Assembly (NCBI GenBank): GCA_965208635.1
Contig: OZ242349.1
Span: 3,852,272 to 3,916,271, forward strand
Length of the DNA: 64,000 nt
Source: Candidatus Poribacteria bacterium
GTDB lineage: Bacteria; Poribacteria; WGA-4E; WGA-3G
Direction of reading: 5' to 3'
Part shown: one piece after another, positions 1 through 64,000 of the stretch
Layout of the letters: each line of letters opens with the position of its first letter
Numbering within the stretch: the first letter of the stretch is position 1
Position numbers and translations under genes: made by a program
Notes under the pieces: model-generated
The model's database searches: none
Told to the model about the DNA's origin: nothing
What the model saw: only the letters and a program-made list of their open reading frames with translations

Positions 1-3
1 GGG

Positions 4-549
4 ATGTGGGAGGAAACCGGACACTTGATGAACGAGGCGACTCAGCACGCCGCAGATGCAAATATCGGAATGGGTGAGGCACTCGGTAGGCAACTGATTG
101 AAATGGACGCGCCCTATAACGCGTATAGTCTTCTGGCTTCCGCTGGTATCCAATACGGTGTTCCAATCACAGTGCACGTTGCTATCGGGACGGACATTAT
201 CCATCAGCATCCGTCTGCGAATGGTGCCGCTATCGGCGCAGCGAGTTTCACCGATTTCCGACTGCTAACGGCGTTGGTGACGGATTTGGAAGGTGGTGGC
301 GTCGTGCTGAATTTCGGATCGGCAGTAATATTGCCTGAAGTTTTCCTGAAGGCGTTGACGATCGCGCGGAACTTAGGACATACAGTGTCTCATTTCACCG
401 CCGCTAACTTCGACATGAATCAACAGTACCGATCCGTAGAGAATGTCGTCAAACGCCCGACAGAGATGGGTGGTAAAGGTTATACGTTCACAGGACATCA
501 TGAACTAATGATCCCACTTTTGGCGCAGGCGGTTTTGTCTCGGTTATAG
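4..549 (+). CDS. deoxyhypusine synthase-like protein, C-terminal part (5' end outside window)
   Basis: ORF runs in from the window edge. Segments 'GVPITVHVAIGTDIIHQHP', 'GGGVVLNFGSAVILPE' and 'HELMIPLLAQAV' resemble the C-terminal half of deoxyhypusine/homospermidine synthase-like proteins, recalled from memory. Confidence 0.4.
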   Translation: MWEETGHLMNEATQHAADANIGMGEALGRQLIEMDAPYNAYSLLASAGIQYGVPITVHVAIGTDIIHQHPSANGAAIGAASFTDFRLLTALVTDLEGGGVVLNFGSAVILPEVFLKALTIARNLGHTVSHFTAANFDMNQQYRSVENVVKRPTEMGGKGYTFTGHHELMIPLLAQAVLSRL

Positions 550-828
550 ATGGTGAGGTATATTTTTCTTCGAGAGTTCTATAGACTATTCTCCATTTGA
601 AAGGCGTACCAGTGAACCATTTCTGAGTCTTGATGTCCTTTTGAGCTCTACCAACGATGCCTGTATAGCTCGCAATCTTGGCAGGGAGGGGATATGTAAA
701 TAGATTCTTAGGAGTTTACCCCGTCTGACGCTATCCATGTTCTCACAATCTTCCAAAATTTCCCGATATATCGAATAATGCATCTTCAATTCCCCTAATC
801 TGTATGAGGCAAGTGTCCCTGAAACCGG

Positions 829-1377
829 TTATGACTTTTGCATAACGAGATCGCTGTAAGAAACAGCAATCGGGTCCACAGCATCCAGATGAAGTACGGC
901 TTTAACGTGTTGATGCTCACCTATCGCTTCGGCTTCGGTCTGTCCCCGAAACACTGTCTCCAATTCGACAAATTGCCCTAAAGCGGCAACCGTATCGAGA
1001 TGGATGCGGGTGTGGTTGAACATCCAGACTTCCCGTTGTTTTTTTACGATTGTTTTGACCCCAAGTGCAACGGTTAGCAAGCCTTTGAGGGAACCCGGAT
1101 CGGCGATCTCACAGAGTTGATATTGGCTGTAGCGAGACCCATCTTGATTCGGACGCTCATAATAGATGAGCCAACCCTCAGACCAGCCGTCAGCTTCGCG
1201 CAACTTGAGCCGCGGCTCACACGCTTCTGATCTTGAAGAGTCTTTTACTTTCGTTATATGGAAATACGTATCAATTTGGTGTACAGTTTCATGAGGCACC
1301 GCATTTAAATCAGTCAACCTCGGATAGAGTCCTTTAAGCGATTGAAACTGTCCTTTGAATTCTAAATTTTTTGCCAT
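829..1377 (-). CDS. CYTH-domain protein (class IV adenylyl cyclase / triphosphate tunnel metalloenzyme-like)
   Basis: 182 aa. N-terminal 'NLEFKGQF' fits the ExExK signature of CYTH domains, and the ~180 aa size is typical of CyaB/CYTH proteins. Confidence 0.4.
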   Translation of the reverse strand: MAKNLEFKGQFQSLKGLYPRLTDLNAVPHETVHQIDTYFHITKVKDSSRSEACEPRLKLREADGWSEGWLIYYERPNQDGSRYSQYQLCEIADPGSLKGLLTVALGVKTIVKKQREVWMFNHTRIHLDTVAALGQFVELETVFRGQTEAEAIGEHQHVKAVLHLDAVDPIAVSYSDLVMQKS

Positions 1378-1409
1378 TTTTAATATAGGTGGTATGCCAA
1401 AATTTGAGT

Positions 1410-1988
1410 TTAATCGTCCGGTTCATAGTCATAAACACAGGATCGGTTGCAAGGTTCATTGTTCTTAAGCAACGCACAGACTGGATGCTTTAGTTGTAAT
1501 GCACTCCGCAAGCATGTACGCAATTGCTCGGGATCGAAGTCCTCACCCCATATGTAGCTATAACCGCCTCCGTCCATCGTTGCCTGGGCACGCCCTTCAC
1601 TTGTGACGAGGACAACGATTTTGATATGCTTTTTATTTCTGCGAACATCGTTGAAAATCCGCCAATACCCTCGCGATGTCCAATCGAAAATAACCAAGCG
1701 ATAGCGAGCAAGTCGTAAAAAACTCGGGGCATCTTCAGCTTCAACAGCATCGTATCGGTATCCTTCAGCACGGAGCACCTCTTCCACCCTACGCCGGACA
1801 TTCGCGTGATAACTCACAAACAGCACATCGCCTTGAACTTGTGAGACACCTCGCGCTTCCTGAATATCGAGCGGGCCGAGTGCCATCTTAACTTGGCGTT
1901 GAAGTTGGTAACGGGCAACATGGGTCTGTCGATCTACCTGTTTCAATCGCTGCTGTAAGATGGAATAAGCGTCGGTGCGATGCTTCAT
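1410..1988 (-). CDS. receiver(REC)-like domain protein, paralog 1, with C-terminal Cys motif
   Basis: 192 aa. N-terminal coiled coil, REC-like core ('DVLFVS', 'LVIFDW', 'KIVVLVTSEG'), conserved 'DFDPEQLRTCL' and a 'C..........CNRSCV' tail. Clearly paralogous to the upstream ORF. Its start overlaps the neighbour's stop as ATGA. Confidence 0.55.
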   Translation of the reverse strand: MKHRTDAYSILQQRLKQVDRQTHVARYQLQRQVKMALGPLDIQEARGVSQVQGDVLFVSYHANVRRRVEEVLRAEGYRYDAVEAEDAPSFLRLARYRLVIFDWTSRGYWRIFNDVRRNKKHIKIVVLVTSEGRAQATMDGGGYSYIWGEDFDPEQLRTCLRSALQLKHPVCALLKNNEPCNRSCVYDYEPDD

Positions 1989-2584
1989 TCAATCTCTCCG
2001 AAATCCTCATCGGACTGGAAACTATCGACGCACGAGCGATTGCAACGCTCTCCGTGCGCTAACAACCAGCAGACACGATGCTTCAATTTTAGCGAACTTA
2101 TGAGACAGGTGCGCAACTGCTCTGGATCAAAATCCCGTCCCATTAGGAAACTGTAGCTGCCCCATGCCATCGCTTCGCGTGCGCTTCCGTCATTGGGAAC
2201 AATTGTGATAATCTTCACATAAGGTTGGTACCGCTTGACATATTCAAAAAGCCGCCATCGCGACCGACGGGTGCAATCGGCAATTATCATCCGATATTTG
2301 TTTAATTTCAGCAAACCGATGGCTTCCGAGGTCCGTTCTGGAATATCGCACCCGTAGCCCTCGGAACGGAGAAGGTTTCTCACTTTGTCGTGTAAATCAT
2401 CGTCCCGTGAAACGAGCATCACATCGCCTTCCAATTCAGAGACGGTGAAGTCCTCCTGAATATCAAGTGGGATGAGTGCCTCTTCTACTTGTCGGTCAAG
2501 ACGCCTACGCGCCTGTCGCATCCGATCCTCTACGCGATCAAGTCTGTCGTCTAAATCTGGGAGTGGAGTAAAAAATTTTCTCAT
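1985..2584 (-). CDS. receiver(REC)-like domain protein, paralog 2, with C-terminal Cys motif
   Basis: 199 aa. Same architecture as 1410-1988 ('DVMLVS', 'MIIADC', 'KIITIVPNDG', 'DFDPEQLRTCL', 'CNRSCV'). Confidence 0.55.
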   Translation of the reverse strand: MRKFFTPLPDLDDRLDRVEDRMRQARRRLDRQVEEALIPLDIQEDFTVSELEGDVMLVSRDDDLHDKVRNLLRSEGYGCDIPERTSEAIGLLKLNKYRMIIADCTRRSRWRLFEYVKRYQPYVKIITIVPNDGSAREAMAWGSYSFLMGRDFDPEQLRTCLISSLKLKHRVCWLLAHGERCNRSCVDSFQSDEDFGEIE

Positions 2585-2691
2585 TTCGTTTTATCTGTTT
2601 ATTCAAACCAATACTTATTCACAAATGAGACTAACTGAGGAATATCTTATTAATTTTAACGCACCTTATGACACATATCAAGGGTTTTTTG

Positions 2692-2720
2692 TTGATAAAA
2701 ACCGCGAAATCCCCTAAAAT
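2692..2720 (+). promoter_or_regulatory. sigma70-like promoter (TTGATA-17-TAAAAT) for the 2833 gene
   Basis: Near-consensus -35 and -10 hexamers with a 17-nt spacer, about 110 nt upstream of the CDS in an AT-rich divergent spacer. Confidence 0.45.
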
Positions 2721-2832
2721 CTCAACATGGGAAATCGGCGAGCAACTATATGAGTCATCAGTTATCAGTTTAAAGAGGGGTTTCGTTTAACCACAAACCT
2801 CACTGTAACGCTTAACTGTTAAGGATAAAAAA

Positions 2833-3873
2833 ATGTCTGTACCCCAACTACCCATCCCATCCCATTTCGATACCGATCAGGTAGACCAGGTCTGGCGGAT
2901 CCCTTATCAAGATCGCCAACGCGAGGCACAGATATGGGCGCAGGAACACGCAATCCGCCCCGCATTTGAGGATAGCTTTCGGACCTGCTTGCTACTCATT
3001 GATGTCCAAAATACATTCTGTATTCCCAATTTTGAACTTTTCGTCGGCGGCAGATCAGGAAATGGTGCGGTAGAGGACAACATTCGTTTGTGTCAGTTTA
3101 TCTATCGCAATCTACCACACATTACCAAAATCGCTTGCACACTCGACACGCATACAGCGATGCAGATATTTCACGAAGTCTTCTGGATTAACGATGCCGG
3201 TGAGCATCCAGCACCCTTACAGACCCTAATTACGCAGGCTGATATTGAGGTAGGTAGATGGTGTATAAATCCTGCTGTTGTCGGTAGTCTGAATCTCCCA
3301 CCCCAAGTTCCAGAATCCGATCAATACGCATGGCTCAAGGCGTACGGCGAACACTACGTCAAGACACTCACTACCGATGGAAAATATCCGCTCGCGATAT
3401 GGCCCTACCATGCGATGCTCGGCGGGATTGGGCATGCAGTTGTTTCCGCAGTTGACGAAGCCTGCTTTTTCCACGCTATTGCTCGTGGGACTCAGGTACA
3501 CTATGAGATCAAGGGGCAGAATCCATTGACTGAGAACTATTCGGTCTTGCGTCCGGAAGTCCTCAACGACCCAGGTGGAGAGCCAATTGACCAAAGGAAC
3601 AGCACCTTCCTCGAAATGCTCTTCGGATACGACCGAGTGATTATCGCTGGACAGGCGAAGAGCCACTGTGTTGCTTGGACTGTTAGTGATCTCCTTACAG
3701 AAATTCAGCAAACGGATACTGAATTAGCCAAGAAAATTTATCTGGTAGATGACCTGACTTCACCCGTTGTGGTGCCTGGGATAGTGGACTACACAGAATC
3801 AGCAGACGATGCTTTCACAAAGTTTTCGGATGCTGGCATGCACGTGGTGCAATCAACAGAACCGATCTTTTAA
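2833..3873 (+). CDS. isochorismatase-family cysteine hydrolase (nicotinamidase-like), enlarged 346 aa
   Basis: 'LLLIDVQNTFC' metal/Asp motif and the catalytic Cys context 'AGQAKSHCVAWT' are typical of isochorismatase/PncA-like hydrolases. Long insertion relative to the canonical ~200-aa fold. Confidence 0.6.
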   Translation: MSVPQLPIPSHFDTDQVDQVWRIPYQDRQREAQIWAQEHAIRPAFEDSFRTCLLLIDVQNTFCIPNFELFVGGRSGNGAVEDNIRLCQFIYRNLPHITKIACTLDTHTAMQIFHEVFWINDAGEHPAPLQTLITQADIEVGRWCINPAVVGSLNLPPQVPESDQYAWLKAYGEHYVKTLTTDGKYPLAIWPYHAMLGGIGHAVVSAVDEACFFHAIARGTQVHYEIKGQNPLTENYSVLRPEVLNDPGGEPIDQRNSTFLEMLFGYDRVIIAGQAKSHCVAWTVSDLLTEIQQTDTELAKKIYLVDDLTSPVVVPGIVDYTESADDAFTKFSDAGMHVVQSTEPIF

Positions 3874-3887
3874 GGAATCAGTAAAAA

Positions 3888-5147
3888 ATGAATAGACAAA
3901 CAGAATTGGGAACCTTCGCACGATTGTCAGGAATGATGTTTCTGCAGTTCGCGATATGGGGCGCGTGGGCAGTGCTCATTGCCGGGCACATGCAAAATCT
4001 TGGGTTCTCCGGTAAACAGATTAGTTACGTCTTCGGTACGACTGCCATCGGTGCGATAGTTTCTCCAATCATCGCAGGTTGGATCGCGGATCGACTCATG
4101 CCAGCACAAGTATTTGCAGCGATATCGCATCTCCTTGGTGGTGTCTGTCTGCTCTTTGCATGGAAGCAAACAAGTTTCCCGATGATGTGGGGTGCGATTT
4201 TCCTGCACGCCATTCTCTACATGCCGACAATCGCCTTGACGAACGCGATCGCTTTCCACCACATGGGTCAGTCGGACAAATTCGGAAACATACGCGTCTT
4301 CGGGACGCTCGGTTGGATCGCGATTAATTGGATATTGAGTCTATATCTCCGATTTTGGGAAGGACAGGAAACAACCCTTCCACACGTCGGTGATTGTCTT
4401 CTCTTCGGAGCCGTCCTTTCATTCATTATGGGTGCCTACTGCTTAACGCTCCCCAACACGCCACCGAGTAAAGAGGCGAAAAACCCCTATGCCTTTCTTG
4501 AAGCCTTTTCCCTCGTCTCAAACCGAAACTTCGCTGTACTGCTGATTATCTCCTTCGTCGTTGCTATTGAACTTCCCTTCTATTACAACTTGACATATCT
4601 GTTTCTAACCGAGGCAGAACACGGCGTTGATTTAGCGGGAAGTAGTGCCAATTTAGCGATGAGTCTCGGCCAAGTGGCAGAGGTGCTGCTAATGCTCCTT
4701 CTATTTCCGTGTCTACGGCGGTTTGGCATGCGGTTCACTATCTTTTTGGGTATTCTTGCGTGGCCCGTTCGTTACGCCATCTTCGCCATTGGACAACCCG
4801 TATGGTTGGTAATCGGCGCGCAAACCTTGCACGGTATCTGTTACTCCTTCTTCTTCGTCGGTGGAATGATCGCTGTAGAGCGGTTGAGTCCGCAAGATAT
4901 TCGAGCGAGCTCTCAATCCCTGCTCCTCTTTGTCACTAATGGGTTTGGGATGTTAGTTGGACATATTGTGAGTGGTCGCGTGCATGACTTCTTCGCTTAT
5001 GCAGAAGGTGGACACGCGTGGGCGAAAATCTTTATGGTGCCGATTATCGTGACGGTCCTCGCTGCAATCGTTTTCATCTTGTTATTCAACGAACAGAAAT
5101 ATCAGTCGGATGCAGATGCAATCGAACAAGACCCTGCGGGCACATAA
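3888..5147 (+). CDS. nucleoside:H+ symporter (NHS family, NupG/XapB-like MFS transporter)
   Basis: Blocks align with E. coli NupG: 'MFLQFAIWGAW', 'YMPTIALTNAIAF', 'FGNIRVFGTLGWI', 'IRASSQSLLLFVTNGFGMLVGHIVSGRV'. About 12 TM helices, 419 aa. Confidence 0.8.
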   Translation: MNRQTELGTFARLSGMMFLQFAIWGAWAVLIAGHMQNLGFSGKQISYVFGTTAIGAIVSPIIAGWIADRLMPAQVFAAISHLLGGVCLLFAWKQTSFPMMWGAIFLHAILYMPTIALTNAIAFHHMGQSDKFGNIRVFGTLGWIAINWILSLYLRFWEGQETTLPHVGDCLLFGAVLSFIMGAYCLTLPNTPPSKEAKNPYAFLEAFSLVSNRNFAVLLIISFVVAIELPFYYNLTYLFLTEAEHGVDLAGSSANLAMSLGQVAEVLLMLLLFPCLRRFGMRFTIFLGILAWPVRYAIFAIGQPVWLVIGAQTLHGICYSFFFVGGMIAVERLSPQDIRASSQSLLLFVTNGFGMLVGHIVSGRVHDFFAYAEGGHAWAKIFMVPIIVTVLAAIVFILLFNEQKYQSDADAIEQDPAGT

Positions 5148-5316
5148 TGGTTCTCGGATTTCGGTTATCAGTATGTGGCAGCTGCAAAGATTTTATATTC
5201 CACGATGGTTTCTGGTAAAGTTAGTGACCCTTCATAACCTAATGTAGGTTCTCTACTTAGGTGGAAACCACTGCGAAACGTAGTGGAGCAGTGACCAGAT
5301 TCCCATAGTTAAAAAA

Positions 5317-8115
5317 ATGTTTGATTTTCGAGCTCCACTCTTCCTAATTCTACTCGCTGTGATCCCTGTGCTAATCTTTGTGCAACGGGGAGCACGCCTC
5401 AGCACAGCAAAGTGGCGAAAACGCGTAACCTTCTTTCTTAGGGGTGCTGCGCTTCTCTGTGCAATCCTTGCCTTAGCCAATCTGCACCGGACGCGTCAGG
5501 AACAACGTCTCGCTGTCGTTTTCTTGATCGACGCGTCTGAAAGCATCCAGCCCACGCAATACGAAGAGACATCCAAACAGATAAACGCCACGATCGCAAA
5601 GTTGAAATCAACTGACAAATTCGGCATCATCGGTTTTGCAAGGGAAGCCGCGGTCCTACTGGAAATCCGTCACAAACAAGATCAGCCAACGGAAATCGCG
5701 CCTATAGTGTCCTTGGAAACACTCACAGAACGCACAAATCGACGAAATGGCACCAATGTGCTTACGGCACTCAAGCAGGCAATCGCCCTATTACCGGACA
5801 ACTACCATCGACGGATAGTCCTATTTAGCGATGGAATCCACAACACTGGCGGAACATCACTTAAAAACTATATACCCTTGATCTCAGCAAGCGACATCGA
5901 GATATTAACGGTCCCTCTCGGTACTGTTAACGATGCAGTTCGGGTAGTACAGGTACAGATGCCGTCTCAGGTTCGCAAGGGACAAAGTTTTGAGATTGGT
6001 GCAGTGATCGAAACTGATGGAAGTATCCCCACGTTAACTGCCACCCTCTATCGCGATGAAAGGTCCATCGGTGAGTATGAATGGACATTGCTAAGCGGTA
6101 TACATCCCCTTACGTTAACCACAGAACAGTCTTTAAAAGAAGGAAACCATAGATATACACTGAGGCTGGATGTAACCGATGAAATCCCTGAAAATAATCA
6201 GGGACACGGGGTTGTGACAATTCAGGATAAACCACACGCTCTGTACGTTGAAGGAAATTTGGCACACGCTGCGGTTTCCCCAGGTCCGGTAGGTGCGGTT
6301 TCTAACCGCCCTGAGCGTCATGCTAAACTGGAAACCGTCCTTGAGGAGAACGGCTTCGTCGTCGAGGCAATATCCCCTACAGAGATGCCAGCGGAATTGG
6401 TGGAACTCCAGCGTAGCCATGTCTTGATTCTGAGTAATGTTTCTGCGGAGACACTCTCATCTGAACAGTTGCAAAGTATTGAGAATTATGTTCGTGATCT
6501 CGGACACGGATTAGTGGTCATCGGTGGTGGACGTGCTTATGGACCCGGAGGCTATACCGATACGGCGTTGGAGCGTGTATTACCCGTAGAAATGACACCC
6601 CGTGAACGTAAAGACGCTGTCGCGATTGTTTTCGTGCTGGATACATCGGGGAGTATGGCAAACTACGTTGAGGCGCGGCAGAAGATTGGACTCGCCATTG
6701 AAGGCGTGCGTACCGGTATCCGCAATCTCGATGAGGAAGATAAGGCTGGGATTCTCAGTTTCAACGTAGATGTTCATACTATCTCCGACCTTACATCTGA
6801 TCACGATGTACTCCGCCAAACCGTGGGTCGGCTTAGACCGACAGGCGGCACCACGAAAATGGAAGACGCTACAAAACGGGCATACGAGATGCTCAAAGCA
6901 AACGACGCGAAGCGGAAACACATCGTTCTCTTGTCAGATGGTAAATCTGATGGTAATACGTCCGATTTCCTTGACTTAGCCAAACAGATTGCTGAAGCGC
7001 GCATCAGTATCACGACAATCGCGATCGGTGATGCAAACAAGGAACTCCTCACGCAGTTCGCAGAGAACGGTGGTGGACGTGCTGTCTTTGTGGAAAATAT
7101 TCAGCAATTGCCAGCGATTTTAACGGAAGCCGTCCGAGAAACGCAGCGCTACATCGTTCAAGAGACCTTTCAACCCGTTATTACCGCGGCAAATGAATCA
7201 ATTGTGGCGGGTATACGAACGCCGCCACCGCTCCATGGATATGTTGCCACGGCTGAAAAAGAGACTGCCCAGGTGTTCATTCATTCGCATAAAGACGAAC
7301 CGATTCTCGCAGGTTGGAATTTCGGCTTAGGGAAATCGATCGCTTGGACATCAGATGTTAAATCGGCATGGTCAAAAGAGTGGCTTCCGTGGCACAATTT
7401 TGGAAAGTTTTGGGGACAAGTTATTAATTGGACGTTACCCGCTATAGATGCAGGTTCCGACTTCGATCTCAGAGTATCCATGCACCACGGCGTGGCGGAG
7501 GTCAACATTGATACACGGACACCATCGGAGGCGTCTTATAATGTCCACGTCGTGGGTCCAGATCGCACAAGCGAGATGGTTGAGATCCAACAGGTTACAC
7601 CGACACGTTACAGCGGTACATTCCAAATGCAGGACAGTGGCTCCTATATTGTCACTGCTGGGCGTGAAGGCGATACGCGTAGAAGCATCGAGACCCTGTC
7701 GCTCCCTTATCCAGCGGAGTACGCCGAGTTTAGGGTCGATACCACCTCGTTAAAGATGCTCACAACTGCCACCGCTGGTATTCACGAACCTACAGCCACA
7801 CAGATAGCGGCACCGGCGGGGGAGGCGATTGAAAGACAAACTTCACTTGCCCAAGCGCTGTTAGTTATCGCTGCCATTCTGTTTGTGTTGGAGATGATCC
7901 TCCGGCGTTTCAGCATAACGAATAGGTATCTTGCGGCGTTTCTCGATCGATTCCGCGGGAAATCCGTGGGTAGTCCGGCAGAGGCTCAGGTCATAAACGC
8001 ACCATTGGAAAATCCCATGCCATCGGATAGACGCATCACAGAAGACACAGTATCTTCACAGTCCACAGAGACATCAATGACTCGGTTATTAGCCGCTAAA
8101 AGACGCGCGCGTTGA
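5317..8115 (+). CDS. BatA-like membrane protein with two von Willebrand factor A domains
   Basis: N-terminal TM, 'VVFLIDASESI' and 'IVFVLDTSGSM' vWA MIDAS-type motifs, C-terminal TM helix. 932 aa. Confidence 0.7.
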   Translation: MFDFRAPLFLILLAVIPVLIFVQRGARLSTAKWRKRVTFFLRGAALLCAILALANLHRTRQEQRLAVVFLIDASESIQPTQYEETSKQINATIAKLKSTDKFGIIGFAREAAVLLEIRHKQDQPTEIAPIVSLETLTERTNRRNGTNVLTALKQAIALLPDNYHRRIVLFSDGIHNTGGTSLKNYIPLISASDIEILTVPLGTVNDAVRVVQVQMPSQVRKGQSFEIGAVIETDGSIPTLTATLYRDERSIGEYEWTLLSGIHPLTLTTEQSLKEGNHRYTLRLDVTDEIPENNQGHGVVTIQDKPHALYVEGNLAHAAVSPGPVGAVSNRPERHAKLETVLEENGFVVEAISPTEMPAELVELQRSHVLILSNVSAETLSSEQLQSIENYVRDLGHGLVVIGGGRAYGPGGYTDTALERVLPVEMTPRERKDAVAIVFVLDTSGSMANYVEARQKIGLAIEGVRTGIRNLDEEDKAGILSFNVDVHTISDLTSDHDVLRQTVGRLRPTGGTTKMEDATKRAYEMLKANDAKRKHIVLLSDGKSDGNTSDFLDLAKQIAEARISITTIAIGDANKELLTQFAENGGGRAVFVENIQQLPAILTEAVRETQRYIVQETFQPVITAANESIVAGIRTPPPLHGYVATAEKETAQVFIHSHKDEPILAGWNFGLGKSIAWTSDVKSAWSKEWLPWHNFGKFWGQVINWTLPAIDAGSDFDLRVSMHHGVAEVNIDTRTPSEASYNVHVVGPDRTSEMVEIQQVTPTRYSGTFQMQDSGSYIVTAGREGDTRRSIETLSLPYPAEYAEFRVDTTSLKMLTTATAGIHEPTATQIAAPAGEAIERQTSLAQALLVIAAILFVLEMILRRFSITNRYLAAFLDRFRGKSVGSPAEAQVINAPLENPMPSDRRITEDTVSSQSTETSMTRLLAAKRRAR
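6270..6313. repeat. degenerate copy (~1.5 units) of palindromic repeat family A, embedded in-frame in the vWA CDS
   Basis: 'gctgcggtttcccc...ccggtaggtgcggtttctaaccgccctg' shares a 17-nt identical run with the intergenic palindromes at 8240 and 18346. It encodes 'AAVSPGPVGAVSNRPE'. Confidence 0.55.
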
Positions 8116-8239
8116 TAGTGTGGAATTTCGTTAGGAGGGATGAATTATTATAACCCAAGTTGCTACCAACAGATTTTGCACATTTCAGAAAGGTTTTTTC
8201 AGTCTTTTTTCACACCCCAGAGGGGTGATAGGTCTATAG

Positions 8240-8270
8240 CCGGTAGGTGCGGTTTCCCAACCGCACCGGA
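8240..8270. repeat. palindromic repeat family A (ccggtaggtgcggtttcccaaccgcaccgg)
   Basis: Perfect 9-bp stem ggtgcggtt/aaccgcacc with a tccc loop, 125 nt downstream of the vWA gene. Identical copy at 18346-18374. Confidence 0.8.
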
Positions 8271-8381
8271 TGTAATCATGGAATTACCGAAATATTTTAT
8301 TAATCTTCATACAGTTTGCGATATGAAAACGTAGAAAACCTCGTAACTAAAATCTTTTAGGCAACAGTTCGCGTTATACTA

Positions 8382-8431
8382 AAACCCAACACCTCAATCC
8401 TACTTAGTTCGTATTATGAGGTGTTGGGTTT
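8382..8431 (-). terminator. putative terminator hairpin downstream of the PhoX-family gene
   Basis: 15-bp perfect stem aaacccaacacctca/tgaggtgttgggttt with a 20-nt loop. Followed on the minus strand by a short U-run (tttt). Confidence 0.4.
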
Positions 8432-8459
8432 CACATATCTTTGGAAAGTTTTCAGCGAG

Positions 8460-9932
8460 TTATGCCAGCGGTCGCTGTCGAATCTCGTGCCAAGGACCCG
8501 TAATCGCCAACGTAATTCCGTGGCTCTGAATATTCACAAAAAGCGTTGTACCGTCAGGCGAGAAAGTTGCACCCGCGAGTTCAGACATATTGCCAGCATT
8601 TCGAGCAAATCTATAGAGATGTCCTTCAGGCGTTATCCCAATCAGAAACTCCTCTTCTGGACCGTCTTCGCAAATGATCAAATCGCCCCACGGTGTGACA
8701 GTCAGGTTATCGGCGTTCTCCATGAGATTTCTGTCATTTGGTTCAACGAAAAGTTGAAGCGTACCGGGTTCCTGTTCCTCGCGGCTTGTCCCTTCATAAG
8801 GACTCGGCATGTATTTCCATATCTGCCCTTTGTACGCAATACCGCCATTCGTGCAAGCAATATAGAATTCTCCGTGTTCTTGACTATCGCCGTACCAAAT
8901 CCCTTCACCTCGTGCGAACTTCGCTGCCTCTTTGCCTTCAACACCCTGTATGCGGAGATCGTCGTTCGGTGATTCTACATTCTCAATATCCACCCATTCG
9001 ACTGCGAATGTTTCTCCGATTGGAATCGGGTTGTACGTCCACGGGAAAATCTTCTGCATCCGACTTCGCCAGTTTCGGGTATCCACGCTCTTCATGTCAC
9101 GAATTTTCAGTGCTTGGAGTTTGCCCCCTGCCGCGAGTTCACCCTGCTTATCTGGAATAAACCGATAGATTAAACCATCGCCTCTGTCTTCCGTTTGATA
9201 GACAATCCCAGTTTTGGGATCAACAGCGACTGCCTCATGGTTGAAACGCCCCATCGCTTTCAACGGAATCGGGTCGGCTAATCCTATATCGGTAGAAACC
9301 GGCACCTCAAAATTGTACCCATGGTCCACCTCGTACGTTTCCTCTGCCTTTTGCATGGTTTCTTCACAGGTTATCCATGTGTTCCAAGGCGTGAGACCAC
9401 CGGCACAATTTCGGATCGTCCCGATTAGACTTAGGAAGTGTTTCTCCAGCGTCTTTGTCCGCGTGTCATAGACAAGCGTCGTCGTCCCACCGAGGCAAGG
9501 TAATTCACCCGATCCAGCGTCATATAGTTTGTCAATGGCGGAGCGTTCCAGTTTCTCGTTATTCCATCCAAAAGGTCCGACGTTTTTGGATGGGGCGGTC
9601 AATTCATGATTTCGGACGAGGATGGTTTTGCCGTTGGGACCCGGATAAGCCGCCATACCGTCGTGTCCACCTGGCACCCAAAGCCCATCGTCCATTAGTT
9701 CACCTGTTCTCGAAAAGGCGTGTGCGGTAAATCCTTCGGGGAGGTCAAGCAGACGATTTGGGGTTGACGTGAATTCATAAGGCGGAGGAGGTCTAAAACC
9801 TGGTACCTGTTCAATCAACGCTCGGCTGCACCCTAAAAACCCAAGACTGACTGCTGTAGATGCCGTGGCGAGTGTGCCATAACGTAGAAATTGCCGTCGA
9901 GATAGTTTGTTCTTCATAAGCTCCCTCATCAA
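8460..9932 (-). CDS. PhoX-family (DUF839) phosphatase with Tat signal peptide
   Basis: Twin-arginine leader 'SRRQFLRYGTLATA...GC'. 'NCAGGLTPWNTWITCEE' matches the DUF839/PhoX signature block. 490 aa. Confidence 0.65.
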   Translation of the reverse strand: MMRELMKNKLSRRQFLRYGTLATASTAVSLGFLGCSRALIEQVPGFRPPPPYEFTSTPNRLLDLPEGFTAHAFSRTGELMDDGLWVPGGHDGMAAYPGPNGKTILVRNHELTAPSKNVGPFGWNNEKLERSAIDKLYDAGSGELPCLGGTTTLVYDTRTKTLEKHFLSLIGTIRNCAGGLTPWNTWITCEETMQKAEETYEVDHGYNFEVPVSTDIGLADPIPLKAMGRFNHEAVAVDPKTGIVYQTEDRGDGLIYRFIPDKQGELAAGGKLQALKIRDMKSVDTRNWRSRMQKIFPWTYNPIPIGETFAVEWVDIENVESPNDDLRIQGVEGKEAAKFARGEGIWYGDSQEHGEFYIACTNGGIAYKGQIWKYMPSPYEGTSREEQEPGTLQLFVEPNDRNLMENADNLTVTPWGDLIICEDGPEEEFLIGITPEGHLYRFARNAGNMSELAGATFSPDGTTLFVNIQSHGITLAITGPWHEIRQRPLA

Positions 9933-10115
9933 GTGTTAAAGCGACAATTGAGGTTTTTGGATTGTAAATGGGATGCTTTTTTCACTTGTATAATAAAGTG
10001 TAACACTATTATTTTACAATACTTTTGATTTTTTTTCAAAAGATTGTCGCAAATCGTAAGCCATTATGTTTTTTTCGTTTAGATGTGTTTATAGAAACGT
10101 CTGAGAATAGCCCGC

Positions 10116-10144
10116 TTGACAATGCAGCGAAGTTGTGTTAAAAT
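10116..10144 (+). promoter_or_regulatory. sigma70-like promoter (TTGACA-17-TAAAAT) ahead of the leuS leader
   Basis: Consensus -35 and near-consensus -10 with a 17-nt spacer, about 160 nt upstream of the leuS ATG. The leader carries a family-B repeat. Confidence 0.5.
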
Positions 10145-10220
10145 TTATTCTCATAGAGCCACTATGAATAAGAGGAAAAAATGGAAAACAGAAACCCTAC
10201 AGGGGTCCAAAGTGGACGCC

Positions 10221-10303
10221 GATTCACCGAAAACCTGCCCAAAAAGAAATGGAGGGGTTTTTGCTTGGACATTTCTTTGGTCCAGGAGGCCATAATTTAA
10301 AAT
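10221..10303 (+). repeat. repeat family B copy (degenerate) forming the leuS 5' leader and start context
   Basis: 'gattcaccgaaaacctgccc...aaatggaggggtttttgcttgg...ccaggaggccataatttaaaatATG' shares modules with the copies at 12925, 14473, 17448, 17614, 24621 and 30450. Confidence 0.6.
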
Positions 10304-12859
10304 ATGGAGAACCATCCTTACGCCCCGGCAGAAATAGAACCCTATTGGCAAGCCGAGTGGCAAAAAAAAGACGCATTTAAAATCCCAAACGATATTGAGA
10401 CACTCAAGACGAAGCCCAAATTTTATGTGCTTGGCATGTTTCCCTATACCTCTGGGGCCGGACTGCACGTCGGACACGCCAAGAACTATGTACCGTCCGA
10501 TGTATTTGCTAATTTTCGGAGGATGCAGGGGTATCACGTGATGCACCCAATGGGATGGGATGCTTTCGGACTCCCGACCGAACGAACGGCGGTGCGTGAA
10601 AACGAACACCCAGCACACATTACAAAACGGAATACCGAAACCTTTCAGCAACAGATGCAACGCATCGGCTTCTCTTACGACTGGTCCCGTAAAATTGATA
10701 CCTCTGTGCCCGAATATTATAGATGGACGCAGTGGATTTTCCTCCGACTCTATGAAAAAGGTTTGGCATATCTCGCTGACGTACCTGTCAACTGGTGTCC
10801 AGCGTTAGGCACTGTCCTCTCAAATGAAGAGGTAAAGGACGGAAAGTATGTTGAAACTGGCGATCCGGTTGAGCGCCGTCTGATGCGGCAATGGATGCTT
10901 AAAATTACTGCCTATGCCGACCGGCTGCTGGAAGACTTGGATTTATTGGACTGGCCCGATGGTCTCAAGGAGATGCAACGAAACTGGATCGGTAAATCGG
11001 AGGGGGCAGACATCACCTTCAAGATTAAGGATAGCGATAAGACGTTCACCGTTTTCACGACGCGTCCAGACACACTCTTCGGTGCAACCTATTGCGTACT
11101 TGCTCCTGAACATCCACTCGTCTCCGAGATAACACACCCTGGTGCGGCATCTGTTGTTAGTACCTATGTAAAAGAAGCCGTCAACAAATCCGATCTCCAA
11201 CGGACAGACCTTGCTACAGAAAAGACAGGCGTTTTCACGGGTGCCTATGCTATCAACCCGTGCAACAACGCTCCTATCCCGATCTGGGTTGCGGATTATG
11301 TCCTGATGACGTACGGCACGGGTGCCATCATGGCTGTTCCCGGACACGATGAACGCGACCATGAATTCGCTGTAGCTTTCGGTATTCCTATCGTTGAAGT
11401 CATCAAGGGCGGTGATCAGCCAATTGAAGAAGCACCTTTTGAAGGTGATGGTGTTTGCATCAACTCCGATTTTCTCAACGGTTTGCGTGTTGCTGAGGCG
11501 AAGGAGAAAATGATCGCTTGGCTTGAAGGCGAACAAAGGGGATCGCGCCAAGTCCAATATCGCTTGCGAGACTGGCTCTTCTCACGGCAACGCTATTGGG
11601 GTGAACCCTTCCCGCTTGCGCATCTTGACGACGGAACTATTGTTCAACTGCCAGACGCGGAATTGCCAGTTGAACTACCGCCTATTGATGCCTATAAGCC
11701 GACAGAGGATGGGCAGCCTCCCCTTGCTCGCGCCGGATCCGAATGGTTGGATGTGACGCTATCAGATGGGCGAGTAGGGACGCGAGAAACGAATATCATG
11801 CCGCAATGGGCAGGTTCCTGTTGGTATTACCTCCGTTTCCTTGATGCGCACAATACCGAGACACCTTTTGATCCTAAACTTGAACAATACTGGATGCCGG
11901 TTGATACCTACATGGGAGGGGCTGAGCACGCCGTTTTGCATCTGCTCTACGCACGTTTTTGGCATAAGGTGCTTTACGACTGTGGATTAGTCTCTACAAA
12001 AGAGCCGTTCCAAGGACTGCTCAACCAAGGGACGATCCTCGCGCAATCTTACCAAGATGCGAAAGGCAAATACTACTATCCGCACGAAGCCGAGGAGACA
12101 GATGGTAAATTCGTTGAGAAAGCCTCTGGGGTGCCTCTCCAAACGCAGATAGAGAAAATGTCCAAATCCCGCTTCAATGTTATCAACTCGGACGATGTCA
12201 TTGACAAATACGGTGCAGATTCCCTTCGCCTCTATCTACTCTTTATCGGTCCATTCACAGCCAGCACGCCATGGCAGGACGCGGGTGTAGAAGGCGTCTA
12301 TCGGTTCCTTCAACGCGTCTGGCGGCTTGTTATTGATGAAGACACCGGTGAACTCAGCGAGAAGCTAACCGATGCTGACGGCACAACCGACTCAGAACTC
12401 TGGCGCGAACTCCATAAAACCATCAAACAGGTAACGGAGGACACGGAGTCGATTGACAAGATGAATACGGCGATTAGCCAGATGATGATCTTCGTTAACA
12501 CCGCCACGCAGGCAAAAACACTACCGAAAGAGACGTTGAAGGTGTTCCTACATCTGCTATCGCCTTATGCGCCACATATCGCGCAGGAGTTGTGGCATCG
12601 TCTCGGTGAATCTGGGTTCATCGCACTTTCGCAATGGCCCACACACGATGAGACAGTGCTCACGACTGCTACTGTGACGATCATTGCGCAAGTCAACGGG
12701 AAACTCCGCAACAGGCTCCAACTTCCTGCTGATGCAACCGACAAAGAAATTGAGGAAGCCGCACTCGCAGATGAGCGGGTTCAGCGGTTCATTGAGGAAA
12801 AACCGATTCGGAAAGTGATCGTCGTCTCGAACCGTAATCTTATCAATATTGTTGTCTAA
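10304..12859 (+). CDS. leuS: leucine--tRNA ligase
   Basis: N-terminal 'PYAPAEIEPYWQAEWQ', class I HIGH-type motif 'GLHVGHAKNY', 'KMSKS' present. 851 aa. Confidence 0.95.
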   Translation: MENHPYAPAEIEPYWQAEWQKKDAFKIPNDIETLKTKPKFYVLGMFPYTSGAGLHVGHAKNYVPSDVFANFRRMQGYHVMHPMGWDAFGLPTERTAVRENEHPAHITKRNTETFQQQMQRIGFSYDWSRKIDTSVPEYYRWTQWIFLRLYEKGLAYLADVPVNWCPALGTVLSNEEVKDGKYVETGDPVERRLMRQWMLKITAYADRLLEDLDLLDWPDGLKEMQRNWIGKSEGADITFKIKDSDKTFTVFTTRPDTLFGATYCVLAPEHPLVSEITHPGAASVVSTYVKEAVNKSDLQRTDLATEKTGVFTGAYAINPCNNAPIPIWVADYVLMTYGTGAIMAVPGHDERDHEFAVAFGIPIVEVIKGGDQPIEEAPFEGDGVCINSDFLNGLRVAEAKEKMIAWLEGEQRGSRQVQYRLRDWLFSRQRYWGEPFPLAHLDDGTIVQLPDAELPVELPPIDAYKPTEDGQPPLARAGSEWLDVTLSDGRVGTRETNIMPQWAGSCWYYLRFLDAHNTETPFDPKLEQYWMPVDTYMGGAEHAVLHLLYARFWHKVLYDCGLVSTKEPFQGLLNQGTILAQSYQDAKGKYYYPHEAEETDGKFVEKASGVPLQTQIEKMSKSRFNVINSDDVIDKYGADSLRLYLLFIGPFTASTPWQDAGVEGVYRFLQRVWRLVIDEDTGELSEKLTDADGTTDSELWRELHKTIKQVTEDTESIDKMNTAISQMMIFVNTATQAKTLPKETLKVFLHLLSPYAPHIAQELWHRLGESGFIALSQWPTHDETVLTTATVTIIAQVNGKLRNRLQLPADATDKEIEEAALADERVQRFIEEKPIRKVIVVSNRNLINIVV

Positions 12860-12924
12860 TAGTTCTCAGTTAAAAGAGGATCCTAACGGTGCAAATTTCC
12901 AGTCGCTCTGGAATGCAGAAAACA

Positions 12925-12962
12925 CCATCGTGGAACAATGCCCAGGAGGCCCATAATTAAAA
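12925..12962 (+). repeat. repeat family B start-context module ahead of or overlapping the rnj start
   Basis: 'cccaggaggcccataattaaaaaaTTG' parallels the leuS context 'ccaggaggccataatttaaaatATG'. Confidence 0.5.
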
Positions 12963-14782
12963 AATTGGAATTTGAAGAAATCAAAGGAAACGTTTCGATT
13001 ATCCCATTGGGAGGTTTAGGTGAATTTGGGCTTAACATGATGGTATATGAAACCGAAAATGACATTATCGTCGTTGACACAGGTTTCATGCTACCGAATG
13101 CTGACATGCCCGGTGTCGATCTGATATTACCAGATATCCACTATCTGGTGGAACGACAAGAGAAAATTCGCGGGATCCTTCTAACCCACGGACATGAGGA
13201 TCATATTGGTGCCTTATTCTACGTGCTACGGCAGTTGAATGTGCCGGTCTATGGCACGCAACTCACGCTCGCGATTGCCAGCGGCAGATTGCGCGAATAC
13301 AATGTTCTCAGCAAGGCACAACTCAATACAATTGCTCCAGGCGATACAGTCGAATTGGGTGATTTTTCAGCCGAATTCATCCATGTTACACACAGCATTC
13401 CAGATACAGTGGCAATTGCGCTGCGCACACCGGCCGGTGTTATCGTCCATACAGGCGACTTCAAATTCGACATGACACCTGTTGATGGTAAGTTGAGCGA
13501 CATTCAGACGCTCGCGCGTTTGGGTTCAGAAGGTGTCCTTCTGCTCGTTTCCGACAGCACAAACGCAGAGCGACCCGGACAAACCCCTTCTGAGCGAAGC
13601 ATCTATGGAACGATAGACACTATATTTCAGAAAACGGAACAGAAATTGTTCCTTTGCACCTTTTCTTCGAGTCTACACCGTATCCAACAATTCATTGACT
13701 TGGCAAATATACACCGGCGACTTATCGCTGTCAGCGGTCGTTCTCTCCTCAACAATGTACGTACCGCTTCTGAACTCGGTTACCTCAATCTGAATCCGGA
13801 TTATCTCATTGATGCTCGCGATGCGTCCATGTTCAAACCGCATGAGGTGATGATTTTGAGCACCGGCAGTCAAGGTGAACCCCGCTCTGCCATGTCATTG
13901 ATGGCACTCGACAATCATCCGTTTCTGAAGGTAGAACAAGGTGATACCGTCGTTATCTCTGCAAGGATCATTCCCGGCAATGAGAAAGCGATTGGAAACG
14001 TTGTCAATCATTTGCTCAGACGCGGCGCGAAGATATATCATGAACGCAATGCAAATGTCCACGTATCAGGGCACGGATCAAGCGAAGACCTGAAGTTGAT
14101 GCTCAATCTCCTGAAACCTGAGTTTTTCATGCCGATGCACGGTGAATATCAAAATCTGATGCGGCATGCCGAACTCGCCGAGTCTGTCGGGATACCGAGT
14201 GACAACATTAAAGTCGCTGAAGATGGTGAGCTCATTCAACTTACTTCCGAGACGTGTGAGGTATTGGGACGCGAGGGACGTTCCGGCCGCGTCCTCGTCG
14301 ATGGCAAGCCAGAATTTGAGCTTGAAGATATCGTCCTACGCGACCGTATCCAACTCGCCGAAGACGGCATTCTCGTTCCAATCGTCATCTTGAACAGCGA
14401 TACAGGGGATGAGAATCCAGAGCCAACAGCCAACAGTCAGGAAGATCGCGGGCAGCAATTGGAGGTAACCGTAGCCCATAATGTAATGGAGGGCGGATCT
14501 ACGGAGGACGCCTTTCAAAATTCAGTTCACCTGAACGAACCGCAAGGAAAAATTAGAAAACAGATAGAAATTATTTCGCGTGGATTTGTCTATATGGATA
14601 AATCGGAAGAACTGATAGAGGAAGCAAAAGAAATTACCCTGCGCGTCATTGAGAATCTGAGCGATGAACAGAAACAGGAAACCGAGACCGTCCAAGACGA
14701 GATCCGAGGCGCGCTCCGCCGATTTTTCTCCAAACAGATGCAACGGACACCGCTCATCTTCCCAGTCGTCATGCGGGTTTGA
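12938..14782 (+). CDS. rnj: ribonuclease J (metallo-beta-lactamase/beta-CASP RNase)
   Basis: 'IIPLGGLGEFGLNMMVYE', 'HGHEDHIGA', beta-CASP and C-terminal domain. 614 aa, about 50 aa longer than usual because of a repeat-derived linker insertion. Alternative start TTG at 12963. Confidence 0.9.
   Translation: MPRRPIIKKLEFEEIKGNVSIIPLGGLGEFGLNMMVYETENDIIVVDTGFMLPNADMPGVDLILPDIHYLVERQEKIRGILLTHGHEDHIGALFYVLRQLNVPVYGTQLTLAIASGRLREYNVLSKAQLNTIAPGDTVELGDFSAEFIHVTHSIPDTVAIALRTPAGVIVHTGDFKFDMTPVDGKLSDIQTLARLGSEGVLLLVSDSTNAERPGQTPSERSIYGTIDTIFQKTEQKLFLCTFSSSLHRIQQFIDLANIHRRLIAVSGRSLLNNVRTASELGYLNLNPDYLIDARDASMFKPHEVMILSTGSQGEPRSAMSLMALDNHPFLKVEQGDTVVISARIIPGNEKAIGNVVNHLLRRGAKIYHERNANVHVSGHGSSEDLKLMLNLLKPEFFMPMHGEYQNLMRHAELAESVGIPSDNIKVAEDGELIQLTSETCEVLGREGRSGRVLVDGKPEFELEDIVLRDRIQLAEDGILVPIVILNSDTGDENPEPTANSQEDRGQQLEVTVAHNVMEGGSTEDAFQNSVHLNEPQGKIRKQIEIISRGFVYMDKSEELIEEAKEITLRVIENLSDEQKQETETVQDEIRGALRRFFSKQMQRTPLIFPVVMRV
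14473..14560 (+). repeat. repeat family B copy inserted in-frame in the rnj linker
   Basis: 'gcccataatgtaatggagggcggatctacggagg...ttcagttcacctgaacgaaccgcaaggaaaaatta' matches the terminal modules of the intergenic copy at 17448-17559. It encodes 'AHNVMEGGSTEDAFQNSVHLNEPQGKIRKQ'. Confidence 0.7.
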
Positions 14783-14811
14783 TAACTATAAAAAGAAAGG
14801 AATAGATTAAA

Positions 14812-15960
14812 TTGAAATTATTCACATGTATCCTGGCAATTGCCACTTTGATAATAGGTTTCTCCGCCTGTGAGCGAGCGTCACAAATTATCCAACCTAC
14901 TACATCCCAGACAGAGGATAAGGGCAATGAGATTGCCATCGGAGTCGTTTTACCTTTGACAGGACACTTGGCTTCTGCAGGCGAACTCATGAAACAGGGT
15001 CTTGACCTTGCCCTCGATGAAATTAACAACGCACAACCCAGTGGTCCAAAATTCAAGTTCATCGTTGAGGATGACACCAGTACCCCGGAGGGCGCGGTTG
15101 ACGCTTTCAACAAACTGATTCACCAATACGGCCTGTCTGTGATTCTCGGTCCCGCGTCTTCAACTGCGACCCAAGCGGCTTTCCCAATCGCACAAGAAAA
15201 CCAGGTCGTAGCAATTAGTCCCACAGCCGGTGCCCGCGATCTTGGCGCAATTGGAGAGTTCGTCTTTCGTGTCCCGCTCGCGTCAAATATCCTGGCACTT
15301 AAAGGTGTCGAAGCAACACATGCGAAACTCAGCTATCAACGGGTCGCTACTATCTATGACGAAACCGATCTCTTCTCGACAGATAGAGACGAGGCGTTGC
15401 AGGAAGCCTTCACCGCGATCGGTGTTGAGATCCTAACCACGGAAGTTTTCCAGAGCGGTGATACCGACTTCTCGACACAACTAACGCAGATAAAGGCATT
15501 GGATCCGGATGCTATTTTTGTCTCGTCCTTGCCCCCCGAAAAACCAGGGATACTGATTCAAGCGCACGAACTCGGTATATCCGTTCCTGTTATTATGAGT
15601 TCGCTAACCGGTGTTGAGGTAGAAGCCGCGGGTGTCGCCGCCGAAGGCGCAATAACCTTTATCGGTTGGCTCCCTACAGATGACACACCGGGAAATCAAG
15701 TTTTTGTAGCAAATTATAGCGAGACTTACGGCATGATCCCAAACGTCTTTGCCACAGCATCGTATGCCTCCGTCTATATTTTAGCAGAGGCGATTAAGAA
15801 TGCCGAGTCAACCAATGCAATCTCAATCCGAGGCGCACTTGCAAATATCAACGACTTTGACACGGTTTTCGGCAAGTTCTCTTTTAATGCCGACGGGGAC
15901 GCCGTTTATGAACAGAAGGCTCTGATAGTAAAAGACGGCACATTGCAACCCTTTGAGTAA
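14812..15960 (+). CDS. ABC transporter substrate-binding lipoprotein, branched-chain amino acid (LivK/LivJ-like, PBP type 1)
   Basis: Lipoprotein signal '...IIGFSAC'. 'IGVVLPLTGHLASAGELMKQGLDLALDEIN' is typical of Leu/Ile/Val-binding proteins. TTG start. Confidence 0.7.
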   Translation: MKLFTCILAIATLIIGFSACERASQIIQPTTSQTEDKGNEIAIGVVLPLTGHLASAGELMKQGLDLALDEINNAQPSGPKFKFIVEDDTSTPEGAVDAFNKLIHQYGLSVILGPASSTATQAAFPIAQENQVVAISPTAGARDLGAIGEFVFRVPLASNILALKGVEATHAKLSYQRVATIYDETDLFSTDRDEALQEAFTAIGVEILTTEVFQSGDTDFSTQLTQIKALDPDAIFVSSLPPEKPGILIQAHELGISVPVIMSSLTGVEVEAAGVAAEGAITFIGWLPTDDTPGNQVFVANYSETYGMIPNVFATASYASVYILAEAIKNAESTNAISIRGALANINDFDTVFGKFSFNADGDAVYEQKALIVKDGTLQPFE

Positions 15961-16028
15961 TTTTGTTCGATAGTTTCACGGCACATTTAGAAATTTCAGA
16001 TTTAATTTATTGAGAGAGTACAAGAAGT

Positions 16029-17432
16029 ATGAAAACACAAACAATGTATGAAAAGATATGGGAGGCGCATCTCGTTCGCGCCGCCGCAGGCGAGGTCCCA
16101 ATCCTCTATATCGACACGCACCTCGTCCACGAAGTTACATCTCCGCAGGCGTTTGAGGGGTTAAGGCTCAATAACCGAAAAGTCCGCCGTCCGGATCTGA
16201 CGTTCGCCACGATGGATCACAACGTCCCGACAACGGATAGGTCACTGCCCATCACCGATCTGATTGCCGCGAAGCAGATGGAAACACTCGCGCAAAACTG
16301 CACCGAGTTTGACATCCCGCTCTACGACATTGACAGCCCTGAGCAAGGCATCGTGCATGTCATCGGACCCGAACTCGGCATCACGTTGCCCGGTAAGACC
16401 CTTGTTTGTGGGGATAGCCACACCTCAACACACGGGGCACTCGGTGCCCTCGCTTTCGGCATCGGTACAAGCGAGATTGAGCATGTTCTCGCCACGCAAT
16501 GTCTCCTGCAACAGGAATCAGAAACCTTCGAGATTCGGATTGACGGCACGCTCCCTTACGGCGTAACCGCAAAAGACATTATCCTCTCTATTATCGGACA
16601 TATCGGTATTGATGGCGGGAACGGTGCTGTTGTTGAGTACACAGGCTCCGCTATTCGCGCCCTCAACATTGAGGAACGGATGACGGTTTGCAATATGTCC
16701 ATTGAGGCAGGAGCACGTGCCGGTATGATCGCTCCTGATGACACCACTTATGAGTACATCGCTGGCAGACGTTTCGCACCGAAAGATAAAAAGTTTGATG
16801 CCGCTGTTGAACGCTGGAAGCAGCTTCCCACTGATGACGGAGCGACCTATGATCGAACCTTGCAACTTGATGCCGCAGAAATCGCACCGCAGGTGACATG
16901 GGGCACAAATCCGGGTATGGTGACCGACGTAACAGGGCGCGTTCCAGATCCCACGGACATGGTAACAGTCGACGAAAAGACTGCTACCGAACACGCCTTG
17001 GAATATATGGATCTCACACCCGGCACACCCATCACAGATATTGCCGTAGATAGAGTTTTCATCGGCAGTTGCACCAACTCCCGTATCAGCGATCTACGAG
17101 TTGCTGCAGAAGTCGCAAAGGGCAGGAAAGTCGCAGACACTGTCAGTGCGATGGTCGTTCCCGGATCGCAGGCTGTTAAACGTCAAGCGGAGGCGGAAGG
17201 GCTCGACGAGATTTTCCGTGCCGCAGGCTTTGAGTGGCGTGAAGCCGGTTGTAGCATGTGCCTCGGTATGAATCCCGATATCCTGATGCCGGGTCAACGT
17301 TGCGCCAGCACATCGAACCGGAATTTTGAAGGCAGACAGGGCAAAGGCGGACGCACGCACTTAGTAAGTCCACAGATGGCGGCTGCAACTGCCGTAACGG
17401 GACACTTCGTGGATATCCGAACCTTCGGATAG
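16029..17432 (+). CDS. leuC: 3-isopropylmalate dehydratase large subunit
   Basis: '[10 protein letters not shown]', '[22 protein letters not shown]' and the aconitase-family Cys ligands 'GSCTNSR' and 'CSMCLGMN'. 467 aa. Confidence 0.95.
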
Positions 17433-17447
17433 GTTCTTGAGCAGTTT

Positions 17448-17559
17448 CAGCAGCCCGTAATGTAATGGAGGGGTTTTTGCTTCGGTGTTTCCTCTAGATA
17501 TACGAGAAGTCACACTAAGACTTCAGATTCACCTGACCGAACCGCAAGGTTTTTAATTT
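17448..17559 (+). repeat. repeat family B copy (full length, ~110 bp) in the leuC-leuD spacer
   Basis: 'gcccgtaatgtaatggaggggtttttgcttcgg...ttcagattcacctgaccgaaccgcaaggtttttaatttATG'. Confidence 0.75.
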
Positions 17560-17613
17560 ATGAGTTTATTAACGCTCCGCTTACGCTGTATTTTTTTTCA
17601 GGTTCCTAAATCG

Positions 17614-17702
17614 GCAGCCTGCAACACCGGCGCAGGCGGGTCTACGGAAAAGAAAGTGAAGCGATCAACCTACCTGACCGAACCGCAAGGAATAATTAAA
17701 AT
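17614..17702 (+). repeat. repeat family B copy (variant with gcctgcaacaNcggcgcaggcgg palindrome) abutting the leuD start
   Basis: 'cagcctgcaacaccggcgcaggcgggtctacgga...tacctgaccgaaccgcaaggaataattaaaatATG'. Confidence 0.75.
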
Positions 17703-18293
17703 ATGGAAGCATTCAAAGAACACGTGGGACGCGTTGTCCCACTCGACCGGATTAATGTTGACACCGACCAGATTATCCCAAAGCAATTTCTGAAACGGAT
17801 CGAACGAACCGGTTTCGGTGAATTTCTCTTTAACGACTGGCGCTACCTTGAGAGTGGCGATCCGAACCCGGAATTCGTACTGAATCTCCCACGCTACGCA
17901 GGGGCAAGTATCCTCATCGCAGGCGTGAATTTCGGATGTGGCAGCTCGCGCGAGCACGCCCCGTGGGCACTCCAACAATACGGCTTCAAAGCAATTCTCG
18001 CGCCCTCGTTTGCCGATATTTTCCGCAACAATTGCTACAAGAACGGCATTCTCCCGATTGCTCTGCCTGCAGATATTATTACTTCGCTCAGTCAAGAGAC
18101 ACACGCCACCGAGGGCTACCAATTGATGATAGACTTGGAGGAGCAATCGGTCATCTGTTCTGATGGCACCGCCCACACCTTTGAAATCGGTGATTTTGAG
18201 AAATACTGCCTGCTGAACGGACTTGACGAAATCGGCTGGACCTTGCAGTATGAAGCAGACATTGCGGCGTATGAAAATCAGCATGCTTCATAG
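17703..18293 (+). CDS. leuD: 3-isopropylmalate dehydratase small subunit
   Basis: '[20 protein letters not shown]' and '[17 protein letters not shown]' are LeuD signatures. 196 aa. Confidence 0.92.
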
Positions 18294-18345
18294 TTCCACT
18301 ACCCTCCTGTCCGTAGCACTGATTTAATTGTCCTATCTTCCAACT

Positions 18346-18374
18346 CCAGGTAGGTGCGGTTTCCCAACCGCACC
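18346..18374. repeat. palindromic repeat family A copy downstream of leuD (possible terminator)
   Basis: 'ccaggtaggtgcggtttcccaaccgcacc' is identical in its core to 8240-8270. Followed by a T-rich tract 'agctttccgtttcag'. Confidence 0.8.
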
Positions 18375-18536
18375 AGCTTTCCGTTTCAGTGAATAAATTG
18401 AGTTTCAGTGTGTTTAACCCAACCTACGAACTTTCTAACCTCTCTGAACGTCCCTAAAAAGCTTTGAAGAAACTTGTTGTTTATGGGTTAACCATCTTAT
18501 ATTTGTTGCTACCTTGAATCAACTGTCCAACCTTAG

Positions 18537-19247
18537 ATGGAGGGAAAAATGCCATATAGGGCTATTGTATTCGATCTATTTGGTACTTTAGTTGAAAATT
18601 TTAGCGGTCAAGCGTACGACCAAGTTCAAATTCAAATGGCAAAACCCCTTGATATTCCATACCCAAAATTCCAGCAACTCATGCTGGAAACGATCAATGA
18701 TAAATCCTCAGGTGGCTACCATTCTGTCGAAGAAAATATACTTGAGATATGTCGTCGTTTAAACCTTAAGGTAGATACGACACAGATTGAGCAGGCTGCC
18801 ATCCCACATTATGAATTCTCGAAAAATACACTTGTAGTAGAGTTTAAAGTCTTAAAGGCATTAGGGACACTGAAGCGGGACAACTTACTGTTAGGGCTTA
18901 TCACTAATTGCAGACCGCCTATCCCATCTGCTTTCTCGGAGTCTCCATTGGCTCAATACATTGATGCCTCTGTTTTCTCATGCGAAGAGCGGGTTAAGAA
19001 ACCTTCACGTCGTATCTACGAGATAGCGTGTAAACGCCTGAGGGTCCAACCACAGGAATGTGTCTACGTTGGGGACGGGAGTGGTGAGGAATTGACGGGT
19101 GCAGCAGCGGTCGGCATGCTACCGATACTCAAACGAGTCGATTTAACGGATGTCTACGATCCTCACCGACCAGAAGTAGAAAATTGGCAAGGTCATGCTA
19201 TTGATGAAATTTCGGAATTATGCACCATTGTTTCCAAATTGGTGTAA
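18537..19247 (+). CDS. HAD-superfamily hydrolase (subfamily IA-like)
   Basis: Motif I 'IVFDLFGTLV' and motif IV 'VGDGSGEEL'. 236 aa. Confidence 0.65.
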   Translation: MEGKMPYRAIVFDLFGTLVENFSGQAYDQVQIQMAKPLDIPYPKFQQLMLETINDKSSGGYHSVEENILEICRRLNLKVDTTQIEQAAIPHYEFSKNTLVVEFKVLKALGTLKRDNLLLGLITNCRPPIPSAFSESPLAQYIDASVFSCEERVKKPSRRIYEIACKRLRVQPQECVYVGDGSGEELTGAAAVGMLPILKRVDLTDVYDPHRPEVENWQGHAIDEISELCTIVSKLV

Positions 19248-19292
19248 TTATGTGTTGACCCAAATTGAGAATCTCAAAATGAGCGGAGGAGG

Positions 19293-19410
19293 GGTTATCA
19301 GTTATCGGTCTTCAGTTAAAAGAGGGATCTTATTGAACCAAATCCTCTCTTAACCGACAACCGAAAGGTTTGCGGAGCAAACCGTACTGACAACCGACAA
19401 CCATTTTTTT
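19293..19410. repeat. repeat family C cluster (gttatcagtt / cagttaaaagaggg / ttaaccgacaaccgaaagg + hairpin ggtttgc-gga-gcaaacc)
   Basis: Modules are shared with 2757-2781, 12865-12884, 24594-24620, 34066-34109 and 39535-39572. Confidence 0.6.
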
Positions 19411-19429
19411 TTGACAGGAGGAATGAACT

Positions 19430-20929
19430 ATGGCTCACTTTTTTCCTGAAGCAAGCCGGACTTTCAGCGAATACTTGCTTTTACCTAACTTAACGACGAA
19501 GGAGTGTATCCCTGAAAACGTTGTCCTGAGAACCCCTCTCGTGAAGTTTAAGAAGGGACAACAACCGCCTATGGAAGTGAATATTCCGTTTGCCTCTGCA
19601 ATCATGCAAGCCGTTTCGGATCACAACTTGGCAATTGCCCTGGCGAGACAGGGCGGGATATCCTTTATTTATGGATCCCAAGATATTGAAGAGCAAGCAG
19701 CAATGGTCCGTGCAGTTAAAAACCACAAAGCAGGTTTTGTTGTCAGCGACTCAAATTTAAAGTGTGATAGCACCATAGAAGACGTAGTAAGGTTAACCCA
19801 AGAAACAGGGCATTCGACGATTCCCATAACCGAAGATGGTTCGTCTTCAGGAGAGTTACTCGGGCTGATAACGGATAAGGATTATAGATTGAGTCGAGTA
19901 GATTTAAGTACGAAAGTCAGCAAATTGATGACTCCCTTTCCCCAGCTAATTGTGGGTCAAAAGGGAATTGCGATTGAAGATGCCAACGACCTCATTTGGG
20001 AACACAAGATAAATTGTTTGCCGATTGTTGACGAAAATCGTAGGCTGCTACACTTGGTTTTCAGAAAAGATTACGACGACCATAAGAAAAATCCCCTTGA
20101 ATCAATAGATTCTCAAAAAAGACTCGTCGTCGGTGCTGGCATCAATACAAGAGATTATAAAGAAAGAGTACCCGTCTTAGTAGATGCAGGTGTCGATATT
20201 ATTTGTGTTGATTCTTCTGAAGGGTATACAGAATGGCAGTCGGACACCATTCGATTCATTAAAGATAAGTACAATGATACTGTGAAAGTGGGCGGCGGGA
20301 ATGTAGTTCACGGAGATGCGTTTATGTATTTGGTAGAAGCCGGTGCTGATTTTATAAAAGTAGGTATCGGTGGAGGGGCTATTTGTATAACGAGGGAACA
20401 GAAAGGAATCGGTCGTGGGCAAGCGACTGCCGTCATTGAAGTCGCTCGGCAAAGGGATCTGTATTTGAAGGAAACCGGTGTTTACGTGCCAATTTGCTCG
20501 GATGGGGGTATATTCCAAGATTATCATATCGGTTTGGCACTTGCTATGGGTGCGGATTTCGTGATGATGGGCAGATATTTTGCAAGATTTGATGAAAGTC
20601 CAAGTAAAATAAGAAAATTGGGTATGAATACGGTGAAAGAATATTGGGGAGAAGGAACAAAGCGAGCCGCCAATTGGCAACGTTACCACGAGGGCGGCGG
20701 TCCAGAATTGTTGTTCGAGGAGGGGGCTGACGCCTATGTCCCTTATGCCGGAAAGATGAACGATAGTTTGAAAACGACCCTCGCAAAAATCCGGTCCCTT
20801 CTGTGCAATTGTGGGGCGATATCCCTACCGGGATTCCGTCAAAAAGCGAGATTCGTGTTAGTCTCCTCAGCGAGTATTCGTGAAGGCGGTGTCCACGATA
20901 TCATTCCAAGGACGACGCAAGATGGTTAA
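19430..20929 (+). CDS. guaB: inosine-5'-monophosphate dehydrogenase (CBS pair present)
   Basis: Good SD 'aggagg'. CBS pair, '[13 protein letters not shown]', catalytic loop '[11 protein letters not shown]'. 499 aa. Confidence 0.85.
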
Positions 20930-20932
20930 AAA

Positions 20933-21718
20933 ATGAAAACTTGCGACAACAAAATCAATCTCAATCTTGACGATAACGCAACAGTGCTCCTCAAAGGGTT
21001 CATCGCGCCGATTGAACACATGAACCCCAACTTCCATGAAGAATGGGATGCGTTAGCAAATATGCGCGTTGCTGAACCAGAAAAGGCGTATGCTGCTTCG
21101 GTTTTCCGAGCGTTCCTTCCAGATAAATCTGTCGCCGTTGGGGACTATTGGCAGATTGATGACGAAGGCGCGTTTACCTTGCTGAACCAGTTGCAGCCCA
21201 ATCCGAATCTGGATATGCACATTAACGCAGGAGATTCCCGTGGTTTATGGGCATGTCTACGCGCTTACAACGATGAATTCGCAGATATTATCTTCCGCAT
21301 CCATGCGACGTTGGCATTAGAGGATGGTTGGTTCACACCTTCTCAGTTTACCGGACATCTATTTATCGACCGCATTAAAAGAAGTGTTGCCTTTTTCCAG
21401 ATGCGCGTTCCTGAAGGGACACTATTCGATGTTAATTGGAGAAAACAGAAAGACGAACCTAACTACTATTATAGCGCAGGTGGTGGCGTTTGTCCGAAAA
21501 TTGAACTTCTTGGGGAAACGCGGGATGGTACTCAGGAAACCGAGTTCACAACATCAATCACGCCAGAAGAGGCTGAACGCATACTGATACAACGTTTCTA
21601 TAAGTCGCAGCAAATCAACTGGGTGCCATTTGAAGAGGCATCAGAAATATCACAAGCACAACAGAAACCGATCCACGCCATTTCAGTCGATGGACCGCTC
21701 GCCGATGAGGCATGCTGA
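20933..21718 (+). CDS. hypothetical protein (ends ...ADEAC immediately before an in-frame TGA)
   Basis: 261-aa ORF 3 nt after the guaB stop. No recognisable motif. Same reading frame as the next ORF. Confidence 0.5.
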   Translation: MKTCDNKINLNLDDNATVLLKGFIAPIEHMNPNFHEEWDALANMRVAEPEKAYAASVFRAFLPDKSVAVGDYWQIDDEGAFTLLNQLQPNPNLDMHINAGDSRGLWACLRAYNDEFADIIFRIHATLALEDGWFTPSQFTGHLFIDRIKRSVAFFQMRVPEGTLFDVNWRKQKDEPNYYYSAGGGVCPKIELLGETRDGTQETEFTTSITPEEAERILIQRFYKSQQINWVPFEEASEISQAQQKPIHAISVDGPLADEAC

Positions 21719-21733
21719 GGGAGCGGCAAAAAC

Positions 21734-22474
21734 TTGAGGGCAGTTGTCCTTTCCGACGATCGAATCATCGAGTTCCTGAACGAAAATTTTATCAATACAT
21801 GGACGCGTAATGCCGAGCTTAGACGCATGCGTGATTCCCAAGGATTTGAGGGTATGTCTCCCTTGGCACGCACAATCATGAGTAACAAATGGTGGCGAGG
21901 TCCAGTAGATACTTGGGTTATATCCCCTGAATTTGAAGCAATAGGACATGTACCAGTCAATAACTACCTTGACAGCAATAGACGTGAAGATGGTACTTTA
22001 GAAAGTGAGAATTACCTCCTATTTCTCGCGGATTCCTTAGACGGAAAACTCCCTGGATTCGGGAACACTGTTCTCACACCTGAGCAGCCCTCACGACGGA
22101 TACTGGACGTTTTTCGCACCCCAGAATATGGACATCAAGACTACACGGTTGTCGTAATTGATACCACTGCGTTTGAAAATGGCGGCACGCTCATCATTGA
22201 TATTGAAGTGGGTGATGAAAAGGCGTATGGATCATTTCATCTCCTGGATGCCGATCACAAACTTACCTTTGATCCTTATTACAAACGTCCCGAAGGAAGC
22301 CTTCTTGAGGCATCGCACGATACAGGTTGGTTGGGTCCCAACGAAATGGGACAGATGACACATCGTTTTGAGCGTGGACAGATCTTTAAATTGGTCGCTC
22401 TGGGGTGGGCATCTAACGAGAAAGGAAGCGTGAACGCTTTTCACGCAAAAATTTCTGTAGAGGCGGCAGACTGA
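21734..22474 (+). CDS. hypothetical protein (same frame as 20933-21718; TTG start assumed)
   Basis: The frame continues open from 21719. Only a TTG start and a weak RBS are available. Possibly the C-terminal part of one 513-aa product. Confidence 0.45.
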   Translation: MRAVVLSDDRIIEFLNENFINTWTRNAELRRMRDSQGFEGMSPLARTIMSNKWWRGPVDTWVISPEFEAIGHVPVNNYLDSNRREDGTLESENYLLFLADSLDGKLPGFGNTVLTPEQPSRRILDVFRTPEYGHQDYTVVVIDTTAFENGGTLIIDIEVGDEKAYGSFHLLDADHKLTFDPYYKRPEGSLLEASHDTGWLGPNEMGQMTHRFERGQIFKLVALGWASNEKGSVNAFHAKISVEAAD

Positions 22475-23182
22475 TCACTGATTACTAACATCTGACAACC
22501 GCACAAATTGGTACCCATCCTGTTTTAGGGCTGTGATGATTTGATCTGTCGCCTCAACCGTTCCTGAACGATTCGCATCCTTATTCTCTGCTTTCCCATC
22601 GTGTAGAACAATAATCGAACCCGGTTTTGTCTTCGTCAATACCGTTTTAGTGATCTTGTCGGGGTTTTGGGTCGTCCAATCCCAACTCCACACGTTGCAG
22701 CTAATGTGGGCGCGATTCCCTTTCGCGAGCACCCATGCGACTGGCAAAAACCTTGTCAGCACCGGCGCGCGAAACTCGATTTCATCTTCCTTGAAAACCC
22801 CGTTGGGGTGACATCTCTGTAGGAGGGTGTCTGTGCGTTCAATTTCCCGTTGGACATAGGCTGGCGGCAGGAAACCAAGGAGTGGGTGGCTATAAGAATG
22901 ATTGCCGATTTGGTGTCCCTCAACGATAATACGATTTACTGTTTCGGGATGCTTTTCGATCCGATTTCCGATCAGGAAGAAAGTGGCTTTAACATCGTGT
23001 TTCGCAAGGACATCAAGTAATCGATCGGTATAAGGTGGATTCGGTCCATCGTCATAGGTGAGGGCGACAATCCGTTGGTCCGTGTTCAGGCGAACAATAT
23101 TCGTTCCGAAAGGGGGTCTAAAGAACAGCCATAGCAGCATCACCGCGGCGAATGTTACAGCAACTATGATGATAGGGTTCAT
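22475..23182 (-). CDS. polysaccharide deacetylase (NodB homology domain), membrane-anchored
   Basis: 'LTYDDGPNPPYTDRLLDVLAKHDVKATFFLIG' NodB motifs. The start at 23182 gives an ATGA overlap with the crtW stop. The ORF track extends spuriously to 23278. Confidence 0.7.
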   Translation of the reverse strand: MNPIIIVAVTFAAVMLLWLFFRPPFGTNIVRLNTDQRIVALTYDDGPNPPYTDRLLDVLAKHDVKATFFLIGNRIEKHPETVNRIIVEGHQIGNHSYSHPLLGFLPPAYVQREIERTDTLLQRCHPNGVFKEDEIEFRAPVLTRFLPVAWVLAKGNRAHISCNVWSWDWTTQNPDKITKTVLTKTKPGSIIVLHDGKAENKDANRSGTVEATDQIITALKQDGYQFVRLSDVSNQ

Positions 23183-23895
23183 TGAAGGCGCGCTCTCATT
23201 CTCCGTATGACTGGCAAATGCCACCATGGGATGTATGGATACTCGTGGTGTTCCCAATGATACCCGAAGTGGTAACAAGTGATAAACGACCAGAGCGTTG
23301 AATAGGCATTACTCTGCGCGCGGTGAGGGTTATCATACCCACTTTCTGGTATTCGATGTGGTAGATAGGTCCCGAAATAGAACAGTTGCAACGTGCTAAG
23401 CAATGCTGGAGAAACCCAAAACAGGACAAGATTGACGGTGGAAATTGCTAAAATATACTCCATGATTTGAAATACAATCGCCATACCGACTATCTGCTTC
23501 CAACTCAAGTATTCTTTCATGAAATGGAAATACCACGCCAAGAAGCCCGTATGGTGTCCATCGTGAAAATCTGGATCTATATCGCTCGCGGGTGTTCGGT
23601 GGTGCTCCCAGTGTTTTTTTACTAATTTGCGGTATGAAAACAGGGCGTATAGTCTGACAGCGATTGCCCCAATGACATTGTTAATACGCGGATGCGTAGG
23701 ACAAACTGAACCGTGCATCGCATCATGTGCTGTGATAAACAGACCCGTATAGAGAAACGTCTGACAAAGCATGCCCAAAGGCACCACCGCAAGGTGGATG
23801 CGGCTCACATCAAGTGTGAGGAGCATTGAGAGACTCAATCCCCATAAACCGACAATCCCTAACGCAATGAATAAGCCTTTATTTCTTGATTTCAT
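23179..23895 (-). CDS. crtW: beta-carotene 4-ketolase (CrtW-type membrane di-iron enzyme)
   Basis: His boxes 'AHDAMHGS', 'HWEHH' and 'HHEYPYIPWWHLP', and 4 TM helices, as in CrtW ketolases. 238 aa. Confidence 0.65.
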   Translation of the reverse strand: MKSRNKGLFIALGIVGLWGLSLSMLLTLDVSRIHLAVVPLGMLCQTFLYTGLFITAHDAMHGSVCPTHPRINNVIGAIAVRLYALFSYRKLVKKHWEHHRTPASDIDPDFHDGHHTGFLAWYFHFMKEYLSWKQIVGMAIVFQIMEYILAISTVNLVLFWVSPALLSTLQLFYFGTYLPHRIPESGYDNPHRAQSNAYSTLWSFITCYHFGYHWEHHEYPYIPWWHLPVIRRMRARLQ

Positions 23896-24581
23896 AAGTT
23901 GCTTAGACTAACCAATCCAAAATATAGGAGTTGCGCAAAATAGCAGTGAAAAGCGATTCGCGGCAATTGTTGACGAAACAGGCCGACTTGAAAACCGATT
24001 GTCGCGAAGATGAAACTTAATCCAAACCACACCAGATAGTTCCGTAAAGGGATATGGTCGTTCATCCATGTCCAGTAATCCAGTTTCGCTGCCGCCGGTT
24101 CCATAAGCAGATCGAAGCAGACCATTAACAAAGCCACCAGAAATGCTATTTTGAAACGGAAACCTTCTGCTAAAAATTTCGGGATAATCTTCTGAGCAAC
24201 AGCAGTCGAGGCAACGAGCATCACAAACCAAGCAGACCCAATACTGATTGGAACACCACCAATCGATGGTCGCAAGGTCTGTCCATACGAGTATGAACCG
24301 AAAATCTCACCTGTCCGAACACCGAGCCATTCAATCCCAAAACTGACGACAACGATCCCTATACTTGCGATGGCAAACTTCGATCGTTCATGTTGTGGAG
24401 ACTCCCACCAGCATTCCCAAAATAGCCATACGCCCAAACCAATCATGATTGGCGAAGCGAGAACTTGCATGACTTCTTGGAACACACCGAGCACATGCCA
24501 CAAGCCACCCGCGCCTAAAAGTAGATAAAGCGCCCCTATTTTAAGTTTCTTAATTTTGCCTTGTCGTTCGGTTAGGTCCAT
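23892..24581 (-). CDS. polytopic membrane protein, candidate carotenoid 1',2'-hydratase (CruF-like)
   Basis: 229-aa integral membrane protein inside the crt operon, ATGA-coupled to crtW. The assignment is contextual, by analogy with salinixanthin/myxol clusters. Confidence 0.35.
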   Translation of the reverse strand: MDLTERQGKIKKLKIGALYLLLGAGGLWHVLGVFQEVMQVLASPIMIGLGVWLFWECWWESPQHERSKFAIASIGIVVVSFGIEWLGVRTGEIFGSYSYGQTLRPSIGGVPISIGSAWFVMLVASTAVAQKIIPKFLAEGFRFKIAFLVALLMVCFDLLMEPAAAKLDYWTWMNDHIPLRNYLVWFGLSFIFATIGFQVGLFRQQLPRIAFHCYFAQLLYFGLVSLSNL

Positions 24582-24620
24582 TGGGTAAATAACGTCTTAA
24601 CTGAAAACAAAAAACGCCTA

Positions 24621-24710
24621 AGCGCGTAGCCTGCAACAACGGCGCAGGCGGATCTACGGAGAGGCATCTGAAATTACCAATCCCTCTCATCGAACCGCAA
24701 GGTATAATTA
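24621..24710. repeat. repeat family B copy between the GT2 stop and the CruF-like start, inside the operon
   Basis: 'aagcgcgtagcctgcaacaacggcgcaggcggatctacggag...catcgaaccgcaaggtataattaaa' overlaps the GT2 stop codon (24708-24710). Confidence 0.75.
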
Positions 24711-25814
24711 AAGAATCTGTCGTCCCTTCCACTGCAGACGACCGCGTCTGACTTGGTAAAATGAATTAACACCAATCAGCAAAGTCAATAAAACGCCAAA
24801 GGGATGTAAAATTACGCTTGTAACGAAGGGGTGCCTATATTTGAGTGCCAGCACCATCCGCATAACGATGTTCATAACGATAGCAACGATTGCCAATCCT
24901 CTAAGCGTCGCAAACCAGACAGTAATGTACGGTAGCACACACATTGTAAACAGACCGAGCATTAAAATAAAAAACGGTATCATTTTGTAGCGGACCAATC
25001 CAAAAAGGTTTTTGGAAAATCCGTTCCAGACCTCGCTGAACGAATGATACATCCGGCAAGATACCACACACGTTCCCGCCGATGTCAAGATTTTGATACC
25101 TCTCTTTTTCGCCAATCGGCTGAGTTCAACGTCTTCAACAATCTGATTTGATACCGCTTGATGCCCACCGACCCGTTGGTATGCCTCGCGAGTAAAGGCA
25201 ATCCAGAGACCGCTCGCCGCCGCAAGCGACGGGAAACGACTAAAGTAGGTAAGCCATAACGGAAGTCCGGCATAAACGAACAGGTCCACTACCGGAACGA
25301 CGAGTTTTTCTGCCAAGGTGCCAGTCACTTTCTCTGGAAACGCCGAGAGCAAGCCGAGTTCCAACTTCTGCATGTAAGCAACAGTGTTTGCAATCGCGTT
25401 CGGGGCAGGACGGTTATCCGCATCCGTGAAAATGAGTATTTCTCCATCTGCGTGTTGGCTCAGTTGGTGGCACGCCCAGTTTTTTCCAGTCCAGCCTGCT
25501 GGCAACGGTTTACCTTGAATCGCCTGAACTGCAGGATACTGTTCGCCGAATTTTTCAATAATCGTACCCGTGCGATCCGTCGATTGGTCATTGAGAACGT
25601 GAATTTCAAAGTTATCGTAGTTTTGAGACAGGAATCCGTTGATACAGGCACCGATGTTAGTTTCTTCATTACGCGCCGGGATCAGCACCGAGACGCGTGG
25701 ATAGTTCTGGAGACCAACGAATTTCTTCAGCATCGGCGCAGTCACAGTATTAAACAGCGCGACTGCTAAAATAACCGCCAACAGAACTATCGAAATAAGC
25801 ATCAGGATAAACAA
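24708..25814 (-). CDS. family-2 glycosyltransferase (CruC-like carotenoid glycosyltransferase candidate)
   Basis: 'VSVLIPARNEETNIGACINGFLSQNYDNFEIHVLNDQSTDRT' GT2 DxD region, with C-terminal TM helices. 368 aa. Confidence 0.65.
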   Translation of the reverse strand: MFILMLISIVLLAVILAVALFNTVTAPMLKKFVGLQNYPRVSVLIPARNEETNIGACINGFLSQNYDNFEIHVLNDQSTDRTGTIIEKFGEQYPAVQAIQGKPLPAGWTGKNWACHQLSQHADGEILIFTDADNRPAPNAIANTVAYMQKLELGLLSAFPEKVTGTLAEKLVVPVVDLFVYAGLPLWLTYFSRFPSLAAASGLWIAFTREAYQRVGGHQAVSNQIVEDVELSRLAKKRGIKILTSAGTCVVSCRMYHSFSEVWNGFSKNLFGLVRYKMIPFFILMLGLFTMCVLPYITVWFATLRGLAIVAIVMNIVMRMVLALKYRHPFVTSVILHPFGVLLTLLIGVNSFYQVRRGRLQWKGRQIL

Positions 25815-25829
25815 GGTAATACCAACCTT

Positions 25830-26489
25830 TCAATCCAACAGATTTTGTCCCGTTTCTTGGCGAAGAATCCGCAAAGCGAGATCGTCTAATAATGCAGTTT
25901 CAGTCTGTTCGAGCCAATCCATCCCTTGAAATGTGCCCGCATCAAGCGAGTGGACAGTGCCGAACAGAAAAAATACGCGTGGACGCTTTTCACCGAGAAA
26001 CTCGGTGCGAATTGCCAATGGCAGCACAGTGACGGATTTCCGATATTTCCGTAAAATCCATTCGACACCACGTTTGTAACCGAGGGGTCGCGTATGCCAC
26101 GGCAACAGTTCCCCTTGCGGAAAAACGGAGACGAGCGGCATCTCTTGATTCAGTAATTCCACGGTGTATTCAAGGGATTCAATAATACTACGTCGATTCT
26201 CCGGTTCAATTGAATAAGCACCTATTTTTCTAAAGAATTTATATTTCGATAGTTGCTTTTCTAACATCATTAAATAAGCCGTCCGACGAAAGATCTTTTT
26301 GTTCAACAGATAAACGAAGAACCCGTCCCACCATGTACTGTGGTTTGGTAGGAGTAGCACCGGTAGATCGTCGGGTATTTTCGGTAGTGTCCCTAACAAC
26401 TGAATCTCGTGAAAATTCCGCTTGAATAACAAAGTCAGATACGGCTGAAAAATGATGTCCGCCCAAAGGCGGTGCTGTGCACGAATCAT
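25830..26489 (-). CDS. lysophospholipid-type acyltransferase (CruD-like carotenoid glycoside acyltransferase candidate)
   Basis: 'NHSTWWDGF' HX4D acyltransferase motif. ATGA-coupled to crtB. 219 aa. Confidence 0.55.
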   Translation of the reverse strand: MIRAQHRLWADIIFQPYLTLLFKRNFHEIQLLGTLPKIPDDLPVLLLPNHSTWWDGFFVYLLNKKIFRRTAYLMMLEKQLSKYKFFRKIGAYSIEPENRRSIIESLEYTVELLNQEMPLVSVFPQGELLPWHTRPLGYKRGVEWILRKYRKSVTVLPLAIRTEFLGEKRPRVFFLFGTVHSLDAGTFQGMDWLEQTETALLDDLALRILRQETGQNLLD

Positions 26490-27415
26490 CTATTGATTAT
26501 TCCTGAGTGTACAGGAAATAGTTTCTCCTGTGCCGATAGAAATTTTGCCCGAAGTCCCTCGTGTAATAGAATCCCGATTTTCTGACTCGACGGTACAAAG
26601 ACTCGACTTAAGAATGGGTTGTAGTCCTGGTCTTCGATCTTTCTTAAGATACCGCGGTAAATTTTAGCCGCCGAATAAATCGCATACTGCGATTCCGTTT
26701 CGAGTAAAGAAATACCAGGCATGGCTTCAGCATAATAGTGATCTGCTCGTTCAATTTGAAATTTCATCAGGGCTTTCAATTGGGGTGTTATTTTTTCTTC
26801 TAAGATGTCTTGCTCCGCTACGCCGAACCTCACCAAATCCTTCTCTGGTAGATAGATGCGTCCCATATCCTTATCCTCCTTGATGTCCCGAAGGATATTG
26901 GTGAGTTGCATGGCAATGCCGAGTTGTTTGGCGTAATCAAAGGCACGTTCGTCCTTATAGCCGAGGACGTGAGTCATCATCAATCCAACAACAGCCGCAA
27001 CGCGATAACAGAAAAGAGAGAGTTCATCGAATGTTTTATACCGCGTCTGCTGGACATCCATGGCAACTCCCTTGAGCAAATCGAGCGGATATTCAATAGG
27101 GATACCATACGCCTTGGCAACGAGAATGAACGCACGAATAATTGGATGTTGAGACTCACCTGTATTGTAAGCAACCTGTAATTCTTCTGTCAAGAGTTGT
27201 ATCTCCCTAACGATTTCTATTTCAGTGCGTTGACGCGGTGTATCAATCAGATTGTCGCAGTGTCGACAGAAACCGTATAGTGCGTATGTTGCCCAACGCC
27301 GCTCTTTGGGCAGCATCCGTGTTGAGAAGTAAAAACTTTTTGAATAGTAGGCGGTTATCCTACGAGCATACTCAAAGGCAACCCGATTTTCTTCTACTTT
27401 CCACATTTTCTTCAT
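26486..27415 (-). CDS. crtB: phytoene synthase
   Basis: 'YGFCRHCDNLID' and 'ILRDIKEDKDMGRIYLP' squalene/phytoene synthase Asp-rich motifs. 309 aa. Confidence 0.85.
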   Translation of the reverse strand: MKKMWKVEENRVAFEYARRITAYYSKSFYFSTRMLPKERRWATYALYGFCRHCDNLIDTPRQRTEIEIVREIQLLTEELQVAYNTGESQHPIIRAFILVAKAYGIPIEYPLDLLKGVAMDVQQTRYKTFDELSLFCYRVAAVVGLMMTHVLGYKDERAFDYAKQLGIAMQLTNILRDIKEDKDMGRIYLPEKDLVRFGVAEQDILEEKITPQLKALMKFQIERADHYYAEAMPGISLLETESQYAIYSAAKIYRGILRKIEDQDYNPFLSRVFVPSSQKIGILLHEGLRAKFLSAQEKLFPVHSGIINR

Positions 27416-28956
27416 GATAAACCCTCCTGAATCAAATCTTTAGCGACAAGTTTCGTCGTCGTCTCTGCTGTCAGCAGAACACCCGGTACGCCTGCTCCGG
27501 GATGTGTGCTTGCGCCGACAAAGTAGAGTTTCTGTATATCTTCACTTCGGTTATGCGGTCGAAAATACGCTGTTTGTGTTAGTTTTGGCTCAACTCCCCA
27601 TGCACTACCCAGATGGTTGTTCCGTTCCCGCCTAAAATCTGACGGCGTAAACGTTTCAAGCACTTCAATTGAACACTTTAGGTCCGTCAGTCCAAAATCA
27701 TTTTCCAAGAACGTTAGCACTTTGTCCGTATATGCCACCTTCGTCTTCTCCCAGTTGACCCCACTCTCCAGATTCGGCACTGGGATCAGGACATACATAC
27801 TCTCGCAGCCTTCCGGTGCCATTGACGGGTCGGTTTGAGACGGAATGTGGAGATACATTGAAAAATCCTTTGGGAGCACTTTATTATCAAAGATGTCATC
27901 TATCAATCCTTTATATCTCTCGGAAAGAATGAGTGTATGGTGCTTCAGTTGCGGATATTTCTTACGGACACCGAGATAGAGCAGGAAGGCACTCATCGAA
28001 TATTGGATCTTTCGGAGTTTCTTGTCAGACCATTTTCTACGATGTTCGGACTTAATAAGTTCACCATAGGTGTGGAACAGATCGGCATTCGAAATAACCC
28101 CGTCTGCTTCATAAAATTTTAACCAAGAACGCGCGCCTTTAACATGTATATCGGAGTCGCGTTCTTGGTTAACGTTCGCTAAAACTCCCTTTGCTTTTCG
28201 ATTTTTAACAACGATTTCTTCAACTTCTGTGTCAGTCTCAACGATGCCACCGAGTCTTTTGAAGACGTTCTCTAATGCCTGAACAAAGTTGTACATACCA
28301 CCTTTACAGAACCAGACCCCTCCAGTTTTTTCAAGATAAGGGATCATCAAGTAGACCGCGGGTGCCCGAAAAGGGTTGCCACCAATAAACAGCGGATGAA
28401 ATGAGAAGGTGAAGCGATGACGCGGATCCTCAAAATACCTCTTAACAAAATCGTAGGCGGGCATCAATGCCTGGAGTCGCAGCGCACGCGGCAGAAAACC
28501 GAGCATCGTCGGCAAATCAAATGCGGTCGCGCCTAACCCGTCTGTGATAACAGCATCGTAAAGTTGACGAGTATGCGCCATGAAATGGTCGTAGTTATCA
28601 GCGTCTGTTGTACTAAACTGAGCCATTTGACGTTTCATCTGTTCGCTATCAGCCGTATAATCGAGAGATGTACCATCATGAAAATAGATGCGATAAAATG
28701 GGTCGAGTTTCACCAAGTCAAGGTAATCTTCCATCCGTACCCCGGCACATTCAAACACGCGTTGAATCAAGTCAGGCGCAGTGATAATCGACGGTCCCAT
28801 GTCGAAGGTATAGCCTTCTTTAACCAGTTGATAAGCATGACCACCAACTTTCGCATTCTTCTCCAGAAGCGTGACTTGCATGCCTCTGGCTTGGAGTCGG
28901 ATCCCTGCTGCGAGTCCGCCAAATCCTGAACCGATGATAACAATTTTCCGCTTCAT
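27412..28956 (-). CDS. crtI: phytoene desaturase (CrtI family)
   Basis: 'KIVIIGSGFGGLAAGIRLQARGMQVTLLEKNAKVGGHAY' FAD fold and a conserved CrtI C-terminus. 4-nt overlaps on both sides. 514 aa. Confidence 0.8.
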   Translation of the reverse strand: MKRKIVIIGSGFGGLAAGIRLQARGMQVTLLEKNAKVGGHAYQLVKEGYTFDMGPSIITAPDLIQRVFECAGVRMEDYLDLVKLDPFYRIYFHDGTSLDYTADSEQMKRQMAQFSTTDADNYDHFMAHTRQLYDAVITDGLGATAFDLPTMLGFLPRALRLQALMPAYDFVKRYFEDPRHRFTFSFHPLFIGGNPFRAPAVYLMIPYLEKTGGVWFCKGGMYNFVQALENVFKRLGGIVETDTEVEEIVVKNRKAKGVLANVNQERDSDIHVKGARSWLKFYEADGVISNADLFHTYGELIKSEHRRKWSDKKLRKIQYSMSAFLLYLGVRKKYPQLKHHTLILSERYKGLIDDIFDNKVLPKDFSMYLHIPSQTDPSMAPEGCESMYVLIPVPNLESGVNWEKTKVAYTDKVLTFLENDFGLTDLKCSIEVLETFTPSDFRRERNNHLGSAWGVEPKLTQTAYFRPHNRSEDIQKLYFVGASTHPGAGVPGVLLTAETTTKLVAKDLIQEGLS

Positions 28957-30449
28957 ACGTCCTTGCTCCTGTCATAATTTTCCGCGATTAATGTCGCCGC
29001 TATTTTTCCAGACAATATTACCAACGGAATTCCGCCTCCCGGATGCACTGAACCCCCCGCGAAGTAAAGCCCGTCAAGGAGACGGCTTCGATTCGGTAGA
29101 CGCTTAAATGCTGTGGCTTTGCTATTCGACGATACACCGTAGATACTCCCTTGGTTACTGGCATAAAGTTCAGAGAAATCCTCTGGTGTGTAAATCTGCT
29201 CTACCTCAATCTGATCTGCGATGTCGAAACCCAGTTGCTTTAATCTATCCAGCACAACCTGCCGCATCCGAGTTTTTTCTTGCTCCCACATCTGTCCGGG
29301 GACCAAATACGGCATGTTCAACAACACGAACCAATTCTCGCCATCAACTGGCGCATCCACCGTATCCGTCTTACTTGTTATGGCAATATAGATAGTCGGT
29401 TCATCTGGTACTTTTCGATGTTTGAAAATCTGCTTGAATTCTGCATTATAGTCGTTGGAGAAAATAATGTTGTGATGTGCTAACGCTGGCTGTTTCGCTC
29501 TAACGCCCCACAGGAATACCATTCCAGACAACGATGGCTCCAAGCGATTGAGTCTTTTTTCTCGAGTCTGATGTCCATCAATCAATTCGTCATGTGCTAC
29601 GACTGCATCCGCACCACAGAGTACGTACTTCGCCCCAACTTTCTCACCATTCACTCGCACCCCACTCACCCGTTTGTCATCATGACAGATTTTTTCGACT
29701 TTCGCCGATGTATGAATCTGAACACCTAACTCACATGCCACCGCTTTCAAAGCATCGATCAAACGGTATATTCCGCCTTTGATATAGTACCCTCCTAATC
29801 CGTATTCAATATACGGAATTATGTTAAGGGTCGCCGGGGCTTGAAATGGATCGGAACCGTTGTAAGTCGCGTAGCGGTCAAAGAGTTGAATGAGCCGCGA
29901 GTCAGAGAAAAAACGTGACACGCTTTGGTGTACCGTCCGAAACGGATCAATTTGATGAAGCCTGAATAACGTCCGAAAGTGCCGATGTCGCATGAGTTTC
30001 CTAAATTCATGGATCGGAGTAAACATAAAGATTTCGGCTGTTAGATTGTGAATACGTTCTGCATATTTCAAGAACCGTTCATACGCCTTCACATCACTCG
30101 GCGATAGCTGGGCAATAGCGGCTTTCATTTTTGTCTTATCCGCACTGGCATCCATCACGGCACCATCAGGGAAGAAGTATCGGCATATCGGGTCAATTGG
30201 CACGAAATCGAGATAATCCGACCTCTTGAATCCAGCGAAATTGAAGAGTTCATCGATGACAGAGGGCATCGTCAGCAATGAGGCACCCGTGTCAAACCGA
30301 TAGTCTGCCAAAACTACCTCGTTTACCTTTCCACCGAGCTGCGGATTCTTCTCAAATAGCTGAACGGAGAATCCTAAGCGTGCAAGGCGAATCGCACCAC
30401 TCAGTGATCCAAGTCCACCACCAATGACTGCTACTGTTTTATTTTCCAT
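28953..30449 (-). CDS. CrtI-family carotenoid desaturase (CrtD-like 3',4'-desaturase candidate)
   Basis: 'MENKTVAVIGGGLGSLSGAIRLARLGFSVQLFEKNPQLGGK'. Start placed at the internal ATG (30449), which is preceded by the repeat-B start context 'caggaacaattaaaaaATG'. The ORF track extends to 30575. Confidence 0.65.
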   Translation of the reverse strand: MENKTVAVIGGGLGSLSGAIRLARLGFSVQLFEKNPQLGGKVNEVVLADYRFDTGASLLTMPSVIDELFNFAGFKRSDYLDFVPIDPICRYFFPDGAVMDASADKTKMKAAIAQLSPSDVKAYERFLKYAERIHNLTAEIFMFTPIHEFRKLMRHRHFRTLFRLHQIDPFRTVHQSVSRFFSDSRLIQLFDRYATYNGSDPFQAPATLNIIPYIEYGLGGYYIKGGIYRLIDALKAVACELGVQIHTSAKVEKICHDDKRVSGVRVNGEKVGAKYVLCGADAVVAHDELIDGHQTREKRLNRLEPSLSGMVFLWGVRAKQPALAHHNIIFSNDYNAEFKQIFKHRKVPDEPTIYIAITSKTDTVDAPVDGENWFVLLNMPYLVPGQMWEQEKTRMRQVVLDRLKQLGFDIADQIEVEQIYTPEDFSELYASNQGSIYGVSSNSKATAFKRLPNRSRLLDGLYFAGGSVHPGGGIPLVILSGKIAATLIAENYDRSKDV

Positions 30450-30545
30450 ATTTTTAATTGTTCCTGAAGACTCGCGCAATTCCTTACAGGCTACGCGCTT
30501 TAGTTTACCCAAGACAGCAGCCTGCAACATCGGCGCAGGGTTTTT
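30450..30545 (-). repeat. repeat family B copy (minus orientation) supplying the crtD-like start context
   Basis: 'cagcctgcaacatcggcgcagggtttttgcaatgtaat...' is followed on the minus strand by 'ggaacaattaaaaaATG'. 'ggctacgcgctt' is the inverse of 24620-24631. Confidence 0.6.
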
Positions 30546-30684
30546 GCAATGTAATACATTGTCCCGCAAGTCCACACGTTGTCCTCGGATGCCACACGCG
30601 CATCCGTTCTGGTGCTACGGATTTCGTCTATCCCCAGACGAAATCCGGTGTTTCTTCAAGATTTGAGAAACGCACGCAACAGTT

Positions 30685-31377
30685 CTAACGCCCGTTGTTT
30701 CTCCGCAAGGTAAAATTAAAAACTTTTTCGTAGAACATTGCGTTAAAGAGCATCAATGTAAATCCGTATCCGAAATCCTCAATGGGAATTGTCAAAATTC
30801 GGTAACCCATCTGATGCGCCTCACCATATAAAACCACAGGTCGCGCCGTGAGATAACTGTTGAATATCAGAATTAAACCAAAAACAATTCCAATATAGAT
30901 ATAGGTCTTCAGTTGCATAAGCAACTCGGTCCGTAGCAACGTGTCTGTCAGTCCAACAAGCCCAACACAAATCAGAACCAATCCTGTGTACTGCTTACCC
31001 GTGCTGAAAACCCATACACCGATCGGCAGTGCTACGTATAAAACTGTTCTGACATGCCGAAGAGGTCTCAATCGTGTTGATAGTTTCGCATCCGACAATG
31101 TTTCCCATACCAACAGACATCCATAAGGGGCAGTGATGAAAAAGAACCATTCTCCAATCGGCAAACCGAGCAATCGGAAGTCAAGCGTATACGTCTCGTT
31201 GAACCACCAATGTGAACCAGTGACAAGGATGTCCCATATAATATACGGGATCATGACGAACACCGTCGTGAGCAATTTCAATCGCCAATGTGATATATGC
31301 CTAATTTGCTGGTTGAATTGCGATACTACCGGTCCAACGACCACAATGAGATTAAACAAGAGGTATTCAAATTGCAT
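30685..31377 (-). CDS. lycopene cyclase, fused CrtYc/CrtYd-domain type
   Basis: Two halves each with a PxE(E/D)xxF motif ('LPIGEWFFF', 'IPIEDFGYGF'). 7 TM helices. 230 aa. Confidence 0.65.
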   Translation of the reverse strand: MQFEYLLFNLIVVVGPVVSQFNQQIRHISHWRLKLLTTVFVMIPYIIWDILVTGSHWWFNETYTLDFRLLGLPIGEWFFFITAPYGCLLVWETLSDAKLSTRLRPLRHVRTVLYVALPIGVWVFSTGKQYTGLVLICVGLVGLTDTLLRTELLMQLKTYIYIGIVFGLILIFNSYLTARPVVLYGEAHQMGYRILTIPIEDFGYGFTLMLFNAMFYEKVFNFTLRRNNGR

Positions 31378-31394
31378 TGATGTGCGACTCGGTG

Positions 31395-31970
31395 CTACGG
31401 TTGTAATCTGTCTTTCAACGTTTGGAGGTATACTTTCTCGTCATCCGTCAATTTTGCATTTTCAAGTAAGAACGCAACGACCTGTGTCATTAACTTCGGG
31501 TTATAGGTATCCATCTGCTGTGGCATCAATTTGATAATTTCCCTGAAATCGCGCTGAGCGTCATCACCACGTCTGAAAAAGAATGGAAGATAGTAGCAGG
31601 TCGTACCGTGGATGAAAAGAGCTTCAATATCGTTTGAACTTTTCTCTAAGCCGCTATCCATGATTGCTAAACCGCGCTGCGCCCACTTGAGTTTGGTGTG
31701 TGGAAGAAATGCGTGTTTGCCTCTCAGCGCAATAAGTGAACCAATATAGACCTGCGTCCGCCCAGTGTACTTCGGTTCCATTTGTCTAATTCGTTTAAGC
31801 AACGCAATTGTCGGTTCAATCCGTTTCTCGTCTTTGATCGCGGCATAGAATTGCTTTCGAGCAACTTCCAGCATTTCTTCTACCGATTTCTCGGACGTAG
31901 CACCGTCAACTCGCAACGAGAAAATCAATGCTAATATCAAACTTATATATACACATCGGTTAGGTTTCAT
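31395..31970 (-). CDS. hypothetical secreted alpha-helical protein
   Basis: Signal peptide 'MKPNRCVYISLILALIFSL' with a likely start at 31970. No known motif. Lies inside the crt operon. Confidence 0.45.
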   Translation of the reverse strand: MKPNRCVYISLILALIFSLRVDGATSEKSVEEMLEVARKQFYAAIKDEKRIEPTIALLKRIRQMEPKYTGRTQVYIGSLIALRGKHAFLPHTKLKWAQRGLAIMDSGLEKSSNDIEALFIHGTTCYYLPFFFRRGDDAQRDFREIIKLMPQQMDTYNPKLMTQVVAFLLENAKLTDDEKVYLQTLKDRLQP

Positions 31971-32535
31971 CGCAAAAACTGATTTTTTGGGAGTGTTCAA
32001 CAACGCGATCTAACGCCAGTTTGAACCAGTGTGTGTAATTTTTCGGGTTCTCCCGAACATCCTGCTTCAACACCTGTATGTCCATCCACTTCCAATCATC
32101 AACTTCGTCCGGATTCGGAATAGGTTGACCACTATAGTGTCCAACAAAGACATAGTCGAGCTCGTGCTCAAATAAGCTATTGTCGAGTTGGATGTGGTAA
32201 ATAAAACTGAAAATCTCCTTAAGGTCACAATCGAAACCCATTTCCTCATGGAGGCGTCGCCGCGCCGCGTGATGATGATTTTCACCAGGTCGTGGGTGAC
32301 TACAACAGGTATTCGTCCACAATCCGCCGGAGTGATACTTCGTTTGTGCCCGTCTCTGAAGCAGCAATTCGCCTACAGCGTTAAAGACAAAGACCGAAAA
32401 GGCACTGTGTAATTTACCATCACGATGTGCTTGTATCTTTTCTTGAACGCCGATTTCTTTTCCCGTGTGATCGACGAGTATTACATGCTCTTGCATCGCT
32501 TTATATTTTTTCCTTTTCCTCGGTTGTGCTTTCAT
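31960..32535 (-). CDS. idi: isopentenyl-diphosphate delta-isomerase, type 1 (Nudix)
   Basis: 'HSAFSVFVFN..GELLLQRRAQTKYHSGGLWTNTCCSHP' and 'HEEMGF' are IDI-1 signatures. 191 aa. Confidence 0.8.
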   Translation of the reverse strand: MKAQPRKRKKYKAMQEHVILVDHTGKEIGVQEKIQAHRDGKLHSAFSVFVFNAVGELLLQRRAQTKYHSGGLWTNTCCSHPRPGENHHHAARRRLHEEMGFDCDLKEIFSFIYHIQLDNSLFEHELDYVFVGHYSGQPIPNPDEVDDWKWMDIQVLKQDVRENPKNYTHWFKLALDRVVEHSQKISFCDET

Positions 32536-33006
32536 ACCGATCTGCTGTCTAATCGCGATCGGTATGATTTTCCAGTTTAAATTGGGGACTGAATCACTAT
32601 GTATAATATTATTACATATTGTCTATATTATGTCAACAATAATTTAGACAATATCATAATTATTCGTATTTTGTATAGAAATTGTGTGGCGAAATAGAAT
32701 CGGATCGTTCAATCAAAATTCACTATAAAGTGGCGATTCTAAACGAGATTGAGATATTCTCTTTGTTAGGTTCTGAAACTTAGACAGATATAATTTATTG
32801 ACAAATAATAGACATAATGTTATATTAAATCGTAAGATTTAGATGTAAAACGTAAACGTTGACGATATGGTTTACAATTGCTAAATGAACCCGTGTGGTG
32901 ATATTATAATTCGACTGGAATTAGATTTTAATATACTGCTCATGATGTTAACTCAGCAACACCGATGAAACATTAAGCTCCAATAGGAAAATAAAAGAGG
33001 GAAAGG
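32536..33006. promoter_or_regulatory. 470-bp AT-rich bidirectional control region between the crt operon and the carH-like gene
   Basis: Sharp AT spike with direct repeats of 'ttgacaa-ataat-agaca(a)ta' type at about 32620-32660 and 32790-32830. Candidate CarH operator or promoters. Confidence 0.5.
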
Positions 33007-33978
33007 TTGATGGCGGATGAATATAAACACGGTATTAAAACCGTTGCCAGTCAGACAGGATTAACACAATTTATCATTCGGGCGTGGGAGAAACGGTACG
33101 ATGTGGTCACACCGCGGCGAACCGAAACGAATCGCCGCCTCTATTCCGATGCGGATATACTGCGTCTCACGTTGCTTCGTTTGGCGACTGAGGCGGGGCA
33201 TAACATTGGACGAATAGCAAAGTTGCCGAGTGAAGAACTTCTGGAGCTCATTGGAACAGGTGGGACAGTCGCACAGTTGCCTCGGATCGCGAAAGAGGTC
33301 GTCCCACAAGAAACATCGCTTCGTTTTTACATCGCTTCGTGCATCGCAGCGGTTAAGCAGTTTGAAGCACAAGCACTTGAGTCGACACTCTTCGCGGCAT
33401 CAGTCGCCTTTAGCCAGCCTATTTTCCTGGAAAAGTTGATTACACCGTTGATGCAGGAAGTTGGTGAACAGTGGAAGGCAGGAACTTTGCGGATTGCCCA
33501 CGAACATCTTACCGCGGCGGTTGTCCGGACACTGTTGGGAAATATTTGCCAAGGATCTGATATATCCACCTCAATGCCAAACTTAGTGGTCGCTACACCT
33601 CGGGGGCAGCTCCACGAAATCGGCGCATTGATTGCAGGAACGACTGCAGCCTCGCAAGGATGGCAAGTCACCTATCTCGGTCCCAATCTGCCAGCTGAAG
33701 AAATTGTAGGATGTGCAGTGCAAAATGGGGCAAAAGCAATTGGGTTGAGTATCGTTTATCCCACAGATGATCCACACTTGGTAAATGAATTGCGCAAACT
33801 TCGACGTGGAATCCAAGAGGGTGTTGCACTGTTTGTTGGAGGGAGCGGGGCAAGTGCTTATGATCCTGTCATTAGTGCTATCGGGGCAGTGAGAATCAAT
33901 GATATGTCGACTTTTCGGACCGAACTCGAAGCCTTGCGTGTGCAACAGAACGCCTCAGAAACGTCGGAGGAATCGTAG
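33007..33978 (+). CDS. MerR-family transcriptional regulator with C-terminal cobalamin-binding domain (CarH/LitR-like photoreceptor)
   Basis: N-terminal MerR HTH 'IRAWEKRYDVVTPRRTETNRRLYSDADILRL'. B12-binding signature 'GQLHEIGALI' (ExHxxG), 'SxL' and 'FVGGSGA'. 323 aa. Confidence 0.75.
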   Translation: MMADEYKHGIKTVASQTGLTQFIIRAWEKRYDVVTPRRTETNRRLYSDADILRLTLLRLATEAGHNIGRIAKLPSEELLELIGTGGTVAQLPRIAKEVVPQETSLRFYIASCIAAVKQFEAQALESTLFAASVAFSQPIFLEKLITPLMQEVGEQWKAGTLRIAHEHLTAAVVRTLLGNICQGSDISTSMPNLVVATPRGQLHEIGALIAGTTAASQGWQVTYLGPNLPAEEIVGCAVQNGAKAIGLSIVYPTDDPHLVNELRKLRRGIQEGVALFVGGSGASAYDPVISAIGAVRINDMSTFRTELEALRVQQNASETSEES

Positions 33979-34092
33979 CGGAGAGACTACCTTGGTTCAA
34001 ATTGCCAGTTCTCGATCATCGAACAAGAGTTGTGTGGTAACAGAAACGACTTCGTTACGCTCGCGTCTTTAACCAATAACTGATAACCGAAA

Positions 34093-34109
34093 GGATTTCG
34101 CAGAAATCC
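34093..34109. terminator. small hairpin ggatttc-gca-gaaatcc in a family-C repeat between convergent genes
   Basis: 7-bp stem located between the carH-like stop (33978) and the GH29-like stop (34135). Confidence 0.3.
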
Positions 34110-34134
34110 ATACCGAGAACCATTCTGCCAATGA

Positions 34135-36066
34135 CTATTCCCCTCGAATCGCTTGTCGTAAGGTTCTCATCTGCTCAAGTGTTGCAGGTGAGACTTTTCC
34201 ATCCTGAGTAATCCCCATGTTCATTGTAATTACCAACTTCTGGGCAATACAGATCTGCACATAATCAATAAGCCGCTGAGTGGCAAATATGGGTGGCGCA
34301 ATATCGGTCTCTGGATATCCATGCTGCCAAGGATCGTCAAGAAAGATCATACCGTGTGGTTGTAATCCACTTGCGCTGCCATCTGCGGCAAAGAAACTTG
34401 CTGGTGGATTTACGAGAGCACCGCCAAACTCACCACCGTAGTACTCTTGAAATTCAGTCGTTTTAGGGAGAATCCAACTGTTCCAAGCGACAATACGGTC
34501 AGGATTCCCAGCTTTGGTCGCTTCATACAATTCTTCAAACGGTTGGAGCGGATACCGATCATCAAACCAGTATCCCGCAACCTTTTTGCCGTATCGGTGT
34601 CCCATCTCGGTAAGAATATCGCGTTCAATTCTGAAAAATTCCGACTTGTCTGGACTTAAAAACCCAGTGGCTTTCATCCACTCTGTATCTCCAACGCCAT
34701 GATGGAAATACAGAATAAGGGGTATATCATGTTTTTGCAGCGCGTCAGCCATCTCTCCAATTAGATCGCGTTCGCAAATACGTTCCGGTATAACCGCTTT
34801 GATCGATTTCAGCGGAGCAGGAAAATGCATAATTCCGTGGACAGCAGTGAAAATGACGTAGCCCGCCCCAGTTTCACGCACCATATCGGCGAAAGTATCG
34901 ATATCAAAAGCGTTCACCGCTTCTGGATAGGATTTTTGTGGACCCCGTAGCGGCTGTGTCGTTGTTGACCAGTGGAACATCACGCCATATTTCGCCTCGA
35001 CGAACCAATCGGTACTCGCTCGTATCTTTTGAGCCTTTTTCCTTGAAGCAATCGTTGCCTTTGCCGCGGTGGGTGAAATCAGTTCAAGCGAATGGACTTT
35101 TACGTTTTCTGTAGAGTTTGCCTCTCCGATGAGACGCAGCGTAATTGGACTTTCACCTTCGGGAACGTGCAATGTCTCCTGAAGCGGTACCCGTTCAAAA
35201 TTCTGCGAATCCCCTGCCCATCCTGTCGTTTGGCGGACTGTCCAAGTAATTTTGCCTTGTCCTGTGGTAATCTCGAACGTTGAACCTATTGCATCAGCAT
35301 CAGCAGTGTAGGTTAGCGCAATTTCATAATCAGAAGGCACCCGGAGTTTCACCTTCCATGAAAGTGAAGCGGATGGTTTGTTCCAACCCTCAATCCAGTC
35401 CTGTGCCTGCAAATGGGCAAGACCGCCATCTGTCTTGGCGCTGTCCCCAAAAAGATAAATAACCGACGAAGGATCTGCTTCAACCAACTGCGGTTTCTTA
35501 AGCGTAGCGGGATCCCCGTCAATATCAAGAACGACGATGTCGTCAACACCGTTTTGGTATTCCTCCGGGACCACGATCAAAAGTCCCCATGGATGCTGTC
35601 TCACAATGCCCCACGAAGCACCATCTGCTGTAGGATGTTCCAGAATCCACGCGTTCTTCACCACCCGATCGGTGATGGCTGGAAGGGTGATATTGTTCTT
35701 TCCCTCCCAAGAAAGCACATGAACGTAGACTCTGCCATCCTTGTAGGTTGTGACGTATTGGTCGGTAGGTTTAAAGGGACCGCCGCGAGTGTCGATAATC
35801 GATTCCCCGTTCTCCTTAATCCACTCTTGAATCATTTCGTTCGCTCCAGTGAATCTCGATGTTTTTTGGCTATTCGACAATGGATTGACATTGATCTCTG
35901 AGTCGCTGCCCACTGCACGCACCATATCTACAATCAACGCTTTGGAGGTTCCTTGATTATGCATAATTTCCTCTTGTGTGTGGGCAATAAAGACCAAGCA
36001 GCTGAGCGCAAGTAAAATTGCAAAAAACGAACTTAGCATGAAACTTGCCTGATTTTCCCAAACCAC
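34135..36066 (-). CDS. secreted multi-domain glycosidase, C-terminal GH29 alpha-L-fucosidase-like domain
   Basis: Signal peptide. 'AKYGVMFHWSTT...AGYVIFTAVHGIMHFP...YWFDD' resembles the GH29 catalytic core. 643 aa. Confidence 0.45.
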   Translation of the reverse strand: MVWENQASFMLSSFFAILLALSCLVFIAHTQEEIMHNQGTSKALIVDMVRAVGSDSEINVNPLSNSQKTSRFTGANEMIQEWIKENGESIIDTRGGPFKPTDQYVTTYKDGRVYVHVLSWEGKNNITLPAITDRVVKNAWILEHPTADGASWGIVRQHPWGLLIVVPEEYQNGVDDIVVLDIDGDPATLKKPQLVEADPSSVIYLFGDSAKTDGGLAHLQAQDWIEGWNKPSASLSWKVKLRVPSDYEIALTYTADADAIGSTFEITTGQGKITWTVRQTTGWAGDSQNFERVPLQETLHVPEGESPITLRLIGEANSTENVKVHSLELISPTAAKATIASRKKAQKIRASTDWFVEAKYGVMFHWSTTTQPLRGPQKSYPEAVNAFDIDTFADMVRETGAGYVIFTAVHGIMHFPAPLKSIKAVIPERICERDLIGEMADALQKHDIPLILYFHHGVGDTEWMKATGFLSPDKSEFFRIERDILTEMGHRYGKKVAGYWFDDRYPLQPFEELYEATKAGNPDRIVAWNSWILPKTTEFQEYYGGEFGGALVNPPASFFAADGSASGLQPHGMIFLDDPWQHGYPETDIAPPIFATQRLIDYVQICIAQKLVITMNMGITQDGKVSPATLEQMRTLRQAIRGE

Positions 36067-36120
36067 TGCGATGAATATCCTTTATCGTGGATGCGTGTTT
36101 TCCAACGGACGTTTTTCGTT

Positions 36121-37173
36121 TCATTGAATCAGATCTGCCACACACCGAAAGCCGATCCAGACGGTATTGTCGGGCACCGATTTTTTCAAAGTTGGTTTCA
36201 CTTGTGGTTTCTGTTCCTGATTTTGTTTTTTCTTCTCTATAGGGATGTTCTTATCCAAAACAGGTTTCTTCAAGCCTGAATATTCGACTGACTGCGGGAA
36301 CCCAGTCGCTGTAGGAGAGAGTTTTAGACGGCGGGACAGTCGTAGGTGCTGAAGATAACTTGACCATCCACTGCCTCTTAATACTCGTTCAGTTCCCGTT
36401 TCTGGACCCTTTGGATTGTCCGGAGCAGAATCTGCATAATAACTGTCACTATACCAATCCGCACACCATTCCCAAACGTTCCCCGTCATATCATATAATC
36501 CGTAGCCGTTAGCGTTATAACTCCCGACCGGTGCTGTATATAAATAACCGTCATCAGCCTGTTCTCCGCCAACGGAACCGGTAAAATTGCAGTCTGTTCC
36601 TTCGGGGGGCTGATTTCCCCAAACGTACCGTTTCCCCACTAACCCGCCTCGTGCTGCGTACTCCCATTCGGCTTCGGTGGGTAGCCGTTTTCCCGCCCAC
36701 TGGGCATAGGCTTCGGCATCGTTAAACGTGATACCTACTACGGGGTGATTGTCGGTGGGTGTGGTGAAATCGACCAACTGCTGCACGCCTTTTTGTGCGA
36801 GTACAATCGCCTTTTCTGCTATCCAATTAGGTGTTTGCTCCGGTAAAGTTCCGTGGACTGTCTCTTTTAGAAAACGTTTATATTGTCCAATTGTCACTTC
36901 ATATCGATCCATATAAAAAGCGTCTAACTCTACTTGGTGGACAGGGAGTTCATCTGCCGTGCCTTCATCGAAATGGTCCCCCATTTCAAAAGAACCTGCA
37001 GGGAGCAAAACCATCGAGGCACCATCCTTCTCCGAAATAATCACGCGAAACGGCATCCCATCAACGACTTCGGTTTGGTTTATCTCAGGTTGTTCTTCAA
37101 CCGTCTCATCTTCACCACAACCCGCTAAGACAATCCCGATCAATAGACTGTATATTAATTTTCTCATAACCAA
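36121..37173 (-). CDS. formylglycine-generating-enzyme (FGE/SUMF1) domain lipoprotein
   Basis: Lipobox 'LAGCG', 'RVLRGSGWSS', 'WEWCADWY'. 350 aa. Confidence 0.7.
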   Translation of the reverse strand: MVMRKLIYSLLIGIVLAGCGEDETVEEQPEINQTEVVDGMPFRVIISEKDGASMVLLPAGSFEMGDHFDEGTADELPVHQVELDAFYMDRYEVTIGQYKRFLKETVHGTLPEQTPNWIAEKAIVLAQKGVQQLVDFTTPTDNHPVVGITFNDAEAYAQWAGKRLPTEAEWEYAARGGLVGKRYVWGNQPPEGTDCNFTGSVGGEQADDGYLYTAPVGSYNANGYGLYDMTGNVWEWCADWYSDSYYADSAPDNPKGPETGTERVLRGSGWSSYLQHLRLSRRLKLSPTATGFPQSVEYSGLKKPVLDKNIPIEKKKQNQEQKPQVKPTLKKSVPDNTVWIGFRCVADLIQ

Positions 37174-37296
37174 TTTTCATCTCCTGAGGTAGATCGAAGC
37201 ACCTAAACCGATAAAGATAAGGATAAATGCAGCAAGGTTCCAATAGATTCTATTATGTTTGCTCATCGGTTTCTTCTTCAGGTTGATGATTATTTA

Positions 37297-37406
37297 GGGC
37301 TTACGCAATATTCATAGAAATCGCGCGGTTATCAACCCATGATGGGATGTAATTGCGTCGTGAACTTGACTCACGAAGAAATTGTATGGGACTTACGCAA
37401 GATTCA
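37297..37406. promoter_or_regulatory. two direct repeats GGG(C/A)CTTACGCAA(T/G)ATTCAT spaced 90 bp apart, upstream of the FGE gene
   Basis: 19-20-nt near-identical repeats at 37297-37315 and 37387-37406. Confidence 0.35.
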
Positions 37407-37487
37407 TTCGTTTGCTTGAGAGGCTCTTCGGCTTTGAAACGTCGGGGAGAGTTCTATCCTTTCATCCTTCCATATCTGTTTTAAGAT

Positions 37488-39506
37488 TTAAAATTTCCCA
37501 AAAACACGCACAAAAATTTCCATGTAGTTCTGATCGTTCACATCCCCGATGGCGCGCTGATCTATGTAACGTGCGCCGATATGCAGAAACATTCGCTTCT
37601 CGTAAGCGACAAAACTCTTTTCCATTTCAGCCAACAACGCCTGACGAACAAAATCGTTATCATTGTCAAGCATATCGTTGAACAGGAGAATTTGACCACC
37701 ACCGGTGAGTTTGATGGTTTTCGTGAATTGATAGACGACCTTCAGGATAAGAGCCGAAGCCATATCCCGTACATTCGCACGTTCAATTTCGCGTAATCGA
37801 AATCGACGAGAGACATCCCTACCCTCAATTTCCCCAGCTAAGGACAGATATTCAAGCCGATCCTCCGCCATTCGGAAGCCGTTGCGAACGGTGGTTTTGA
37901 ACATCGGACTGATTTCCAGCGACTTGGAGGGACGCAAACGGTACAGGGTTTTGAAGATGCCGACCTCGTAATGTTTATTGTCCTTTTCGAAATCGTAGTC
38001 GTATTGAATTTTGGCGCGAGCTGTCGTGACCATCCGTTCAATTCCCAAATATTCATACGTGAGCTTGGCAGTGTTAATCAGGTCGTTCTGCATCAGCAAT
38101 GGATCTCTGCGCCGTTTTTCAACTTCGGTGCCGCCATCAATATAGAAAAACTGTACTCCCCCATCCCTCTCCAGTTTCCGAATTTCCGGCTGCGCCCGAT
38201 ACAATGCTTCCTCCGTTCCACTCAGAAATCCAGCATAATACCACGTCTCATCAGGAATCCGATCTTTCACCAATTTCAATTCGTTCTCGAAAACAAGTGA
38301 AGAGGCACGGGCAAGTTCTTTCCGATAAATCAGATTGGTAAACGCTTTTGTTGAAGATGGCGTATTCCTAAGTCTGAGATTTTCTTCGATCTGCAATCCA
38401 AGATCTAAATCAACGACACTTGCCTGATGAGTCAGTTTACGGTTCATGAAAAGACGTATCCCTTGCAGTCCAACATCGAATTCGTAATTCGGATCCTGAT
38501 CGTTCTCTTCCTCATCCCGGATGCCGTTGTTGTTTAGATCGCTTTCGTCTAAGAAATCCTCATCGACATCGAAAAGTAGAATGTCATCCTCGTAGTCGAA
38601 GATACCGTTGTTATTTTTATCAAGGTCACCGGGAATAATTAGGGAGGGTGGGTCGAGCGGTGTGTTATCGGAGTAGCGATCCTGGTCATCGTTATCGCCG
38701 ACGGATCGGGAGGCGTCAAACCGTGGACCAACGCGATACGCTTCCGCCTGAAAGATCGTATCCCCAACGGTTTGGAATGCTTTGAGAACTGTTGTCGTTG
38801 CATCGAAACGTGAACTTAAGTTTTTCTGCAACGCACTCTTCGGTGTAACAGCCAATTCTGCTTTTACACCGTAGTTGGTGAAATTGGTTTCCAGATCTAC
38901 CGCCCATACCGGTGTCTCTCGGAAGTACCAGGAGAGTCCTAATTGGGATCTACCAAACTTTGTAACTTCACGCAAACCGATACCAGATTTTTCGCCTCTT
39001 CCTTCACGTCCATTCAGTCGATTGAGCAAACCGGGCACCATTAGGATTGTCCAATCGGTGCGATTCGAGCGGACCTCCCAACGAACACCGCTTAGGTCGA
39101 TCTGATCGAAGGTGAATTTCGTGAAGGTCGTCGGGACCTCTCCGAGACTCAAAATATTTTTCACACTGCCTGCGGTTTCCTCAATTACCATGACACTATG
39201 GAAGCCGCGCCGAAAGAGACGGTCAAAATCGAAACTGTCTTGCCTAACACGCTCCTCCTCTGTATCCGCGAGGAAGTTCCGTCTATTTGTGAAATCGTAT
39301 TCGACACGTCCGGATAGGAATAACTTACCAAATAGGCTGTACGCATCCTCTGCCTCAGCGCGGAATGCGAGAGAGCAACAGAGTAAGACCTTCAACAGCA
39401 AAAGCAGACTTTTAACAGGAAAACGAGCACGGGTTCGGGACTTTTGGTTATCTGTCTTTGTTTCCATAAATTCGCTTTCACATAGTTGCCAATTGCCAGC
39501 CATCAA
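37488..39506 (-). CDS. outer-membrane beta-barrel protein with Asp-rich calcium-binding (thrombospondin-3-like) loops
   Basis: Signal peptide from the internal Met 'MKTDNQK...'. 'DKNNNGIFDYEDD...DLNNNGIRDEEENDQD'. C-terminal aromatic '...RVFGKF'. 672 aa. Confidence 0.5.
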   Translation of the reverse strand: MMAGNWQLCESEFMETKTDNQKSRTRARFPVKSLLLLLKVLLCCSLAFRAEAEDAYSLFGKLFLSGRVEYDFTNRRNFLADTEEERVRQDSFDFDRLFRRGFHSVMVIEETAGSVKNILSLGEVPTTFTKFTFDQIDLSGVRWEVRSNRTDWTILMVPGLLNRLNGREGRGEKSGIGLREVTKFGRSQLGLSWYFRETPVWAVDLETNFTNYGVKAELAVTPKSALQKNLSSRFDATTTVLKAFQTVGDTIFQAEAYRVGPRFDASRSVGDNDDQDRYSDNTPLDPPSLIIPGDLDKNNNGIFDYEDDILLFDVDEDFLDESDLNNNGIRDEEENDQDPNYEFDVGLQGIRLFMNRKLTHQASVVDLDLGLQIEENLRLRNTPSSTKAFTNLIYRKELARASSLVFENELKLVKDRIPDETWYYAGFLSGTEEALYRAQPEIRKLERDGGVQFFYIDGGTEVEKRRRDPLLMQNDLINTAKLTYEYLGIERMVTTARAKIQYDYDFEKDNKHYEVGIFKTLYRLRPSKSLEISPMFKTTVRNGFRMAEDRLEYLSLAGEIEGRDVSRRFRLREIERANVRDMASALILKVVYQFTKTIKLTGGGQILLFNDMLDNDNDFVRQALLAEMEKSFVAYEKRMFLHIGARYIDQRAIGDVNDQNYMEIFVRVFGKF

Positions 39507-39576
39507 GGACCAAAAACATCCGTAAAATGATAATCTCTTAACTGAAAACCGATAACTGAAAACTGATAACCATCCT

Positions 39577-42500
39577 TCACCTCAAAATATCCTCGGGTCC
39601 ATGGGATTCTGTGAAGGTTGTCCAGATACCTGTGCGTTTATCGTAACGGCTCAATCCACGATAGGTTCCGAACCAGACGAACGGACTATCTACAGCCATC
39701 GAAAGGATACCGTTATGTGCTAAGCCGTCCTCTCGGGTGTAAGTCGTCCAACTATTCGTCAACTGATCAAACCGACTGACCCCAGCATTGTAGGTGCCAA
39801 TCCAGACTTCAGTGCCATCAACACCTATAGAGGTAACTTTGTTGCTGGCAAGTCCATCTGCTGTCGTATAGTCAGCCCAAACCTCTGTCTTTTCGTTGTA
39901 GAGTGTCACACCGCGGTCGCTGCCAAACCAGACATTGTCGCCAGCAATCACGATACAACTCACTTCATCACTCGCAAGTCCATCTTCCACTGTTATCGTC
40001 TTCCAGATATCCCGACCGATGTCATATTGACTGACACCCCTGCGTGTCCCGACCCAGACGTGTTTCTTACTTGCCGTGATACACCAAATTTGATCGGTAA
40101 CCAACGATTCAGCAAACTCTTTAGACACAGCAGAAGGCTGGATTTCAGTGCCCGATGTGTAGGTAATCCATGCATTGCGATCATCCGCTGTGCGGGGGTA
40201 CTTTCCGATCCCAGAATTAGTGCCAACCCAGATACTATCGGCATCGCTACTCACAGAAGTTATATTGTTGGCGGGCAGTCCATGCTCAGTTTTGTACTGA
40301 TCCCACCGCAGGGCTATCTTATCAAAGCGATTCGCCCCGTCGCGTGTCCCAACCCAGACGTATTGGTCATCGACCATAATAGAACTCACAACGTCATCGG
40401 AGAGGCAGTCTTTCTTTTTCCGTCTATGTCGGTGCCAGTGCCCTCCATGGGTTTCTATGTTTTCGGAGCCACCTTCCTGCCGATAATTCTTCCATGTCCC
40501 CAGGATCTTGTCGTAGCGTGACATACCTTTATCCGTACCGACCCAGACGAAACGCTCATCTGTATCTACCGTCCGAATAGTGCGTCCAACGAGGGTCGGT
40601 AGTGCCGTCAACGGGGTCCAAGATTCTTTCTGTTTGTCATAACGGGAAAGTCCACGCAACGTACCCACCCATACATAGTCCTCATCCACTGCGAGCCCAT
40701 ACTCACCCACATGGTTATGGAGCAGCCCTTTGATATCTCTAAACCTTGCCCAAGTCCCAGAGGCAAAATGAAAGCGTCGAAGCCCATCGTTGGGGGCAGC
40801 TAACCACAGATAATCGTCATCGGCTGCCAGCTCAAGCGTTCCACGTCCGGATCTGATCGTCGTCCATTCCTTTGTGCGCCTGTCGTATCGGGTAACACCT
40901 GCATCCTCCCAAGGTCTGTAGAGTATCCATACATCTTTTTCTGTAGCGATAATACGTCTAATCGTCCTTGAAGCCAGCACGTCATTCGTCGAAAATGTCG
41001 TCCATTTCTTTGTCTTTTTATCGTATCGCGACAACGGACGGTTGCTATCTCTATCCCATTCCGAGCGCGCAACCCAGATGAAATCATCATCTACAGTAAT
41101 CCACTCCGCGCCTCTGCCTGCCAATCCGTCTCTCGGTCCAAAATCTTTCCATTCACCCGTGATTTCATTGTACTGAGTCAGGGTCCGCCCGGATCCAAAC
41201 CAGACGTTCGGTCCATCGACCCCAAGTGCATTCAATCGCTCAATCTGAGTCCCTTCATCAGGAGCGACCACATCCCATGTCCCAGTCGCTTTACTATAAT
41301 GGCTCAATTCCAAACCTATCATCGGGATGACCCAAACACTCTGTTCACTCACAGCAATCTTGTCTACATCGTTTGTAGAAAGACCATCCTCTGTCGTAAA
41401 ATGTTGCCATGTATCCGAAGTTTTATCGTAACGGAGAACCCCATAGTCCGTTGTGAACCAGACTGCATCCGTGTCAATATGCGTCCAACGGATAAGTGTC
41501 ATGGCTCTTTTCTGCGTAGACTGCAGAATGTCTACGCGCGTGAAACGCCGCCATGTCTCTGTTGAACGATGAAACCGGACAAGAGCACCGTTCGGCGAAG
41601 CCCCCCAGCTATTGAGCCAGATGTAATCCCCATCAAACTTGATGTTTGAGACCAATGTTTCAAGGAACGGCTCCCGTACCGGCCGAGATTGATGTAGAAC
41701 CTCTCTTCCATTTTGTGAGTCATATTCGACGAGTCCTGTATCTGTCGCCAACCAAAGTGTTCCGTCTGCATCACACAGAATGTCGCGAATGTTATACGGC
41801 ACATTTGAGAGAGAATTCCAAGAATCAGAAGCAATCGTGTAACTTCCCAGTCCCTGTGGTGTGCCGATCCAGAGAATCCCATCTTGAAAGGCAAGTGCGG
41901 TGACATTCGGCGACGGCAATTGGTCATTAAAGGACAGTGGGACCCAACGCTGACGGGTCTTGTCATATCTTGCAAGACCGCGGCGTGTTCCCGCCCAAAG
42001 TGTCTGTTCTCGGGGATCGGTTTGTAACTCTGAATCAGTGGAAAGTAGCACATTAACGTACGGATTCGGAAGACCATCGGCAACACGGTGCATCTGCTTA
42101 TCGACGATTGCGTATTGCAAAACACCTTCCGCGCCGCCAAACCAGACTTTCTCATCGTGAGCAAGCACGGCTAATATAAGCGGATTTTTCGGCGTGTCCG
42201 GTGGTGTCAGTTGTGTCCATTCCTGCGCTGTTGTATCGTACACGGCAGGACCGAAACTTGTACCAACCCAGACCCGGTGATTCTGTGATGCAGTGCCAGT
42301 ATCAACTGATGTCACAAAAGCTTCGCCTTGTGTCTGTGTTCGAGGTGGGACATGAAATGTCCACTCTTCCTCTAAATATGCTCGCGTGCCAAGCCCTCGA
42401 TCGCTCCCAATCCAGACCTGGGCATCGCCATTGTTTAGGATTTCGTCAGTGGTGTCCTGTTCCGATTCAGAAGGTTGAGACGTAAAATTGATTGACGTAA

Positions 42501-43851
42501 TATAGGGAGTCGGCAGCCCATCTTCCTTGGAAATGATTTCCCAGTTACGTGTTTGAGGAGAGTAAACCGAAATTCCGGCAACTGTTGCTAACCAAAGGTT
42601 TCCATCGGGATCACGTGTTAGATAGCGAACATCGTTATCGGCGAGAAAATCGGCTTGTTTATATATTGTCCACTCGCCGCTCACTTTATCAAATCGGCTC
42701 ACACCATCCTCTTTGCTCGCAAACCAGACATCATTACCTTGTGTGGTAATCCAACTGATATGATTACTCGCCAATCCATCTGCCTTGGTATAATGCACCC
42801 ATGTGTTGACAGGCTTAATGAATCGATGGACACCCGCATTGGCAGTTCCGAACCAGACCTGGAACCCATCTGCACGAATACAGGAGATAATATTGCTTTT
42901 CAACAGATCTGTTTTCGTATATGTTTTGATGAACGTCTGGTCAACTTGATTGTACTGACTGACACCCTCCTTCTGCGTGCCAAACCAAACACTATCGTCG
43001 TCCACCGCAATCGTAGCGATTTCGCTGTCTATCAAACCATCTGATTTCGTATAGTTATTCCAAGAATCGGTGTCTCGATGGTAACGACTTACCCCACCTC
43101 TGCTGAACCTCGGATCTTCATCCCATCCATGTGGATCTGGGTTTATTTCTCTACCGGTGCCGACCCAAACATACTCCGGCTCAACGGCGATGGTTGTAAT
43201 TACTTTGCTGACTAAGCCGTCCTTCCGGGTACGCACCGCCCAACTGTCAATCGTTTTATCGTAACGATTCAATCCCTCGGATGTCCCAAACCACACGTAG
43301 TTCCCGTCCACCGCAATTGAGGAAACTTGGTCACTTGCTAATCCATCGATGGTTCGGAAGGTCGTAAAAGTGTTTGTTTGCATATCGTAGCGGCTTACAC
43401 CTTCATCCGTGGCAAACCAGACCCATTGCCCATCAACCGCGACGGCATTCACCATATCGTTCGACAACCCATCTTCCATCGTATAATGGATCCATTTATC
43501 CTGCTGGCGGTCCCAGCGAGAAACACCCCGCGCCGTTGCAATCCATACATTGTCTAAATCTGCTGCAATACAATTGACCTCGTTGCTGACGAGCGTTCGT
43601 TCTATGGGCCACGCCTTCGCAAGCTCCGTGCCTGTTTTGGAGCCATCATGAGGAAGACCAGATTGTGGATCGCTGGTTACCAATGGACCGCACCCGACAA
43701 TCATAAAGAAGGGCAGCAGTAAGGTACATGCTATTGAAGCAACGCACAAAGGTTGGCATTTGAATTCAGCAATCCAAGACTTACTTCTATCTGCTCGCTT
43801 CATTGTTTCCACCGTTTCCCTTTCACCCAAGTGTGAATCTCGCAATCTCAA
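39577..43851 (-). CDS. giant lipoprotein made of ~25 two-component-regulator-propeller (Y_Y_Y/Reg_prop) repeats, with no kinase or output domain
   Basis: Lipobox 'MIVGCG'. Reiterated 'VW(I/F)GT..G(L/V)SRYD..T..W' blades throughout. Lys/His-rich insert 'HGGHWHRHRRKKKD'. 1424 aa. Confidence 0.6.
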   Translation of the reverse strand: MRLRDSHLGERETVETMKRADRSKSWIAEFKCQPLCVASIACTLLLPFFMIVGCGPLVTSDPQSGLPHDGSKTGTELAKAWPIERTLVSNEVNCIAADLDNVWIATARGVSRWDRQQDKWIHYTMEDGLSNDMVNAVAVDGQWVWFATDEGVSRYDMQTNTFTTFRTIDGLASDQVSSIAVDGNYVWFGTSEGLNRYDKTIDSWAVRTRKDGLVSKVITTIAVEPEYVWVGTGREINPDPHGWDEDPRFSRGGVSRYHRDTDSWNNYTKSDGLIDSEIATIAVDDDSVWFGTQKEGVSQYNQVDQTFIKTYTKTDLLKSNIISCIRADGFQVWFGTANAGVHRFIKPVNTWVHYTKADGLASNHISWITTQGNDVWFASKEDGVSRFDKVSGEWTIYKQADFLADNDVRYLTRDPDGNLWLATVAGISVYSPQTRNWEIISKEDGLPTPYITSINFTSQPSESEQDTTDEILNNGDAQVWIGSDRGLGTRAYLEEEWTFHVPPRTQTQGEAFVTSVDTGTASQNHRVWVGTSFGPAVYDTTAQEWTQLTPPDTPKNPLILAVLAHDEKVWFGGAEGVLQYAIVDKQMHRVADGLPNPYVNVLLSTDSELQTDPREQTLWAGTRRGLARYDKTRQRWVPLSFNDQLPSPNVTALAFQDGILWIGTPQGLGSYTIASDSWNSLSNVPYNIRDILCDADGTLWLATDTGLVEYDSQNGREVLHQSRPVREPFLETLVSNIKFDGDYIWLNSWGASPNGALVRFHRSTETWRRFTRVDILQSTQKRAMTLIRWTHIDTDAVWFTTDYGVLRYDKTSDTWQHFTTEDGLSTNDVDKIAVSEQSVWVIPMIGLELSHYSKATGTWDVVAPDEGTQIERLNALGVDGPNVWFGSGRTLTQYNEITGEWKDFGPRDGLAGRGAEWITVDDDFIWVARSEWDRDSNRPLSRYDKKTKKWTTFSTNDVLASRTIRRIIATEKDVWILYRPWEDAGVTRYDRRTKEWTTIRSGRGTLELAADDDYLWLAAPNDGLRRFHFASGTWARFRDIKGLLHNHVGEYGLAVDEDYVWVGTLRGLSRYDKQKESWTPLTALPTLVGRTIRTVDTDERFVWVGTDKGMSRYDKILGTWKNYRQEGGSENIETHGGHWHRHRRKKKDCLSDDVVSSIMVDDQYVWVGTRDGANRFDKIALRWDQYKTEHGLPANNITSVSSDADSIWVGTNSGIGKYPRTADDRNAWITYTSGTEIQPSAVSKEFAESLVTDQIWCITASKKHVWVGTRRGVSQYDIGRDIWKTITVEDGLASDEVSCIVIAGDNVWFGSDRGVTLYNEKTEVWADYTTADGLASNKVTSIGVDGTEVWIGTYNAGVSRFDQLTNSWTTYTREDGLAHNGILSMAVDSPFVWFGTYRGLSRYDKRTGIWTTFTESHGPEDILR

Positions 43852-44201
43852 GACTGTTTTCGTTAGTTTGTATTATTATGCCATTAAAACACTGCATAAG
43901 CAAGAAAAGCGTAATTACAGTCGCGCACATTCATTTTCAATTATCGTGATTCGGAGATCGTTTTATGAATTGTTATTGTTGCTGATCTTTACATGAAACG
44001 CTATACAGGTATCTATAACTATGTGACGTATATTATTGGAGCACCCCTTAAAAAAGTTACACAAATTTGACGTCGCCTCTAAGCAATTTTGGAATATCTG
44101 CCCATTAAAAGTATTTGACAAAAATCCCCAAATGCCCTACAGTGGACCCCAAAAGAGAGAACGAGTACTTTAAACTGACTACACCGATGGAGATATTCAT
44201 C

Positions 44202-45227
44202 ATGCCTTATGGAGACAACGACTGGCTCGCTTTAACCGAAGAACCCACGCTGGAACCAGAGTTACCAATCTGTGACCCACACCACCATTTTTGGGATTTC
44301 CGAACCGAGCGTATCCCTTACCAACGGTATCTACTCCACGAGTTGATCGCAGATATTAATAGTGGCCACAACGTGCGTTCTACTGTGTTCGTTGAGGCGA
44401 GAGCCATGTACCGCGCCGATGGACCCGAAGAGATGCGTCCTGTCGGTGAAGTCGAATTTGTGCAAGGACTCGCAGCTGCGAGCGCGAGTGGGTTATATGG
44501 CGAAAGTCGTGCCGCCGCTGCAATTGTCGGACACGCGAACCTGAACTTGGGGGAGCGCGTCGAGCCGGTTCTGGAAGCCTTACAAGCCGCGAGTCCGAAT
44601 CGGTTTCGGGGTATCCGTCATTCTGTTACTTGGGATCCACACCCAGAAATAGCAGGGGCTTCCGCTTACAGAACGGAAAGACAACTCGCGCGTGAGGATT
44701 TCCGGGCTGGGGCACGTGTGCTGGCAAGCATGGGAATGTCTTTTGAGGCATGGATGTACGCGCCACAACTATCGGAACTCGCTGATTTCGCGAGAGCCAC
44801 CCCCGATCTGACGATTATTTCAAACCATATCGGTGGTTTGCTGCGGGACGGTCCCTATGGGGGCAGAGATGATGAAGTGTTGGCGAATTGGCGGAGCGGT
44901 ATCGCTGCGATAGCCGCTTGTCCCAATGTTCACATGAAACTCGGAGGTATTGGAATGCCGCGTACCGGTTTCGATTGGCATGAACGGGAACAACCGATCG
45001 GATCTGAAGAGTTAGCCGAGTCTATGGCACCTTTCATGAATTACTGTATTGAGCAGTTCGGTCCGGAGCGATGCATGTTTGAAAGCAACTTCCCAGTTGA
45101 TAAAGTCTCGTTCTCTTACAACGTGATGTACAATGCGTTCAAACGGTTGTCATCTGGCTACTCAGATGACGAACGCGCATTGCTATTCCACGACACCGCC
45201 GCTCGCGTATATCGCGTAGATGTTTAA
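44202..45227 (+). CDS. amidohydrolase-2 family metal-dependent TIM-barrel hydrolase
   Basis: 'CDPHHHFWDF' is an N-terminal PF04909 signature. Start placed at the ATG that has a GGAG SD. The ORF track starts at 44115. Confidence 0.65.
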   Translation: MPYGDNDWLALTEEPTLEPELPICDPHHHFWDFRTERIPYQRYLLHELIADINSGHNVRSTVFVEARAMYRADGPEEMRPVGEVEFVQGLAAASASGLYGESRAAAAIVGHANLNLGERVEPVLEALQAASPNRFRGIRHSVTWDPHPEIAGASAYRTERQLAREDFRAGARVLASMGMSFEAWMYAPQLSELADFARATPDLTIISNHIGGLLRDGPYGGRDDEVLANWRSGIAAIAACPNVHMKLGGIGMPRTGFDWHEREQPIGSEELAESMAPFMNYCIEQFGPERCMFESNFPVDKVSFSYNVMYNAFKRLSSGYSDDERALLFHDTAARVYRVDV

Positions 45228-45288
45228 GGCAATAGGGCGAGGCAAATGAATCTAAATCACCTACCCCGCCCTACAAATCATCTCATCC

Positions 45289-47697
45289 TTATTCGCCTTG
45301 AATCAGCTTGAATTTATGCGCCGCTTCCTCTACCCCGACAAATCGACTGTAAATCGCAACACGGCTCAACTTACCTTCCCAGTTCCTACCGCCACTCGCC
45401 TCGTCACCGAAAAGCAACGGATAGCGTTCCCAGTTGCTGAAATCCCCTTGCGTCCCGTTACTCACGTGGACAAGTTCACCATCGATATAGCAATAGACGT
45501 TCCGGTCAAAATAACTGACGATGACATGGATCGGTTTTCCCGATTCAATCTTACCGAAATGAAACTCACCGCCTAACGCATTCGTCCCGGTCCGCGGTGT
45601 GCGGATTCTCACTGCGAAACGGCTGCCATCTTGCCCAAAGGTAAAGTTCCGATGGGTAGCGTCATTCGAGAACGAAATAATCCGCGCGGGACCGTCCTGA
45701 TCCAAGTTATCCGTCGTAACGAGACACTCAAGCGTCAATTGGTTACTCCTCTGACATGCCTCCAGAAGTTTATCGTTCACGTTTTTGGTAAGGAATGCAC
45801 CACCAATGAGATCCATCTGGCCATCTTCACCGACTTTCGCATTACCAAGCGGTTCAATCTCCCCGTTATCCTCAAGCGCGCCATGCCAGAGAAAAACAAG
45901 CCCATCACGCGAGCCGGGGAATTTCGTGTGCGTTCCGATATCAGTCGGTGCCTCCGGTGATACATGGATTGCGAGGGATGTCGTTGCTGTGTCTCCCTCC
46001 GGGTCCATCACCGTGAGTGTTACGATGTATTGTCCGAGACTTTCGTAGACATGCGTCGGATTCGATTCAGTGGACGTTGTTCCGTCTCCGAAAGTCCAGT
46101 GGTGCGCCAGATCCCCTGCCGCTGAGAAATTCACTATAAGCGGGGCACTGCCTTGAAGGACATCGGCGGACGCTTTCGCCTCCGGACGGAGTTTCTCACC
46201 TGGCGAGTATGGTGTAAAGCGATACGCAACACCGTTATACGGCGAAGCGAATGTATGTTCTCCGGGGTGTGCCGTCCCAACAGGGATAATCTTCATGTTC
46301 CATGTATCCACGCGATCGACTTTATAGGGTTGTTCTCCTTCCAAGTCCAGTGTTATTGTTTGTGGTTCGGTTGTGTATGCGAGATAATACTCCCCCTGTT
46401 TGGCAAGGATATATCGTCCTGTTTCATCGCCAATCGGTTCAAGCGTATCAAAGGCTGGCGCGCTTGCTATGAAGTCTTTGAGATACGCGATCCGCGGTGG
46501 ACTCTCACCGCAGAGCACGCCACCTTTCGCCCACCACAGTAGATCTTCTGGGTGTTTGTATGTTTCTCCGTGTCCGACATAGCAACCGGAAACAGTGCCT
46601 GCCCAAAAGTGCTGGACCATCTCTTCCGCGGTGATATTTCCCCATCCCTGTGGAATATCGCCTTCGTAGCGACACTCGTCATAGATAACAGGTTTTCCGT
46701 ATTGCGTGCGATAGCGGATACCTTGTGCCATGTTAGACGTTTGGATACTGGTATGTGTTACCCACGGTTTGCTGTGGTCATACCAACGTCTACCATTGTG
46801 AATGCCACGTAAACGCTGATATGGGTCACGATCTCGAATAATCTGGAAGAACCGATCCCAGTCGGATTCCTCTTTCGCAGGCATAAAGTCGTACTCATTC
46901 GCAAGGGACCACCAGACGTTACGGAACGCCGCCAGTCGCGCAACGGCGTAGCGGATGTACCGATCATCGTTCTCGGCATCCATGTACTCAAAACCCCATC
47001 GGTCATAGGTATGGAAGAGAATGATGTCCGCTTCAATACCGAGTTCCAAGAGGTCTCGCACCCGTTGTTCAAAATGCTGCCAGAATTCAGGGTTGAATCT
47101 GGTGAAATCCCAATCCTTCAGCGGTTTCCCTTCAAATGGATAGTAGATCGGATCGTTTTTATTGTAAACGTAGTCCTTTGGGAAGATGCACATCCGCATT
47201 TTGTTGAAGGGTGCCTTCGTAAGGGTTTCGAGCGTCTGTTTTTCCATCGCTTCCCCCTGATGTGCCCAGGCATAACAGGTCGTTCCGAATTGATGGTAGG
47301 GTCTGCCATCGGCATAGCGGAGATAGAAATCTTTATAGACGTGAACCGGTCCGTGATTTCCCTCGGATGGCGCAACGCACGTAAACTGTCCTGTCTTACC
47401 GTTGAGTTCAGCGATGTTACTCTTTGTGGTATACGTCCATTCACCAACTGCATCGGGCATAAATCGAATTTTGTAAATCCCGTTTCCGTCGTAGAATCCC
47501 TGAGGCTCAAAAATCCGATCGTTCTGTTTAAATTCTGCTGTCAATTCAATCTCAGTGAACGGATTACCTGTGTCCGGTCCATTCAAAGTTACTTCATATA
47601 TTCCCCAACGTTCAACCATATTCACCTCTAAGTCTTGTGCATTCGCGAGCGAGAACGCAACCGCAAAAATCACTATAGGTAAGATCTTTCTCGTCAT
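45289..47697 (-). CDS. secreted glycoside-hydrolase-like protein (DUF4038-type TIM barrel) with PKD and LamG-like domains
   Basis: Signal peptide. 'WWSLANEYDF', PKD domain 'WTFGDGTTSTESNPTHVYESLGQYIVTLTVMD', C-terminal concanavalin-like region. 802 aa. Confidence 0.45.
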   Translation of the reverse strand: MTRKILPIVIFAVAFSLANAQDLEVNMVERWGIYEVTLNGPDTGNPFTEIELTAEFKQNDRIFEPQGFYDGNGIYKIRFMPDAVGEWTYTTKSNIAELNGKTGQFTCVAPSEGNHGPVHVYKDFYLRYADGRPYHQFGTTCYAWAHQGEAMEKQTLETLTKAPFNKMRMCIFPKDYVYNKNDPIYYPFEGKPLKDWDFTRFNPEFWQHFEQRVRDLLELGIEADIILFHTYDRWGFEYMDAENDDRYIRYAVARLAAFRNVWWSLANEYDFMPAKEESDWDRFFQIIRDRDPYQRLRGIHNGRRWYDHSKPWVTHTSIQTSNMAQGIRYRTQYGKPVIYDECRYEGDIPQGWGNITAEEMVQHFWAGTVSGCYVGHGETYKHPEDLLWWAKGGVLCGESPPRIAYLKDFIASAPAFDTLEPIGDETGRYILAKQGEYYLAYTTEPQTITLDLEGEQPYKVDRVDTWNMKIIPVGTAHPGEHTFASPYNGVAYRFTPYSPGEKLRPEAKASADVLQGSAPLIVNFSAAGDLAHHWTFGDGTTSTESNPTHVYESLGQYIVTLTVMDPEGDTATTSLAIHVSPEAPTDIGTHTKFPGSRDGLVFLWHGALEDNGEIEPLGNAKVGEDGQMDLIGGAFLTKNVNDKLLEACQRSNQLTLECLVTTDNLDQDGPARIISFSNDATHRNFTFGQDGSRFAVRIRTPRTGTNALGGEFHFGKIESGKPIHVIVSYFDRNVYCYIDGELVHVSNGTQGDFSNWERYPLLFGDEASGGRNWEGKLSRVAIYSRFVGVEEAAHKFKLIQGE

Positions 47698-47860
47698 TAA
47701 GTGCCTCCGTAAGCGCAGAAAAAAGTTGTCAATTTCACAGAAAGGTTATATGATATCCATAGAGTTCTCCTTGTGTGAGGGTTTAGGTTATCTCGTTATA
47801 CCAAAGCGGTTCTTTTTCTGCCATATTTTTATGGAATTCACGCTTTGAAAGGATATTCAA

Positions 47861-49006
47861 ATGACGTATCAACCCCTTGCTGAAGTACGAAAAACGCTCT
47901 ATGTAAAATGGTATCGGAGCAAAATAGACCGCTCGACCTTACGGAATCTATCAAAACGGAGTGACGTGCAAGGTTGGTTTCAGGCGGGTGGGCATCTTGC
48001 CCTCTGGCTATTGACGGGTAGCGTGCTCTATCTCTTCTGGTCGCAAGCGATGTGGCTCGGCTTTTTCATTGCCTTATTTTTCCATGGCACAGTCGCCAGT
48101 TTTTTCAAAGGGACAGCCAATCACGAGTTGGGACACGGCACCGTATTTCGTACCAAGTGGCTGAACAAATTTTTTCTTTATCTGTTTAGCCTCATCAGTT
48201 GGTGGGATCATTTTGACTACGCCAGTAGCCACACCTATCATCATCGCTACACCTTGTATCCCGAAGGCGATCGCGAAAACCTTCTCCCGCTTGAACCAAA
48301 GTTGGGTTCCTTCTTTGTTCTCCAACTCTTTACCATAAATTTGCTCACGCAACCCGGTCGTACCTTTAGCAAAGGCGGTCTTATTGCCGCGGTTGTCTGT
48401 ACCATCCGTAGTGCTTTCGGCAAAGAAGGACCGCCGGACGTCCCGAGTCAGGAGTGGCTGGCATCATTACATACCGACCAACCCGCAGAACACAAAAATT
48501 CTATTTGGTGGTCTCGGATTCTACTCCTTTTTCACGGTGCGCTGCTTGTCGTTTCGCTCGCTACAGGCTATTGGGTTTTTCCGCTTATGATCACTGCCAG
48601 CGCATTTATCGCAAACTGGGGATCTTATGCTGTTTCTCTGCCCCAACATTGTGGTTTAAAGGAAAATGATCCTGACTTCCGTAAGTGCACACGGTCAGTC
48701 AAACTCAACCCCTTGGCAGAATTTTTGTATTGGCGAATGAATTGGCACACTGAGCATCACATGTTTGCAGGTGTACCCTGCTACAATTTGAGGAAATTGC
48801 ATCATCTAATTGCAGAAGATATGCCTGAACCGCGCACACTTTTAGGGGCTTGGCGAGAAATGCGCGAAACTTGGCGACGGCAGAAAACTGAGCCTGACTA
48901 CTTTTTTGATACGCCGCTTCCGTCAACGGCTAAGCATATACCCGCCGAAGCATCCGATATTCTGGAAAGTTCCATTGGGGAATTGGCTCCTAAAGGATTG
49001 GAATGA
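47861..49006 (+). CDS. membrane fatty-acid-desaturase-family protein
   Basis: His boxes 'HELGHGT', 'HTYHHRY' and 'HTEHHMF' with TM helices. 381 aa. Confidence 0.65.
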   Translation: MTYQPLAEVRKTLYVKWYRSKIDRSTLRNLSKRSDVQGWFQAGGHLALWLLTGSVLYLFWSQAMWLGFFIALFFHGTVASFFKGTANHELGHGTVFRTKWLNKFFLYLFSLISWWDHFDYASSHTYHHRYTLYPEGDRENLLPLEPKLGSFFVLQLFTINLLTQPGRTFSKGGLIAAVVCTIRSAFGKEGPPDVPSQEWLASLHTDQPAEHKNSIWWSRILLLFHGALLVVSLATGYWVFPLMITASAFIANWGSYAVSLPQHCGLKENDPDFRKCTRSVKLNPLAEFLYWRMNWHTEHHMFAGVPCYNLRKLHHLIAEDMPEPRTLLGAWREMRETWRRQKTEPDYFFDTPLPSTAKHIPAEASDILESSIGELAPKGLE

Positions 49007-49047
49007 GGTATCCAAAAAACGTGAGTTCGACAAAAAATAGGAGAGTC

Positions 49048-50082
49048 TTATCTTCTCGGTGGTTTAATCATCAGATTTTCAATGATACGTACGAACTCGC
49101 TATCTGACAACCGAACTTCCAGATAAGATCGAAAACCGTCCTTCATCTCCCACGCATATCCATTCGATAACCTGCCTGTGCCATCCGTAACTTCGGTGAA
49201 ATAGTCGCTGAGACCGCGCACCCCGTATAAAACCGCAATCTGGTCCCAACTGGAGCGATCCTTGTATTGTCCGTTGAACCTTCGATAGTACGCTTCCCGT
49301 ACCGGATTTTCAGCGGATGTCTCTGCGAGTCTCGCGCCGGTATGGACGGACTCTCCATGCTGACTGATAACGAGCGGCGTGGGCCAATTGTGGATAACAT
49401 ACTCAGACTTATCAATTAGATCGTGGCGAACCGTATTATAAGGATCGTCGATAAGTAACGCCATCACCACGAGTTCGGTAACCTTTTGAGCAACGAGGTT
49501 CGGCTCTGCTTTCAGGAGATCATACAGATTGTTGAGAAACCCAACGCTGATGATTGTCACCGAGTTGTCCGGTTGTTCACTCAGCACTTGTCGATAAAGT
49601 TCCAAGGAACTGGGTGTTGGCGTGGTGGGAAGATCGTGTGAGAAATTAGCCGCGATGCCATCTAAATAACTCGATTCATCGGGATCAACAAGGTTGTCCT
49701 TATAGATACCAATAGGAATATCACCGCGGTTATACCATGTATTTATCGCACAAATGGTGCCAGCACCGCTCGGGTGTGCTTCGTTGTAGCTGATCGCGAG
49801 GATTTCTACCTCTCCGTTATCTGCGAGCGCATGCAGCACAGCAAGCGCGCCAACATCATCTACGTCGGTACACATATCGGTCTCAAATATTACTTTCTTC
49901 GGATTCATTTTCTCAGTACCTTCTGCCAGCAAATCGGATGGTGTTACTGCCATAATAAAAAGTGTCAATATTGTCACAAAAGACGAAGTTTCCAAACTCC
50001 GCTCTGAAGAAAAAAAGAAAAAAAGAATACTGCCTTTACGTCTTTCCACTCTCAGCACCTCCAAAAAAAGCCTCTTTCGCAC
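49048..50082 (-). CDS. inosine-uridine-preferring nucleoside hydrolase family protein
   Basis: 'KKVIFETDMCTDVDDVGALAVLHALADNGEVEILAI' (DxDxxxDD variant). The N-terminal 58 aa are probably not translated, with likely starts at 49953 or 49908. Confidence 0.6.
   Translation of the reverse strand: MRKRLFLEVLRVERRKGSILFFFFSSERSLETSSFVTILTLFIMAVTPSDLLAEGTEKMNPKKVIFETDMCTDVDDVGALAVLHALADNGEVEILAISYNEAHPSGAGTICAINTWYNRGDIPIGIYKDNLVDPDESSYLDGIAANFSHDLPTTPTPSSLELYRQVLSEQPDNSVTIISVGFLNNLYDLLKAEPNLVAQKVTELVVMALLIDDPYNTVRHDLIDKSEYVIHNWPTPLVISQHGESVHTGARLAETSAENPVREAYYRRFNGQYKDRSSWDQIAVLYGVRGLSDYFTEVTDGTGRLSNGYAWEMKDGFRSYLEVRLSDSEFVRIIENLMIKPPRR
49962..49977. promoter_or_regulatory. near-palindrome GTGTCAATATTGTCAC at the nucleoside-hydrolase start
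   Basis: 14 of 16 positions are dyad-symmetric. Candidate operator. Confidence 0.25.
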
Positions 50083-50285
50083 TGAGATGCCGCTATTTGT
50101 GCTTCAAACGCGGTGTAGTCTTTCCGATTGCCAGTAATGGTGTCATATCCTTCTGGAATATCAGCCCCAGTCTGTCCGCGGTTGTAGAGCGTCACAGCGT
50201 CGCCACGCGCAATAAGGGCACGAGTAATCGCCGTGCTAATCAACCCTGTACCACCAATAATCAAAACCCGCATGAATATCTCCAA
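50052..50285 (-). pseudogene. N-terminal remnant of an NAD-dependent epimerase/dehydratase (truncated after ~65 aa)
   Basis: 'MRVLIIGGTGLISTAITRALIARGDAVTLYNRGQ' is a canonical Rossmann N-terminus. The frame degenerates and stops at 77 aa. It overlaps the neighbouring gene. Confidence 0.5.
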
Positions 50286-50445
50286 CCCGTTTGAGAATAA
50301 AATTTCTTTCTATGGCTCAGTATACTTGGAAATATGGCGAATGTCAATCCGAAAATCGTCTTCAGGACTTGCAAAATCATTGCGGGGTGCTATAATGTTA
50401 TTTTTAAAAAAGAAATTCGCGACAACGCGTCCAGAGGAGGAACAC

Positions 50446-53262
50446 ATGCGTATTATTACAATAGCCATATTGTTTCTTGTACTGATCAGTGGGTGTGGCA
50501 TAAAATCAGTCCAGCAGCCCGCGCCTGTCGAAGCTGAAGTCATTAGAAAAGCCGATTGGGAGGTAGAATTCAGAGATGTCCTTTTTCTCGATGCAAAGCA
50601 TGGCTGGGTCATCGGGGAGAAGGGGACAATCCTCTACACAGAAGACGGTGGTAAAAACTGGAAAACGCAGAAAAGCGACACCGACGCGCGTCTGAACAAG
50701 ATGCAGTTCATAAATGAAAAACGGGGTTGGATCGTCGGAAACGAAGGGACCTTCTTACGAACAGAAAACGGCGGCAAAAAATGGCAGAAACAGGTCGTTA
50801 CAGACAGCAGCCTTATCAGTCTCCACTTCTTAAACGAGGATCGCGGATGGATAACTGGGGAAGGTGGCGCACTCTACTACACAGAAGACAGCGGAAAATC
50901 ATGGAAATTCCGTTCCAGCGGTGTTGGCGAAGCACTCCTCGGTATCCACTTTGTTAGTGAAAACGAAGGATGGTTGATTGCACAACTCGGCACGACATTG
51001 CACACGACCGACGGCGGTCAAACATGGGATTTTGAAACAGTAGCCCCTGAGCATAGTCTGCTTAATATACATTTTGATAACGACCAGAAGACAGGTTGGG
51101 CTGTCGGAATCGGCGCGACCTTTCTCTCAACGACTGACGGTGGGAAAACCTGGACCCGCGGGGAACCCGGCATCGAGGACGCACACGCTATCTATGACCT
51201 CTGCTTCACGGATACGAAAAGGGGATGGTTGGCAGCACAAACCGGTGAAGTACTCCACACACAAGACGGTGGACAGACATGGACGGTGCACCAGACAGGC
51301 ACACGTAGCGATCTGTTGGCTATACATTCTCCTGACGCGAAACATATCTGGGCAGTTGGTAGCTACGGAACGATGCTGCATTCTACCGATGGTGGAAAGA
51401 CGTGGATAATTGATGCCGAAAGTAATGCCGAACCTTTAGCGGGTGTCGAAATGGCGGATAGCGGACGCGGCTGGGCTGTTGGTCGTCGCGGCGCAATCTA
51501 CCGGACCGAGGATGAAGGGCGCTCTTGGGAACGGCAGGAGAGTGGTCTCTCTGTCGGCTTAAATAAGGTGACCGCTGTGAACGAAGAAGAGGCGTGGGCA
51601 ATCGGCGATTCAGGCTATATTCTACATACTAAGGACGGAGAGACATGGGAAGTTCAAAAAGGATACGACTGGATCGGGCTACACGATGTGCAGTTCCTAA
51701 ATCGTGAACGGGGTTGGGCTGTTGGTGATATGGGCGGCATCTTCTACACCAACAACGGCGGCGAAAACTGGATTGAGCAACGCGGTTATATCTTTGAACT
51801 CTTAAAGGGTCTCTGCTTTGTGGCACCAAACGAGGGATGGACGATCGGCTGGCCCGGCAAAATCCTGCATACCGTCGATGGCGGGAAGACTTGGGAACCC
51901 CAAGAGAGTGGGACATTTAACGAACTCTACTCGATCTATTTCATAGACACCCAACTCGGTTGGATCTCTGGGCAATACGGGCTTATCCTCCATACCACTG
52001 ACGGTGGTAAAACATGGAAGTCTCAATATACTCGCACACGGGCGAATCTCAACAAAATATTCTTCGCTTCTCGCACGGTAGGGATAGCAGTCGGTGACCA
52101 AGGAATACTCCTACTCACGCAGGATGGAGGTAAGACATGGACACGGGAAGACAGTGGAACGGACAAAAACCTGAGCGACATTAGCGTCACGGAAGACAAG
52201 ATATTTGCGGTTGGAGAAGACGGTATCGCTGTCGCGTATACCATTCCCTCAATATCAAAATATACACCGCGCAAACGGTTCTTTGAGGAGACGGAACTTG
52301 AGTTGCCGAAGAAAGATGCCGGATGGGACATCTTACATACCGACGGTCCCTTCCGAATAATGGGCGCGGATACCGGCGTAAAATCATCGGATATTTCCTT
52401 TATCAACGCCACCGAAGGATGGGCAGTCGGTAATTCCAGGACGATGCTCCACACCTTAGACGGGGGCAACACTTGGAAGAGTATCGAATCTCCTGTTGAC
52501 ACGCCTCTGATTGCCGTTCACTTTGTTTCTTCAAAAATCGGTTGGGTACTAACCCAAGACGCGAGTTTCCTATCCACAACCGATGGTGGCAAAACATGGC
52601 AGATTCTGAACGAAACGACAAAACCAGTGGTAAATGCCTACGACCAAGAGAGGCGTCCCATGGAAGAGCCGTGTGAACTTTACACCGCACATTTTCAAGG
52701 CTTCGGTGAAGGGTGGGCTGCTGGTAAAGAAGGTGTTATCCTGCACAACAAGGATGGAAATACAATCTGGAGACATCAAGAAAACGAGACCTCGGCATCC
52801 TATCGCGACATCCAGATGGTGGAAGATCATTACGGTTGGGCTGTCGGATCGTGGGGAAAGGTGCTCTGGACGAATGATCAAGGTGATACGTGGCATCTTC
52901 AAACGACCAATACAGGATACGATCTGTATGGTGTATCTTTCCTGAACCGCAGAAAAGGGTGGACTGTCGGGAGAGACGGCATCGTCCTCCGCACGTCAGA
53001 CGGTGGCCTAGCATGGTCAGCAGTCAACACAGGGATAAGCGCACACCTCTATGGTGTCTCCTTCATCAACGAAATGGAAGGCTGGATCGTCGGAGAAGGT
53101 GGACTCATCTTGCATACCAAGGATCGTGGCGCAACGTGGGTAATCGAGGCATCCGGTACCGACGAAGATTTGTACCATGTTGACCATGTCGAAGGACTTG
53201 GTATAGTTGTGCTCGGGGCACACGGCACTATCCTCAAGCGAAAGATAGAGACGCAATCTTAG
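50446..53262 (+). CDS. lipoprotein with ~19 BNR/Ycf48-like propeller repeats
   Basis: RBS 'gaggagg', lipobox 'LISGCG'. Repeated 'T(E/T)DGGK(T/N)W' motifs about every 45 aa. 938 aa from this start. The ORF track's 5' extension is spurious. Confidence 0.7.
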   Translation: MRIITIAILFLVLISGCGIKSVQQPAPVEAEVIRKADWEVEFRDVLFLDAKHGWVIGEKGTILYTEDGGKNWKTQKSDTDARLNKMQFINEKRGWIVGNEGTFLRTENGGKKWQKQVVTDSSLISLHFLNEDRGWITGEGGALYYTEDSGKSWKFRSSGVGEALLGIHFVSENEGWLIAQLGTTLHTTDGGQTWDFETVAPEHSLLNIHFDNDQKTGWAVGIGATFLSTTDGGKTWTRGEPGIEDAHAIYDLCFTDTKRGWLAAQTGEVLHTQDGGQTWTVHQTGTRSDLLAIHSPDAKHIWAVGSYGTMLHSTDGGKTWIIDAESNAEPLAGVEMADSGRGWAVGRRGAIYRTEDEGRSWERQESGLSVGLNKVTAVNEEEAWAIGDSGYILHTKDGETWEVQKGYDWIGLHDVQFLNRERGWAVGDMGGIFYTNNGGENWIEQRGYIFELLKGLCFVAPNEGWTIGWPGKILHTVDGGKTWEPQESGTFNELYSIYFIDTQLGWISGQYGLILHTTDGGKTWKSQYTRTRANLNKIFFASRTVGIAVGDQGILLLTQDGGKTWTREDSGTDKNLSDISVTEDKIFAVGEDGIAVAYTIPSISKYTPRKRFFEETELELPKKDAGWDILHTDGPFRIMGADTGVKSSDISFINATEGWAVGNSRTMLHTLDGGNTWKSIESPVDTPLIAVHFVSSKIGWVLTQDASFLSTTDGGKTWQILNETTKPVVNAYDQERRPMEEPCELYTAHFQGFGEGWAAGKEGVILHNKDGNTIWRHQENETSASYRDIQMVEDHYGWAVGSWGKVLWTNDQGDTWHLQTTNTGYDLYGVSFLNRRKGWTVGRDGIVLRTSDGGLAWSAVNTGISAHLYGVSFINEMEGWIVGEGGLILHTKDRGATWVIEASGTDEDLYHVDHVEGLGIVVLGAHGTILKRKIETQS

Positions 53263-53517
53263 ATTCGATCAGGAGAAATTTTATAAATAGTTCCATAGAA
53301 CCCAAAATGTAGACTGGATTTCCCACCGCAGTACCTTCCTCAGTTTTGAACAAAACTGTCCATAAATTGAACACTGAAAAACACTCCATCGGATAGAATC
53401 GCCAGAAAGCCATCTGGAAACCCGATTTTTCACCCGAATTGCCTTTGGCATGAAAATTGCTCCTATATTATCAAACGCTGCATAAACATGGGAGAGCCTA
53501 CCTCCTTGGAAATATAC

Positions 53518-53560
53518 GGAGCGATGCAATAGGCTTTCCCCTCAATTGCTGCATCGCTCC
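53518..53560 (+). promoter_or_regulatory. imperfect 13-bp-stem hairpin or dyad in the 5' region of the 53600 gene
   Basis: 'ggagcgatgcaat-aggctttcccctca-attgc(tg)catcgctcc', 40 nt upstream of the start codon. Confidence 0.3.
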
Positions 53561-53599
53561 CTCTATCACTCCGAAACACTGTGTGTAAGGAGAACAATC

Positions 53600-53992
53600 A
53601 TGAACAGATGGAGATGCTTACTCTTTATACTTGCTTGTTTAGCACAGATGGGGTGTACGGCACTTCTAACCGAGCAGGAGTATGTCCTCATCGATCGCGA
53701 TGTAGAAGAAAAGGCGACTTTCCACGGAGCCATTTATTCGCTTCCAGAAAGGGTGAACGTGCGGAAAATTGTGCTGCTTGGCTCTGGCAAAATCCGAAAC
53801 ATTGAAATTCACGTGCGCAATAAGAGAAATCAATGGAAACCCGCCAAGAAAGTACCGGGAGGAATTCAGTTTCCGTATGAAACCCCACTGATCGCCAAAA
53901 CGGACGCTATCAAAATAATAAAACACGCAATGACTGGCGCAGGTCGAATTGAGACGATTCAATTTTACACGGTTGCGGATAAAGGAGATTAA
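53600..53992 (+). CDS. small lipoprotein, hypothetical
   Basis: SD 'aaggag', signal peptide with lipobox 'LAQMGC'. 131 aa. 2-nt gap to the next gene. Confidence 0.55.
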   Translation: MNRWRCLLFILACLAQMGCTALLTEQEYVLIDRDVEEKATFHGAIYSLPERVNVRKIVLLGSGKIRNIEIHVRNKRNQWKPAKKVPGGIQFPYETPLIAKTDAIKIIKHAMTGAGRIETIQFYTVADKGD

Positions 53993-53994
53993 AA

Positions 53995-54777
53995 ATGATA
54001 CACCGACACATCCTCACATCCCTTTTTCTAATAATATTCATTCCATTGATTGCTACAGCATTGCCGCCACGTTCACCCGCGGGCGGTGGTATGTTGAGAT
54101 TGGATGAAACGCACGATTTCGTTGCAACCACCGACGCGTGGTTTCCTGACGAGCAGTTTAAAGGATTGACCGCCGAAGCATGGGTCTATTTTGAAGAACC
54201 ACCCGCCCATGACACCTTCTGGTCAATTATAGGGCAGGAAGGACGATTCAATTTGGTTATTCACGGCAACGACGCCGCATTAGGCGCGTGGGGCTACGCC
54301 GAAGGGGCAGCTGGATCACTGACTGTTGGAGGTTTCTTATTACCTAAAAAGAAATGGATACACGTTGCAGCAATTTACGATGCAGGGGCAGGAATGGGAT
54401 TTAACGGGAAAGGCGGCAATTGGTGCTGCCCGAGAGGACACCTCATTAAATCAGATGAGCCACTCCGTATTGGCGGAATTATCTTCCAAGATCCAGAGCG
54501 GAGCCGTTTCGTGGGGGATAATGTGAAATTACGTGGATACATCGATGAAGTGCGGATTTCCAATGTCGTGCGATACGTTAGACCGGAGTGGGAAGTCCCA
54601 AAAGGGAAATTCGAGGTCGATGAACATACCATTTCACTCTGGCATTTCGATGAAGCACCGGGGATCAATCGCTTTGAAGATACATCTGGAAATGAATATC
54701 ACTTCTGGAGAAGCGGTGTTTGGGCAGTCGAAGCACAAGGAAAACTCACAACCACATGGGGACAACTTAAGAAATGA
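53995..54777 (+). CDS. secreted concanavalin/LamG-like (Laminin_G_3) domain protein
   Basis: Signal peptide. 'GYIDEVRISNVVRY' is typical of LamG-like jelly-roll proteins. 260 aa. Confidence 0.55.
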   Translation: MIHRHILTSLFLIIFIPLIATALPPRSPAGGGMLRLDETHDFVATTDAWFPDEQFKGLTAEAWVYFEEPPAHDTFWSIIGQEGRFNLVIHGNDAALGAWGYAEGAAGSLTVGGFLLPKKKWIHVAAIYDAGAGMGFNGKGGNWCCPRGHLIKSDEPLRIGGIIFQDPERSRFVGDNVKLRGYIDEVRISNVVRYVRPEWEVPKGKFEVDEHTISLWHFDEAPGINRFEDTSGNEYHFWRSGVWAVEAQGKLTTTWGQLKK

Positions 54778-54888
54778 ATTCTCTAAAGAGACTTCTATCA
54801 ACTGTTATACTCTGGCTTCTGATCGGCGGGTTACTGATCCTCAACATCAGCTGGTGAGAAGGGGTTATTATCTACAACTCTCCATCCT

Positions 54889-55000
54889 TTCACGCAGGCG
54901 ACTTCTCCTCAACCCGCAAAATGCTCATTCGGAAATGAGACAGTTTGACGGAGTTGTCCCGCCCCCGACTGATAAGCAAAAATCGCGTTTCAAATAGATA
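54889..55000 (+). repeat. ~105-bp intergenic repeat copy R1 (contains hairpin ctcatt-cgga-aatgag)
   Basis: About 80% identical to 57567-57675. Shared core 'cacgcaggcga...caacccgcaaaatgctcattcggaaatgag..gtttga.gg...cgactgataagcaaa'. Confidence 0.8.
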
Positions 55001-55243
55001 CCGTTCAACATCACGCCTCTGCACCATTTTGTGCGATTAGGTCCAAGGTATGCCCTATTTTGTGCAGTGCTTTTGGACATTTCGCTAAAAACCTCACCAG
55101 TATTGTATTTTTCAGATTGGCACGGAATTTGCCACAGTAAACGCACATACTTTGGGTGTTACGCTTAGAAGTCTTGAAGTTCAGCAATTTATCGTTCCTA
55201 ATCACTGATCCATCCTTATCGTCGCACACCCTGGAGGTTTCTC

Positions 55244-57556
55244 ATGAAAACCCGCATCACCCTTTCAAAACGAAGCTTTCAAGTTTATATTACAGTCATC
55301 AGTGTTATTTGCATCTCCTGCTCTGTTTTCGGGATGGAACCGATCGGCACAATTGGGCAACCCTTTCCAGAGCAACACGCGTTTCTCTCCAATGAAGCGA
55401 TTGTACGGGTTACCCCAGCACGCATTCAAATTATTGATACGTATACCGGTGCGGTTATAGATGAATTCGCCGAACGCGAGTATTTCAGCGATGTCGTGTT
55501 GAGTCCAGATGCCTCCCATTTAGCGATTCTTACACATGCACATGATGGAAAGCGTACGACTGTCAGTATCTGGGATGTTAATGCCCGCGAGCAAGTTAGC
55601 GAATGGAGAGTCGAATTCCGCATCTATGATGTCGCGGAGGTCGCGGCATTTAGCCCAACAGATCCGTTGTTCGTAATTCCTTCTGAGAATGCGATTCATC
55701 TCTGGAATTGGCAGACGGGTGAGTCCCTTGGAAGGATGACAGGCACACGGCGCCCATTGCAATCCTGTCATTTCTTCGAGGGCGGCAGCAGTTGTGAAGG
55801 CGATCCGCGTGATCGCACCGCGATTTTTAGTCCCGAGGGTCGCTATCTGATCATCGCCTCAATGCGTCCTGACATTGAACTCTGGAATATTGAGACGCGC
55901 CAATTAGAAGCACACTTTGAAGGACACACCGGAAACTGGGTTGAAAAGGTCGCTATCAGTCCCGATGGAAGATACATCGCGTCATTCGAGTCGAGCTCAG
56001 CTTCCGTTTACGTGTGGGATGTGGAATCGGGACAGTTACTCCGAAAAGTACAAAGCGGCATTGGAACGACTTCAGATCTGGTCTTCAGTCCGGACAGTCA
56101 ACACCTGTATGTTGCGACCGAGACGGCTGGACTGACGTGGATTGATCCCGGACCCTGGCAAGGCTGGGATGACCAGGTCCGCGTCTGGAATGTCAAATCG
56201 GGGCAACATATCGACACGTTTGGCAGTGAGTTCCGCGAATTGGAAGAAATAACGCTATCACCGAACGGGAAAATCGCGCTCCTGCACTATTGGGATGCTG
56301 TCGTGATATGGGATATAGAGAAAAAGCGACCCCTCAACGTCTGGACTGATTTCCTCAGAGATCGGTTCTATGATGCAGTGAAGTTGAGTCCTGATGGAAG
56401 AACCGTAGGCGCCACCTCTCGGTATTTTATTAAGACATGGGATGTCGCGTCCCAGCAAATGAAACGCATCGTTTCTGCAGAAGACGCCAAGTTTGAAGGG
56501 CTTGCAATCTCTCCAGACGGTCGGAAACTTGCTGTCCACAGGGATCGGTGGGTGGAGGTCCGCAATCTTCAGACGGGTAAGGTTGAACTCCAATTTCCGC
56601 AGCATATTGGGTGGCTTGAAGAAATTGTCTTCAGTGCCTCTGGAAGGTGGATTGCGACAGGGGGGCTGGGGCACTGGCAGCCTCTCTCCATTTTGGACAC
56701 CCAAAATCCGGAGAACCTCCAGAAACTTACGTTAAAAAATGGAAATGTATCGCTACATAATCATTACCAGATCGTCTTTAGTGAGAATGACGAGTATTTC
56801 GCTGCGTCCGGCAGAACGAAAGACAATCAAGATTGGATTCAATTATGGAAACGCGAGGGCGACACTTTCGTCTTTCAATATGGATGGCAGGTCCCAGACC
56901 TTCTTTATAGCCCAATTCCAACGCTCGCCTTTACCTCTCACACAGATGGTTCAACGGTGTTAGCAGCATCCGAAGAATCGGAACTCCACATCTGGAAACT
57001 CTTGTCAGACGGTCCCCAGCTTCTAACAACCTTGGATGGCTATTATCAGCCAGTGCACTTTAGTCCAGAGGGTCGCTATCTCTTTGCCCGTCGAGACGGT
57101 TCCACCCAGGTCTGGGAGTGGCAGACAGGAACACCGCTTGAGCATCCATCTATCCCAGTATATTTTGACATCAGTCGAGATGGATCCGTTCTGCTTTCGG
57201 AGGCAGTCAGCGGTCAAATCCATATCTGGGATGGCAACGCACTGTTACCTTCAGAACCTGTTGCCGTTGAGCCGGGAGGTAAACAGATTGTCATATTGGG
57301 AGCAGTGAAACGGAATCAGCTCCTACAAAACTTCCCGAACCCCTTTAACCCCGAAACCTGGATCCCGTTCCGACTCGCAAATGAAAGTCACGTCACGATC
57401 CACATTTATAATACTGCAGGTCAATTGGTGCGTCGCTTATCTCTGGGAACAATGCCTGCAGGTGACTATTCTTCACAGGCACAAGCCGTCTATTGGGATG
57501 GACGTAATCAAGTGGGAGAACCCGTGAGCAGCGGCGTCTATCTCCCCGCAATTTGA
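55244..57556 (+). CDS. secreted WD40/beta-propeller protein with C-terminal FlgD-Ig-like / T9SS-type sorting domain
   Basis: Signal peptide. Many 'W(D/N)' repeats. C-terminus 'FPNPFNPETWIPFRLANESHVTIHIYNTAGQLVRRLSLG..AGDY...WDGRNQVGEPVSSGVYL'. 770 aa. Confidence 0.65.
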   Translation: MKTRITLSKRSFQVYITVISVICISCSVFGMEPIGTIGQPFPEQHAFLSNEAIVRVTPARIQIIDTYTGAVIDEFAEREYFSDVVLSPDASHLAILTHAHDGKRTTVSIWDVNAREQVSEWRVEFRIYDVAEVAAFSPTDPLFVIPSENAIHLWNWQTGESLGRMTGTRRPLQSCHFFEGGSSCEGDPRDRTAIFSPEGRYLIIASMRPDIELWNIETRQLEAHFEGHTGNWVEKVAISPDGRYIASFESSSASVYVWDVESGQLLRKVQSGIGTTSDLVFSPDSQHLYVATETAGLTWIDPGPWQGWDDQVRVWNVKSGQHIDTFGSEFRELEEITLSPNGKIALLHYWDAVVIWDIEKKRPLNVWTDFLRDRFYDAVKLSPDGRTVGATSRYFIKTWDVASQQMKRIVSAEDAKFEGLAISPDGRKLAVHRDRWVEVRNLQTGKVELQFPQHIGWLEEIVFSASGRWIATGGLGHWQPLSILDTQNPENLQKLTLKNGNVSLHNHYQIVFSENDEYFAASGRTKDNQDWIQLWKREGDTFVFQYGWQVPDLLYSPIPTLAFTSHTDGSTVLAASEESELHIWKLLSDGPQLLTTLDGYYQPVHFSPEGRYLFARRDGSTQVWEWQTGTPLEHPSIPVYFDISRDGSVLLSEAVSGQIHIWDGNALLPSEPVAVEPGGKQIVILGAVKRNQLLQNFPNPFNPETWIPFRLANESHVTIHIYNTAGQLVRRLSLGTMPAGDYSSQAQAVYWDGRNQVGEPVSSGVYLPAI

Positions 57557-57566
57557 TTGTACACGA

Positions 57567-57675
57567 TTCACGCAGGCGATCCGCAACCCGCAAAATGCTC
57601 ATTCGGAAATGAGGCGGTTTGATGGCATCATAAATCTCTCGACTGATAAGCAAAGAAATACGCTTCAATTTGATT
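57567..57675 (+). repeat. ~105-bp intergenic repeat copy R2, bounded by an 11-bp direct repeat caatttgattg
   Basis: Homologous to 54889-55000. 'caatttgattg' occurs at 57550-57560 and 57666-57676. Confidence 0.8.
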
Positions 57676-57784
57676 GACAGGAGATGAGCGATTGTATTTG
57701 TAGGATGCATACATTTGAACAACTTCAGTTAATTCGTCCGTAAGGAGGAACACAAATAACACGTTAAAACGAGCAATTCACTTT

Positions 57785-58186
57785 ATGCTTGTAGTGCCTT
57801 GCATCTTGAGTGTGTCTGTGTTCTATGGGTGTGGTGCAGACCCCCTCGGACCGTATCAACCGCTTTTACCCGCAATTGAGAGCGAAGCGAAATTCTCAAG
57901 CAGATACCAATTGGAAGAAGAACCGCAGTTCTTCCATGATCTTTACGGTGCAGAAATCGTGGAAGGCAGCGAACTCAATACATACACCGATCAGAAAGCA
58001 TTTGATCAGAACGGCAAATTAATTGTCGGCTGGGGCGGGCAGCTGGATACGCTTCGCTTCACAGCGCAACTCGACCGGACAATCATAGCGGAAGAAACCT
58101 TCCTCAGTAGACATACCGAGTTTATGATTGGCGATCACCTACGCATCAAACCCGCTACCCTTGTTCGAGCGATGATGGGTTTTTAA
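57785..58186 (+). CDS. small lipoprotein, hypothetical
   Basis: Lipobox 'VFYGCG'. 133 aa. Its stop overlaps the convergent gene by 4 nt. Confidence 0.45.
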   Translation: MLVVPCILSVSVFYGCGADPLGPYQPLLPAIESEAKFSSRYQLEEEPQFFHDLYGAEIVEGSELNTYTDQKAFDQNGKLIVGWGGQLDTLRFTAQLDRTIIAEETFLSRHTEFMIGDHLRIKPATLVRAMMGF

Positions 58187-61100
58187 TGCTTTGGGAAAAG
58201 TGCTGCCAACAGACCTATTACCGAATCGTTAACTGTCGGTGCAATGTGTAATGGATTCTGTAGATATGCTGCGTAGGGTGTGACGACTCCCAAAATGAGT
58301 CGAGTCATCGTGGCATCATCTGTAGAGAGACAGATTCCAGTCGCTTCTGAGACTTCTGCCGATACGCGGATTTTGCCATCTCTGATGATAAGACTTGCTT
58401 GATGTTCCGAACCTTTGATGCCGATTGTCCCTTGCCAGCCTTTGTAAGCATCACTCTCGTTCAGTCGTTTGGAAAGCAATGGAGAAAGCTCGTCAAGCAG
58501 CATCGGCAGATTGATAATCTTGAACATCCATACCCAATCTACCTCCGATGTGTACCCAAAGTTGTGGAACAGCATTCTGATGTGATTCTTATCGCCTTCC
58601 GCTTCCGGATAATAGCGAATCCGTTTATATTCACGCTTCACCAGTTCGTTGTGCAAGGCGCAGAGCAGTGCGGCACCGACCTCCTCAAAGAACCCTTTCG
58701 GGTGTGTGGAATTTTCGGAAGGTTGGGGTTTGAGACAGAATTCGTAGATTGAGACATTCTTTTCCTTCTCGCATTGTGCTTGCACATACCCAAGTAGCTC
58801 TCCAGCCTTCTCTGCGAGATAAATCAACCGAGTTTCCGACGTTCTATGTCGTTCGGTGCGCCTCGGTCTGCGTTCCACCCGGTCGGCATAAAATGCGTTG
58901 AGTACGCTTGCCATCTCAACTGCATCCCCGGGCGTGTAAGGACGGACAACTACGCCCTCGACCACTTTTGTCTGTTCGTGCCGTAGTACTTTGGTGAATT
59001 CTCGCGCCACTAACCCATCAACGAACCCAAAACTCCTGTACATTCCATGAGCAGTATTGTTCGCGCCAGTGTGAAGAGAGATACAAGAGTAACGGTGGAC
59101 GAGTTCATGTGACAGTGATGCCCCGAATACCCACCGCGACAATCCCCTCCGACGATATTTTGGGGCGGTATGCACCCATCCTACGTAAGTACCGGGAGCG
59201 TGTGTGTTGTGAGGGAAATGATGTGTATGGAGATGTAAATTGCAGATGGCGACGCGATAGCCTGCAATAGTCGGATGGAGATGTAAGTTTGTATCGCGTT
59301 TGACATCCATCGTTTCCATATTGCGTTTGACCTCCATTGTTAGGAGAGGTGTGCCATTTTCGTCCTTAAGCGCTTCATAAGAGAACGCTTCGGCGACTGG
59401 ATGATCGATTTTGGCAAGCAAATATCCAGTTTCAAGTTGGTATCTGTGATCTTGGTGCGGTGCAATCTCTATGAGTTGATCTACGATCTCGCCGGTCCGA
59501 CCATTACGAACCAACATCAGTACCGACATCGCCACAAGCCCATCATCTTCTGCTTCAACTGTCAGTGCTTCAAGCACTTTCACTGCCCGGTCATCGCAGC
59601 TGCGGATTAGTTTCGCTGCTGCAATCAGGCGTTCGTATCTGTCCCCAGTATCCAGTTTAGCAACTAACGCCGAAATCGTATGCTCGGATTCGTCAGTGAT
59701 CTTGAGAAGACTATCGATTGCATCGATTCTGTCGCTTGTATCTATGCTCGTGCCACGAATCATTCCGTTGAGGTATTCATGGACCTTCGCCACGAATTCG
59801 TCACTGTCATTCGGTAACAATGGAAGCGGATGTATGGTCGTGCCGATCTCTTTAAACCATGGAAACAGGTCTTCACCTACCGCCCGGCTGAGGTAATAGA
59901 TGAGTGAGTCTGTCTCTGAAAAGGTTGTGCGCGGCATATTCTTTTCTGTGTCACTTGGTTTTTTCGACAACACCTCGGCGAGCCGGACAAACAGGTCGTC
60001 ACCATATTTCTCGAGTAGCGTCTTCAGTATCCAGATCGGTTTGCGATGTCGTTGCTCGTAAACCCTCGCAATGTCAATGGGTTCCTCTGCTTGGGCGTTT
60101 TCACGAAATTGTCGGTCAGTTGCGTTAAGCATCTCCGCTGCTTCTGGCTCAAATCCGAGTAATTTCATTGCCCTGATACCGAAAAAAAATGGGAATCCCT
60201 CTCCGTCAAAAATAATCTCAGTCGCCTTTCCAAACGGCGTTTTGTCGGCAAGCAACCTACTCGCCTCAACACCGAGCGAATAGGCAAGTCTTGGAGGACT
60301 GACACACGCCCCAATTGTCATTACCGAATCCTCCCAATTGAAACTGTATTTATGAACACACGACGGCATCAGATCGATTTCCCATTTAATTTTTTCACCT
60401 TCAGGAAATTTCGAGAACATCTCCTTCGCCAGTTTCTTAACAAATGCCATACAGGTATCCACACGGTCCTCAACGAACCGGGTATAGAAAATTCGAATTT
60501 TTTCATCCTCTCGGATCTGTTCTTCAACCGAAATTTCATCAGGAATCCTCTCAGTATCCGTTCCCGAAGAGAGGCGGTTAATTCCCAACCAATCAATGAA
60601 TCGTCCAGATACAGGGTGATTCTCCCTTTGAAAGAGTTGCGTGTTAATCAACAGGACGCGTCCTGATCCAAAATGGAAACATGCCCCAACGGGTTCTCCC
60701 GTTTCGCTGTGTTCAAGGAAGACGCTACTCTCCGTGGGGATATCGAGGATACCGCAATACGTGAGACCCAGGTCATCGATTCCCAATCCATCGACAATCT
60801 CATCGTCAGTGAGGCGTAGATTTTTCTTTGTCCAACCGCGCAAAGGGTTCGCATCAATATCCATTTCCCCTTGCCCTTCAGGCAACAAAAGAAATCGCGC
60901 GCCGAAAAGAGAGGCAACCTGATTAACCCCTAATTCCGAGATCGGTTCACGGACATCTCGCTCGAACCGACTTGTGCTGGCGGCTAAAAGGAGTCCGCCG
61001 CCGTTTTCGACAAACTCCCGGATAAGTTGGAGTTCCGCATCGGTGTATTTTAAAGACGTATTGCTGCAAATCGTCAGGACATCGTAGTTTTTTAGCACTG

Positions 61101-61227
61101 CTTCACTGAGATAATCCCGGTTGTGAGTGGCTTGATAGACGCTGTCCGGTTCAATTCGTATCAATCCGTCTGACCAGCCGGTATCGCGTGAGGTGTCAAC
61201 TAAAATCCGAATTCGTTCTTTTGTCAT
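58183..61227 (-). CDS. large cytoplasmic multidomain protein: ThuA/class-I-GATase-like N-terminus, HEAT-like repeats, GNAT acetyltransferase and SCP2-like C-terminus (Eis-like)
   Basis: 'YDVLTICSNTSLKYTDAELQLIREFVENGGGLLLAAS', GNAT motif A 'YRRRGLSRWVFGASL', helical repeats. 1014 aa. Confidence 0.5.
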   Translation of the reverse strand: MTKERIRILVDTSRDTGWSDGLIRIEPDSVYQATHNRDYLSEAVLKNYDVLTICSNTSLKYTDAELQLIREFVENGGGLLLAASTSRFERDVREPISELGVNQVASLFGARFLLLPEGQGEMDIDANPLRGWTKKNLRLTDDEIVDGLGIDDLGLTYCGILDIPTESSVFLEHSETGEPVGACFHFGSGRVLLINTQLFQRENHPVSGRFIDWLGINRLSSGTDTERIPDEISVEEQIREDEKIRIFYTRFVEDRVDTCMAFVKKLAKEMFSKFPEGEKIKWEIDLMPSCVHKYSFNWEDSVMTIGACVSPPRLAYSLGVEASRLLADKTPFGKATEIIFDGEGFPFFFGIRAMKLLGFEPEAAEMLNATDRQFRENAQAEEPIDIARVYEQRHRKPIWILKTLLEKYGDDLFVRLAEVLSKKPSDTEKNMPRTTFSETDSLIYYLSRAVGEDLFPWFKEIGTTIHPLPLLPNDSDEFVAKVHEYLNGMIRGTSIDTSDRIDAIDSLLKITDESEHTISALVAKLDTGDRYERLIAAAKLIRSCDDRAVKVLEALTVEAEDDGLVAMSVLMLVRNGRTGEIVDQLIEIAPHQDHRYQLETGYLLAKIDHPVAEAFSYEALKDENGTPLLTMEVKRNMETMDVKRDTNLHLHPTIAGYRVAICNLHLHTHHFPHNTHAPGTYVGWVHTAPKYRRRGLSRWVFGASLSHELVHRYSCISLHTGANNTAHGMYRSFGFVDGLVAREFTKVLRHEQTKVVEGVVVRPYTPGDAVEMASVLNAFYADRVERRPRRTERHRTSETRLIYLAEKAGELLGYVQAQCEKEKNVSIYEFCLKPQPSENSTHPKGFFEEVGAALLCALHNELVKREYKRIRYYPEAEGDKNHIRMLFHNFGYTSEVDWVWMFKIINLPMLLDELSPLLSKRLNESDAYKGWQGTIGIKGSEHQASLIIRDGKIRVSAEVSEATGICLSTDDATMTRLILGVVTPYAAYLQNPLHIAPTVNDSVIGLLAALFPKH

Positions 61228-61450
61228 CTGTCTTTTCCCTATCCATCAGATTGGTGGTTGGGTTCGTTTATTAGGTCCGTCTCATAATTAGATTTTGATC
61301 TTCAGGGTTCAAATATTACTTGAATACCATGAGAATTAATCCTATTCTGTATTCAACTATATCTACTGCATTTTCTTCAACTTTTTTGTTGCGCTCTAAG
61401 GCTGAAGTTGCTATGATAAATGTAAACAAGCACACTCTTCTTGGCAAACT

Positions 61451-62593
61451 TTGGAGATACGCATGAACAGTTACCGTATTGCAATTATCGGCTTGGGTGG
61501 CATGGGTGGTGCTCATGCCGAGGCGGTGCAGTTAGAGACGAACTGCGAACTCATCGCTGGGGCAGAAATCGATCCAGAACGGGCAAAGGCATGGAGCGAA
61601 CGATTCAGCGTCAAAGCCATCTATGACGATTACGAAAAGATGCTTGACGAAGAACAGCCCGACATCGTCATCGTTCCTACGCAGGCACCGATGCACCACC
61701 CACCAACAATCGCCGCCGCACAGCGTGGCGTCCACGTCTTCTGTGAAAAACCGACTGCCCTCAACCTTATTGAAGCCGATGAAATGGTCGAAACCTGCGA
61801 CCAGCATCACGTCAAGTTTGCCATTAACCACATCAAGCGCGCCAGTCCTTATAATCGTCATGTTCTTTCGCTGATCGAAAAAGGTGAAATCGGCGATGTT
61901 GTGTTGCTGAAGGCGACCGACAAAGGCGGGCGCAAAGTCGGAAACTCACTGATGGAGATGGGTACCCATCTCTACGATTGGTTGCGGCTTTTCGCTGGCG
62001 ATGTCGAGTGGACGCACGCGCACCTCGTGCAGATGGATGGACGCGAGTCAACCGTCAATGACATCAAACACACTCAAGAAGTTCACGCATTCGATCGAGA
62101 TGCAGGGCTTGTGCTTGGGGAGCGTGGGCACGCCGCTTTTCGCTTCAAGAACGGTATCCATGCCGATGTGCAGTTCCTGGCGCAACCAGAAACGAACGAT
62201 AACGCTTACGGTATTGACATTGTTGGCACCGAAGGCAGAATTGCTATCCGAGAGAGCGTCGGCACAACGATGTTCATCCACAAGGGACAACATAAGACAC
62301 CCGCAGAAGCCTGGGAACCCGTGCATCTATCAGCCGAAGATTTGGACGAACAAGGAAATCCACGAGACAAGGGATCAATACGGTTGCTATTGCAACGTCT
62401 CATGCTGCGCGATCTCATTGCAGCTATTGAAGAAGACCGGGATCCGTTCGCGAGTGGCAGAGATGGTCGAGACTGTCTTGAAATGATCCACGCGACATGG
62501 GAATCGCACCGGCAGCAGGCTCGGGTCTATATGCCGCTGACCCCACGCGAACACCCGCTTGAACGGTGGAAAAAAGAGGCAGACTCCCGCTAA
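61451..62593 (+). CDS. Gfo/Idh/MocA-family NAD(P)-dependent oxidoreductase
   Basis: 'YRIAIIGLGGMGGAHAEAV' Rossmann N-terminus and 'EKPTALNLIEADEM'. 380 aa. Confidence 0.75.
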   Translation: MEIRMNSYRIAIIGLGGMGGAHAEAVQLETNCELIAGAEIDPERAKAWSERFSVKAIYDDYEKMLDEEQPDIVIVPTQAPMHHPPTIAAAQRGVHVFCEKPTALNLIEADEMVETCDQHHVKFAINHIKRASPYNRHVLSLIEKGEIGDVVLLKATDKGGRKVGNSLMEMGTHLYDWLRLFAGDVEWTHAHLVQMDGRESTVNDIKHTQEVHAFDRDAGLVLGERGHAAFRFKNGIHADVQFLAQPETNDNAYGIDIVGTEGRIAIRESVGTTMFIHKGQHKTPAEAWEPVHLSAEDLDEQGNPRDKGSIRLLLQRLMLRDLIAAIEEDRDPFASGRDGRDCLEMIHATWESHRQQARVYMPLTPREHPLERWKKEADSR

Positions 62594-62652
62594 CTCGGTA
62601 GACGCGCTTTGCAAGCGCGCCGATTCACCATTAGGCGGAATAGGAGCGAACT

Positions 62653-63333
62653 ATGCAACGATTGGATATTCTGCATCCCTCAATTGACGACTACCTACTC
62701 GACATCATTCCTGAACGCGATGAAGTCCTAACAGAAATGGAGGCGCATGCACAGGCAAACCGCTTTCCAATTGTGGGCCCGCTCGTTGGACGCGTCTTAC
62801 ACCAATTGGTATTGCTGACGAATCCCACACGGATTTTCGAGATGGGATCAGGTTTCGGATATTCGGCGTACTGGATGGCGAAGGCACTACAAAAACCGGA
62901 AGCATCCATCATTTGTACCGATGGTTCGCAAGAGAACGCAGATCGTGCAGCAGGCTATCTTGCGCGCGGGGGTATCGCAAATCGCATCGACTATCGTGTC
63001 GGTAACGCACTTGAAATCATTGATGAAACCGAAGGCGAGTTTGACATCATTTATAACGATATCGACAAAGATGGATATCCCGAGGCTTTCCACAAGGCGA
63101 TCCCCCGACTCAGAAGCGGTGGGCTCTTTATCACGGACAATATGCTTTGGATGGGACGCGTCGTTACACAGGAACCCGGTAGTCCTCCAGAAGGACTTGA
63201 TGAACGGGAGCAGTGGTTCCATGCAGCGACAATCGGTGTTAGAGAATTGACCCGCCTTCTTTACAGTTCACCTGATGTATTCACAACGATCATTCCCCTG
63301 CGTGATGGAGTTTCGGTCGCTGTGAAACGTTAA
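62653..63333 (+). CDS. class I SAM-dependent O-methyltransferase (family 3, caffeoyl-CoA OMT-like)
   Basis: 'IFEMGSGFGYSAYWMA' SAM motif I and 'IYNDIDKDGY'. 226 aa. Confidence 0.65.
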   Translation: MQRLDILHPSIDDYLLDIIPERDEVLTEMEAHAQANRFPIVGPLVGRVLHQLVLLTNPTRIFEMGSGFGYSAYWMAKALQKPEASIICTDGSQENADRAAGYLARGGIANRIDYRVGNALEIIDETEGEFDIIYNDIDKDGYPEAFHKAIPRLRSGGLFITDNMLWMGRVVTQEPGSPPEGLDEREQWFHAATIGVRELTRLLYSSPDVFTTIIPLRDGVSVAVKR

Positions 63334-63488
63334 TGCATACCTCTATCGGCTATCGGCGAGTTTTGTCCGAATTATAGTGTTTTCCCATGCTCGCGCTTCT
63401 TACTGACCGCTGATTGCCTCTTTGTAGGAGGGATATCCGAATCCCTATTGCTAATGGTTGATCGCTGACTGCTGATATTAGAAAAATC

Positions 63489-63517
63489 TTGACTTTTATT
63501 TTCACCTTCTGTAAATT
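63489..63517 (+). promoter_or_regulatory. sigma70-like promoter (TTGACT-17-TAAATT) with a ~185-nt leader before the 63702 gene
   Basis: Consensus-like hexamers and correct spacing. Confidence 0.35.
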
Positions 63518-63701
63518 CTATTCAGAAACCATCCGTTGACTGGGAATTTAAGTGTCCGTAATCACAAGCGATGGAACTACCCTGTCCATGAGTCTTACCG
63601 ATGTGCCTATTGCTTAGCAATCTACACTCTAAGCATATTTCTACAAGAAAACCAACGCATCTTTGCTGTCTACAGTGAAGAGTATCGATAGGAGATTCAC
63701 A

Positions 63702-64000
63702 ATGTTTTTTCAGAAAAAATCGTTCTCTGTTAAAGCCAATACAGTCTTTTCTATTCTCTGTTGCCTTTTATTCGTTTTGTCCACACTACCGGTGATGGCA
63801 CATTCAGGCGGTGAGGTAACATCCAAAAAAACTGAAACGCCTATCACGATCGATGGAATGATGGATGAGGCGGAGTGGGATGCAGCATTTCAAGAATCTT
63901 CACCCTTGCAAGACATTGTTGTAGACCCACGCGATCCGAAACATAACCAAGACTGGTATCAAATTATTCCGGGTGGCGGTGCGGGTAGCGACACCAATGA
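63702..64000 (+). CDS. secreted protein with CBM9/DOMON-like N-terminal domain (3' end outside window)
   Basis: Signal peptide 'FSILCCLLFVLSTLPVMAHS'. 'PITIDGMMDEAEWDAA' matches the start of CBM9-like domains. Absent from the ORF track because no stop lies in the window. Confidence 0.45.
   Translation, partial: MFFQKKSFSVKANTVFSILCCLLFVLSTLPVMAHSGGEVTSKKTETPITIDGMMDEAEWDAAFQESSPLQDIVVDPRDPKHNQDWYQIIPGGGAGSDTN

Follow-up and report, generated by a model that had tools for sequence, protein, structure and literature searches.

A unit of a dispersed Poribacteria repeat family lies in frame within the RNase J gene

We identified a full-length unit of a short dispersed repeat of sponge-associated Poribacteria inside the coding sequence of the RNase J gene (rnj), where it is translated in frame as residues 512-541 of the 614-aa protein, as the sequence-only reading of this DNA had claimed. 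The window, that is the whole stretch analysed here, comprises 64,000 nt of a Candidatus Poribacteria bacterium genome (contig OZ242349.1, positions 3,852,272 to 3,916,271). The best explanation, which we consider probable, is that a repeat unit was captured in the rnj coding sequence and then persisted as a largely unconstrained passenger peptide. The added peptide is most likely a tolerated passenger with little sign of any function, and we infer that it is functionally neutral. Events of this kind are already known from other bacteria, as with the Rickettsia palindromic elements, and the rnj case is a new instance. It extends beyond the classic Rickettsia case the finding that small intergenic repeats can become coding sequence, here in a central RNA-decay enzyme, and it indicates where in a protein such DNA can be accommodated: in RNase J, a hairpin loop of the C-terminal domain that was hypervariable already. 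The repeat family itself is probably a more interesting object than the rnj copy.

The rnj copy and its place in the protein

The host gene encodes a complete RNase J. The product matched the Pfam families RNase_J_b_CASP (3.7e-41), RNase_J_C (1e-24), Lactamase_B (2e-16) and RMMBL (1.4e-10), all above cut-offs, and aligned with the RNase J1 structure 3zq4 at E=1e-133. It has the metallo-beta-lactamase core with an inserted beta-CASP domain, the RMMBL motif and the C-terminal domain, and an end-to-end alignment with canonical enzymes (B. subtilis J1, 3zq4; T. thermophilus, 3bk1; D. radiodurans, 4xwt) found all catalytic and structural domains present. The earlier observation that the ORF is long, 614 aa against about 555 aa, holds, as B. 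subtilis RNase J1 (555 aa) aligned to residues 19-488 and 538-614 and left about 49 residues unmatched. Where the solved RNase J structures have a turn of 2-6 residues, the Poribacteria protein has 53 extra residues (489-541), of which 30 are repeat-derived and the other 23 (489-511) form a loop without similarity to the element. The ORF reads ...VAHNVMEGGSTEDAFQNSVHLNEPQGKIRKQ... in frame, and the reading frame and the C-terminal domain downstream are intact in the PDB and Pfam alignments.

The repeat was searched for with a profile HMM built from 41 intergenic copies from other Poribacteria genomes. In rnj, the nhmmer match at 14471-14557 covered model positions 2-88 of 89 without a gap (E=1.5e-17, 59.6 bits), far beyond chance and comparable in strength to the two intact intergenic copies of the window at 17614-17700 and 24626-24712 (66.0 and 62.1 bits). 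This confirmed the segment 14473-14560 as a bona fide family-B repeat, with bounds that had been off by 2-3 nt: the element begins with GTAGCCC at 14471, its last codon (AAA) ends at 14560, and the whole copy spans 90 nt. Each of its two terminal modules matches the intergenic copy that had been placed at 17448-17559, with 95% identity between 14473-14493 and 17452-17472 and again between 14526-14547 and 17528-17549, and the middle segment GGCGGATCTACGGAG is identical to that of the intergenic copy at 24617-24712. Copies of the family normally lie between genes, and in half of those sampled an ATG follows the box by 10-13 nt; the rnj copy lies inside the coding sequence, and no ATG, GTG or TTG follows its AAGG at the canonical spacing. 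The features of the window are collected in Table 1.

Table 1. Repeat copies and related features of the window
Feature	Position	Strand	Evidence
rnj gene (RNase J), 614 aa including loop and element	12938..14782	+	ORF listing, Pfam, PDB 3zq4
Left part of the Poribacteria-specific loop, residues 489-511, TGDENPEPTANSQEDRGQQLEVT, not element-derived	14402..14470	+	unmatched in PDB alignments; hypervariable among orthologues
Full-length short-form repeat element, 30 in-frame codons, residues 512-541, VAHNVMEGGSTEDAFQNSVHLNEPQGKIRK	14471..14560	+	nhmmer E=1.5e-17
Head module: GTAG, then hairpin with stem GCCC (14474-14477) paired with GGGC (14491-14494)	14471..14496	+	family covariation
Tail box ACCTGAACGAACCGCAAGG, Shine-Dalgarno-like AAGG at its end	14529..14547	+	exact match to family search pattern
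A-rich element spacer (AAAAATTAGAAAA), followed by CAG ATA GAA where intergenic copies have ATG	14548..14560	+	sequence
Long-form intergenic copy (head, GTTTTTGCTT module, tail) in the leuC-leuD spacer; comparison copy of the sequence-only reading	17450..17550	+	nhmmer E=8.5e-12
Short-form intergenic copy, ending 2 nt before the leuD start codon (17703)	17614..17700	+	nhmmer E=1.5e-19; ORF 17703..18293
Partial tail copy overlapping the predicted start of a carotenoid-synthesis-like ORF (Pfam Caroten_synth), translation MDLTERQGKIKK...	24550..24596	-	nhmmer E=1.8e-5
Short-form intergenic copy	24626..24712	+	nhmmer E=2.4e-18
Isolated head module, then T-run	30517..30539	+	nhmmer E=0.11

The insert had been placed in the linker between the beta-CASP and C-terminal domains, and this position had to be revised. 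The PDB alignments break off at query residues 485-488 and restart at 538-543, and Pfam RNase_J_C matched in two stretches, of which the best aligned profile positions 18-102 with residues 530-614. The D. radiodurans enzyme has its C-terminal domain at residues 478-559, after the linker helix alpha13; in that species the domain mediates dimerisation and is essential (PMC4477667). Query residue 486 corresponds to about position 487 of the D. radiodurans chain. These alignments and domain limits place the insert about 10 residues into the C-terminal domain, within its first beta-hairpin. At this site, all 120 close Poribacteria orthologues carry a hypervariable loop of 25-60 aa; in other phyla, and in Poribacteria sequences of 75% identity, a short hairpin is all that is present. 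The loop exists without the element in 99 of the 120, so the element accounts for 30 of the extra residues but not for the loop as a whole, and to judge from these sequences the hypervariable loop pre-dates the element. An AlphaFold model of the whole protein, built with 40 close homologues, had a mean pLDDT of 47, too poor to show the loop as exposed or disordered.

The dispersed family

The family unit of about 89 nt consists of a head with GTAG and a hairpin, a variable middle, a conserved box, ACCTGACCGAACCGCAAGG, with a Shine-Dalgarno-like AAGG at its end, and an A-rich spacer. Most heads read (G/A)TAGCC(T/C)G..., and the family is mosaic: copies are long or short, and an additional GTTTTTGCTTGGG module occurs in either orientation. 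The tail box, present four times in the window, served as a scan pattern and turned up at least 115 stretches from at least 38 Poribacteria genome isolates. Among the matches listed, all 113 titles that name a taxon are Poribacteria (37 isolates), and 5 stretches come from one 'uncultured bacterium' MAG. The GCAAGG box is followed 10-13 nt on by an ATG in 62 of 121 intergenic copies, and this tie of AAGG to start sites in half of the copies suggests that the family provides expression signals or regulates them. Of 127 copies sampled, none lay inside a gene with coding sequence on both sides. Analysis of ORFs spanning the 127 copies gave three open frames, all apparently spurious N-terminal extensions or non-coding DNA. 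Sense frame 0 was open in 22 of 37 intergenic copies, and the other two sense frames in 4 and 7.

Covariation supports a predicted hairpin in the head of the unit and there only. Two base pairs of the head helix show CG<->UA covariation, with a score that none of 500 shuffles attained, and RNAalifold predicted the same helix. Folding of single copies gave z values from 0 to -1.6, with energies not clearly better than those of shuffles.

The phylum-wide family brought to light here had no counterpart in the resources searched. Rfam gave no match in the whole window at gathering thresholds and nothing meaningful at E<=10 on 14380-14640 or 17380-17760, Poribacteria motifs included. Full-text literature searches on Poribacteria repeats did not find the family described, and a scan of 14300-17800 for promoter and terminator consensus gave no decisive match. 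A protein search with a tandem 61-aa element peptide returned 20 tiny ORFs without domains; it missed the known RNase J positives and is therefore weak for large proteins. Of practical relevance for annotation, gene callers predict tiny spurious ORFs in copies of the family and use other copies to extend real genes at the N-terminus.

Origin, decay and constraint of the rnj copy

Alignment of orthologues showed that the insert is lineage-specific: the element is present in 22 of 121 close Poribacteria orthologues, with a patchy distribution and in-frame deletion derivatives. Nine orthologous rnj copies compared as DNA have the same junctions, and 8 of the 9 agree in the middle segment, which is variable in the family at large; shared junctions and middle point to a single origin in one event. 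In the P0015 group, a 27-nt in-frame deletion between two TGGAGG repeats removed the head hairpin, and P0025 carries a larger in-frame deletion in the element; the gene was kept in both. Moreover, the closest relative outside the loop, P0020 (96.2% identical), is without the element, and the patchiness is also seen in P0031 and P0035, which nest among element-bearing alleles. One gain alone is thus insufficient, and losses, replacements or recombination are also needed. Among the orthologues, no empty site with clean junctions was found, as element-free alleles carry other loop sequence there (...KTGLNAG), so that insertion and replacement look alike.

Based on these patterns, we propose that one unit of the Poribacteria-wide repeat joined the rnj coding sequence in the ancestor of one sponge-associated Poribacteria group. 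It would have landed in the pre-existing hypervariable surface loop at the first beta-hairpin of the C-terminal domain and replaced the distal end of that loop, and transposition, illegitimate recombination and homologous recombination are candidate routes of arrival. The gene stayed intact because the copy is 90 nt long and entered in the frame that is most often stop-free of the element's six. The 30 encoded residues would since have diverged, and in-frame deletions would have trimmed them in some lineages.

The substitution pattern of the element differs from that of the core of the protein. Identity at codon positions 1/2/3 was 0.94/0.81/0.86 in the element versus 0.95/0.98/0.76 in the core, and the values for the left loop part were near equal (0.83/0.85/0.76), with the third position at the gene background. 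The element substitutions are without protein-type codon periodicity. At the peptide level, identity among full-length alleles was 76% for the element, 71% for the left loop part and 96% for the core, and the best-conserved element peptide was the tail HL(T/N)EPQGKIKK (83% identity). Constraint on the element peptide at the protein level appears weak.

One feature of this pattern is not predicted by a purely neutral passenger. Third codon positions of the element are more conserved than those of the rest of the gene (0.862 versus 0.763, resampling P=0.005) while second positions are relaxed, which could mean a role at the nucleotide level. The rnj copy might be kept, for example, as an internal Shine-Dalgarno-like pause or standby site in rnj mRNA or, in an alternative form, as a recognition site common to the 5'-UTR copies that couples rnj expression to a factor reading the element. 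In line with this, GAA CCG CAA GG is invariant in 9 of 9 orthologues, three synonymous sites included, and the box is highly conserved phylum-wide and tied to start codons. However, we regard such a role, in either form, as unlikely. Conservation of the rnj copy does not follow the columns conserved in the family (Spearman rho 0.02), a result that also left gene conversion or a family-type constraint on the rnj copy unsupported. The head hairpin was lost in the P0015 group, and more was lost in P0025, with the gene retained; a start codon at the canonical distance after AAGG is missing; most close orthologues do without the element; and the excess was measured on 31 codons in 9 partly related sequences.

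Exaptation of the encoded peptide, whereby the C-terminal domain would gain a new property from the 30 residues, such as partner binding or altered dimerisation, is in our view improbable. The in-frame copy persists in at least 22 alleles from many samples, the tail peptide is comparatively well conserved, and the domain it sits in is the one that mediates dimerisation in D. radiodurans. Yet the element shows much lower conservation at second codon positions than the core does, the element peptide is about as variable as the left loop part, parts of it have been deleted in several lineages, and the closest relatives lack it altogether.

Slightly less probable still, we think, is a reading in which the repeat is a functional, dispersing 'leader cassette' that Poribacteria put ahead of many genes, composed of the hairpin, a near-constant 19-nt box and the Shine-Dalgarno-like site. 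The rnj copy would then be under nucleotide constraint because whatever recognises the copies in 5' UTRs also acts on the rnj mRNA; candidates are RNase J itself, a 5'-end-dependent nuclease, or a ribosome-associated factor. In that case, the RNA-decay enzyme would be coupled by feedback to the set of element-bearing genes.

It is very unlikely that the whole Poribacteria loop is one ancient decayed element, which the group of the window kept best or refreshed by gene conversion. By eye, element-free loops (..AENLLSEG..TETDSHSKTGLN..) are somewhat like the element peptide (..AHNVMEGGSTENDSQISTHLT..). However, the element profile had no match at E<=10 in three element-free orthologous genes, and shuffle tests against 88 distinct element-free loops gave a median p of about 0.5-0.87, with cases of p<0.05 not above chance. 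With no profile match and flat shuffle tests, the idea was rejected, and the resemblance of the loops is compositional.

Finally, repeats can cause mis-joins, and the window comes from a metagenome-type genome. An artefact, whether a chimeric assembly, which the sequence-only reading had wished to see checked, or a chance resemblance, is for practical purposes refuted, since an independent Logan short-read assembly (L116) carries the element too (99.46% identity over 4460 nt, gap-free, with an identical 614-aa protein), orthologous copies occur in eight other genomes, including chromosome-scale assemblies of other species, and the intact frame and the strength of the profile match speak against it. 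Capture of a repeat unit, followed by passive carriage of its peptide, remains our preferred reading.

Comparison with known repeat classes

The REP signature is GTAG followed by a palindrome. The head of the Poribacteria family has this form, a 5' GTAG and then an imperfect palindrome with a covarying stem that would form a hairpin, and like REP and BIME sequences the family is extragenic, multi-copy and mosaic. Unlike the Poribacteria family, REPs lack a conserved tail of 60 nt with a Shine-Dalgarno-like site. Doublets of the REPIN kind are rare, with 2 close inverted head pairs among 91 heads. RAYT-like (Y1) genes exist in Poribacteria. The two seen (L123 and L079) have other GTAG-palindromes on their flanks, and the head of this family flanked no RAYT gene in the roughly 1 Mb of DNA sampled.

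The sequence-only reading had called the element MITE-like. Similar to the bacterial MITEs Correia, ERIC and BOX, the family is short, non-coding and non-autonomous, occurs in many copies mostly just upstream of genes, and could supply expression signals. Nevertheless, it is not a canonical MITE, and its head is more REP-like. Terminal inverted repeats were not found when the first 30 nt were compared with the reverse complement of the last 30 (equalled in 1388 of 2000 shuffles for the consensus and 511 of 2000 for the rnj copy), the flanks of the rnj copy (...GAGGTAACC / CAGATAGAA...) have no common direct repeat of 2-9 nt as a target-site duplication, and no parent IS was identified. Promoters or ORFs can be part of bacterial MITEs, which at times form in-frame fusions with genes, and intragenic in-frame copies of ERIC and BOX are known (PMC10969869).

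Rickettsia palindromic elements (RPEs) are about 150 bp long and are usually in-frame insertions, with 44 in R. conorii genes (Ogata et al. 2000, as summarised in PMC10969869). Compared by this description, they differ from the Poribacteria family in phylum and in context: in-frame insertion is the usual state of RPEs and recurs in many unrelated genes, whereas the Poribacteria family typically lies immediately upstream of start codons and had none of its 127 sampled copies within genes, so that the rnj copy is an exception. By the same description, that copy resembles RPEs. Both are short dispersed repeats without coding capacity of their own that lie in frame in a housekeeping gene, and both add a tolerated peptide segment through a frame that is open in the orientation used.

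The repeat copy within the RNase J gene

Solved RNase J structures matched the rnj product at E=1e-133 in a PDB comparison, and its 120 closest database proteins were 82-91% identical to it; all those with a source name were 'Candidatus Poribacteria' RNase J. The sequence-only reading had proposed that a copy of a dispersed repeat (hereafter the element) is read in frame within rnj, with both terminal modules like those of a leuC-leuD spacer copy. We built an element profile of 89 model positions from 41 intergenic copies of other genomes, which matched 14471-14557 gap-free over model positions 2-88 (E=1.5e-17). The match equals in strength those of two intact intergenic copies in the window (17614-17700, 24626-24712) and confirms the in-frame copy. 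Both of its ends were indeed 95% identical to the leuC-leuD copy (17452-17472 and 17528-17549), and its middle, GGCGGATCTACGGAG, exactly matched the copy at 24617-24712. The 90-nt rnj copy is exactly 30 codons, encoding residues 512-541 (peptide VAHNVMEGGSTEDAFQNSVHLNEPQGKIRK).

Coordinates of the features (window unless another locus is named; L-numbers are loci from other assemblies)
Feature	Location	Strand	Description
Hairpin region	10236-10303		Head-like hairpin and T-run (GCCCAAAAAGAAATGGAGGGGTTTTTGCTTGG), AT-rich Shine-Dalgarno region, just 5' of leuS start (10304)
rnj ORF	12938..14782	+	614 aa; all RNase J domains (Pfam)
rnj element copy	14471-14560	+	GTAGCCCATAATGTAATGGAGGGCGGATCTACGGAGGACGCCTTTCAAAATTCAGTTCACCTGAACGAACCGCAAGGAAAAATTAGAAAA
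leuC-leuD spacer	17433-17702		Two element copies
Spacer copy	17614-17700		Ends 2 nt before leuD start
Membrane protein ORF	23892..24581	-	Carotenoid-synthesis-like (Pfam PF04240)
Partial tail copy	24550-24596	-	Overlaps predicted start of ORF 23892..24581
Periodic direct repeats	39600-43450, 50600-52600		In long ORF regions; spacings multiples of 126 nt
DUF2281 + PIN pair	L121 9784-10382; L122 11464-11818; L124 11071-11668		Toxin-antitoxin-like; same leuC-leuD spacer in three relatives
RAYT-like Y1 transposase genes	L123 8214-8683; L079 2558-3030		HUH motif MPDHIHTVI; ...NPVR.G...

The copy is not a product of chimeric assembly at the repeat. The region was also assembled independently from short reads (Logan, SRR24412594, locus L116); this assembly aligned to 10332-14791 with 24 mismatches and 0 gaps (99.46% identity) and encodes an identical 614-aa RNase J. 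The same in-frame element occurred in orthologous rnj of eight other assemblies, several at chromosome scale.

The host loop and the history of the copy

The insert had been placed in a linker between the beta-CASP core and the C-terminal domain, which the alignments do not bear out. B. subtilis RNase J1 aligned to query 19-488 and 538-614, T. thermophilus RNase J to 18-485 and 543-612, and Pfam RNase_J_C matched in two stretches, the best covering residues 530-614 (profile positions 18-102). For D. radiodurans RNase J, residues 478-559 make up the C-terminal domain, after linker helix alpha13 (PMC4477667), and query 486 falls near residue 487 in the alignment to that chain. Therefore, the extra residues lie inside the C-terminal domain, and they are located in the turn between its first (GILVPIVIL) and second (IEIISRGFVY) strands. 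An AlphaFold model from close homologues (mean pLDDT 47) was too poor to inform placement.

A low-complexity loop of variable length (25-60 aa) occupied this site in all 120 close orthologues, while the element-coded ...GGSTE..HL(T/N)EPQGK... segment was found in only 22 sequences of that set, window included; element-free loops end in ...KTGLNAGQ. The element thus contributes 30 of the 53 extra residues, the remainder (489-511) being unrelated loop sequence, and the loop predates the element. Poribacteria RNase J at ~75% identity (L126-L128) carry a short hairpin only (HSDGGAIATEPEIISRGF), as do those of other phyla, and most matches to 150 representatives of other lineages were split in two, the leading segment stopping at query 479-502. 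The insert is lineage-specific. Decay of an ancestral element as the source of all long loops was rejected by a profile search of element-free orthologues and shuffle tests on loops.

The nine orthologous DNA copies have common junctions, and eight share the middle segment, which is variable in the element family, favouring a single origin of the rnj copy. In-frame deletion derivatives were found in two lineages: a 27-nt deletion between two TGGAGG repeats took out the head in the P0015 group of database proteins, and P0025 lost more. The distribution among close orthologues was patchy. With the loop excluded, the window protein was 96.2% identical to P0020, whose loop is entirely different, 94.0% to P0003, 92.0-92.9% to the other twelve full-length element alleles and 91.7-92.8% to the seven deletion derivatives, and P0031 and P0035 lack the element yet are nested among carriers. 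Therefore, losses, replacements or recombination between co-resident lineages are needed beyond a single gain.

Mean pairwise identity among the nine copies at first, second and third codon positions was 0.95, 0.98 and 0.76 in the gene core, 0.83, 0.85 and 0.76 in the non-element loop part, and 0.94, 0.81 and 0.86 in the element. Element second positions were far less constrained than the core (0 of 20,000 resamples as low), and its peptide varied as much as the remainder of the loop (76% identity versus 71% in the left part and 96% in the core), indicating little selection on the element peptide. At third positions the element was more conserved than elsewhere in the gene (P=0.005), an excess that did not track family-conserved columns (rho 0.02) and is the sole sign of a possible role at the nucleotide level. 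On inspection, no start codon followed AAGG at the usual spacing in the rnj copy, so internal translation restart is unlikely. That the insertion was viable fits its length of 90 nt and the frame used in rnj, the most often stop-free of six (22 of 37 intergenic copies; the remaining sense frames, 4 and 7). Altogether, a dispersed intergenic repeat has genuinely been captured in frame in rnj within a restricted lineage; the copy is most likely a passenger in a loop that tolerates almost anything.

The repeat family in Poribacteria

A pattern scan found the 19-nt tail box in at least 115 stretches. Among the matches listed, all 113 taxon-naming titles were Poribacteria (37 isolates), the other five stretches came from one MAG titled 'uncultured bacterium' (at least 38 isolates in all), and twelve stretches came from one 5.5-Mb chromosome; some genomes with the box have an element-free RNase J. 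The short form consists of a (G/A)TAG-plus-hairpin head, CGGATMTACGGARAGG followed by ~20 variable bases, the tail box ACCTGACCGAACCGCAAGG and a spacer WAWAATTAAAAA. The head helix showed compensatory CG<->UA changes at two pairs, a score reached in 0 of 500 shuffles. Long forms carry an additional GTTTTTGCTTGGG... module downstream of the hairpin, which resembles a terminator; the module is inverted inside the head loop in some copies (L031, L036, L029). An ATG lay 10-13 nt past the box in 62 of 121 copies, which therefore puts AAGG at the position expected of a ribosome-binding site. Of 127 sampled copies, none was embedded in a gene and flanked by coding sequence at both ends. The family had no Rfam match, and no published description was found in the literature.

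Tandem arrays of 2-3 units (elements or tails alone, 30-150 nt apart) occurred at L009, L023, L068, L079, L090 and L097, most with an ATG after the last unit. At least 20 domain-less 'hypothetical proteins' of 39-96 aa in public gene calls (P0271-P0290) are translations of the element, a recurrent annotation artefact in Poribacteria genomes. In the window, the hairpin region before leuS is a degenerate long-form relative of the element. The first 12 codons from the ATG at 24581 (MDLTERQGKIKK) use the element frame seen in rnj; the overlap there represents either a second stretch of coding sequence derived from the element or a wrongly called start. The 126-nt-multiple repeats, one family of which encodes T(T/S)DGGKTW-like motifs (BNR/sialidase-type by eye), are ordinary repeat proteins unrelated to the rnj element.

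Relation to known repeats

The element lacks terminal inverted repeats and its rnj copy a target duplication; it is therefore not a canonical MITE, and the earlier MITE-like label is not supported. REP elements are recognized by GTAG followed by a palindrome, and the element resembles them in its GTAG-plus-hairpin head. RAYT-like genes are present in Poribacteria, and the two found (that of L123 frameshifted) are flanked by GTAG-palindromes other than the element's, GTAGGTGCG...CGCACC at L123 and GTAGGAGCGAGC...GCTCGC at L079, so several REP/RAYT systems coexist in Poribacteria. This instance and the repeat family appear undescribed; the type of event is known from RPEs and intragenic ERIC and BOX copies (PMC10969869).

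Follow-up and report, generated by a model that had tools for sequence, protein, structure and literature searches.

A modular repeat family of about 90 bases in Poribacteria with a putative ribosome-binding site in the last 20 bases

Poribacteria carry an apparently undescribed family of modular repeats of about 90 bases, the last 20 of which look, by their sequence, like a ribosome-binding site. The stretch of DNA analysed here, referred to as the window, comprises 64,000 nt of Candidatus Poribacteria bacterium (GCA_965208635.1, OZ242349.1, positions 3,852,272-3,916,271, forward strand), and at three of its essential genes, leuS, rnj and leuD, the start context has been replaced by a copy of this repeat.

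Results

The family is real, far above chance and Poribacteria-wide. It is not confined to the window: an exact 19-base head pattern matched at least 114 8-kb blocks, at least 109 of which came from 26 Candidatus Poribacteria assemblies, and the 5 matching blocks outside Poribacteria were chance matches. The sample of copies was picked by the exact head-C pattern, and figures derived from it refer to the matches listed. As a rough extrapolation from the sampled blocks, a genome would hold a few hundred copies and several hundred tails. Viral contigs scanned for the element gave only three matches, all by chance, and carriage by phages was rejected on this ground.

The canonical unit is 85-90 nt long, and units with inserts reach up to ~200 nt. 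Four parts make up the unit, namely GTA with a hairpin head (GCCTGCAACAnCGGCGCAGG or, alternatively, GCCCGTAAyGwArTGGAGGG), a variable middle, an invariant core (CCGCAAGG) and a tail, (T/A)A(T/A)AATTAAAA; units can also carry nested inserts or a further, optional module (GTTTTTGC...). Module B (GTTTTTGCTTGGGTGTTTC...) occurs 0 to about 3 times per copy. When 96 distinct canonical copies were aligned (among the matches listed), GCC..GG of the head and the core CCGCAAGG proved invariant and the middle variable. The head follows the consensus nGTA-GCCTGC-N9-GCAGGC, in which the G does not vary, the A is conserved to at least 90% and pairing in the 6-bp stem reaches 99%. A tail follows 114 of the 132 heads found in Poribacteria blocks (among the matches listed), and head-to-tail arrays exist as well, for example in L012, L015 and L029. 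Head C and head A were found swapped between orthologous copies (L048/L089 and L083/L103). Comparison of orthologous copy pairs showed 24/24 identical positions in the core, 32/36 in the tail and 66% identity in the middle, versus 62% at third codon positions; the middle drifts at about the neutral rate, and core and tail are conserved.

Module sequences recur in the window at the sites given in the initial annotation. GCCTGCAACANCGGCGCAGG is present exactly at 17617, 24629 and 30520 (0 expected from shuffles), CGAACCGCAAGG at 14536, 17538, 17679 and 24691 (0.28 expected), and CCCATAATGTAATGGAGGG at 14475 and 17454 as well as, with 3 mismatches, at 10238 (0 expected); these are not matches by chance. 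A profile made from 96 copies located elsewhere recovered 14471-14558, 17497-17550, 17614-17701, 24626-24712 and 30517-30544 together with 30661-30722, and added to the earlier list a partial minus-strand copy at 24596-24548. Two listed copies, 10221-10303 and 12925-12962, were missed by the profile, the first being diverged and the second tail-only; comparison with relatives nevertheless identified both as inserted and repeat-derived, and both carry a CCAGGAGGCC(C)ATAATT(T)AAAA tail.

Table 1. Copies and fragments of the repeat in the window
Feature	Position	Strand	Remarks
Diverged composite copy	10196..10303	+	leuS 5'UTR; 5' boundary uncertain by ~12 nt
Tail-only remnant CCCAGGAGGCCCATAATTAAAAAA	12941..12964	+	adjoins rnj TTG start 12965
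Complete head-A copy	14471..14560	+	in frame inside rnj
leuC-leuD spacer, copy 1	17450..17559	+	GCAG and head A 17454-17472, module B 17473-17499, middle
leuC-leuD spacer, copy 2, canonical head C	17613..17702	+	E = 1e-19; tail CCGCAAGGAATAATTAAAAT adjoins leuD ATG 17703
Partial copy (middle and tail)	24548..24596	-	nhmmer E = 0.0013
Canonical head-C copy	24625..24715	+	E = 1e-22
Tail-like CTTCAGGAACAATTAAAAAT	30450..30469	-	directly upstream of crtD-like ATG 30449; too short for statistical support of its own
Long head-C copy	30517..30722	+	head 30520-30539, module B from 30540

The repeat is strongly biased towards gene starts. Its 3' end lies no more than 3 nt from the start of a long ORF in 55 of 125 copies (44%, sense orientation, among the matches listed), compared with 5.7% of 5,000 random positions, so that the positional bias proposed earlier holds. 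Altogether, 101 distinct ORFs begin at a tail (among the matches listed). The AGGA block of the tail had been judged too far from the start codon for a good Shine-Dalgarno (SD) interaction, a view that has to be revised: on alignment with AAGGAGG, 35 of 46 copies show a spacing of 9 nt, a value at the upper limit of the native range (5-9 nt) but still within it. At native starts, positions -13 to -8 are rich in G. Upstream of 344 native SD-led starts, ATTAAA was found in 4.6% and an A-run in 12.5%, and the idea that the tail is simply the general start context of the genome was rejected on these figures. Non-genic and tandem copies have no ATG after the tail.

Comparison with orthologous leuS, rnj and leuD genes, which have native signals in relatives, bore out the proposal that the repeat supplies the start context. 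The leuS insert of ~108 nt occurs in the window only, and all five relatives compared (L195, L196, L197, L202 and L203) are without it. In the inserted copy, a head-A-like part (10236-10256) is followed by module B (from 10257) and then, at 10282-10303, by a variant tail, CCAGGAGGCCATAATTTAAAAT, which directly precedes the leuS ATG at 10304. A native SD ('aaaaaggagacgaacgcgaaATG') precedes leuS in the five relatives, and the repeat tail is found at that place in the window; the copy has displaced the native SD. A conserved TTGACA-N17-TAAAAT promoter lies ~50-160 nt upstream of the leuS copy.

At rnj, the window retains a tail-only remnant where L202 carries the canonical copy in full, next to the same TTG. 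The gene begins 12 nt earlier in L195, L196 and L203, at ATGACAGAAGAT, and RNase J homologues are either 605 or 609 aa long, matching the two start positions. These sequences show that the repeat removed the original ATG of rnj together with three codons and that the TTG directly after the tail now serves as the start. The complete copy further downstream is not upstream of any gene; it lies within rnj, where it encodes VAHNVMEGGSTEDAFQNSVHLNEPQGKIRKQ, in frame, in the linker that leads to the C-terminal domain of RNase J. This copy is contained in the ORF without stop codons, is absent from homologues and belongs to an insertion of ~50 aa when the protein is compared with B. subtilis RNase J1 (3zq4). 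Across 120 poribacterial RNase J sequences the linker varies: the copy is common to close relatives, some of them without the head, and more distant ones have other linkers. N-terminal extensions derived from copies were found in a TrpB-like protein and in a carotenoid-synthase-like protein.

The leuC-leuD spacer (17433-17702) had been interpreted as two direct copies, which module matches and alignment confirmed. This spacer measures 25 nt in L195, contains one copy in L196 and two in the window, and carries toxin-antitoxin pairs in L115, L116, L197, L202 and L203. Copy 1, ending in CCGCAAGG (17542-17549) and TTTTTAATTT, is orthologous to the single copy of L196, which is without module B; copy 2 is absent from both L195 and L196. 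Relatives have the same leuD ATG with a native SD before it. The 51-nt stretch between the two copies is not a repeated module. A Leu-rich leader peptide of 16 codons between them was considered and rejected, given that the ORF from 17560 has 77 codons; it runs on through copy 2 and into leuD, which it overlaps in a different frame. A LeuD metagenome scan was likewise rejected as a rich source of relatives, since only 2 of 80 loci were close (L115 and L116, 92-93% identity), with L117 more distant (73%).

Copies also occur in and between genes of the carotenoid cluster. The partial minus-strand copy includes an ATG (24581) and, on translation, encodes the N-terminus MDLTERQGKIKK of a carotenoid-synthase-like gene, named by synteny with L203. 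The neighbouring canonical copy lies antisense between two minus-strand carotenoid-cluster genes, the L203 orthologues of which overlap without a spacer, and the reverse complement of its tail contains, at 24708-24710, the stop codon of the ORF upstream. The stop codon of another minus-strand ORF (30685-31377) falls within the long head-C copy, which contains a nested insert of ~110 nt, a type-2 middle, CCGCAAGG at 30703-30710 and a tail to 30722. The interval 30450-30545 had been described as a minus-strand copy, but its sequence belongs to this long plus-strand copy, except for the tail-like stretch of 20 nt on the minus strand at 30450-30469. The latter resembles an inverted tail.

Discussion

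We consider it probable, if well short of certain, that the element is a Poribacteria-specific modular interspersed DNA repeat with a portable ribosome-binding site that has spread at the DNA level. Close relatives differ in the presence or absence of copies and in their modules. At the DNA level, copies would be gained, lost and tandem-duplicated, and single modules within them would be remodelled. This may be due to some insertion mechanism, to exchange between copies by recombination or gene conversion, or to the two combined. At the 3' end, AAGG and the roughly 12 A/T-rich bases after it would act as a portable SD with its spacer. Where a copy ends right before an NTG, the ribosome would take the SD of the repeat, and the gene could then do without its own SD, or even its own start codon, and lose it. 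That AAGG in the tail serves as an SD is suggested by the tail sequence and its spacing. We also infer from the copies compared that the element is mobile beyond recombination alone. No mobilising enzyme was found for it when RAYT genes were sought near copies and at five RAYT loci, and neither terminal inverted repeats nor target-site duplications were found at the filled versus empty sites of leuS, rnj and leuC-leuD. Having no terminal inverted repeats when head and tail ends are compared, and no target-site duplication, the repeat is not classed as a MITE. This candidate was rejected also because an inverted tail lies within 200 nt of only 15 of 154 heads, and these represent whole inverted neighbour copies.

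Two features go beyond a spreading ribosome-binding site. A peak of 3' ends as sharp as that at the start codons is hard to obtain by random insertion and selection; since insertions further upstream in the 5'UTR should be tolerable too, targeting or secondary deletion must be assumed. Moreover, the invariance of CCGC and the 20-nt head is not explained by an SD role, which hints at recognition by a protein. Owing to the pile-up at start codons and the conservation of head and CCGC beyond the needs of an SD, we keep two further readings, which together do not seem very likely: either the element is a mobile start cassette, or a trans-acting factor takes hold of it by the head and CCGCAAGG. The cassette, if real, would home to, or specifically recombine with, translation initiation regions and survive as the ribosome-binding site of the host gene, and through the trans-acting factor hundreds of unrelated genes would be controlled post-transcriptionally across the phylum.

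It is improbable that the element is primarily a shared cis-regulatory 5' leader, in which a trans-acting protein or small RNA would read the head hairpin and/or CCGCAAGG by the SD. Hundreds of genes would come under joint regulation, a role proposed for Neisseria REP2 at contact-induced genes, and spread would be secondary. Such a leader would fit the finding that, across 96 copies taken from many species, head and CCGCAAGG stay invariant and the middle drifts, and that the leuS element sits in the 5'UTR with a conserved promoter upstream of it. REP2 offers a precedent, and the core CAAGGA may resemble a GGA-type RNA-binding-protein site, the type to which CsrA sites belong. However, most tails read AAGGT and not AAGGA, and the 101 downstream proteins are spread over 146 Pfam families without a functional theme, the largest group being 8 ABC transporters. 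Copies also lie antisense, in tandem arrays and within coding sequence. The conserved RNA structure for which the initial annotation had proposed a search did not emerge from the aligned copies and was rejected: RNAalifold retained the head hairpin only, the type-2 middle helix was 76.5% paired versus 76.1% in shuffles and without covariation, and folding z-scores were about -1 on both strands. Rfam scans of the element, run with the gathering threshold and with E values as high as 10, gave no match, so that a known RNA family was rejected as well. A motif named 'Poribacteria-1' is said to stem from Weinberg et al. 2017; the main text of that paper makes no mention of it.

Somewhat more doubtful still is the idea that the heads are GTAG-type REPs, forming a BIME- or REPIN-like mosaic that is moved in trans by a RAYT and to which the ribosome-binding tail is accessory. 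Most copies do have GTA and G before a hairpin with a 6-bp stem, and the two head types, A and C, sometimes form inverted head-to-head pairs. Poribacteria encode RAYTs (192 RAYT homologues; L196 18083-18556 reaches 122 bits to NF047646 at a cut-off of 80), and known REPs can sit inside genes. Yet the five RAYT loci examined, from several clades (L196, L198, L199, L200 and L201), are flanked by other, classical REPs with GTAG or GTGG (GTAGGTTCGGTT..., GTAGGAGGGAACTCCGATTCCCGAC, GTGGGAGAGGAATCC..., GTAGGAGGGCTTTGTAAGCCCGAT and GTAGGAGCGATCTCCCGATCGCGAC) and none by head C or head A, for which reason a RAYT tied to the heads was rejected; neither does a RAYT gene occur in about 0.9 Mb around head-C copies. 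The GTAG-tagged palindrome is limited to the head, and the other ~65 nt of the unit are not REP. REPs are mostly located downstream of genes and sometimes within them (Nunvar 2010, PMC2817692; Bertels and Rainey 2011, PMC3116915; Di Nocera 2013, PMC3733652), whereas the poribacterial copies lie upstream, 44% adjoining a start codon, and inverted dimers of the REPIN kind are infrequent, with the 15 of 154 heads mentioned above. The unit thus shares with GTAG REPs and BIMEs a short hairpin head led by GTA(G), a mosaic of modules, occasional inverted pairs, some genic copies and RAYT-bearing hosts, and differs from them in its non-palindromic body of ~65 nt ending in an SD and in occurring mostly as single copies.

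It is very improbable that the tail is a -10 promoter box giving rise to leaderless or very short-leader mRNAs, with GGTATAATTAAAAA-ATG placing TATAAT at -12 to -7. The TATAAT-like box noticed in the initial annotation is indeed present, as the tail fits (T/A)A(T/A)AAT with A2 of the hexamer invariant and T6 at least 90% conserved, and 5-7 nt separate it from the ATG. But there is no -35 element at 16-18 nt, and the sole consensus match (copy 2) would set the -10 box against the ATG and transcription start inside the gene; the scan thus leaves promoter activity unsupported, and the tail was rejected as a promoter. The genome has canonical TTGACA-N17-TAAAAT promoters, with the leuS copy downstream of one, and the copies at leuD and rnj lie within operons. 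AAGG itself does not vary, and native genes are led by an SD. Barely conceivable is an ancient, vertically inherited set of start regions without mobility, alike by convergence on an optimal ribosome-binding site: orthologous copies do persist between species and tails are A/T-rich and SD-like, but this reading is contradicted by the filled versus empty orthologous sites, presence and absence differing between genomes with RNase J about 90% identical, and also by more than 60 nt of non-SD sequence (head and middle) in common, by copies in coding, antisense and tandem-array positions and by the near absence of the tail motif (ATTAAA) from native starts.

Several known repeats resemble the poribacterial family in part. 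BOX elements of Streptococcus pneumoniae have the structure boxA-boxB(n)-boxC with a variable number of internal modules, and they are not known to provide the SD of the downstream gene. The number of B modules in the poribacterial unit varies in a similar way, but there is no sequence relation. MIRUs are short mycobacterial repeats in intercistronic operon spacers, gene-oriented and located at the stop/start junction, and are thought to work via small ORFs overlapping the flanking stop and start codons. The leuC-leuD copies share this location and orientation; unlike MIRUs, they show no evident coupling ORF, the 77-codon ORF being out of frame with leuD. The closest likeness by description is to Neisseria REP2 and the IR-A/IR-B repeats of Borrelia plasmids, which are interspersed, have stem-loops near the 5' end and no terminal inverted repeats, and lie immediately upstream of ORFs, in the 5'UTR, where they provide a ribosome-binding site (Delihas 2011, PMC3184786). 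The poribacterial unit agrees with them in being interspersed, in its position upstream of ORFs, the stem-loop near its 5' end, the putative ribosome-binding site and the lack of terminal inverted repeats. REP2 units are 120-150 bp long, number 23-26 copies per genome and are reported with a promoter and an ATG (Delihas 2011, PMC3184786). In contrast, the poribacterial unit has 85-90 nt, no recognisable promoter in the consensus scan, which gave a misplaced site only, and no start codon of its own, as non-genic copies are without ATG and rnj uses the TTG of the gene; the leuS copy lies downstream of the promoter of its gene. It further differs from REP2 in occurring in at least 26 species-level assemblies at, by rough extrapolation, a few hundred copies per genome, and in its interchangeable heads, optional modules and copies in coding sequence. 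Rickettsia palindromic elements (RPE) are described, as cited in Delihas 2011 (PMC3184786), as repeats fused in frame to genes. As far as that description goes, the in-frame copy in the linker of the essential gene rnj and the N-terminal extensions are comparable; unlike RPE, the poribacterial copies are coding in a minority of cases, and they do not form a long palindrome.

Since Poribacteria live in sponges as symbionts and are uncultivated, their gene-expression signals are known from sequence alone. If the repeat carries a portable ribosome-binding site, a sizeable share of poribacterial start codons would be served by one repeated cassette and not by gene-specific signals. The rare class of ribosome-binding-site repeats, so far represented by Neisseria REP2 and Borrelia IR, would be extended to another phylum, with a much higher copy number and a greater evolutionary depth. 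leuS, rnj and leuD would constitute a natural experiment in which selfish or repeated DNA has joined the expression of essential genes, and the compact, conserved module could be tried out as a tool or as a handle for regulation. Gene callers should allow for the repeat, which makes TTG starts, N-terminal extensions and new stop codons. Within the window, several unrelated genes had similar-looking start contexts.

Results

Across the 96 distinct canonical copies aligned over 97 columns (alignment A1), the repeat unit runs from nGTA through a head, CGG, about 45 variable bases and CCGCAAGG, which is invariant in all of them, to an A/T-rich tail of the form (T/A)A(T/A)AATTAAAA(A). The head is one of two interchangeable hairpins (C and A); the usual head is GCCTGCAACAnCGGCGCAGG (stem 6 bp, loop 9 nt), and it is replaced in some copies by GCCCGTAAyGwArTGGAGGG. 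An optional module B, GTTTTTGC(T)TGGGTGTTTCCCCTAGAT, follows the head zero to about three times and may contain nested inserts, and there are at least two types of middle that differ in sequence, ATATACGGAAAGG...CACCTGACCGAA and ATTTGAGGAACG...CGTTGTTCCT. Some copies stand head to tail in tandem arrays (periods 85-284 nt), some have a duplicated tail, and others form head-to-head pairs, the A-type copy inverted and the C-type copy direct.

Whole-window repeat finding recovered the repeat families of the initial annotation (sets D5, D9, D10, D11 and D18). Exact matches to GCCTGCAACANCGGCGCAGG, with 19 specified bases, were found three times in the window, matches to CGAACCGCAAGG four times and matches to the head-A motif three times, compared with 0, 0.28 and 0 expected from shuffled controls. 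A profile HMM built on copies from other genomes located the copies listed in the table and gave no match at 10221-10303 and 12925-12962, sites that are too diverged for the profile. Together with direct reading, these searches confirm that the initially described sites and the leuC-leuD spacer (17433-17702) carry repeat modules; the family is real, although its seventh copy and two tail-only copies needed correction. A 77-codon ORF, probably no gene, begins right after the first leuC-leuD copy, crosses the second in the reading frame used by the rnj copy (EPQG...) and extends into leuD in another frame.

Repeat copies and other features of the window
Feature	Position	Strand	Remark
Element copy	14471-14558		profile HMM match
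Element copy	17497-17550		profile HMM match
Element copy	17614-17701		profile HMM match
Element copy	24626-24712		profile HMM match
Split element copy	30517-30544 + 30661-30722		profile HMM match
Additional partial element copy	24596-24548	minus	profile HMM match
leuS promoter	10116-10144		canonical sigma-70 type (TTGACA, 17 nt, TAAAAT)
77-codon ORF	17560-17793		
Second-family units	19280-19323, 39534-39584		
45-nt repeat pair	19351-19395 / 34077-34121		78% identity
75-nt direct repeats	54906-54980 / 57580-57654		81% identity, 2.7 kb apart
Very large ORF	39577-43872	minus	internal repeats
Very large ORF	50188-53262	plus	internal repeats

The head-C pattern was scanned against species-representative genomes. 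Among the matches listed (at least 114 blocks of 8 kb), 109 blocks come from 26 Candidatus Poribacteria assemblies, so the family is not confined to the window; they are spread all around complete chromosomes, with at least 17 on OZ244804.1 alone. Given this distribution, the five non-poribacterial matches among those listed, which are in GC-rich sequence and have none of the remaining modules, and the 91-93% identity of the window's RNase J and LeuD to poribacterial proteins, the window is poribacterial and the family, as far as sampled, specific to the phylum. Viral contigs held no copies. Within the poribacterial blocks, a tail stands behind 114 of 132 heads. Beyond the copy that selected each block, heads occur at a density of about 0.05 per kb and tails at about 0.14 per kb. 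For a 5.5-Mb genome this makes, very roughly, a few hundred of the former and several hundred of the latter, an extrapolation valid only as an order of magnitude because the sample is clustered and biased.

Copies are strongly biased towards gene starts: in 55 of 125 head-bearing copies the tail ends within 3 nt of the start codon of a long ORF, compared with 5.7% of 5,000 random positions. Where a start codon lies within 10 nt of the tail end (58 copies), it is ATG in 51, TTG in 5 and GTG in 2, and about ten further copies carry a duplicated tail followed by ATG. With solo tails included, 101 different ORFs with a length of 100 aa or more begin at a tail. Their products match 146 Pfam families (ABC_tran being commonest, with eight members), and the genes are ordinary and diverse, encoding LeuD, GatB, CarA, Nuo subunits, transporters and sulfatases among others.

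Starts that no element serves (native starts), sampled from about 1 Mb of poribacterial sequence, are G-rich at -13 to -8, and their pairing with an AAGGAGG template gives aligned spacings of mostly 5-9 nt. The Shine-Dalgarno block of the tail had been judged too far from the start, but the aligned spacing is 9 nt in 35 of 46 element-served starts, at the long end of the native range and inside it. Since only 4.6% of native starts carry the tail motif, the tail belongs to the element and not to the general start context of the genome. The TATAAT-like box noted earlier is present and could in principle be a -10 element positioned for leaderless transcription. However, it has no -35 alongside, the sole consensus match being misplaced; moreover, leuS has its own promoter upstream of the copy, and at leuD and rnj the copies lie within operons. 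The initial proposal that the repeat supplies translation-start contexts is well supported at the sequence level, both by the bias towards starts and by the comparison of leuS, rnj and leuD with relatives.

The rnj region was compared in five relatives (loci L195, L196, L197, L202 and L203), whose RNase J is 88-91% identical. In all five, leuS has a conserved TTGACA-N17-TA(A/G)AAT promoter, from which it follows that the phylum uses standard promoter hexamers, and a native leader ending in ...aaaaaggagacgaacgcgaaATG; the window retains the promoter and has about 108 additional bases ending in CCAGGAGGCCATAATTTAAAAT right before the same ATG. The rnj gene begins with ATG ACA GAA GAT TTA GAA TTT GAA in L195, L196 and L203, while L202 carries a full canonical copy whose tail adjoins TTG GAA TTT GAA, and in the window a remnant of the tail occupies this position. 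There the gene has lost its original ATG together with three codons and starts at the former Leu5 codon, consistent with RNase J lengths of 609 versus 605 aa.

The leuC-leuD spacer measures 25 nt in L195 and 24 nt in a more distant relative. L196 has one head-A copy, and the window has the orthologue of that copy plus module B, 51 nt, and then a second copy with head C (alignment A2). A VapBC-type pair (DUF2281 + PIN) occupies the spacer in L115, L116, L197 and L202, and a HicAB-type pair in L203 (a HicB-like antitoxin ORF next to an uncalled frame of HicA-like appearance). The leuC-leuD junction is a hot spot of insertion: depending on the genome, it contains a toxin-antitoxin pair, one repeat copy or two, or no insert at all, and the leuD ATG is identical in all relatives compared, whatever the spacer. 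Between the periplasmic-binding-protein gene and leuC, L195 (13267-17046) and L196 (13162-16935) carry a large N6_Mtase/Eco57I-type restriction-modification gene, and L196 also a RAYT (REP-associated tyrosine transposase) and a DDE transposase; all are missing from the window (15960-16029), so this neighbourhood is highly plastic.

Copies also lie in coding DNA. The rnj linker copy (14471-14560) is in frame, within an insertion of about 50 aa relative to B. subtilis RNase J1 (3zq4); it is common to the closest relatives, L196 and its kin lacking its 27-nt head, and more distant Poribacteria have other repeat-derived low-complexity linkers instead. Between two carotenoid-cluster genes whose orthologues overlap in L203, a copy (24625-24715) stands in antisense orientation and now supplies the stop codon of the upstream gene; the start of the next gene falls within a sense copy that has decayed, yielding MDLTERQGKIKK. 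At L013, L049, L063, L075, L110, L005 and L073, the tail frame CCG CAA GGn is open into the downstream gene. A protein common to L005 and L073, called TrpB-like on its N-terminal sequence only, has a similar N-terminal extension, apparently a translated part of the repeat, since the sole nearby in-frame ATG belongs to the element (MKSQVHPSEPQGIIKK-LPDATGHFG...).

The ends of the element are conserved and its body drifts. In nine orthologous pairs with a copy at the same start codon in both members, 24/24 positions agree in CCGCAAGG and 32/36 in the tail; identity in the middle (66%) is indistinguishable from that of third codon positions in the adjacent gene (62%), and head C is exchanged for head A in two pairs. 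The conserved RNA structure for which a check had been suggested was not found: RNAalifold on all copies retains the head hairpin only, the mean minimum-free-energy z-score is about -1 for either strand, the best candidate helix of the type-2 middle is paired at 76.5% versus 76.1% in column shuffles, and Rfam scans returned nothing relevant. A conserved structured RNA is thus ruled out.

Discussion

A literature search on Poribacteria and repeats returned nothing relevant. The closest functional analogue is Neisseria REP2, with the similar Borrelia IR; both lack terminal inverted repeats, have two 5' stem-loops and lie immediately upstream of ORFs, carrying the ribosome-binding site (PMC3184786). 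REP2, of which there are about 25 copies, is reported to include promoter and ATG (PMC3184786), and it is longer than the poribacterial element. The head recalls GTAG REPs, the coding copies Rickettsia RPEs and the modularity BIMEs. BOX elements, too, are of modular build, and their likeness lies in this feature. We file the element with interspersed repeats that carry a ribosome-binding site, but as a member of none of the REP2, GTAG REP, BIME, BOX or RPE families.

As to its spread, the element has neither terminal inverted repeats nor target duplications. Its heads resemble GTAG-tagged REPs, and Poribacteria encode RAYTs (192 homologues); the REPs that flank five RAYT loci, sampled in different clades, are other ones of classical type, and no RAYT lies near the sampled element copies. 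Since orthologous copies differ by module (module B present or absent, heads swapped) and the junctions fall within CCGCAAGG/AAGGA, recombination or gene conversion between copies would account for at least part of the dynamics. That 3' ends pile up exactly at start codons points to one of two processes, a targeting of initiation regions or a fast deletion between tail and native Shine-Dalgarno sequence; the tail-tail-ATG arrangements could be intermediates of the latter. Several classical REP/RAYT systems exist in Poribacteria (L196 17840-18620; L198, L199, L200 and L201), whose RAYT genes score 122 bits to NF047646. Their flanking GTAG REPs comprise at least five different sequences, some in long arrays, and L195 and L196 have one such REP (GTAGGTTGGGTT...) between leuS and rnj.

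A second interspersed family consists of short tandem units such as GTTATCAGTTATCGG / CAGTCAGCCATCAG. They also lie at L197 9688-10000 and upstream of heads at many loci (e.g. L113, L072 and L025), frequently with AAAGAGnTTTTC...CCAAAnCCGTA between them and the head; judged by eye, DNA resembling this family in the RNase J linker of other Poribacteria may be the source of low-complexity QPSAVSDQQ-type stretches. The 45-nt pair (TAACCGACAACCGAAAGGTTTGCGGAGCAAACCGTACTGACAACC) may be akin to the opposite-strand reading of the GTTATCGG-type family, and the 75-nt direct repeats (TCCTCAACCCGCAAAATGCTCATTCGGAAATGAG...) are unrelated to the element. Protein-level repeats about 123-126 nt apart (sets D1-D4) are internal to the two very large ORFs, the plus-strand one having a DGGxxW-like repeat reminiscent of BNR/Asp-box propeller proteins.

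Follow-up and report, generated by a model that had tools for sequence, protein, structure and literature searches.

The window, a 64,000-nt stretch of DNA from a Poribacteria genome, carries a probably light-regulated operon with which sponge-associated Poribacteria would very likely make a salinixanthin-type pigment. Its chemistry, regulation and product are what we infer from the genes. Ten of these make up a carotenoid cassette of a known type: idi, a gene for a small secreted protein (hyp), a fused lycopene cyclase gene, crtD, crtI, crtB, a cruD-like acyltransferase gene (AT), a cruC-like glycosyltransferase gene (GT2), cruF and crtW. They are predicted to make a deoxyflexixanthin glycoside fatty-acid ester, which is of the salinixanthin and not of the myxol type.

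Gene content and layout of the operon

Eleven co-directional open reading frames (ORFs), all of them intact, occupy the minus strand from 22475 to 32535, at the coordinates given by the first-pass annotation. The region is 98.6% identical to that of an independent assembly. The earlier count of eleven genes is correct for the reading frames, but the pathway comprises ten, as the terminal deacetylase gene has to be excluded (see below). All five of the previously described 4-nt start/stop overlaps are exact, each reading ATGA (crtD/crtI, crtI/crtB, crtB/AT, cruF/crtW and crtW/deacetylase), and idi overlaps hyp by 11 nt. The operon can thus be called tightly coupled at these junctions but not throughout, since gaps of 235 nt between the cyclase gene and crtD and of 126 nt between GT2 and cruF break the coupling. 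The longer gap (30450–30684) contains a hairpin with a 12-bp stem (30618–30647) as well as a partial copy of the repeat described below (30508–30539).

The likely true starts of the deacetylase gene (23182), crtD (30449) and hyp (31970) are slightly off those of the longest ORFs. GT2 probably starts with the ATG at 25802, and the start of idi is possibly at 32496. A sequence scan revealed a terminator-like hairpin 3′ of the deacetylase gene (22428–22446, minus strand). Within the operon there is no GGPP synthase gene, and an Rfam scan of the whole window at the gathering threshold gave no match.

Carotenoid enzymes

Pfam and NCBIfam HMM matches upheld the family assignments made at first pass. 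The type-1 isopentenyl-diphosphate isomerase encoded by idi (31960–32535) passes both NCBIfam cut-offs (NF002995, 175 bits against 127; TIGR02150, 131 bits against 106). The lycopene cyclase (30685–31377) is of the fused CrtYc/Yd type, with two PF18916 stretches and a match to TIGR03462. The operon encodes two desaturases of the CrtI family. One of them (27412–28956) matches crtI_fam best (TIGR02734, 544.6 bits) and was assigned as the phytoene desaturase CrtI, while the other (28953–30449), a CrtD-like 1-hydroxycarotenoid 3,4-desaturase, passes crtI_fam and has its best match in NF042421, at 390.8 bits below the cut-off of 500. The phytoene synthase CrtB (26486–27415) scores 261 bits with PF00494. 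The beta-ring 4-ketolase CrtW (23179–23895) exceeds the cut-off of the NF045690 equivalog (368.6 bits against 350), and its histidine boxes HDAMH, HWEHH and HWEHH are readable in the sequence.

The putative carotenoid 1′,2′-hydratase CruF (23892–24581) is a short form of 229 aa. It reaches 95.2 bits with PF04240, above the gathering cut-off of 25, and lies below the curated equivalogs TIGR03460 (72.5 against 154.7) and NF045693 (44.2 against 400). A length of about 230 aa is the norm among the 150 nearest CruF cluster representatives, and all columns invariant among the relatives are kept. The scores of CruF and CrtD, of GT2 with the CruG model and of the CarH-type regulator described below all fall short of curated equivalog cut-offs, so we regard these proteins as divergent subfamily members. 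Judged by its sequence, CruF belongs to a divergent short subfamily, and its role as a hydratase is predicted. For locus retrieval, a CruF alignment of 37 sequences proved too diverse, and therefore one of 12 sequences was used; its pattern missed the sponge Poribacteria, which were covered by a separate search for encoding contigs.

GT2 (24708–25814, PF00535) scores 117.6 with the CruG model NF045692 (cut-off 600, E 6e-34) and 165.8 with the HpnB model (cut-off 379). It shares 34% identity with the glycosyltransferase of the Thermus carotenoid cluster. The lysophospholipid-type acyltransferase (25830–26489, PF01553) is 27% identical to that of the same cluster (E 7e-11), and its HX4D motif, NHSTWWD, aligns with NHHGFFD of the Thermus enzyme. 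The role of the Thermus pair is taken from the thermozeaxanthin literature. The model library used yielded no CruC or CruD matches, and GT2 and the acyltransferase are adjacent in at least 67 loci. Domain family, synteny and the 27–34% identity to the Thermus pair together suggest that GT2 is CruC-like and the acyltransferase CruD-like. An HMM check placed none of GT2, the acyltransferase and the CruF-like membrane protein in an unrelated family.

Predicted pathway and product

In the pathway that we propose, Idi would supply the isoprenoid pool, CrtB would make phytoene and CrtI lycopene. The fused CrtYcd-type cyclase would close one end to give gamma-carotene, CruF would hydrate the open end at C1′,2′ and CrtD would desaturate C3′,4′. 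CrtW would then install the 4-keto group, yielding deoxyflexixanthin. Finally, the CruC-like GT2 is predicted to glycosylate the 1′-OH, and the CruD-like HX4D acyltransferase to attach a fatty acid to the sugar as an ester. This would yield a salinixanthin-type membrane pigment serving photoprotection.

The logic by which the first-pass annotation arrived at a monocyclic keto-carotenoid acyl glycoside (CrtB, CrtI, cyclase, CrtW, CruF, CrtD, CruC and CruD) is supported by the HMM matches, by cassette synteny, which about 70 genomes share, and by the pigments of Ignavibacterium album. Of the two product types it named, the salinixanthin- or deoxyflexixanthin-like one fits; the myxol-like one was abandoned because no ring-hydroxylase or 2′-hydroxylase family is seen among the operon genes. 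Compared by gene set, I. album, which makes deoxyflexixanthin, has the same eight enzyme types, with CrtW and not CrtO, and the same predicted aglycone. An Ignavibacteria locus (L016) is among the relatives of the window CruF. The Poribacteria operon goes beyond this set: idi stands at its head, it includes the gene for the secreted TPR-like protein, and a carH gene is divergent from it.

No feature of the sequence dictates how many rings are formed, and the CrtYcd-type cyclases of other organisms make beta-carotene. The main product might therefore be bicyclic (echinenone or canthaxanthin, formed from beta-carotene by CrtW), with CruF, CrtD, GT2 and the acyltransferase serving a minor branch. 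We consider this improbable, since the products of four of the ten genes work on the open psi-end alone and are conserved with the cyclase across phyla, and since I. album accumulates monocyclic products with the same gene set.

The monocyclic glycoside ester is also the product class expected from the salinixanthin pathway of Salinibacter ruber and Rhodothermus marinus, which follows the same chemical logic and whose cluster likewise holds a MerR-type regulator (PMC5822342, PMC7414004). These two species use CrtO and a CrtY-type cyclase, whereas the Poribacteria operon has CrtW and the fused cyclase. Moreover, in R. marinus cruF is fused to crtB, cruC lies elsewhere in the genome and there are two divergent operons (PMC5822342, PMC7414004), while in the window all the steps are gathered in a single operon. 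In the carotenoid cluster on the Thermus thermophilus megaplasmid (L087), carH is divergent to crtB, as it is to the operon of the window, and after a lycopene-cyclase-domain gene come an acyltransferase gene and a glycosyltransferase gene, in this order, both homologous to the pair in the window. The cluster also has an IPP isomerase gene, but of type 2 (fni) and not type 1. The Thermus cluster differs in having a P450 hydroxylase gene and in lacking cruF, crtD and crtW, which leads to bicyclic products.

Conservation of the cassette and the secreted protein

Gene families, gene order, conservation and deletion history could all be observed directly. The gene order hyp-cyc-crtD-crtI-crtB-AT-GT2-cruF-crtW is found again in Calditrichota, KSB1, Kapabacteria, Ignavibacteria, Zhuqueibacterota and pelagic Poribacteria. 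Of the 80 GTDB outgroup loci concerned, 71 have GT2, 67 the acyltransferase gene, 59 crtI and 59 crtD. The cassettes L007–L082 (Calditrichota, KSB1, Zhuqueibacterota, Kapabacteria and pelagic Poribacteria) resemble that of the window in this order, with or without hyp, at protein identities of 40–67%, and a weak B12-binding regulator is encoded upstream, on the other strand, in about 15 loci. They differ in that none has the deacetylase and only one has idi.

The hyp gene (31395–31970) encodes a protein of 191 aa with a Sec-type signal peptide. Its AF2 model (pLDDT 87.4) is all-helical, and Foldseek returned weak matches to TPR domains (best E about 2e-3, TM-scores 0.4–0.59); as modelled, hyp is a helical repeat protein that is TPR-like only. 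It had no match in Pfam and NCBIfam, and a search of its profile against PDB sequences gave only noise (E of at least 0.5). In the profile search, all relatives were unnamed or ‘hypothetical’, and the named ones never came from a cultured organism. The family strongly conserves the motifs TYxGxLxALxGKHAFxPxxK and EALFIHGxTCYxLPFFFxR.

Although hyp had been regarded as an extra special to the present operon, orthologues occur in 28 of the 80 outgroup loci, and 23 of these sit 0–45 nt upstream of the cyclase gene. It is therefore a conserved, recurrent and uncharacterised accessory of the cassette in several phyla. Only tentatively do we suggest that it has a function, so far overlooked, in carotenoid acyl-glycoside pathways. 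Our guess is that it may act as a periplasmic scaffold or carrier for the amphipathic pigment; for instance, it might collect the pigment at the inner-membrane enzymes and deliver it to where it finally resides in the envelope.

A repeat between GT2 and cruF

A repeat element of about 95 nt, in reverse orientation relative to the operon, was confirmed inside it, at 24617–24712 (24621–24710 at first pass). It supplies the TAA stop codon of GT2. A second full copy with 76% identity lies at 17605–17700, and partial copies are found at 14536–14557 and in the gap between the cyclase gene and crtD; no copies are expected by chance. The repeat occupies different gene junctions in different strains, and BLAST over all fetched loci gave no match to it in the cassettes L007–L082. 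In relatives, GT2 and cruF overlap, by 4 nt in L090 and by 8 nt in L005. The repeat is thus not incidental: GT2 takes its stop codon from it, and it disrupts the coupling to cruF kept by these relatives. Folding of both strands revealed no significant structure (z-scores −0.2 to −0.8), so we do not call the repeat a structured RNA or a terminator, and there is no terminator-like site within it.

We rejected the idea that the repeat split an ancestral GT2-CruF fusion. In L005 and L090 the two genes are separate and overlapping, and a single one of the 150 CruF cluster representatives is fused, from which it follows that the fusion in L001 and L002 is a derived state.

With the insertion, no obvious Shine-Dalgarno sequence precedes cruF, and as a result the output of cruF and crtW could fall. 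One may thus ask whether the operon is decaying in the present lineage, with the repeats at GT2/cruF and cyclase/crtD uncoupling or silencing the downstream genes so that the lineage would have lost the full glycoside ester. The broken coupling would fit such a scenario, as would the deletion of the operon in related genomes (at least twice, see below) and the crtW of L005, which appears frameshifted. We nevertheless find it unlikely. All eleven ORFs are intact, CruF retains every invariant column, a second assembly shows the same split arrangement, the repeat has neither a significant fold nor a terminator-like site, and Poribacteria carotenoid transcripts have been detected in sponges (PMC12879404).

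The deacetylase gene at the operon end

The last reading frame (22475–23182, PF01522) encodes a membrane-anchored CE4/NodB deacetylase. An ATGA overlap joins its start to the stop of crtW, both in the window and in L001, L002, L003, L004 and L090. It had been counted as an extra gene of the pathway, a view that the comparison of loci does not sustain. A search of the 80 outgroup loci, relaxed to E 0.01, found no deacetylase gene within 10 kb of any cassette. In the Poribacteria genomes L006, L088 and L089, a full-length deacetylase gene (82–85% identity) directly follows a fucosidase gene and the carotenoid genes are gone. A 77-nt scar of the crtW 3′ end remains in L088 and L089, which indicates that the operon was lost while the deacetylase gene was kept. 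Related genomes record at least two outright deletions of the operon. In L005, crtW and the deacetylase gene are separated by three genes on the opposite strand.

Absent from the outgroup cassettes and retained where the operon was deleted, the deacetylase lies outside the pathway; it is a translationally coupled backbone neighbour, an unrelated envelope enzyme. In the present lineage it would be read from the operon transcript, downstream of which it happens to lie. That GT2 adds an N-acetyl-hexosamine, from which NodB removes the acetyl group before the acyltransferase re-acylates it, as in Nod-factor synthesis, to give an amino-sugar carotenoid lipid, is highly improbable in the face of these observations, even if the start/stop overlap is shared by the loci named above, the five CE4 motifs of the deacetylase look intact on direct reading and GT2 also resembles the hopanoid-associated HpnB and HpnI.

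Probable light control

Divergent from the operon is a gene for a CarH/LitR-type regulator (33007–33978, plus strand) with a MerR HTH and a B12-binding region (PF13411, PF02607, PF02310). Its best NCBIfam match is NF052513 (CarH; 111 against a cut-off of 400), and it shares 30% identity with Thermus thermophilus CarH (E 2e-31). Both the Wx9EH motif and the lower-ligand histidine are present, as WKAGTLRIAHEH and LHEIGA align with Thermus CarH (HEIG histidine).

The two best promoter-like sites of the region face each other, and both contain TTGACA-N5-TAGACA. The site for carH (32798–32826, plus strand; motif at 32798–32814) has 11 of 12 consensus matches and an extended −10 TG. In the site for the operon (32608–32636, minus strand), the motif at 32620–32636 covers the −35 and is a candidate CarH operator. 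These are the only two occurrences of the motif in the window, one at each divergent promoter; 6 of 100 shuffles gave two or more. By analogy with known CarH behaviour, we treat the paired sites as candidate CarH operators.

In a metatranscriptome of the sponge Aplysina aerophoba, transcripts of Poribacteriota idi and lycopene cyclase were higher by day (PMC12879404). The operon is probably light-controlled via the divergent CarH and the paired operator-like promoters. Transcription would most likely start from the sigma-70-like promoter near 32608–32636, which the B12-dependent CarH-type repressor probably shuts in the dark.

Significance

Poribacteria, which are abundant and uncultivated symbionts of sponges, were for a long time believed to live shielded in the sponge interior. 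They now gain a concrete, testable predicted pigment pathway and a predicted light switch, in keeping with the recent report of Poribacteria carotenoid transcripts rising by day (PMC12879404). A tempting over-reading is corrected, in that the deacetylase is a passenger and not a pathway step. The small secreted protein family, which belongs to no described family, travels with the cassette in several phyla. Finally, strains differ in the carotenoid trait, as clean deletions, which leave a scar, have removed it from some of them.

Gene content and junctions of the operon

The eleven minus-strand ORFs that the first-pass annotation had proposed at 22475-32535 were all found, and Pfam or NCBIfam families were assigned to all but the second gene. 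The run opens with idi, a type-1 IPP isomerase gene that passed both equivalog cut-offs, and hyp, which encodes a 191-aa secreted helical protein. These are followed by a 230-aa lycopene cyclase with two PF18916 stretches, a CrtI-family protein whose top score is CrtD, crtI (crtI_fam, 544 bits) and crtB (PF00494). Next come an acyltransferase (PF01553) in which NHSTWWD represents the HX4D motif, a GT2 glycosyltransferase (PF00535), a CruF-type membrane protein (PF04240) and crtW (NF045690, 368.6 bits; cut-off 350). The final gene encodes a NodB/CE4 deacetylase (PF01522).

Direct reading of the junctions bore out the five 4-nt overlaps, all of them ATGA (crtD/crtI, crtI/crtB, crtB/acyltransferase, cruF/crtW and crtW/deacetylase). 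The idi/hyp overlap spans 11 nt. Short gaps of 15 and 17 nt occur at two further junctions, and longer gaps separate the cyclase gene from crtD (235 nt) and GT2 from cruF (126 nt). The same arrangement is present in L004, an independent assembly of a related poribacterium with 98.6% nucleotide identity to the window, so the layout is not an assembly artefact.

Two local features were also recorded. The cyclase-crtD gap holds a hairpin with a perfect 12-bp stem (30618-30647, CGGATTTCGTCT...AGACGAAATCCG), with no T-run after it on the operon strand. Inside cruF, positions 23836-24435 diverge from L004 by about 7%, against about 99% identity elsewhere; these 600 nt contain 44 of the 138 mismatches between the two sequences, with 18 non-synonymous and 17 synonymous codon changes. 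The patch is probably a recombination tract.

Predicted pathway product

Using an alignment of CruF relatives, we retrieved 80 loci from GTDB genomes and searched them with the window proteins by tblastn. The search revealed one conserved cassette, (hyp)-cyc-crtD-crtI-crtB-AT-GT2-cruF-crtW (cyc, cyclase; AT, acyltransferase), with protein identities of 40-67% to the window. Its hosts are Calditrichota, KSB1, Kapabacteria, Ignavibacteria, Zhuqueibacterota, a pelagic Poribacteria MAG and several poorly labelled MAGs. GT2 was found in at least 71 of the 80 loci, the acyltransferase in at least 67, crtI and crtD in at least 59 each, crtB in at least 54, and the cyclase and crtW in at least 41 each, these counts being lower bounds because many contigs are short.

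Ignavibacterium album, which has the same gene set, produces 1'-OH-torulene and deoxyflexixanthin, and its elution profile was ascribed to glycosyl fatty-acyl esters (PMC3362086). In the Thermus thermophilus megaplasmid cluster, which adjoins carH, an acyltransferase gene and then a glycosyltransferase gene come after a cyclase gene. The window glycosyltransferase shares 34% identity with its Thermus counterpart and the acyltransferase 27%, with the HX4D motif aligned. The conserved cassette, the Ignavibacterium album pigments and the Thermus gene pair together make a deoxyflexixanthin glycoside fatty-acid ester of the salinixanthin type the best-supported predicted product.

Thus, gene families, cassette and pigments agree with the core of the initial reading, a pathway for a monocyclic keto-carotenoid acyl glycoside. 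Of its "salinixanthin/myxol-like" product only the first half holds: among the eleven operon genes there was no match to a ring-hydroxylase or 2'-hydroxylase family, and therefore "myxol-like" does not fit. With the equivalog models for CruF, CrtD, CruG and CarH, every score fell under the cut-off; judged by sequence, the CruF, CrtD, GT2 and CarH proteins are divergent family members. The CruC and CruD labels are based on domain family, synteny and similarity to Thermus.

In three Bacillales loci (Jeotgalibacillus and Pontibacillus), we observed a run of cruF-like, acyltransferase, GT2 and crtD-like genes arranged in another order, so the glycoside-ester module also travels outside the FCB-type cassette.

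The deacetylase is a neighbour of the pathway

The closest source-named homologues of both the deacetylase and hyp (66-100% identity) are labelled Candidatus Poribacteria. In the window, as in five related loci (L001, L002, L003, L004 and L090), the deacetylase gene begins within an overlap with the stop of crtW, and the gene is probably on the same transcript as the carotenoid genes. The first-pass annotation had counted it as an extra of the pathway. This did not survive the comparison with other genomes.

No NodB homologue was present within 10 kb in any of the 80 outgroup loci, even at E 0.01. In three related Poribacteria (L006, L088 and L089, contigs of 5-6 Mb), a fucosidase gene is directly followed by a full-length deacetylase gene (82-85% identity), and carH and all carotenoid genes are missing between them (window 23183-34134; around 9700-10000 in these loci). 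In L088 and L089, the crtW 3' end persists as the 77 nt upstream of the deacetylase, encoding HWEHHEYPYIPWW..RRMR.RLQ and a stop, and a 23-nt carH fragment is also left. The adjacency and these remnants show that the operon was deleted and the deacetylase retained. The L006 junction is cleaner and differs from that of L088 and L089, which marks a separate event and indicates at least two independent deletions of the module from carH to crtW.

In L005, a more distant Poribacteria genome (6097-6829 and 6840-9747 of that locus), crtW matches lie in two frames, which points to a probable frameshift. It is separated there from the deacetylase by three genes on the opposite strand (OCD/mu-crystallin, MR_MLE and AIM24).

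Its absence from the outgroup loci, its full-length retention without the operon and the crtW scar in L088 and L089 place the deacetylase outside the carotenoid pathway. The protein has an N-terminal membrane helix and, on direct reading, its CE4 motifs seem intact. It would most simply be an envelope polysaccharide or peptidoglycan deacetylase.

A conserved secreted accessory protein

The helical protein, initially regarded as a peculiarity of this operon, turned out to be a conserved accessory, detected by HMM in 28 of the 80 outgroup loci. It and its orthologues carry a typical Sec signal peptide, with an AxA-type cleavage site in many orthologues. Pfam, NCBIfam and PDB sequence searches gave no match to it, and a profile search returned only 312 relatives, every one unnamed or labelled hypothetical.

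In 23 of the 28 hyp-bearing loci, hyp ends 0-45 nt ahead of the cyclase gene. In three others (L072, L073 and L082) it lies directly upstream of crtD and no cyclase gene was detected, which suggests an acyclic cassette variant still keeping hyp. Conversely, 17 outgroup loci have the cyclase and lack hyp. The AlphaFold model from a diverse alignment is of high confidence (pLDDT 87.4, pTM 0.79) and all-helical, and Foldseek returned only weak TPR-like matches (E ~2e-3, TM-scores 0.4-0.59). We read hyp as a frequent accessory of the cassette, predicted to be non-enzymatic and periplasmic; a role as carrier or scaffold is our guess.

Putative light regulation

A carH-type gene (MerR plus B12-binding; 33007-33978) lies divergently upstream of the operon. 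Its product shares 30% identity with Thermus thermophilus CarH, and the two align at the Wx9EH motif and at the HEIG histidine. Of the sigma-70-like sites in this region, the best two face one another, one at 32636-32608 (minus) and one at 32798-32826 (plus). TTGACA-N5-TAGACA covers the -35 of both, and these are its only two matches in the window. At the other end, a terminator-like hairpin (22446-22428) lies 3' of the deacetylase gene.

By analogy with known CarH behaviour, darkness would keep the operon repressed and light would induce it. A metatranscriptome of Aplysina aerophoba published in 2026 agrees with this: Poribacteriota transcripts for lycopene cyclase and idi were at higher levels by day (PMC12879404).

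A repeat at operon junctions

The repeat noted earlier inside the operon is real. A full copy occupies the GT2/cruF junction (24617-24712) and a second the leuC/leuD junction (17605-17700). Partial copies lie at 14536-14557 and 30508-30539. Copies in L001 lie at 3839-3872, 4037-4054 and 5638-5725 of that locus. The family is about 95 nt long, intergenic and found inside operons, and the occupied junctions vary between strains. No significant predicted fold was found for it.

In forward orientation, the repeat ends in CGAACCGCAAGGAATAATTAAA, two bases and ATG, as at leuD (17703) in the window and at crtB and crtI in L001; this end thereby provides the downstream gene with a ribosome-binding context (Shine-Dalgarno sequence plus ATG). 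In reverse orientation, the same end gives the upstream gene its TAA stop; this is the case for GT2 in the window and for crtD in L001.

The crtD/crtI and crtI/crtB junctions are ATGA overlaps in the window and carry repeat copies in L001 and L002. GT2/cruF overlaps by 4 nt in L090 and 8 nt in L005, and holds a repeat copy in the window and L004. In L001 and L002, an open, polar 57-codon linker joins the two genes into a GT2-CruF ORF of 648-652 aa (L001 7325-9283; L002 7104-9050). Among 150 CruF cluster representatives only 1 is a fusion, which is therefore a derived state. This CruC-CruF fusion differs from that described in Rhodothermus marinus, which joins CruF to CrtB.

Elsewhere in the window, the stretch at ~39600-43450 contains two diverged families of direct repeats, each with eight copies of 35-42 nt. 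Their spacing in multiples of ~126 nt indicates a large gene for an internally repetitive protein.

Taken as a whole, the operon belongs to a known type of carotenoid gene cluster. Its chief value lies in the biology of Poribacteria and in the uncharacterised accessory protein.
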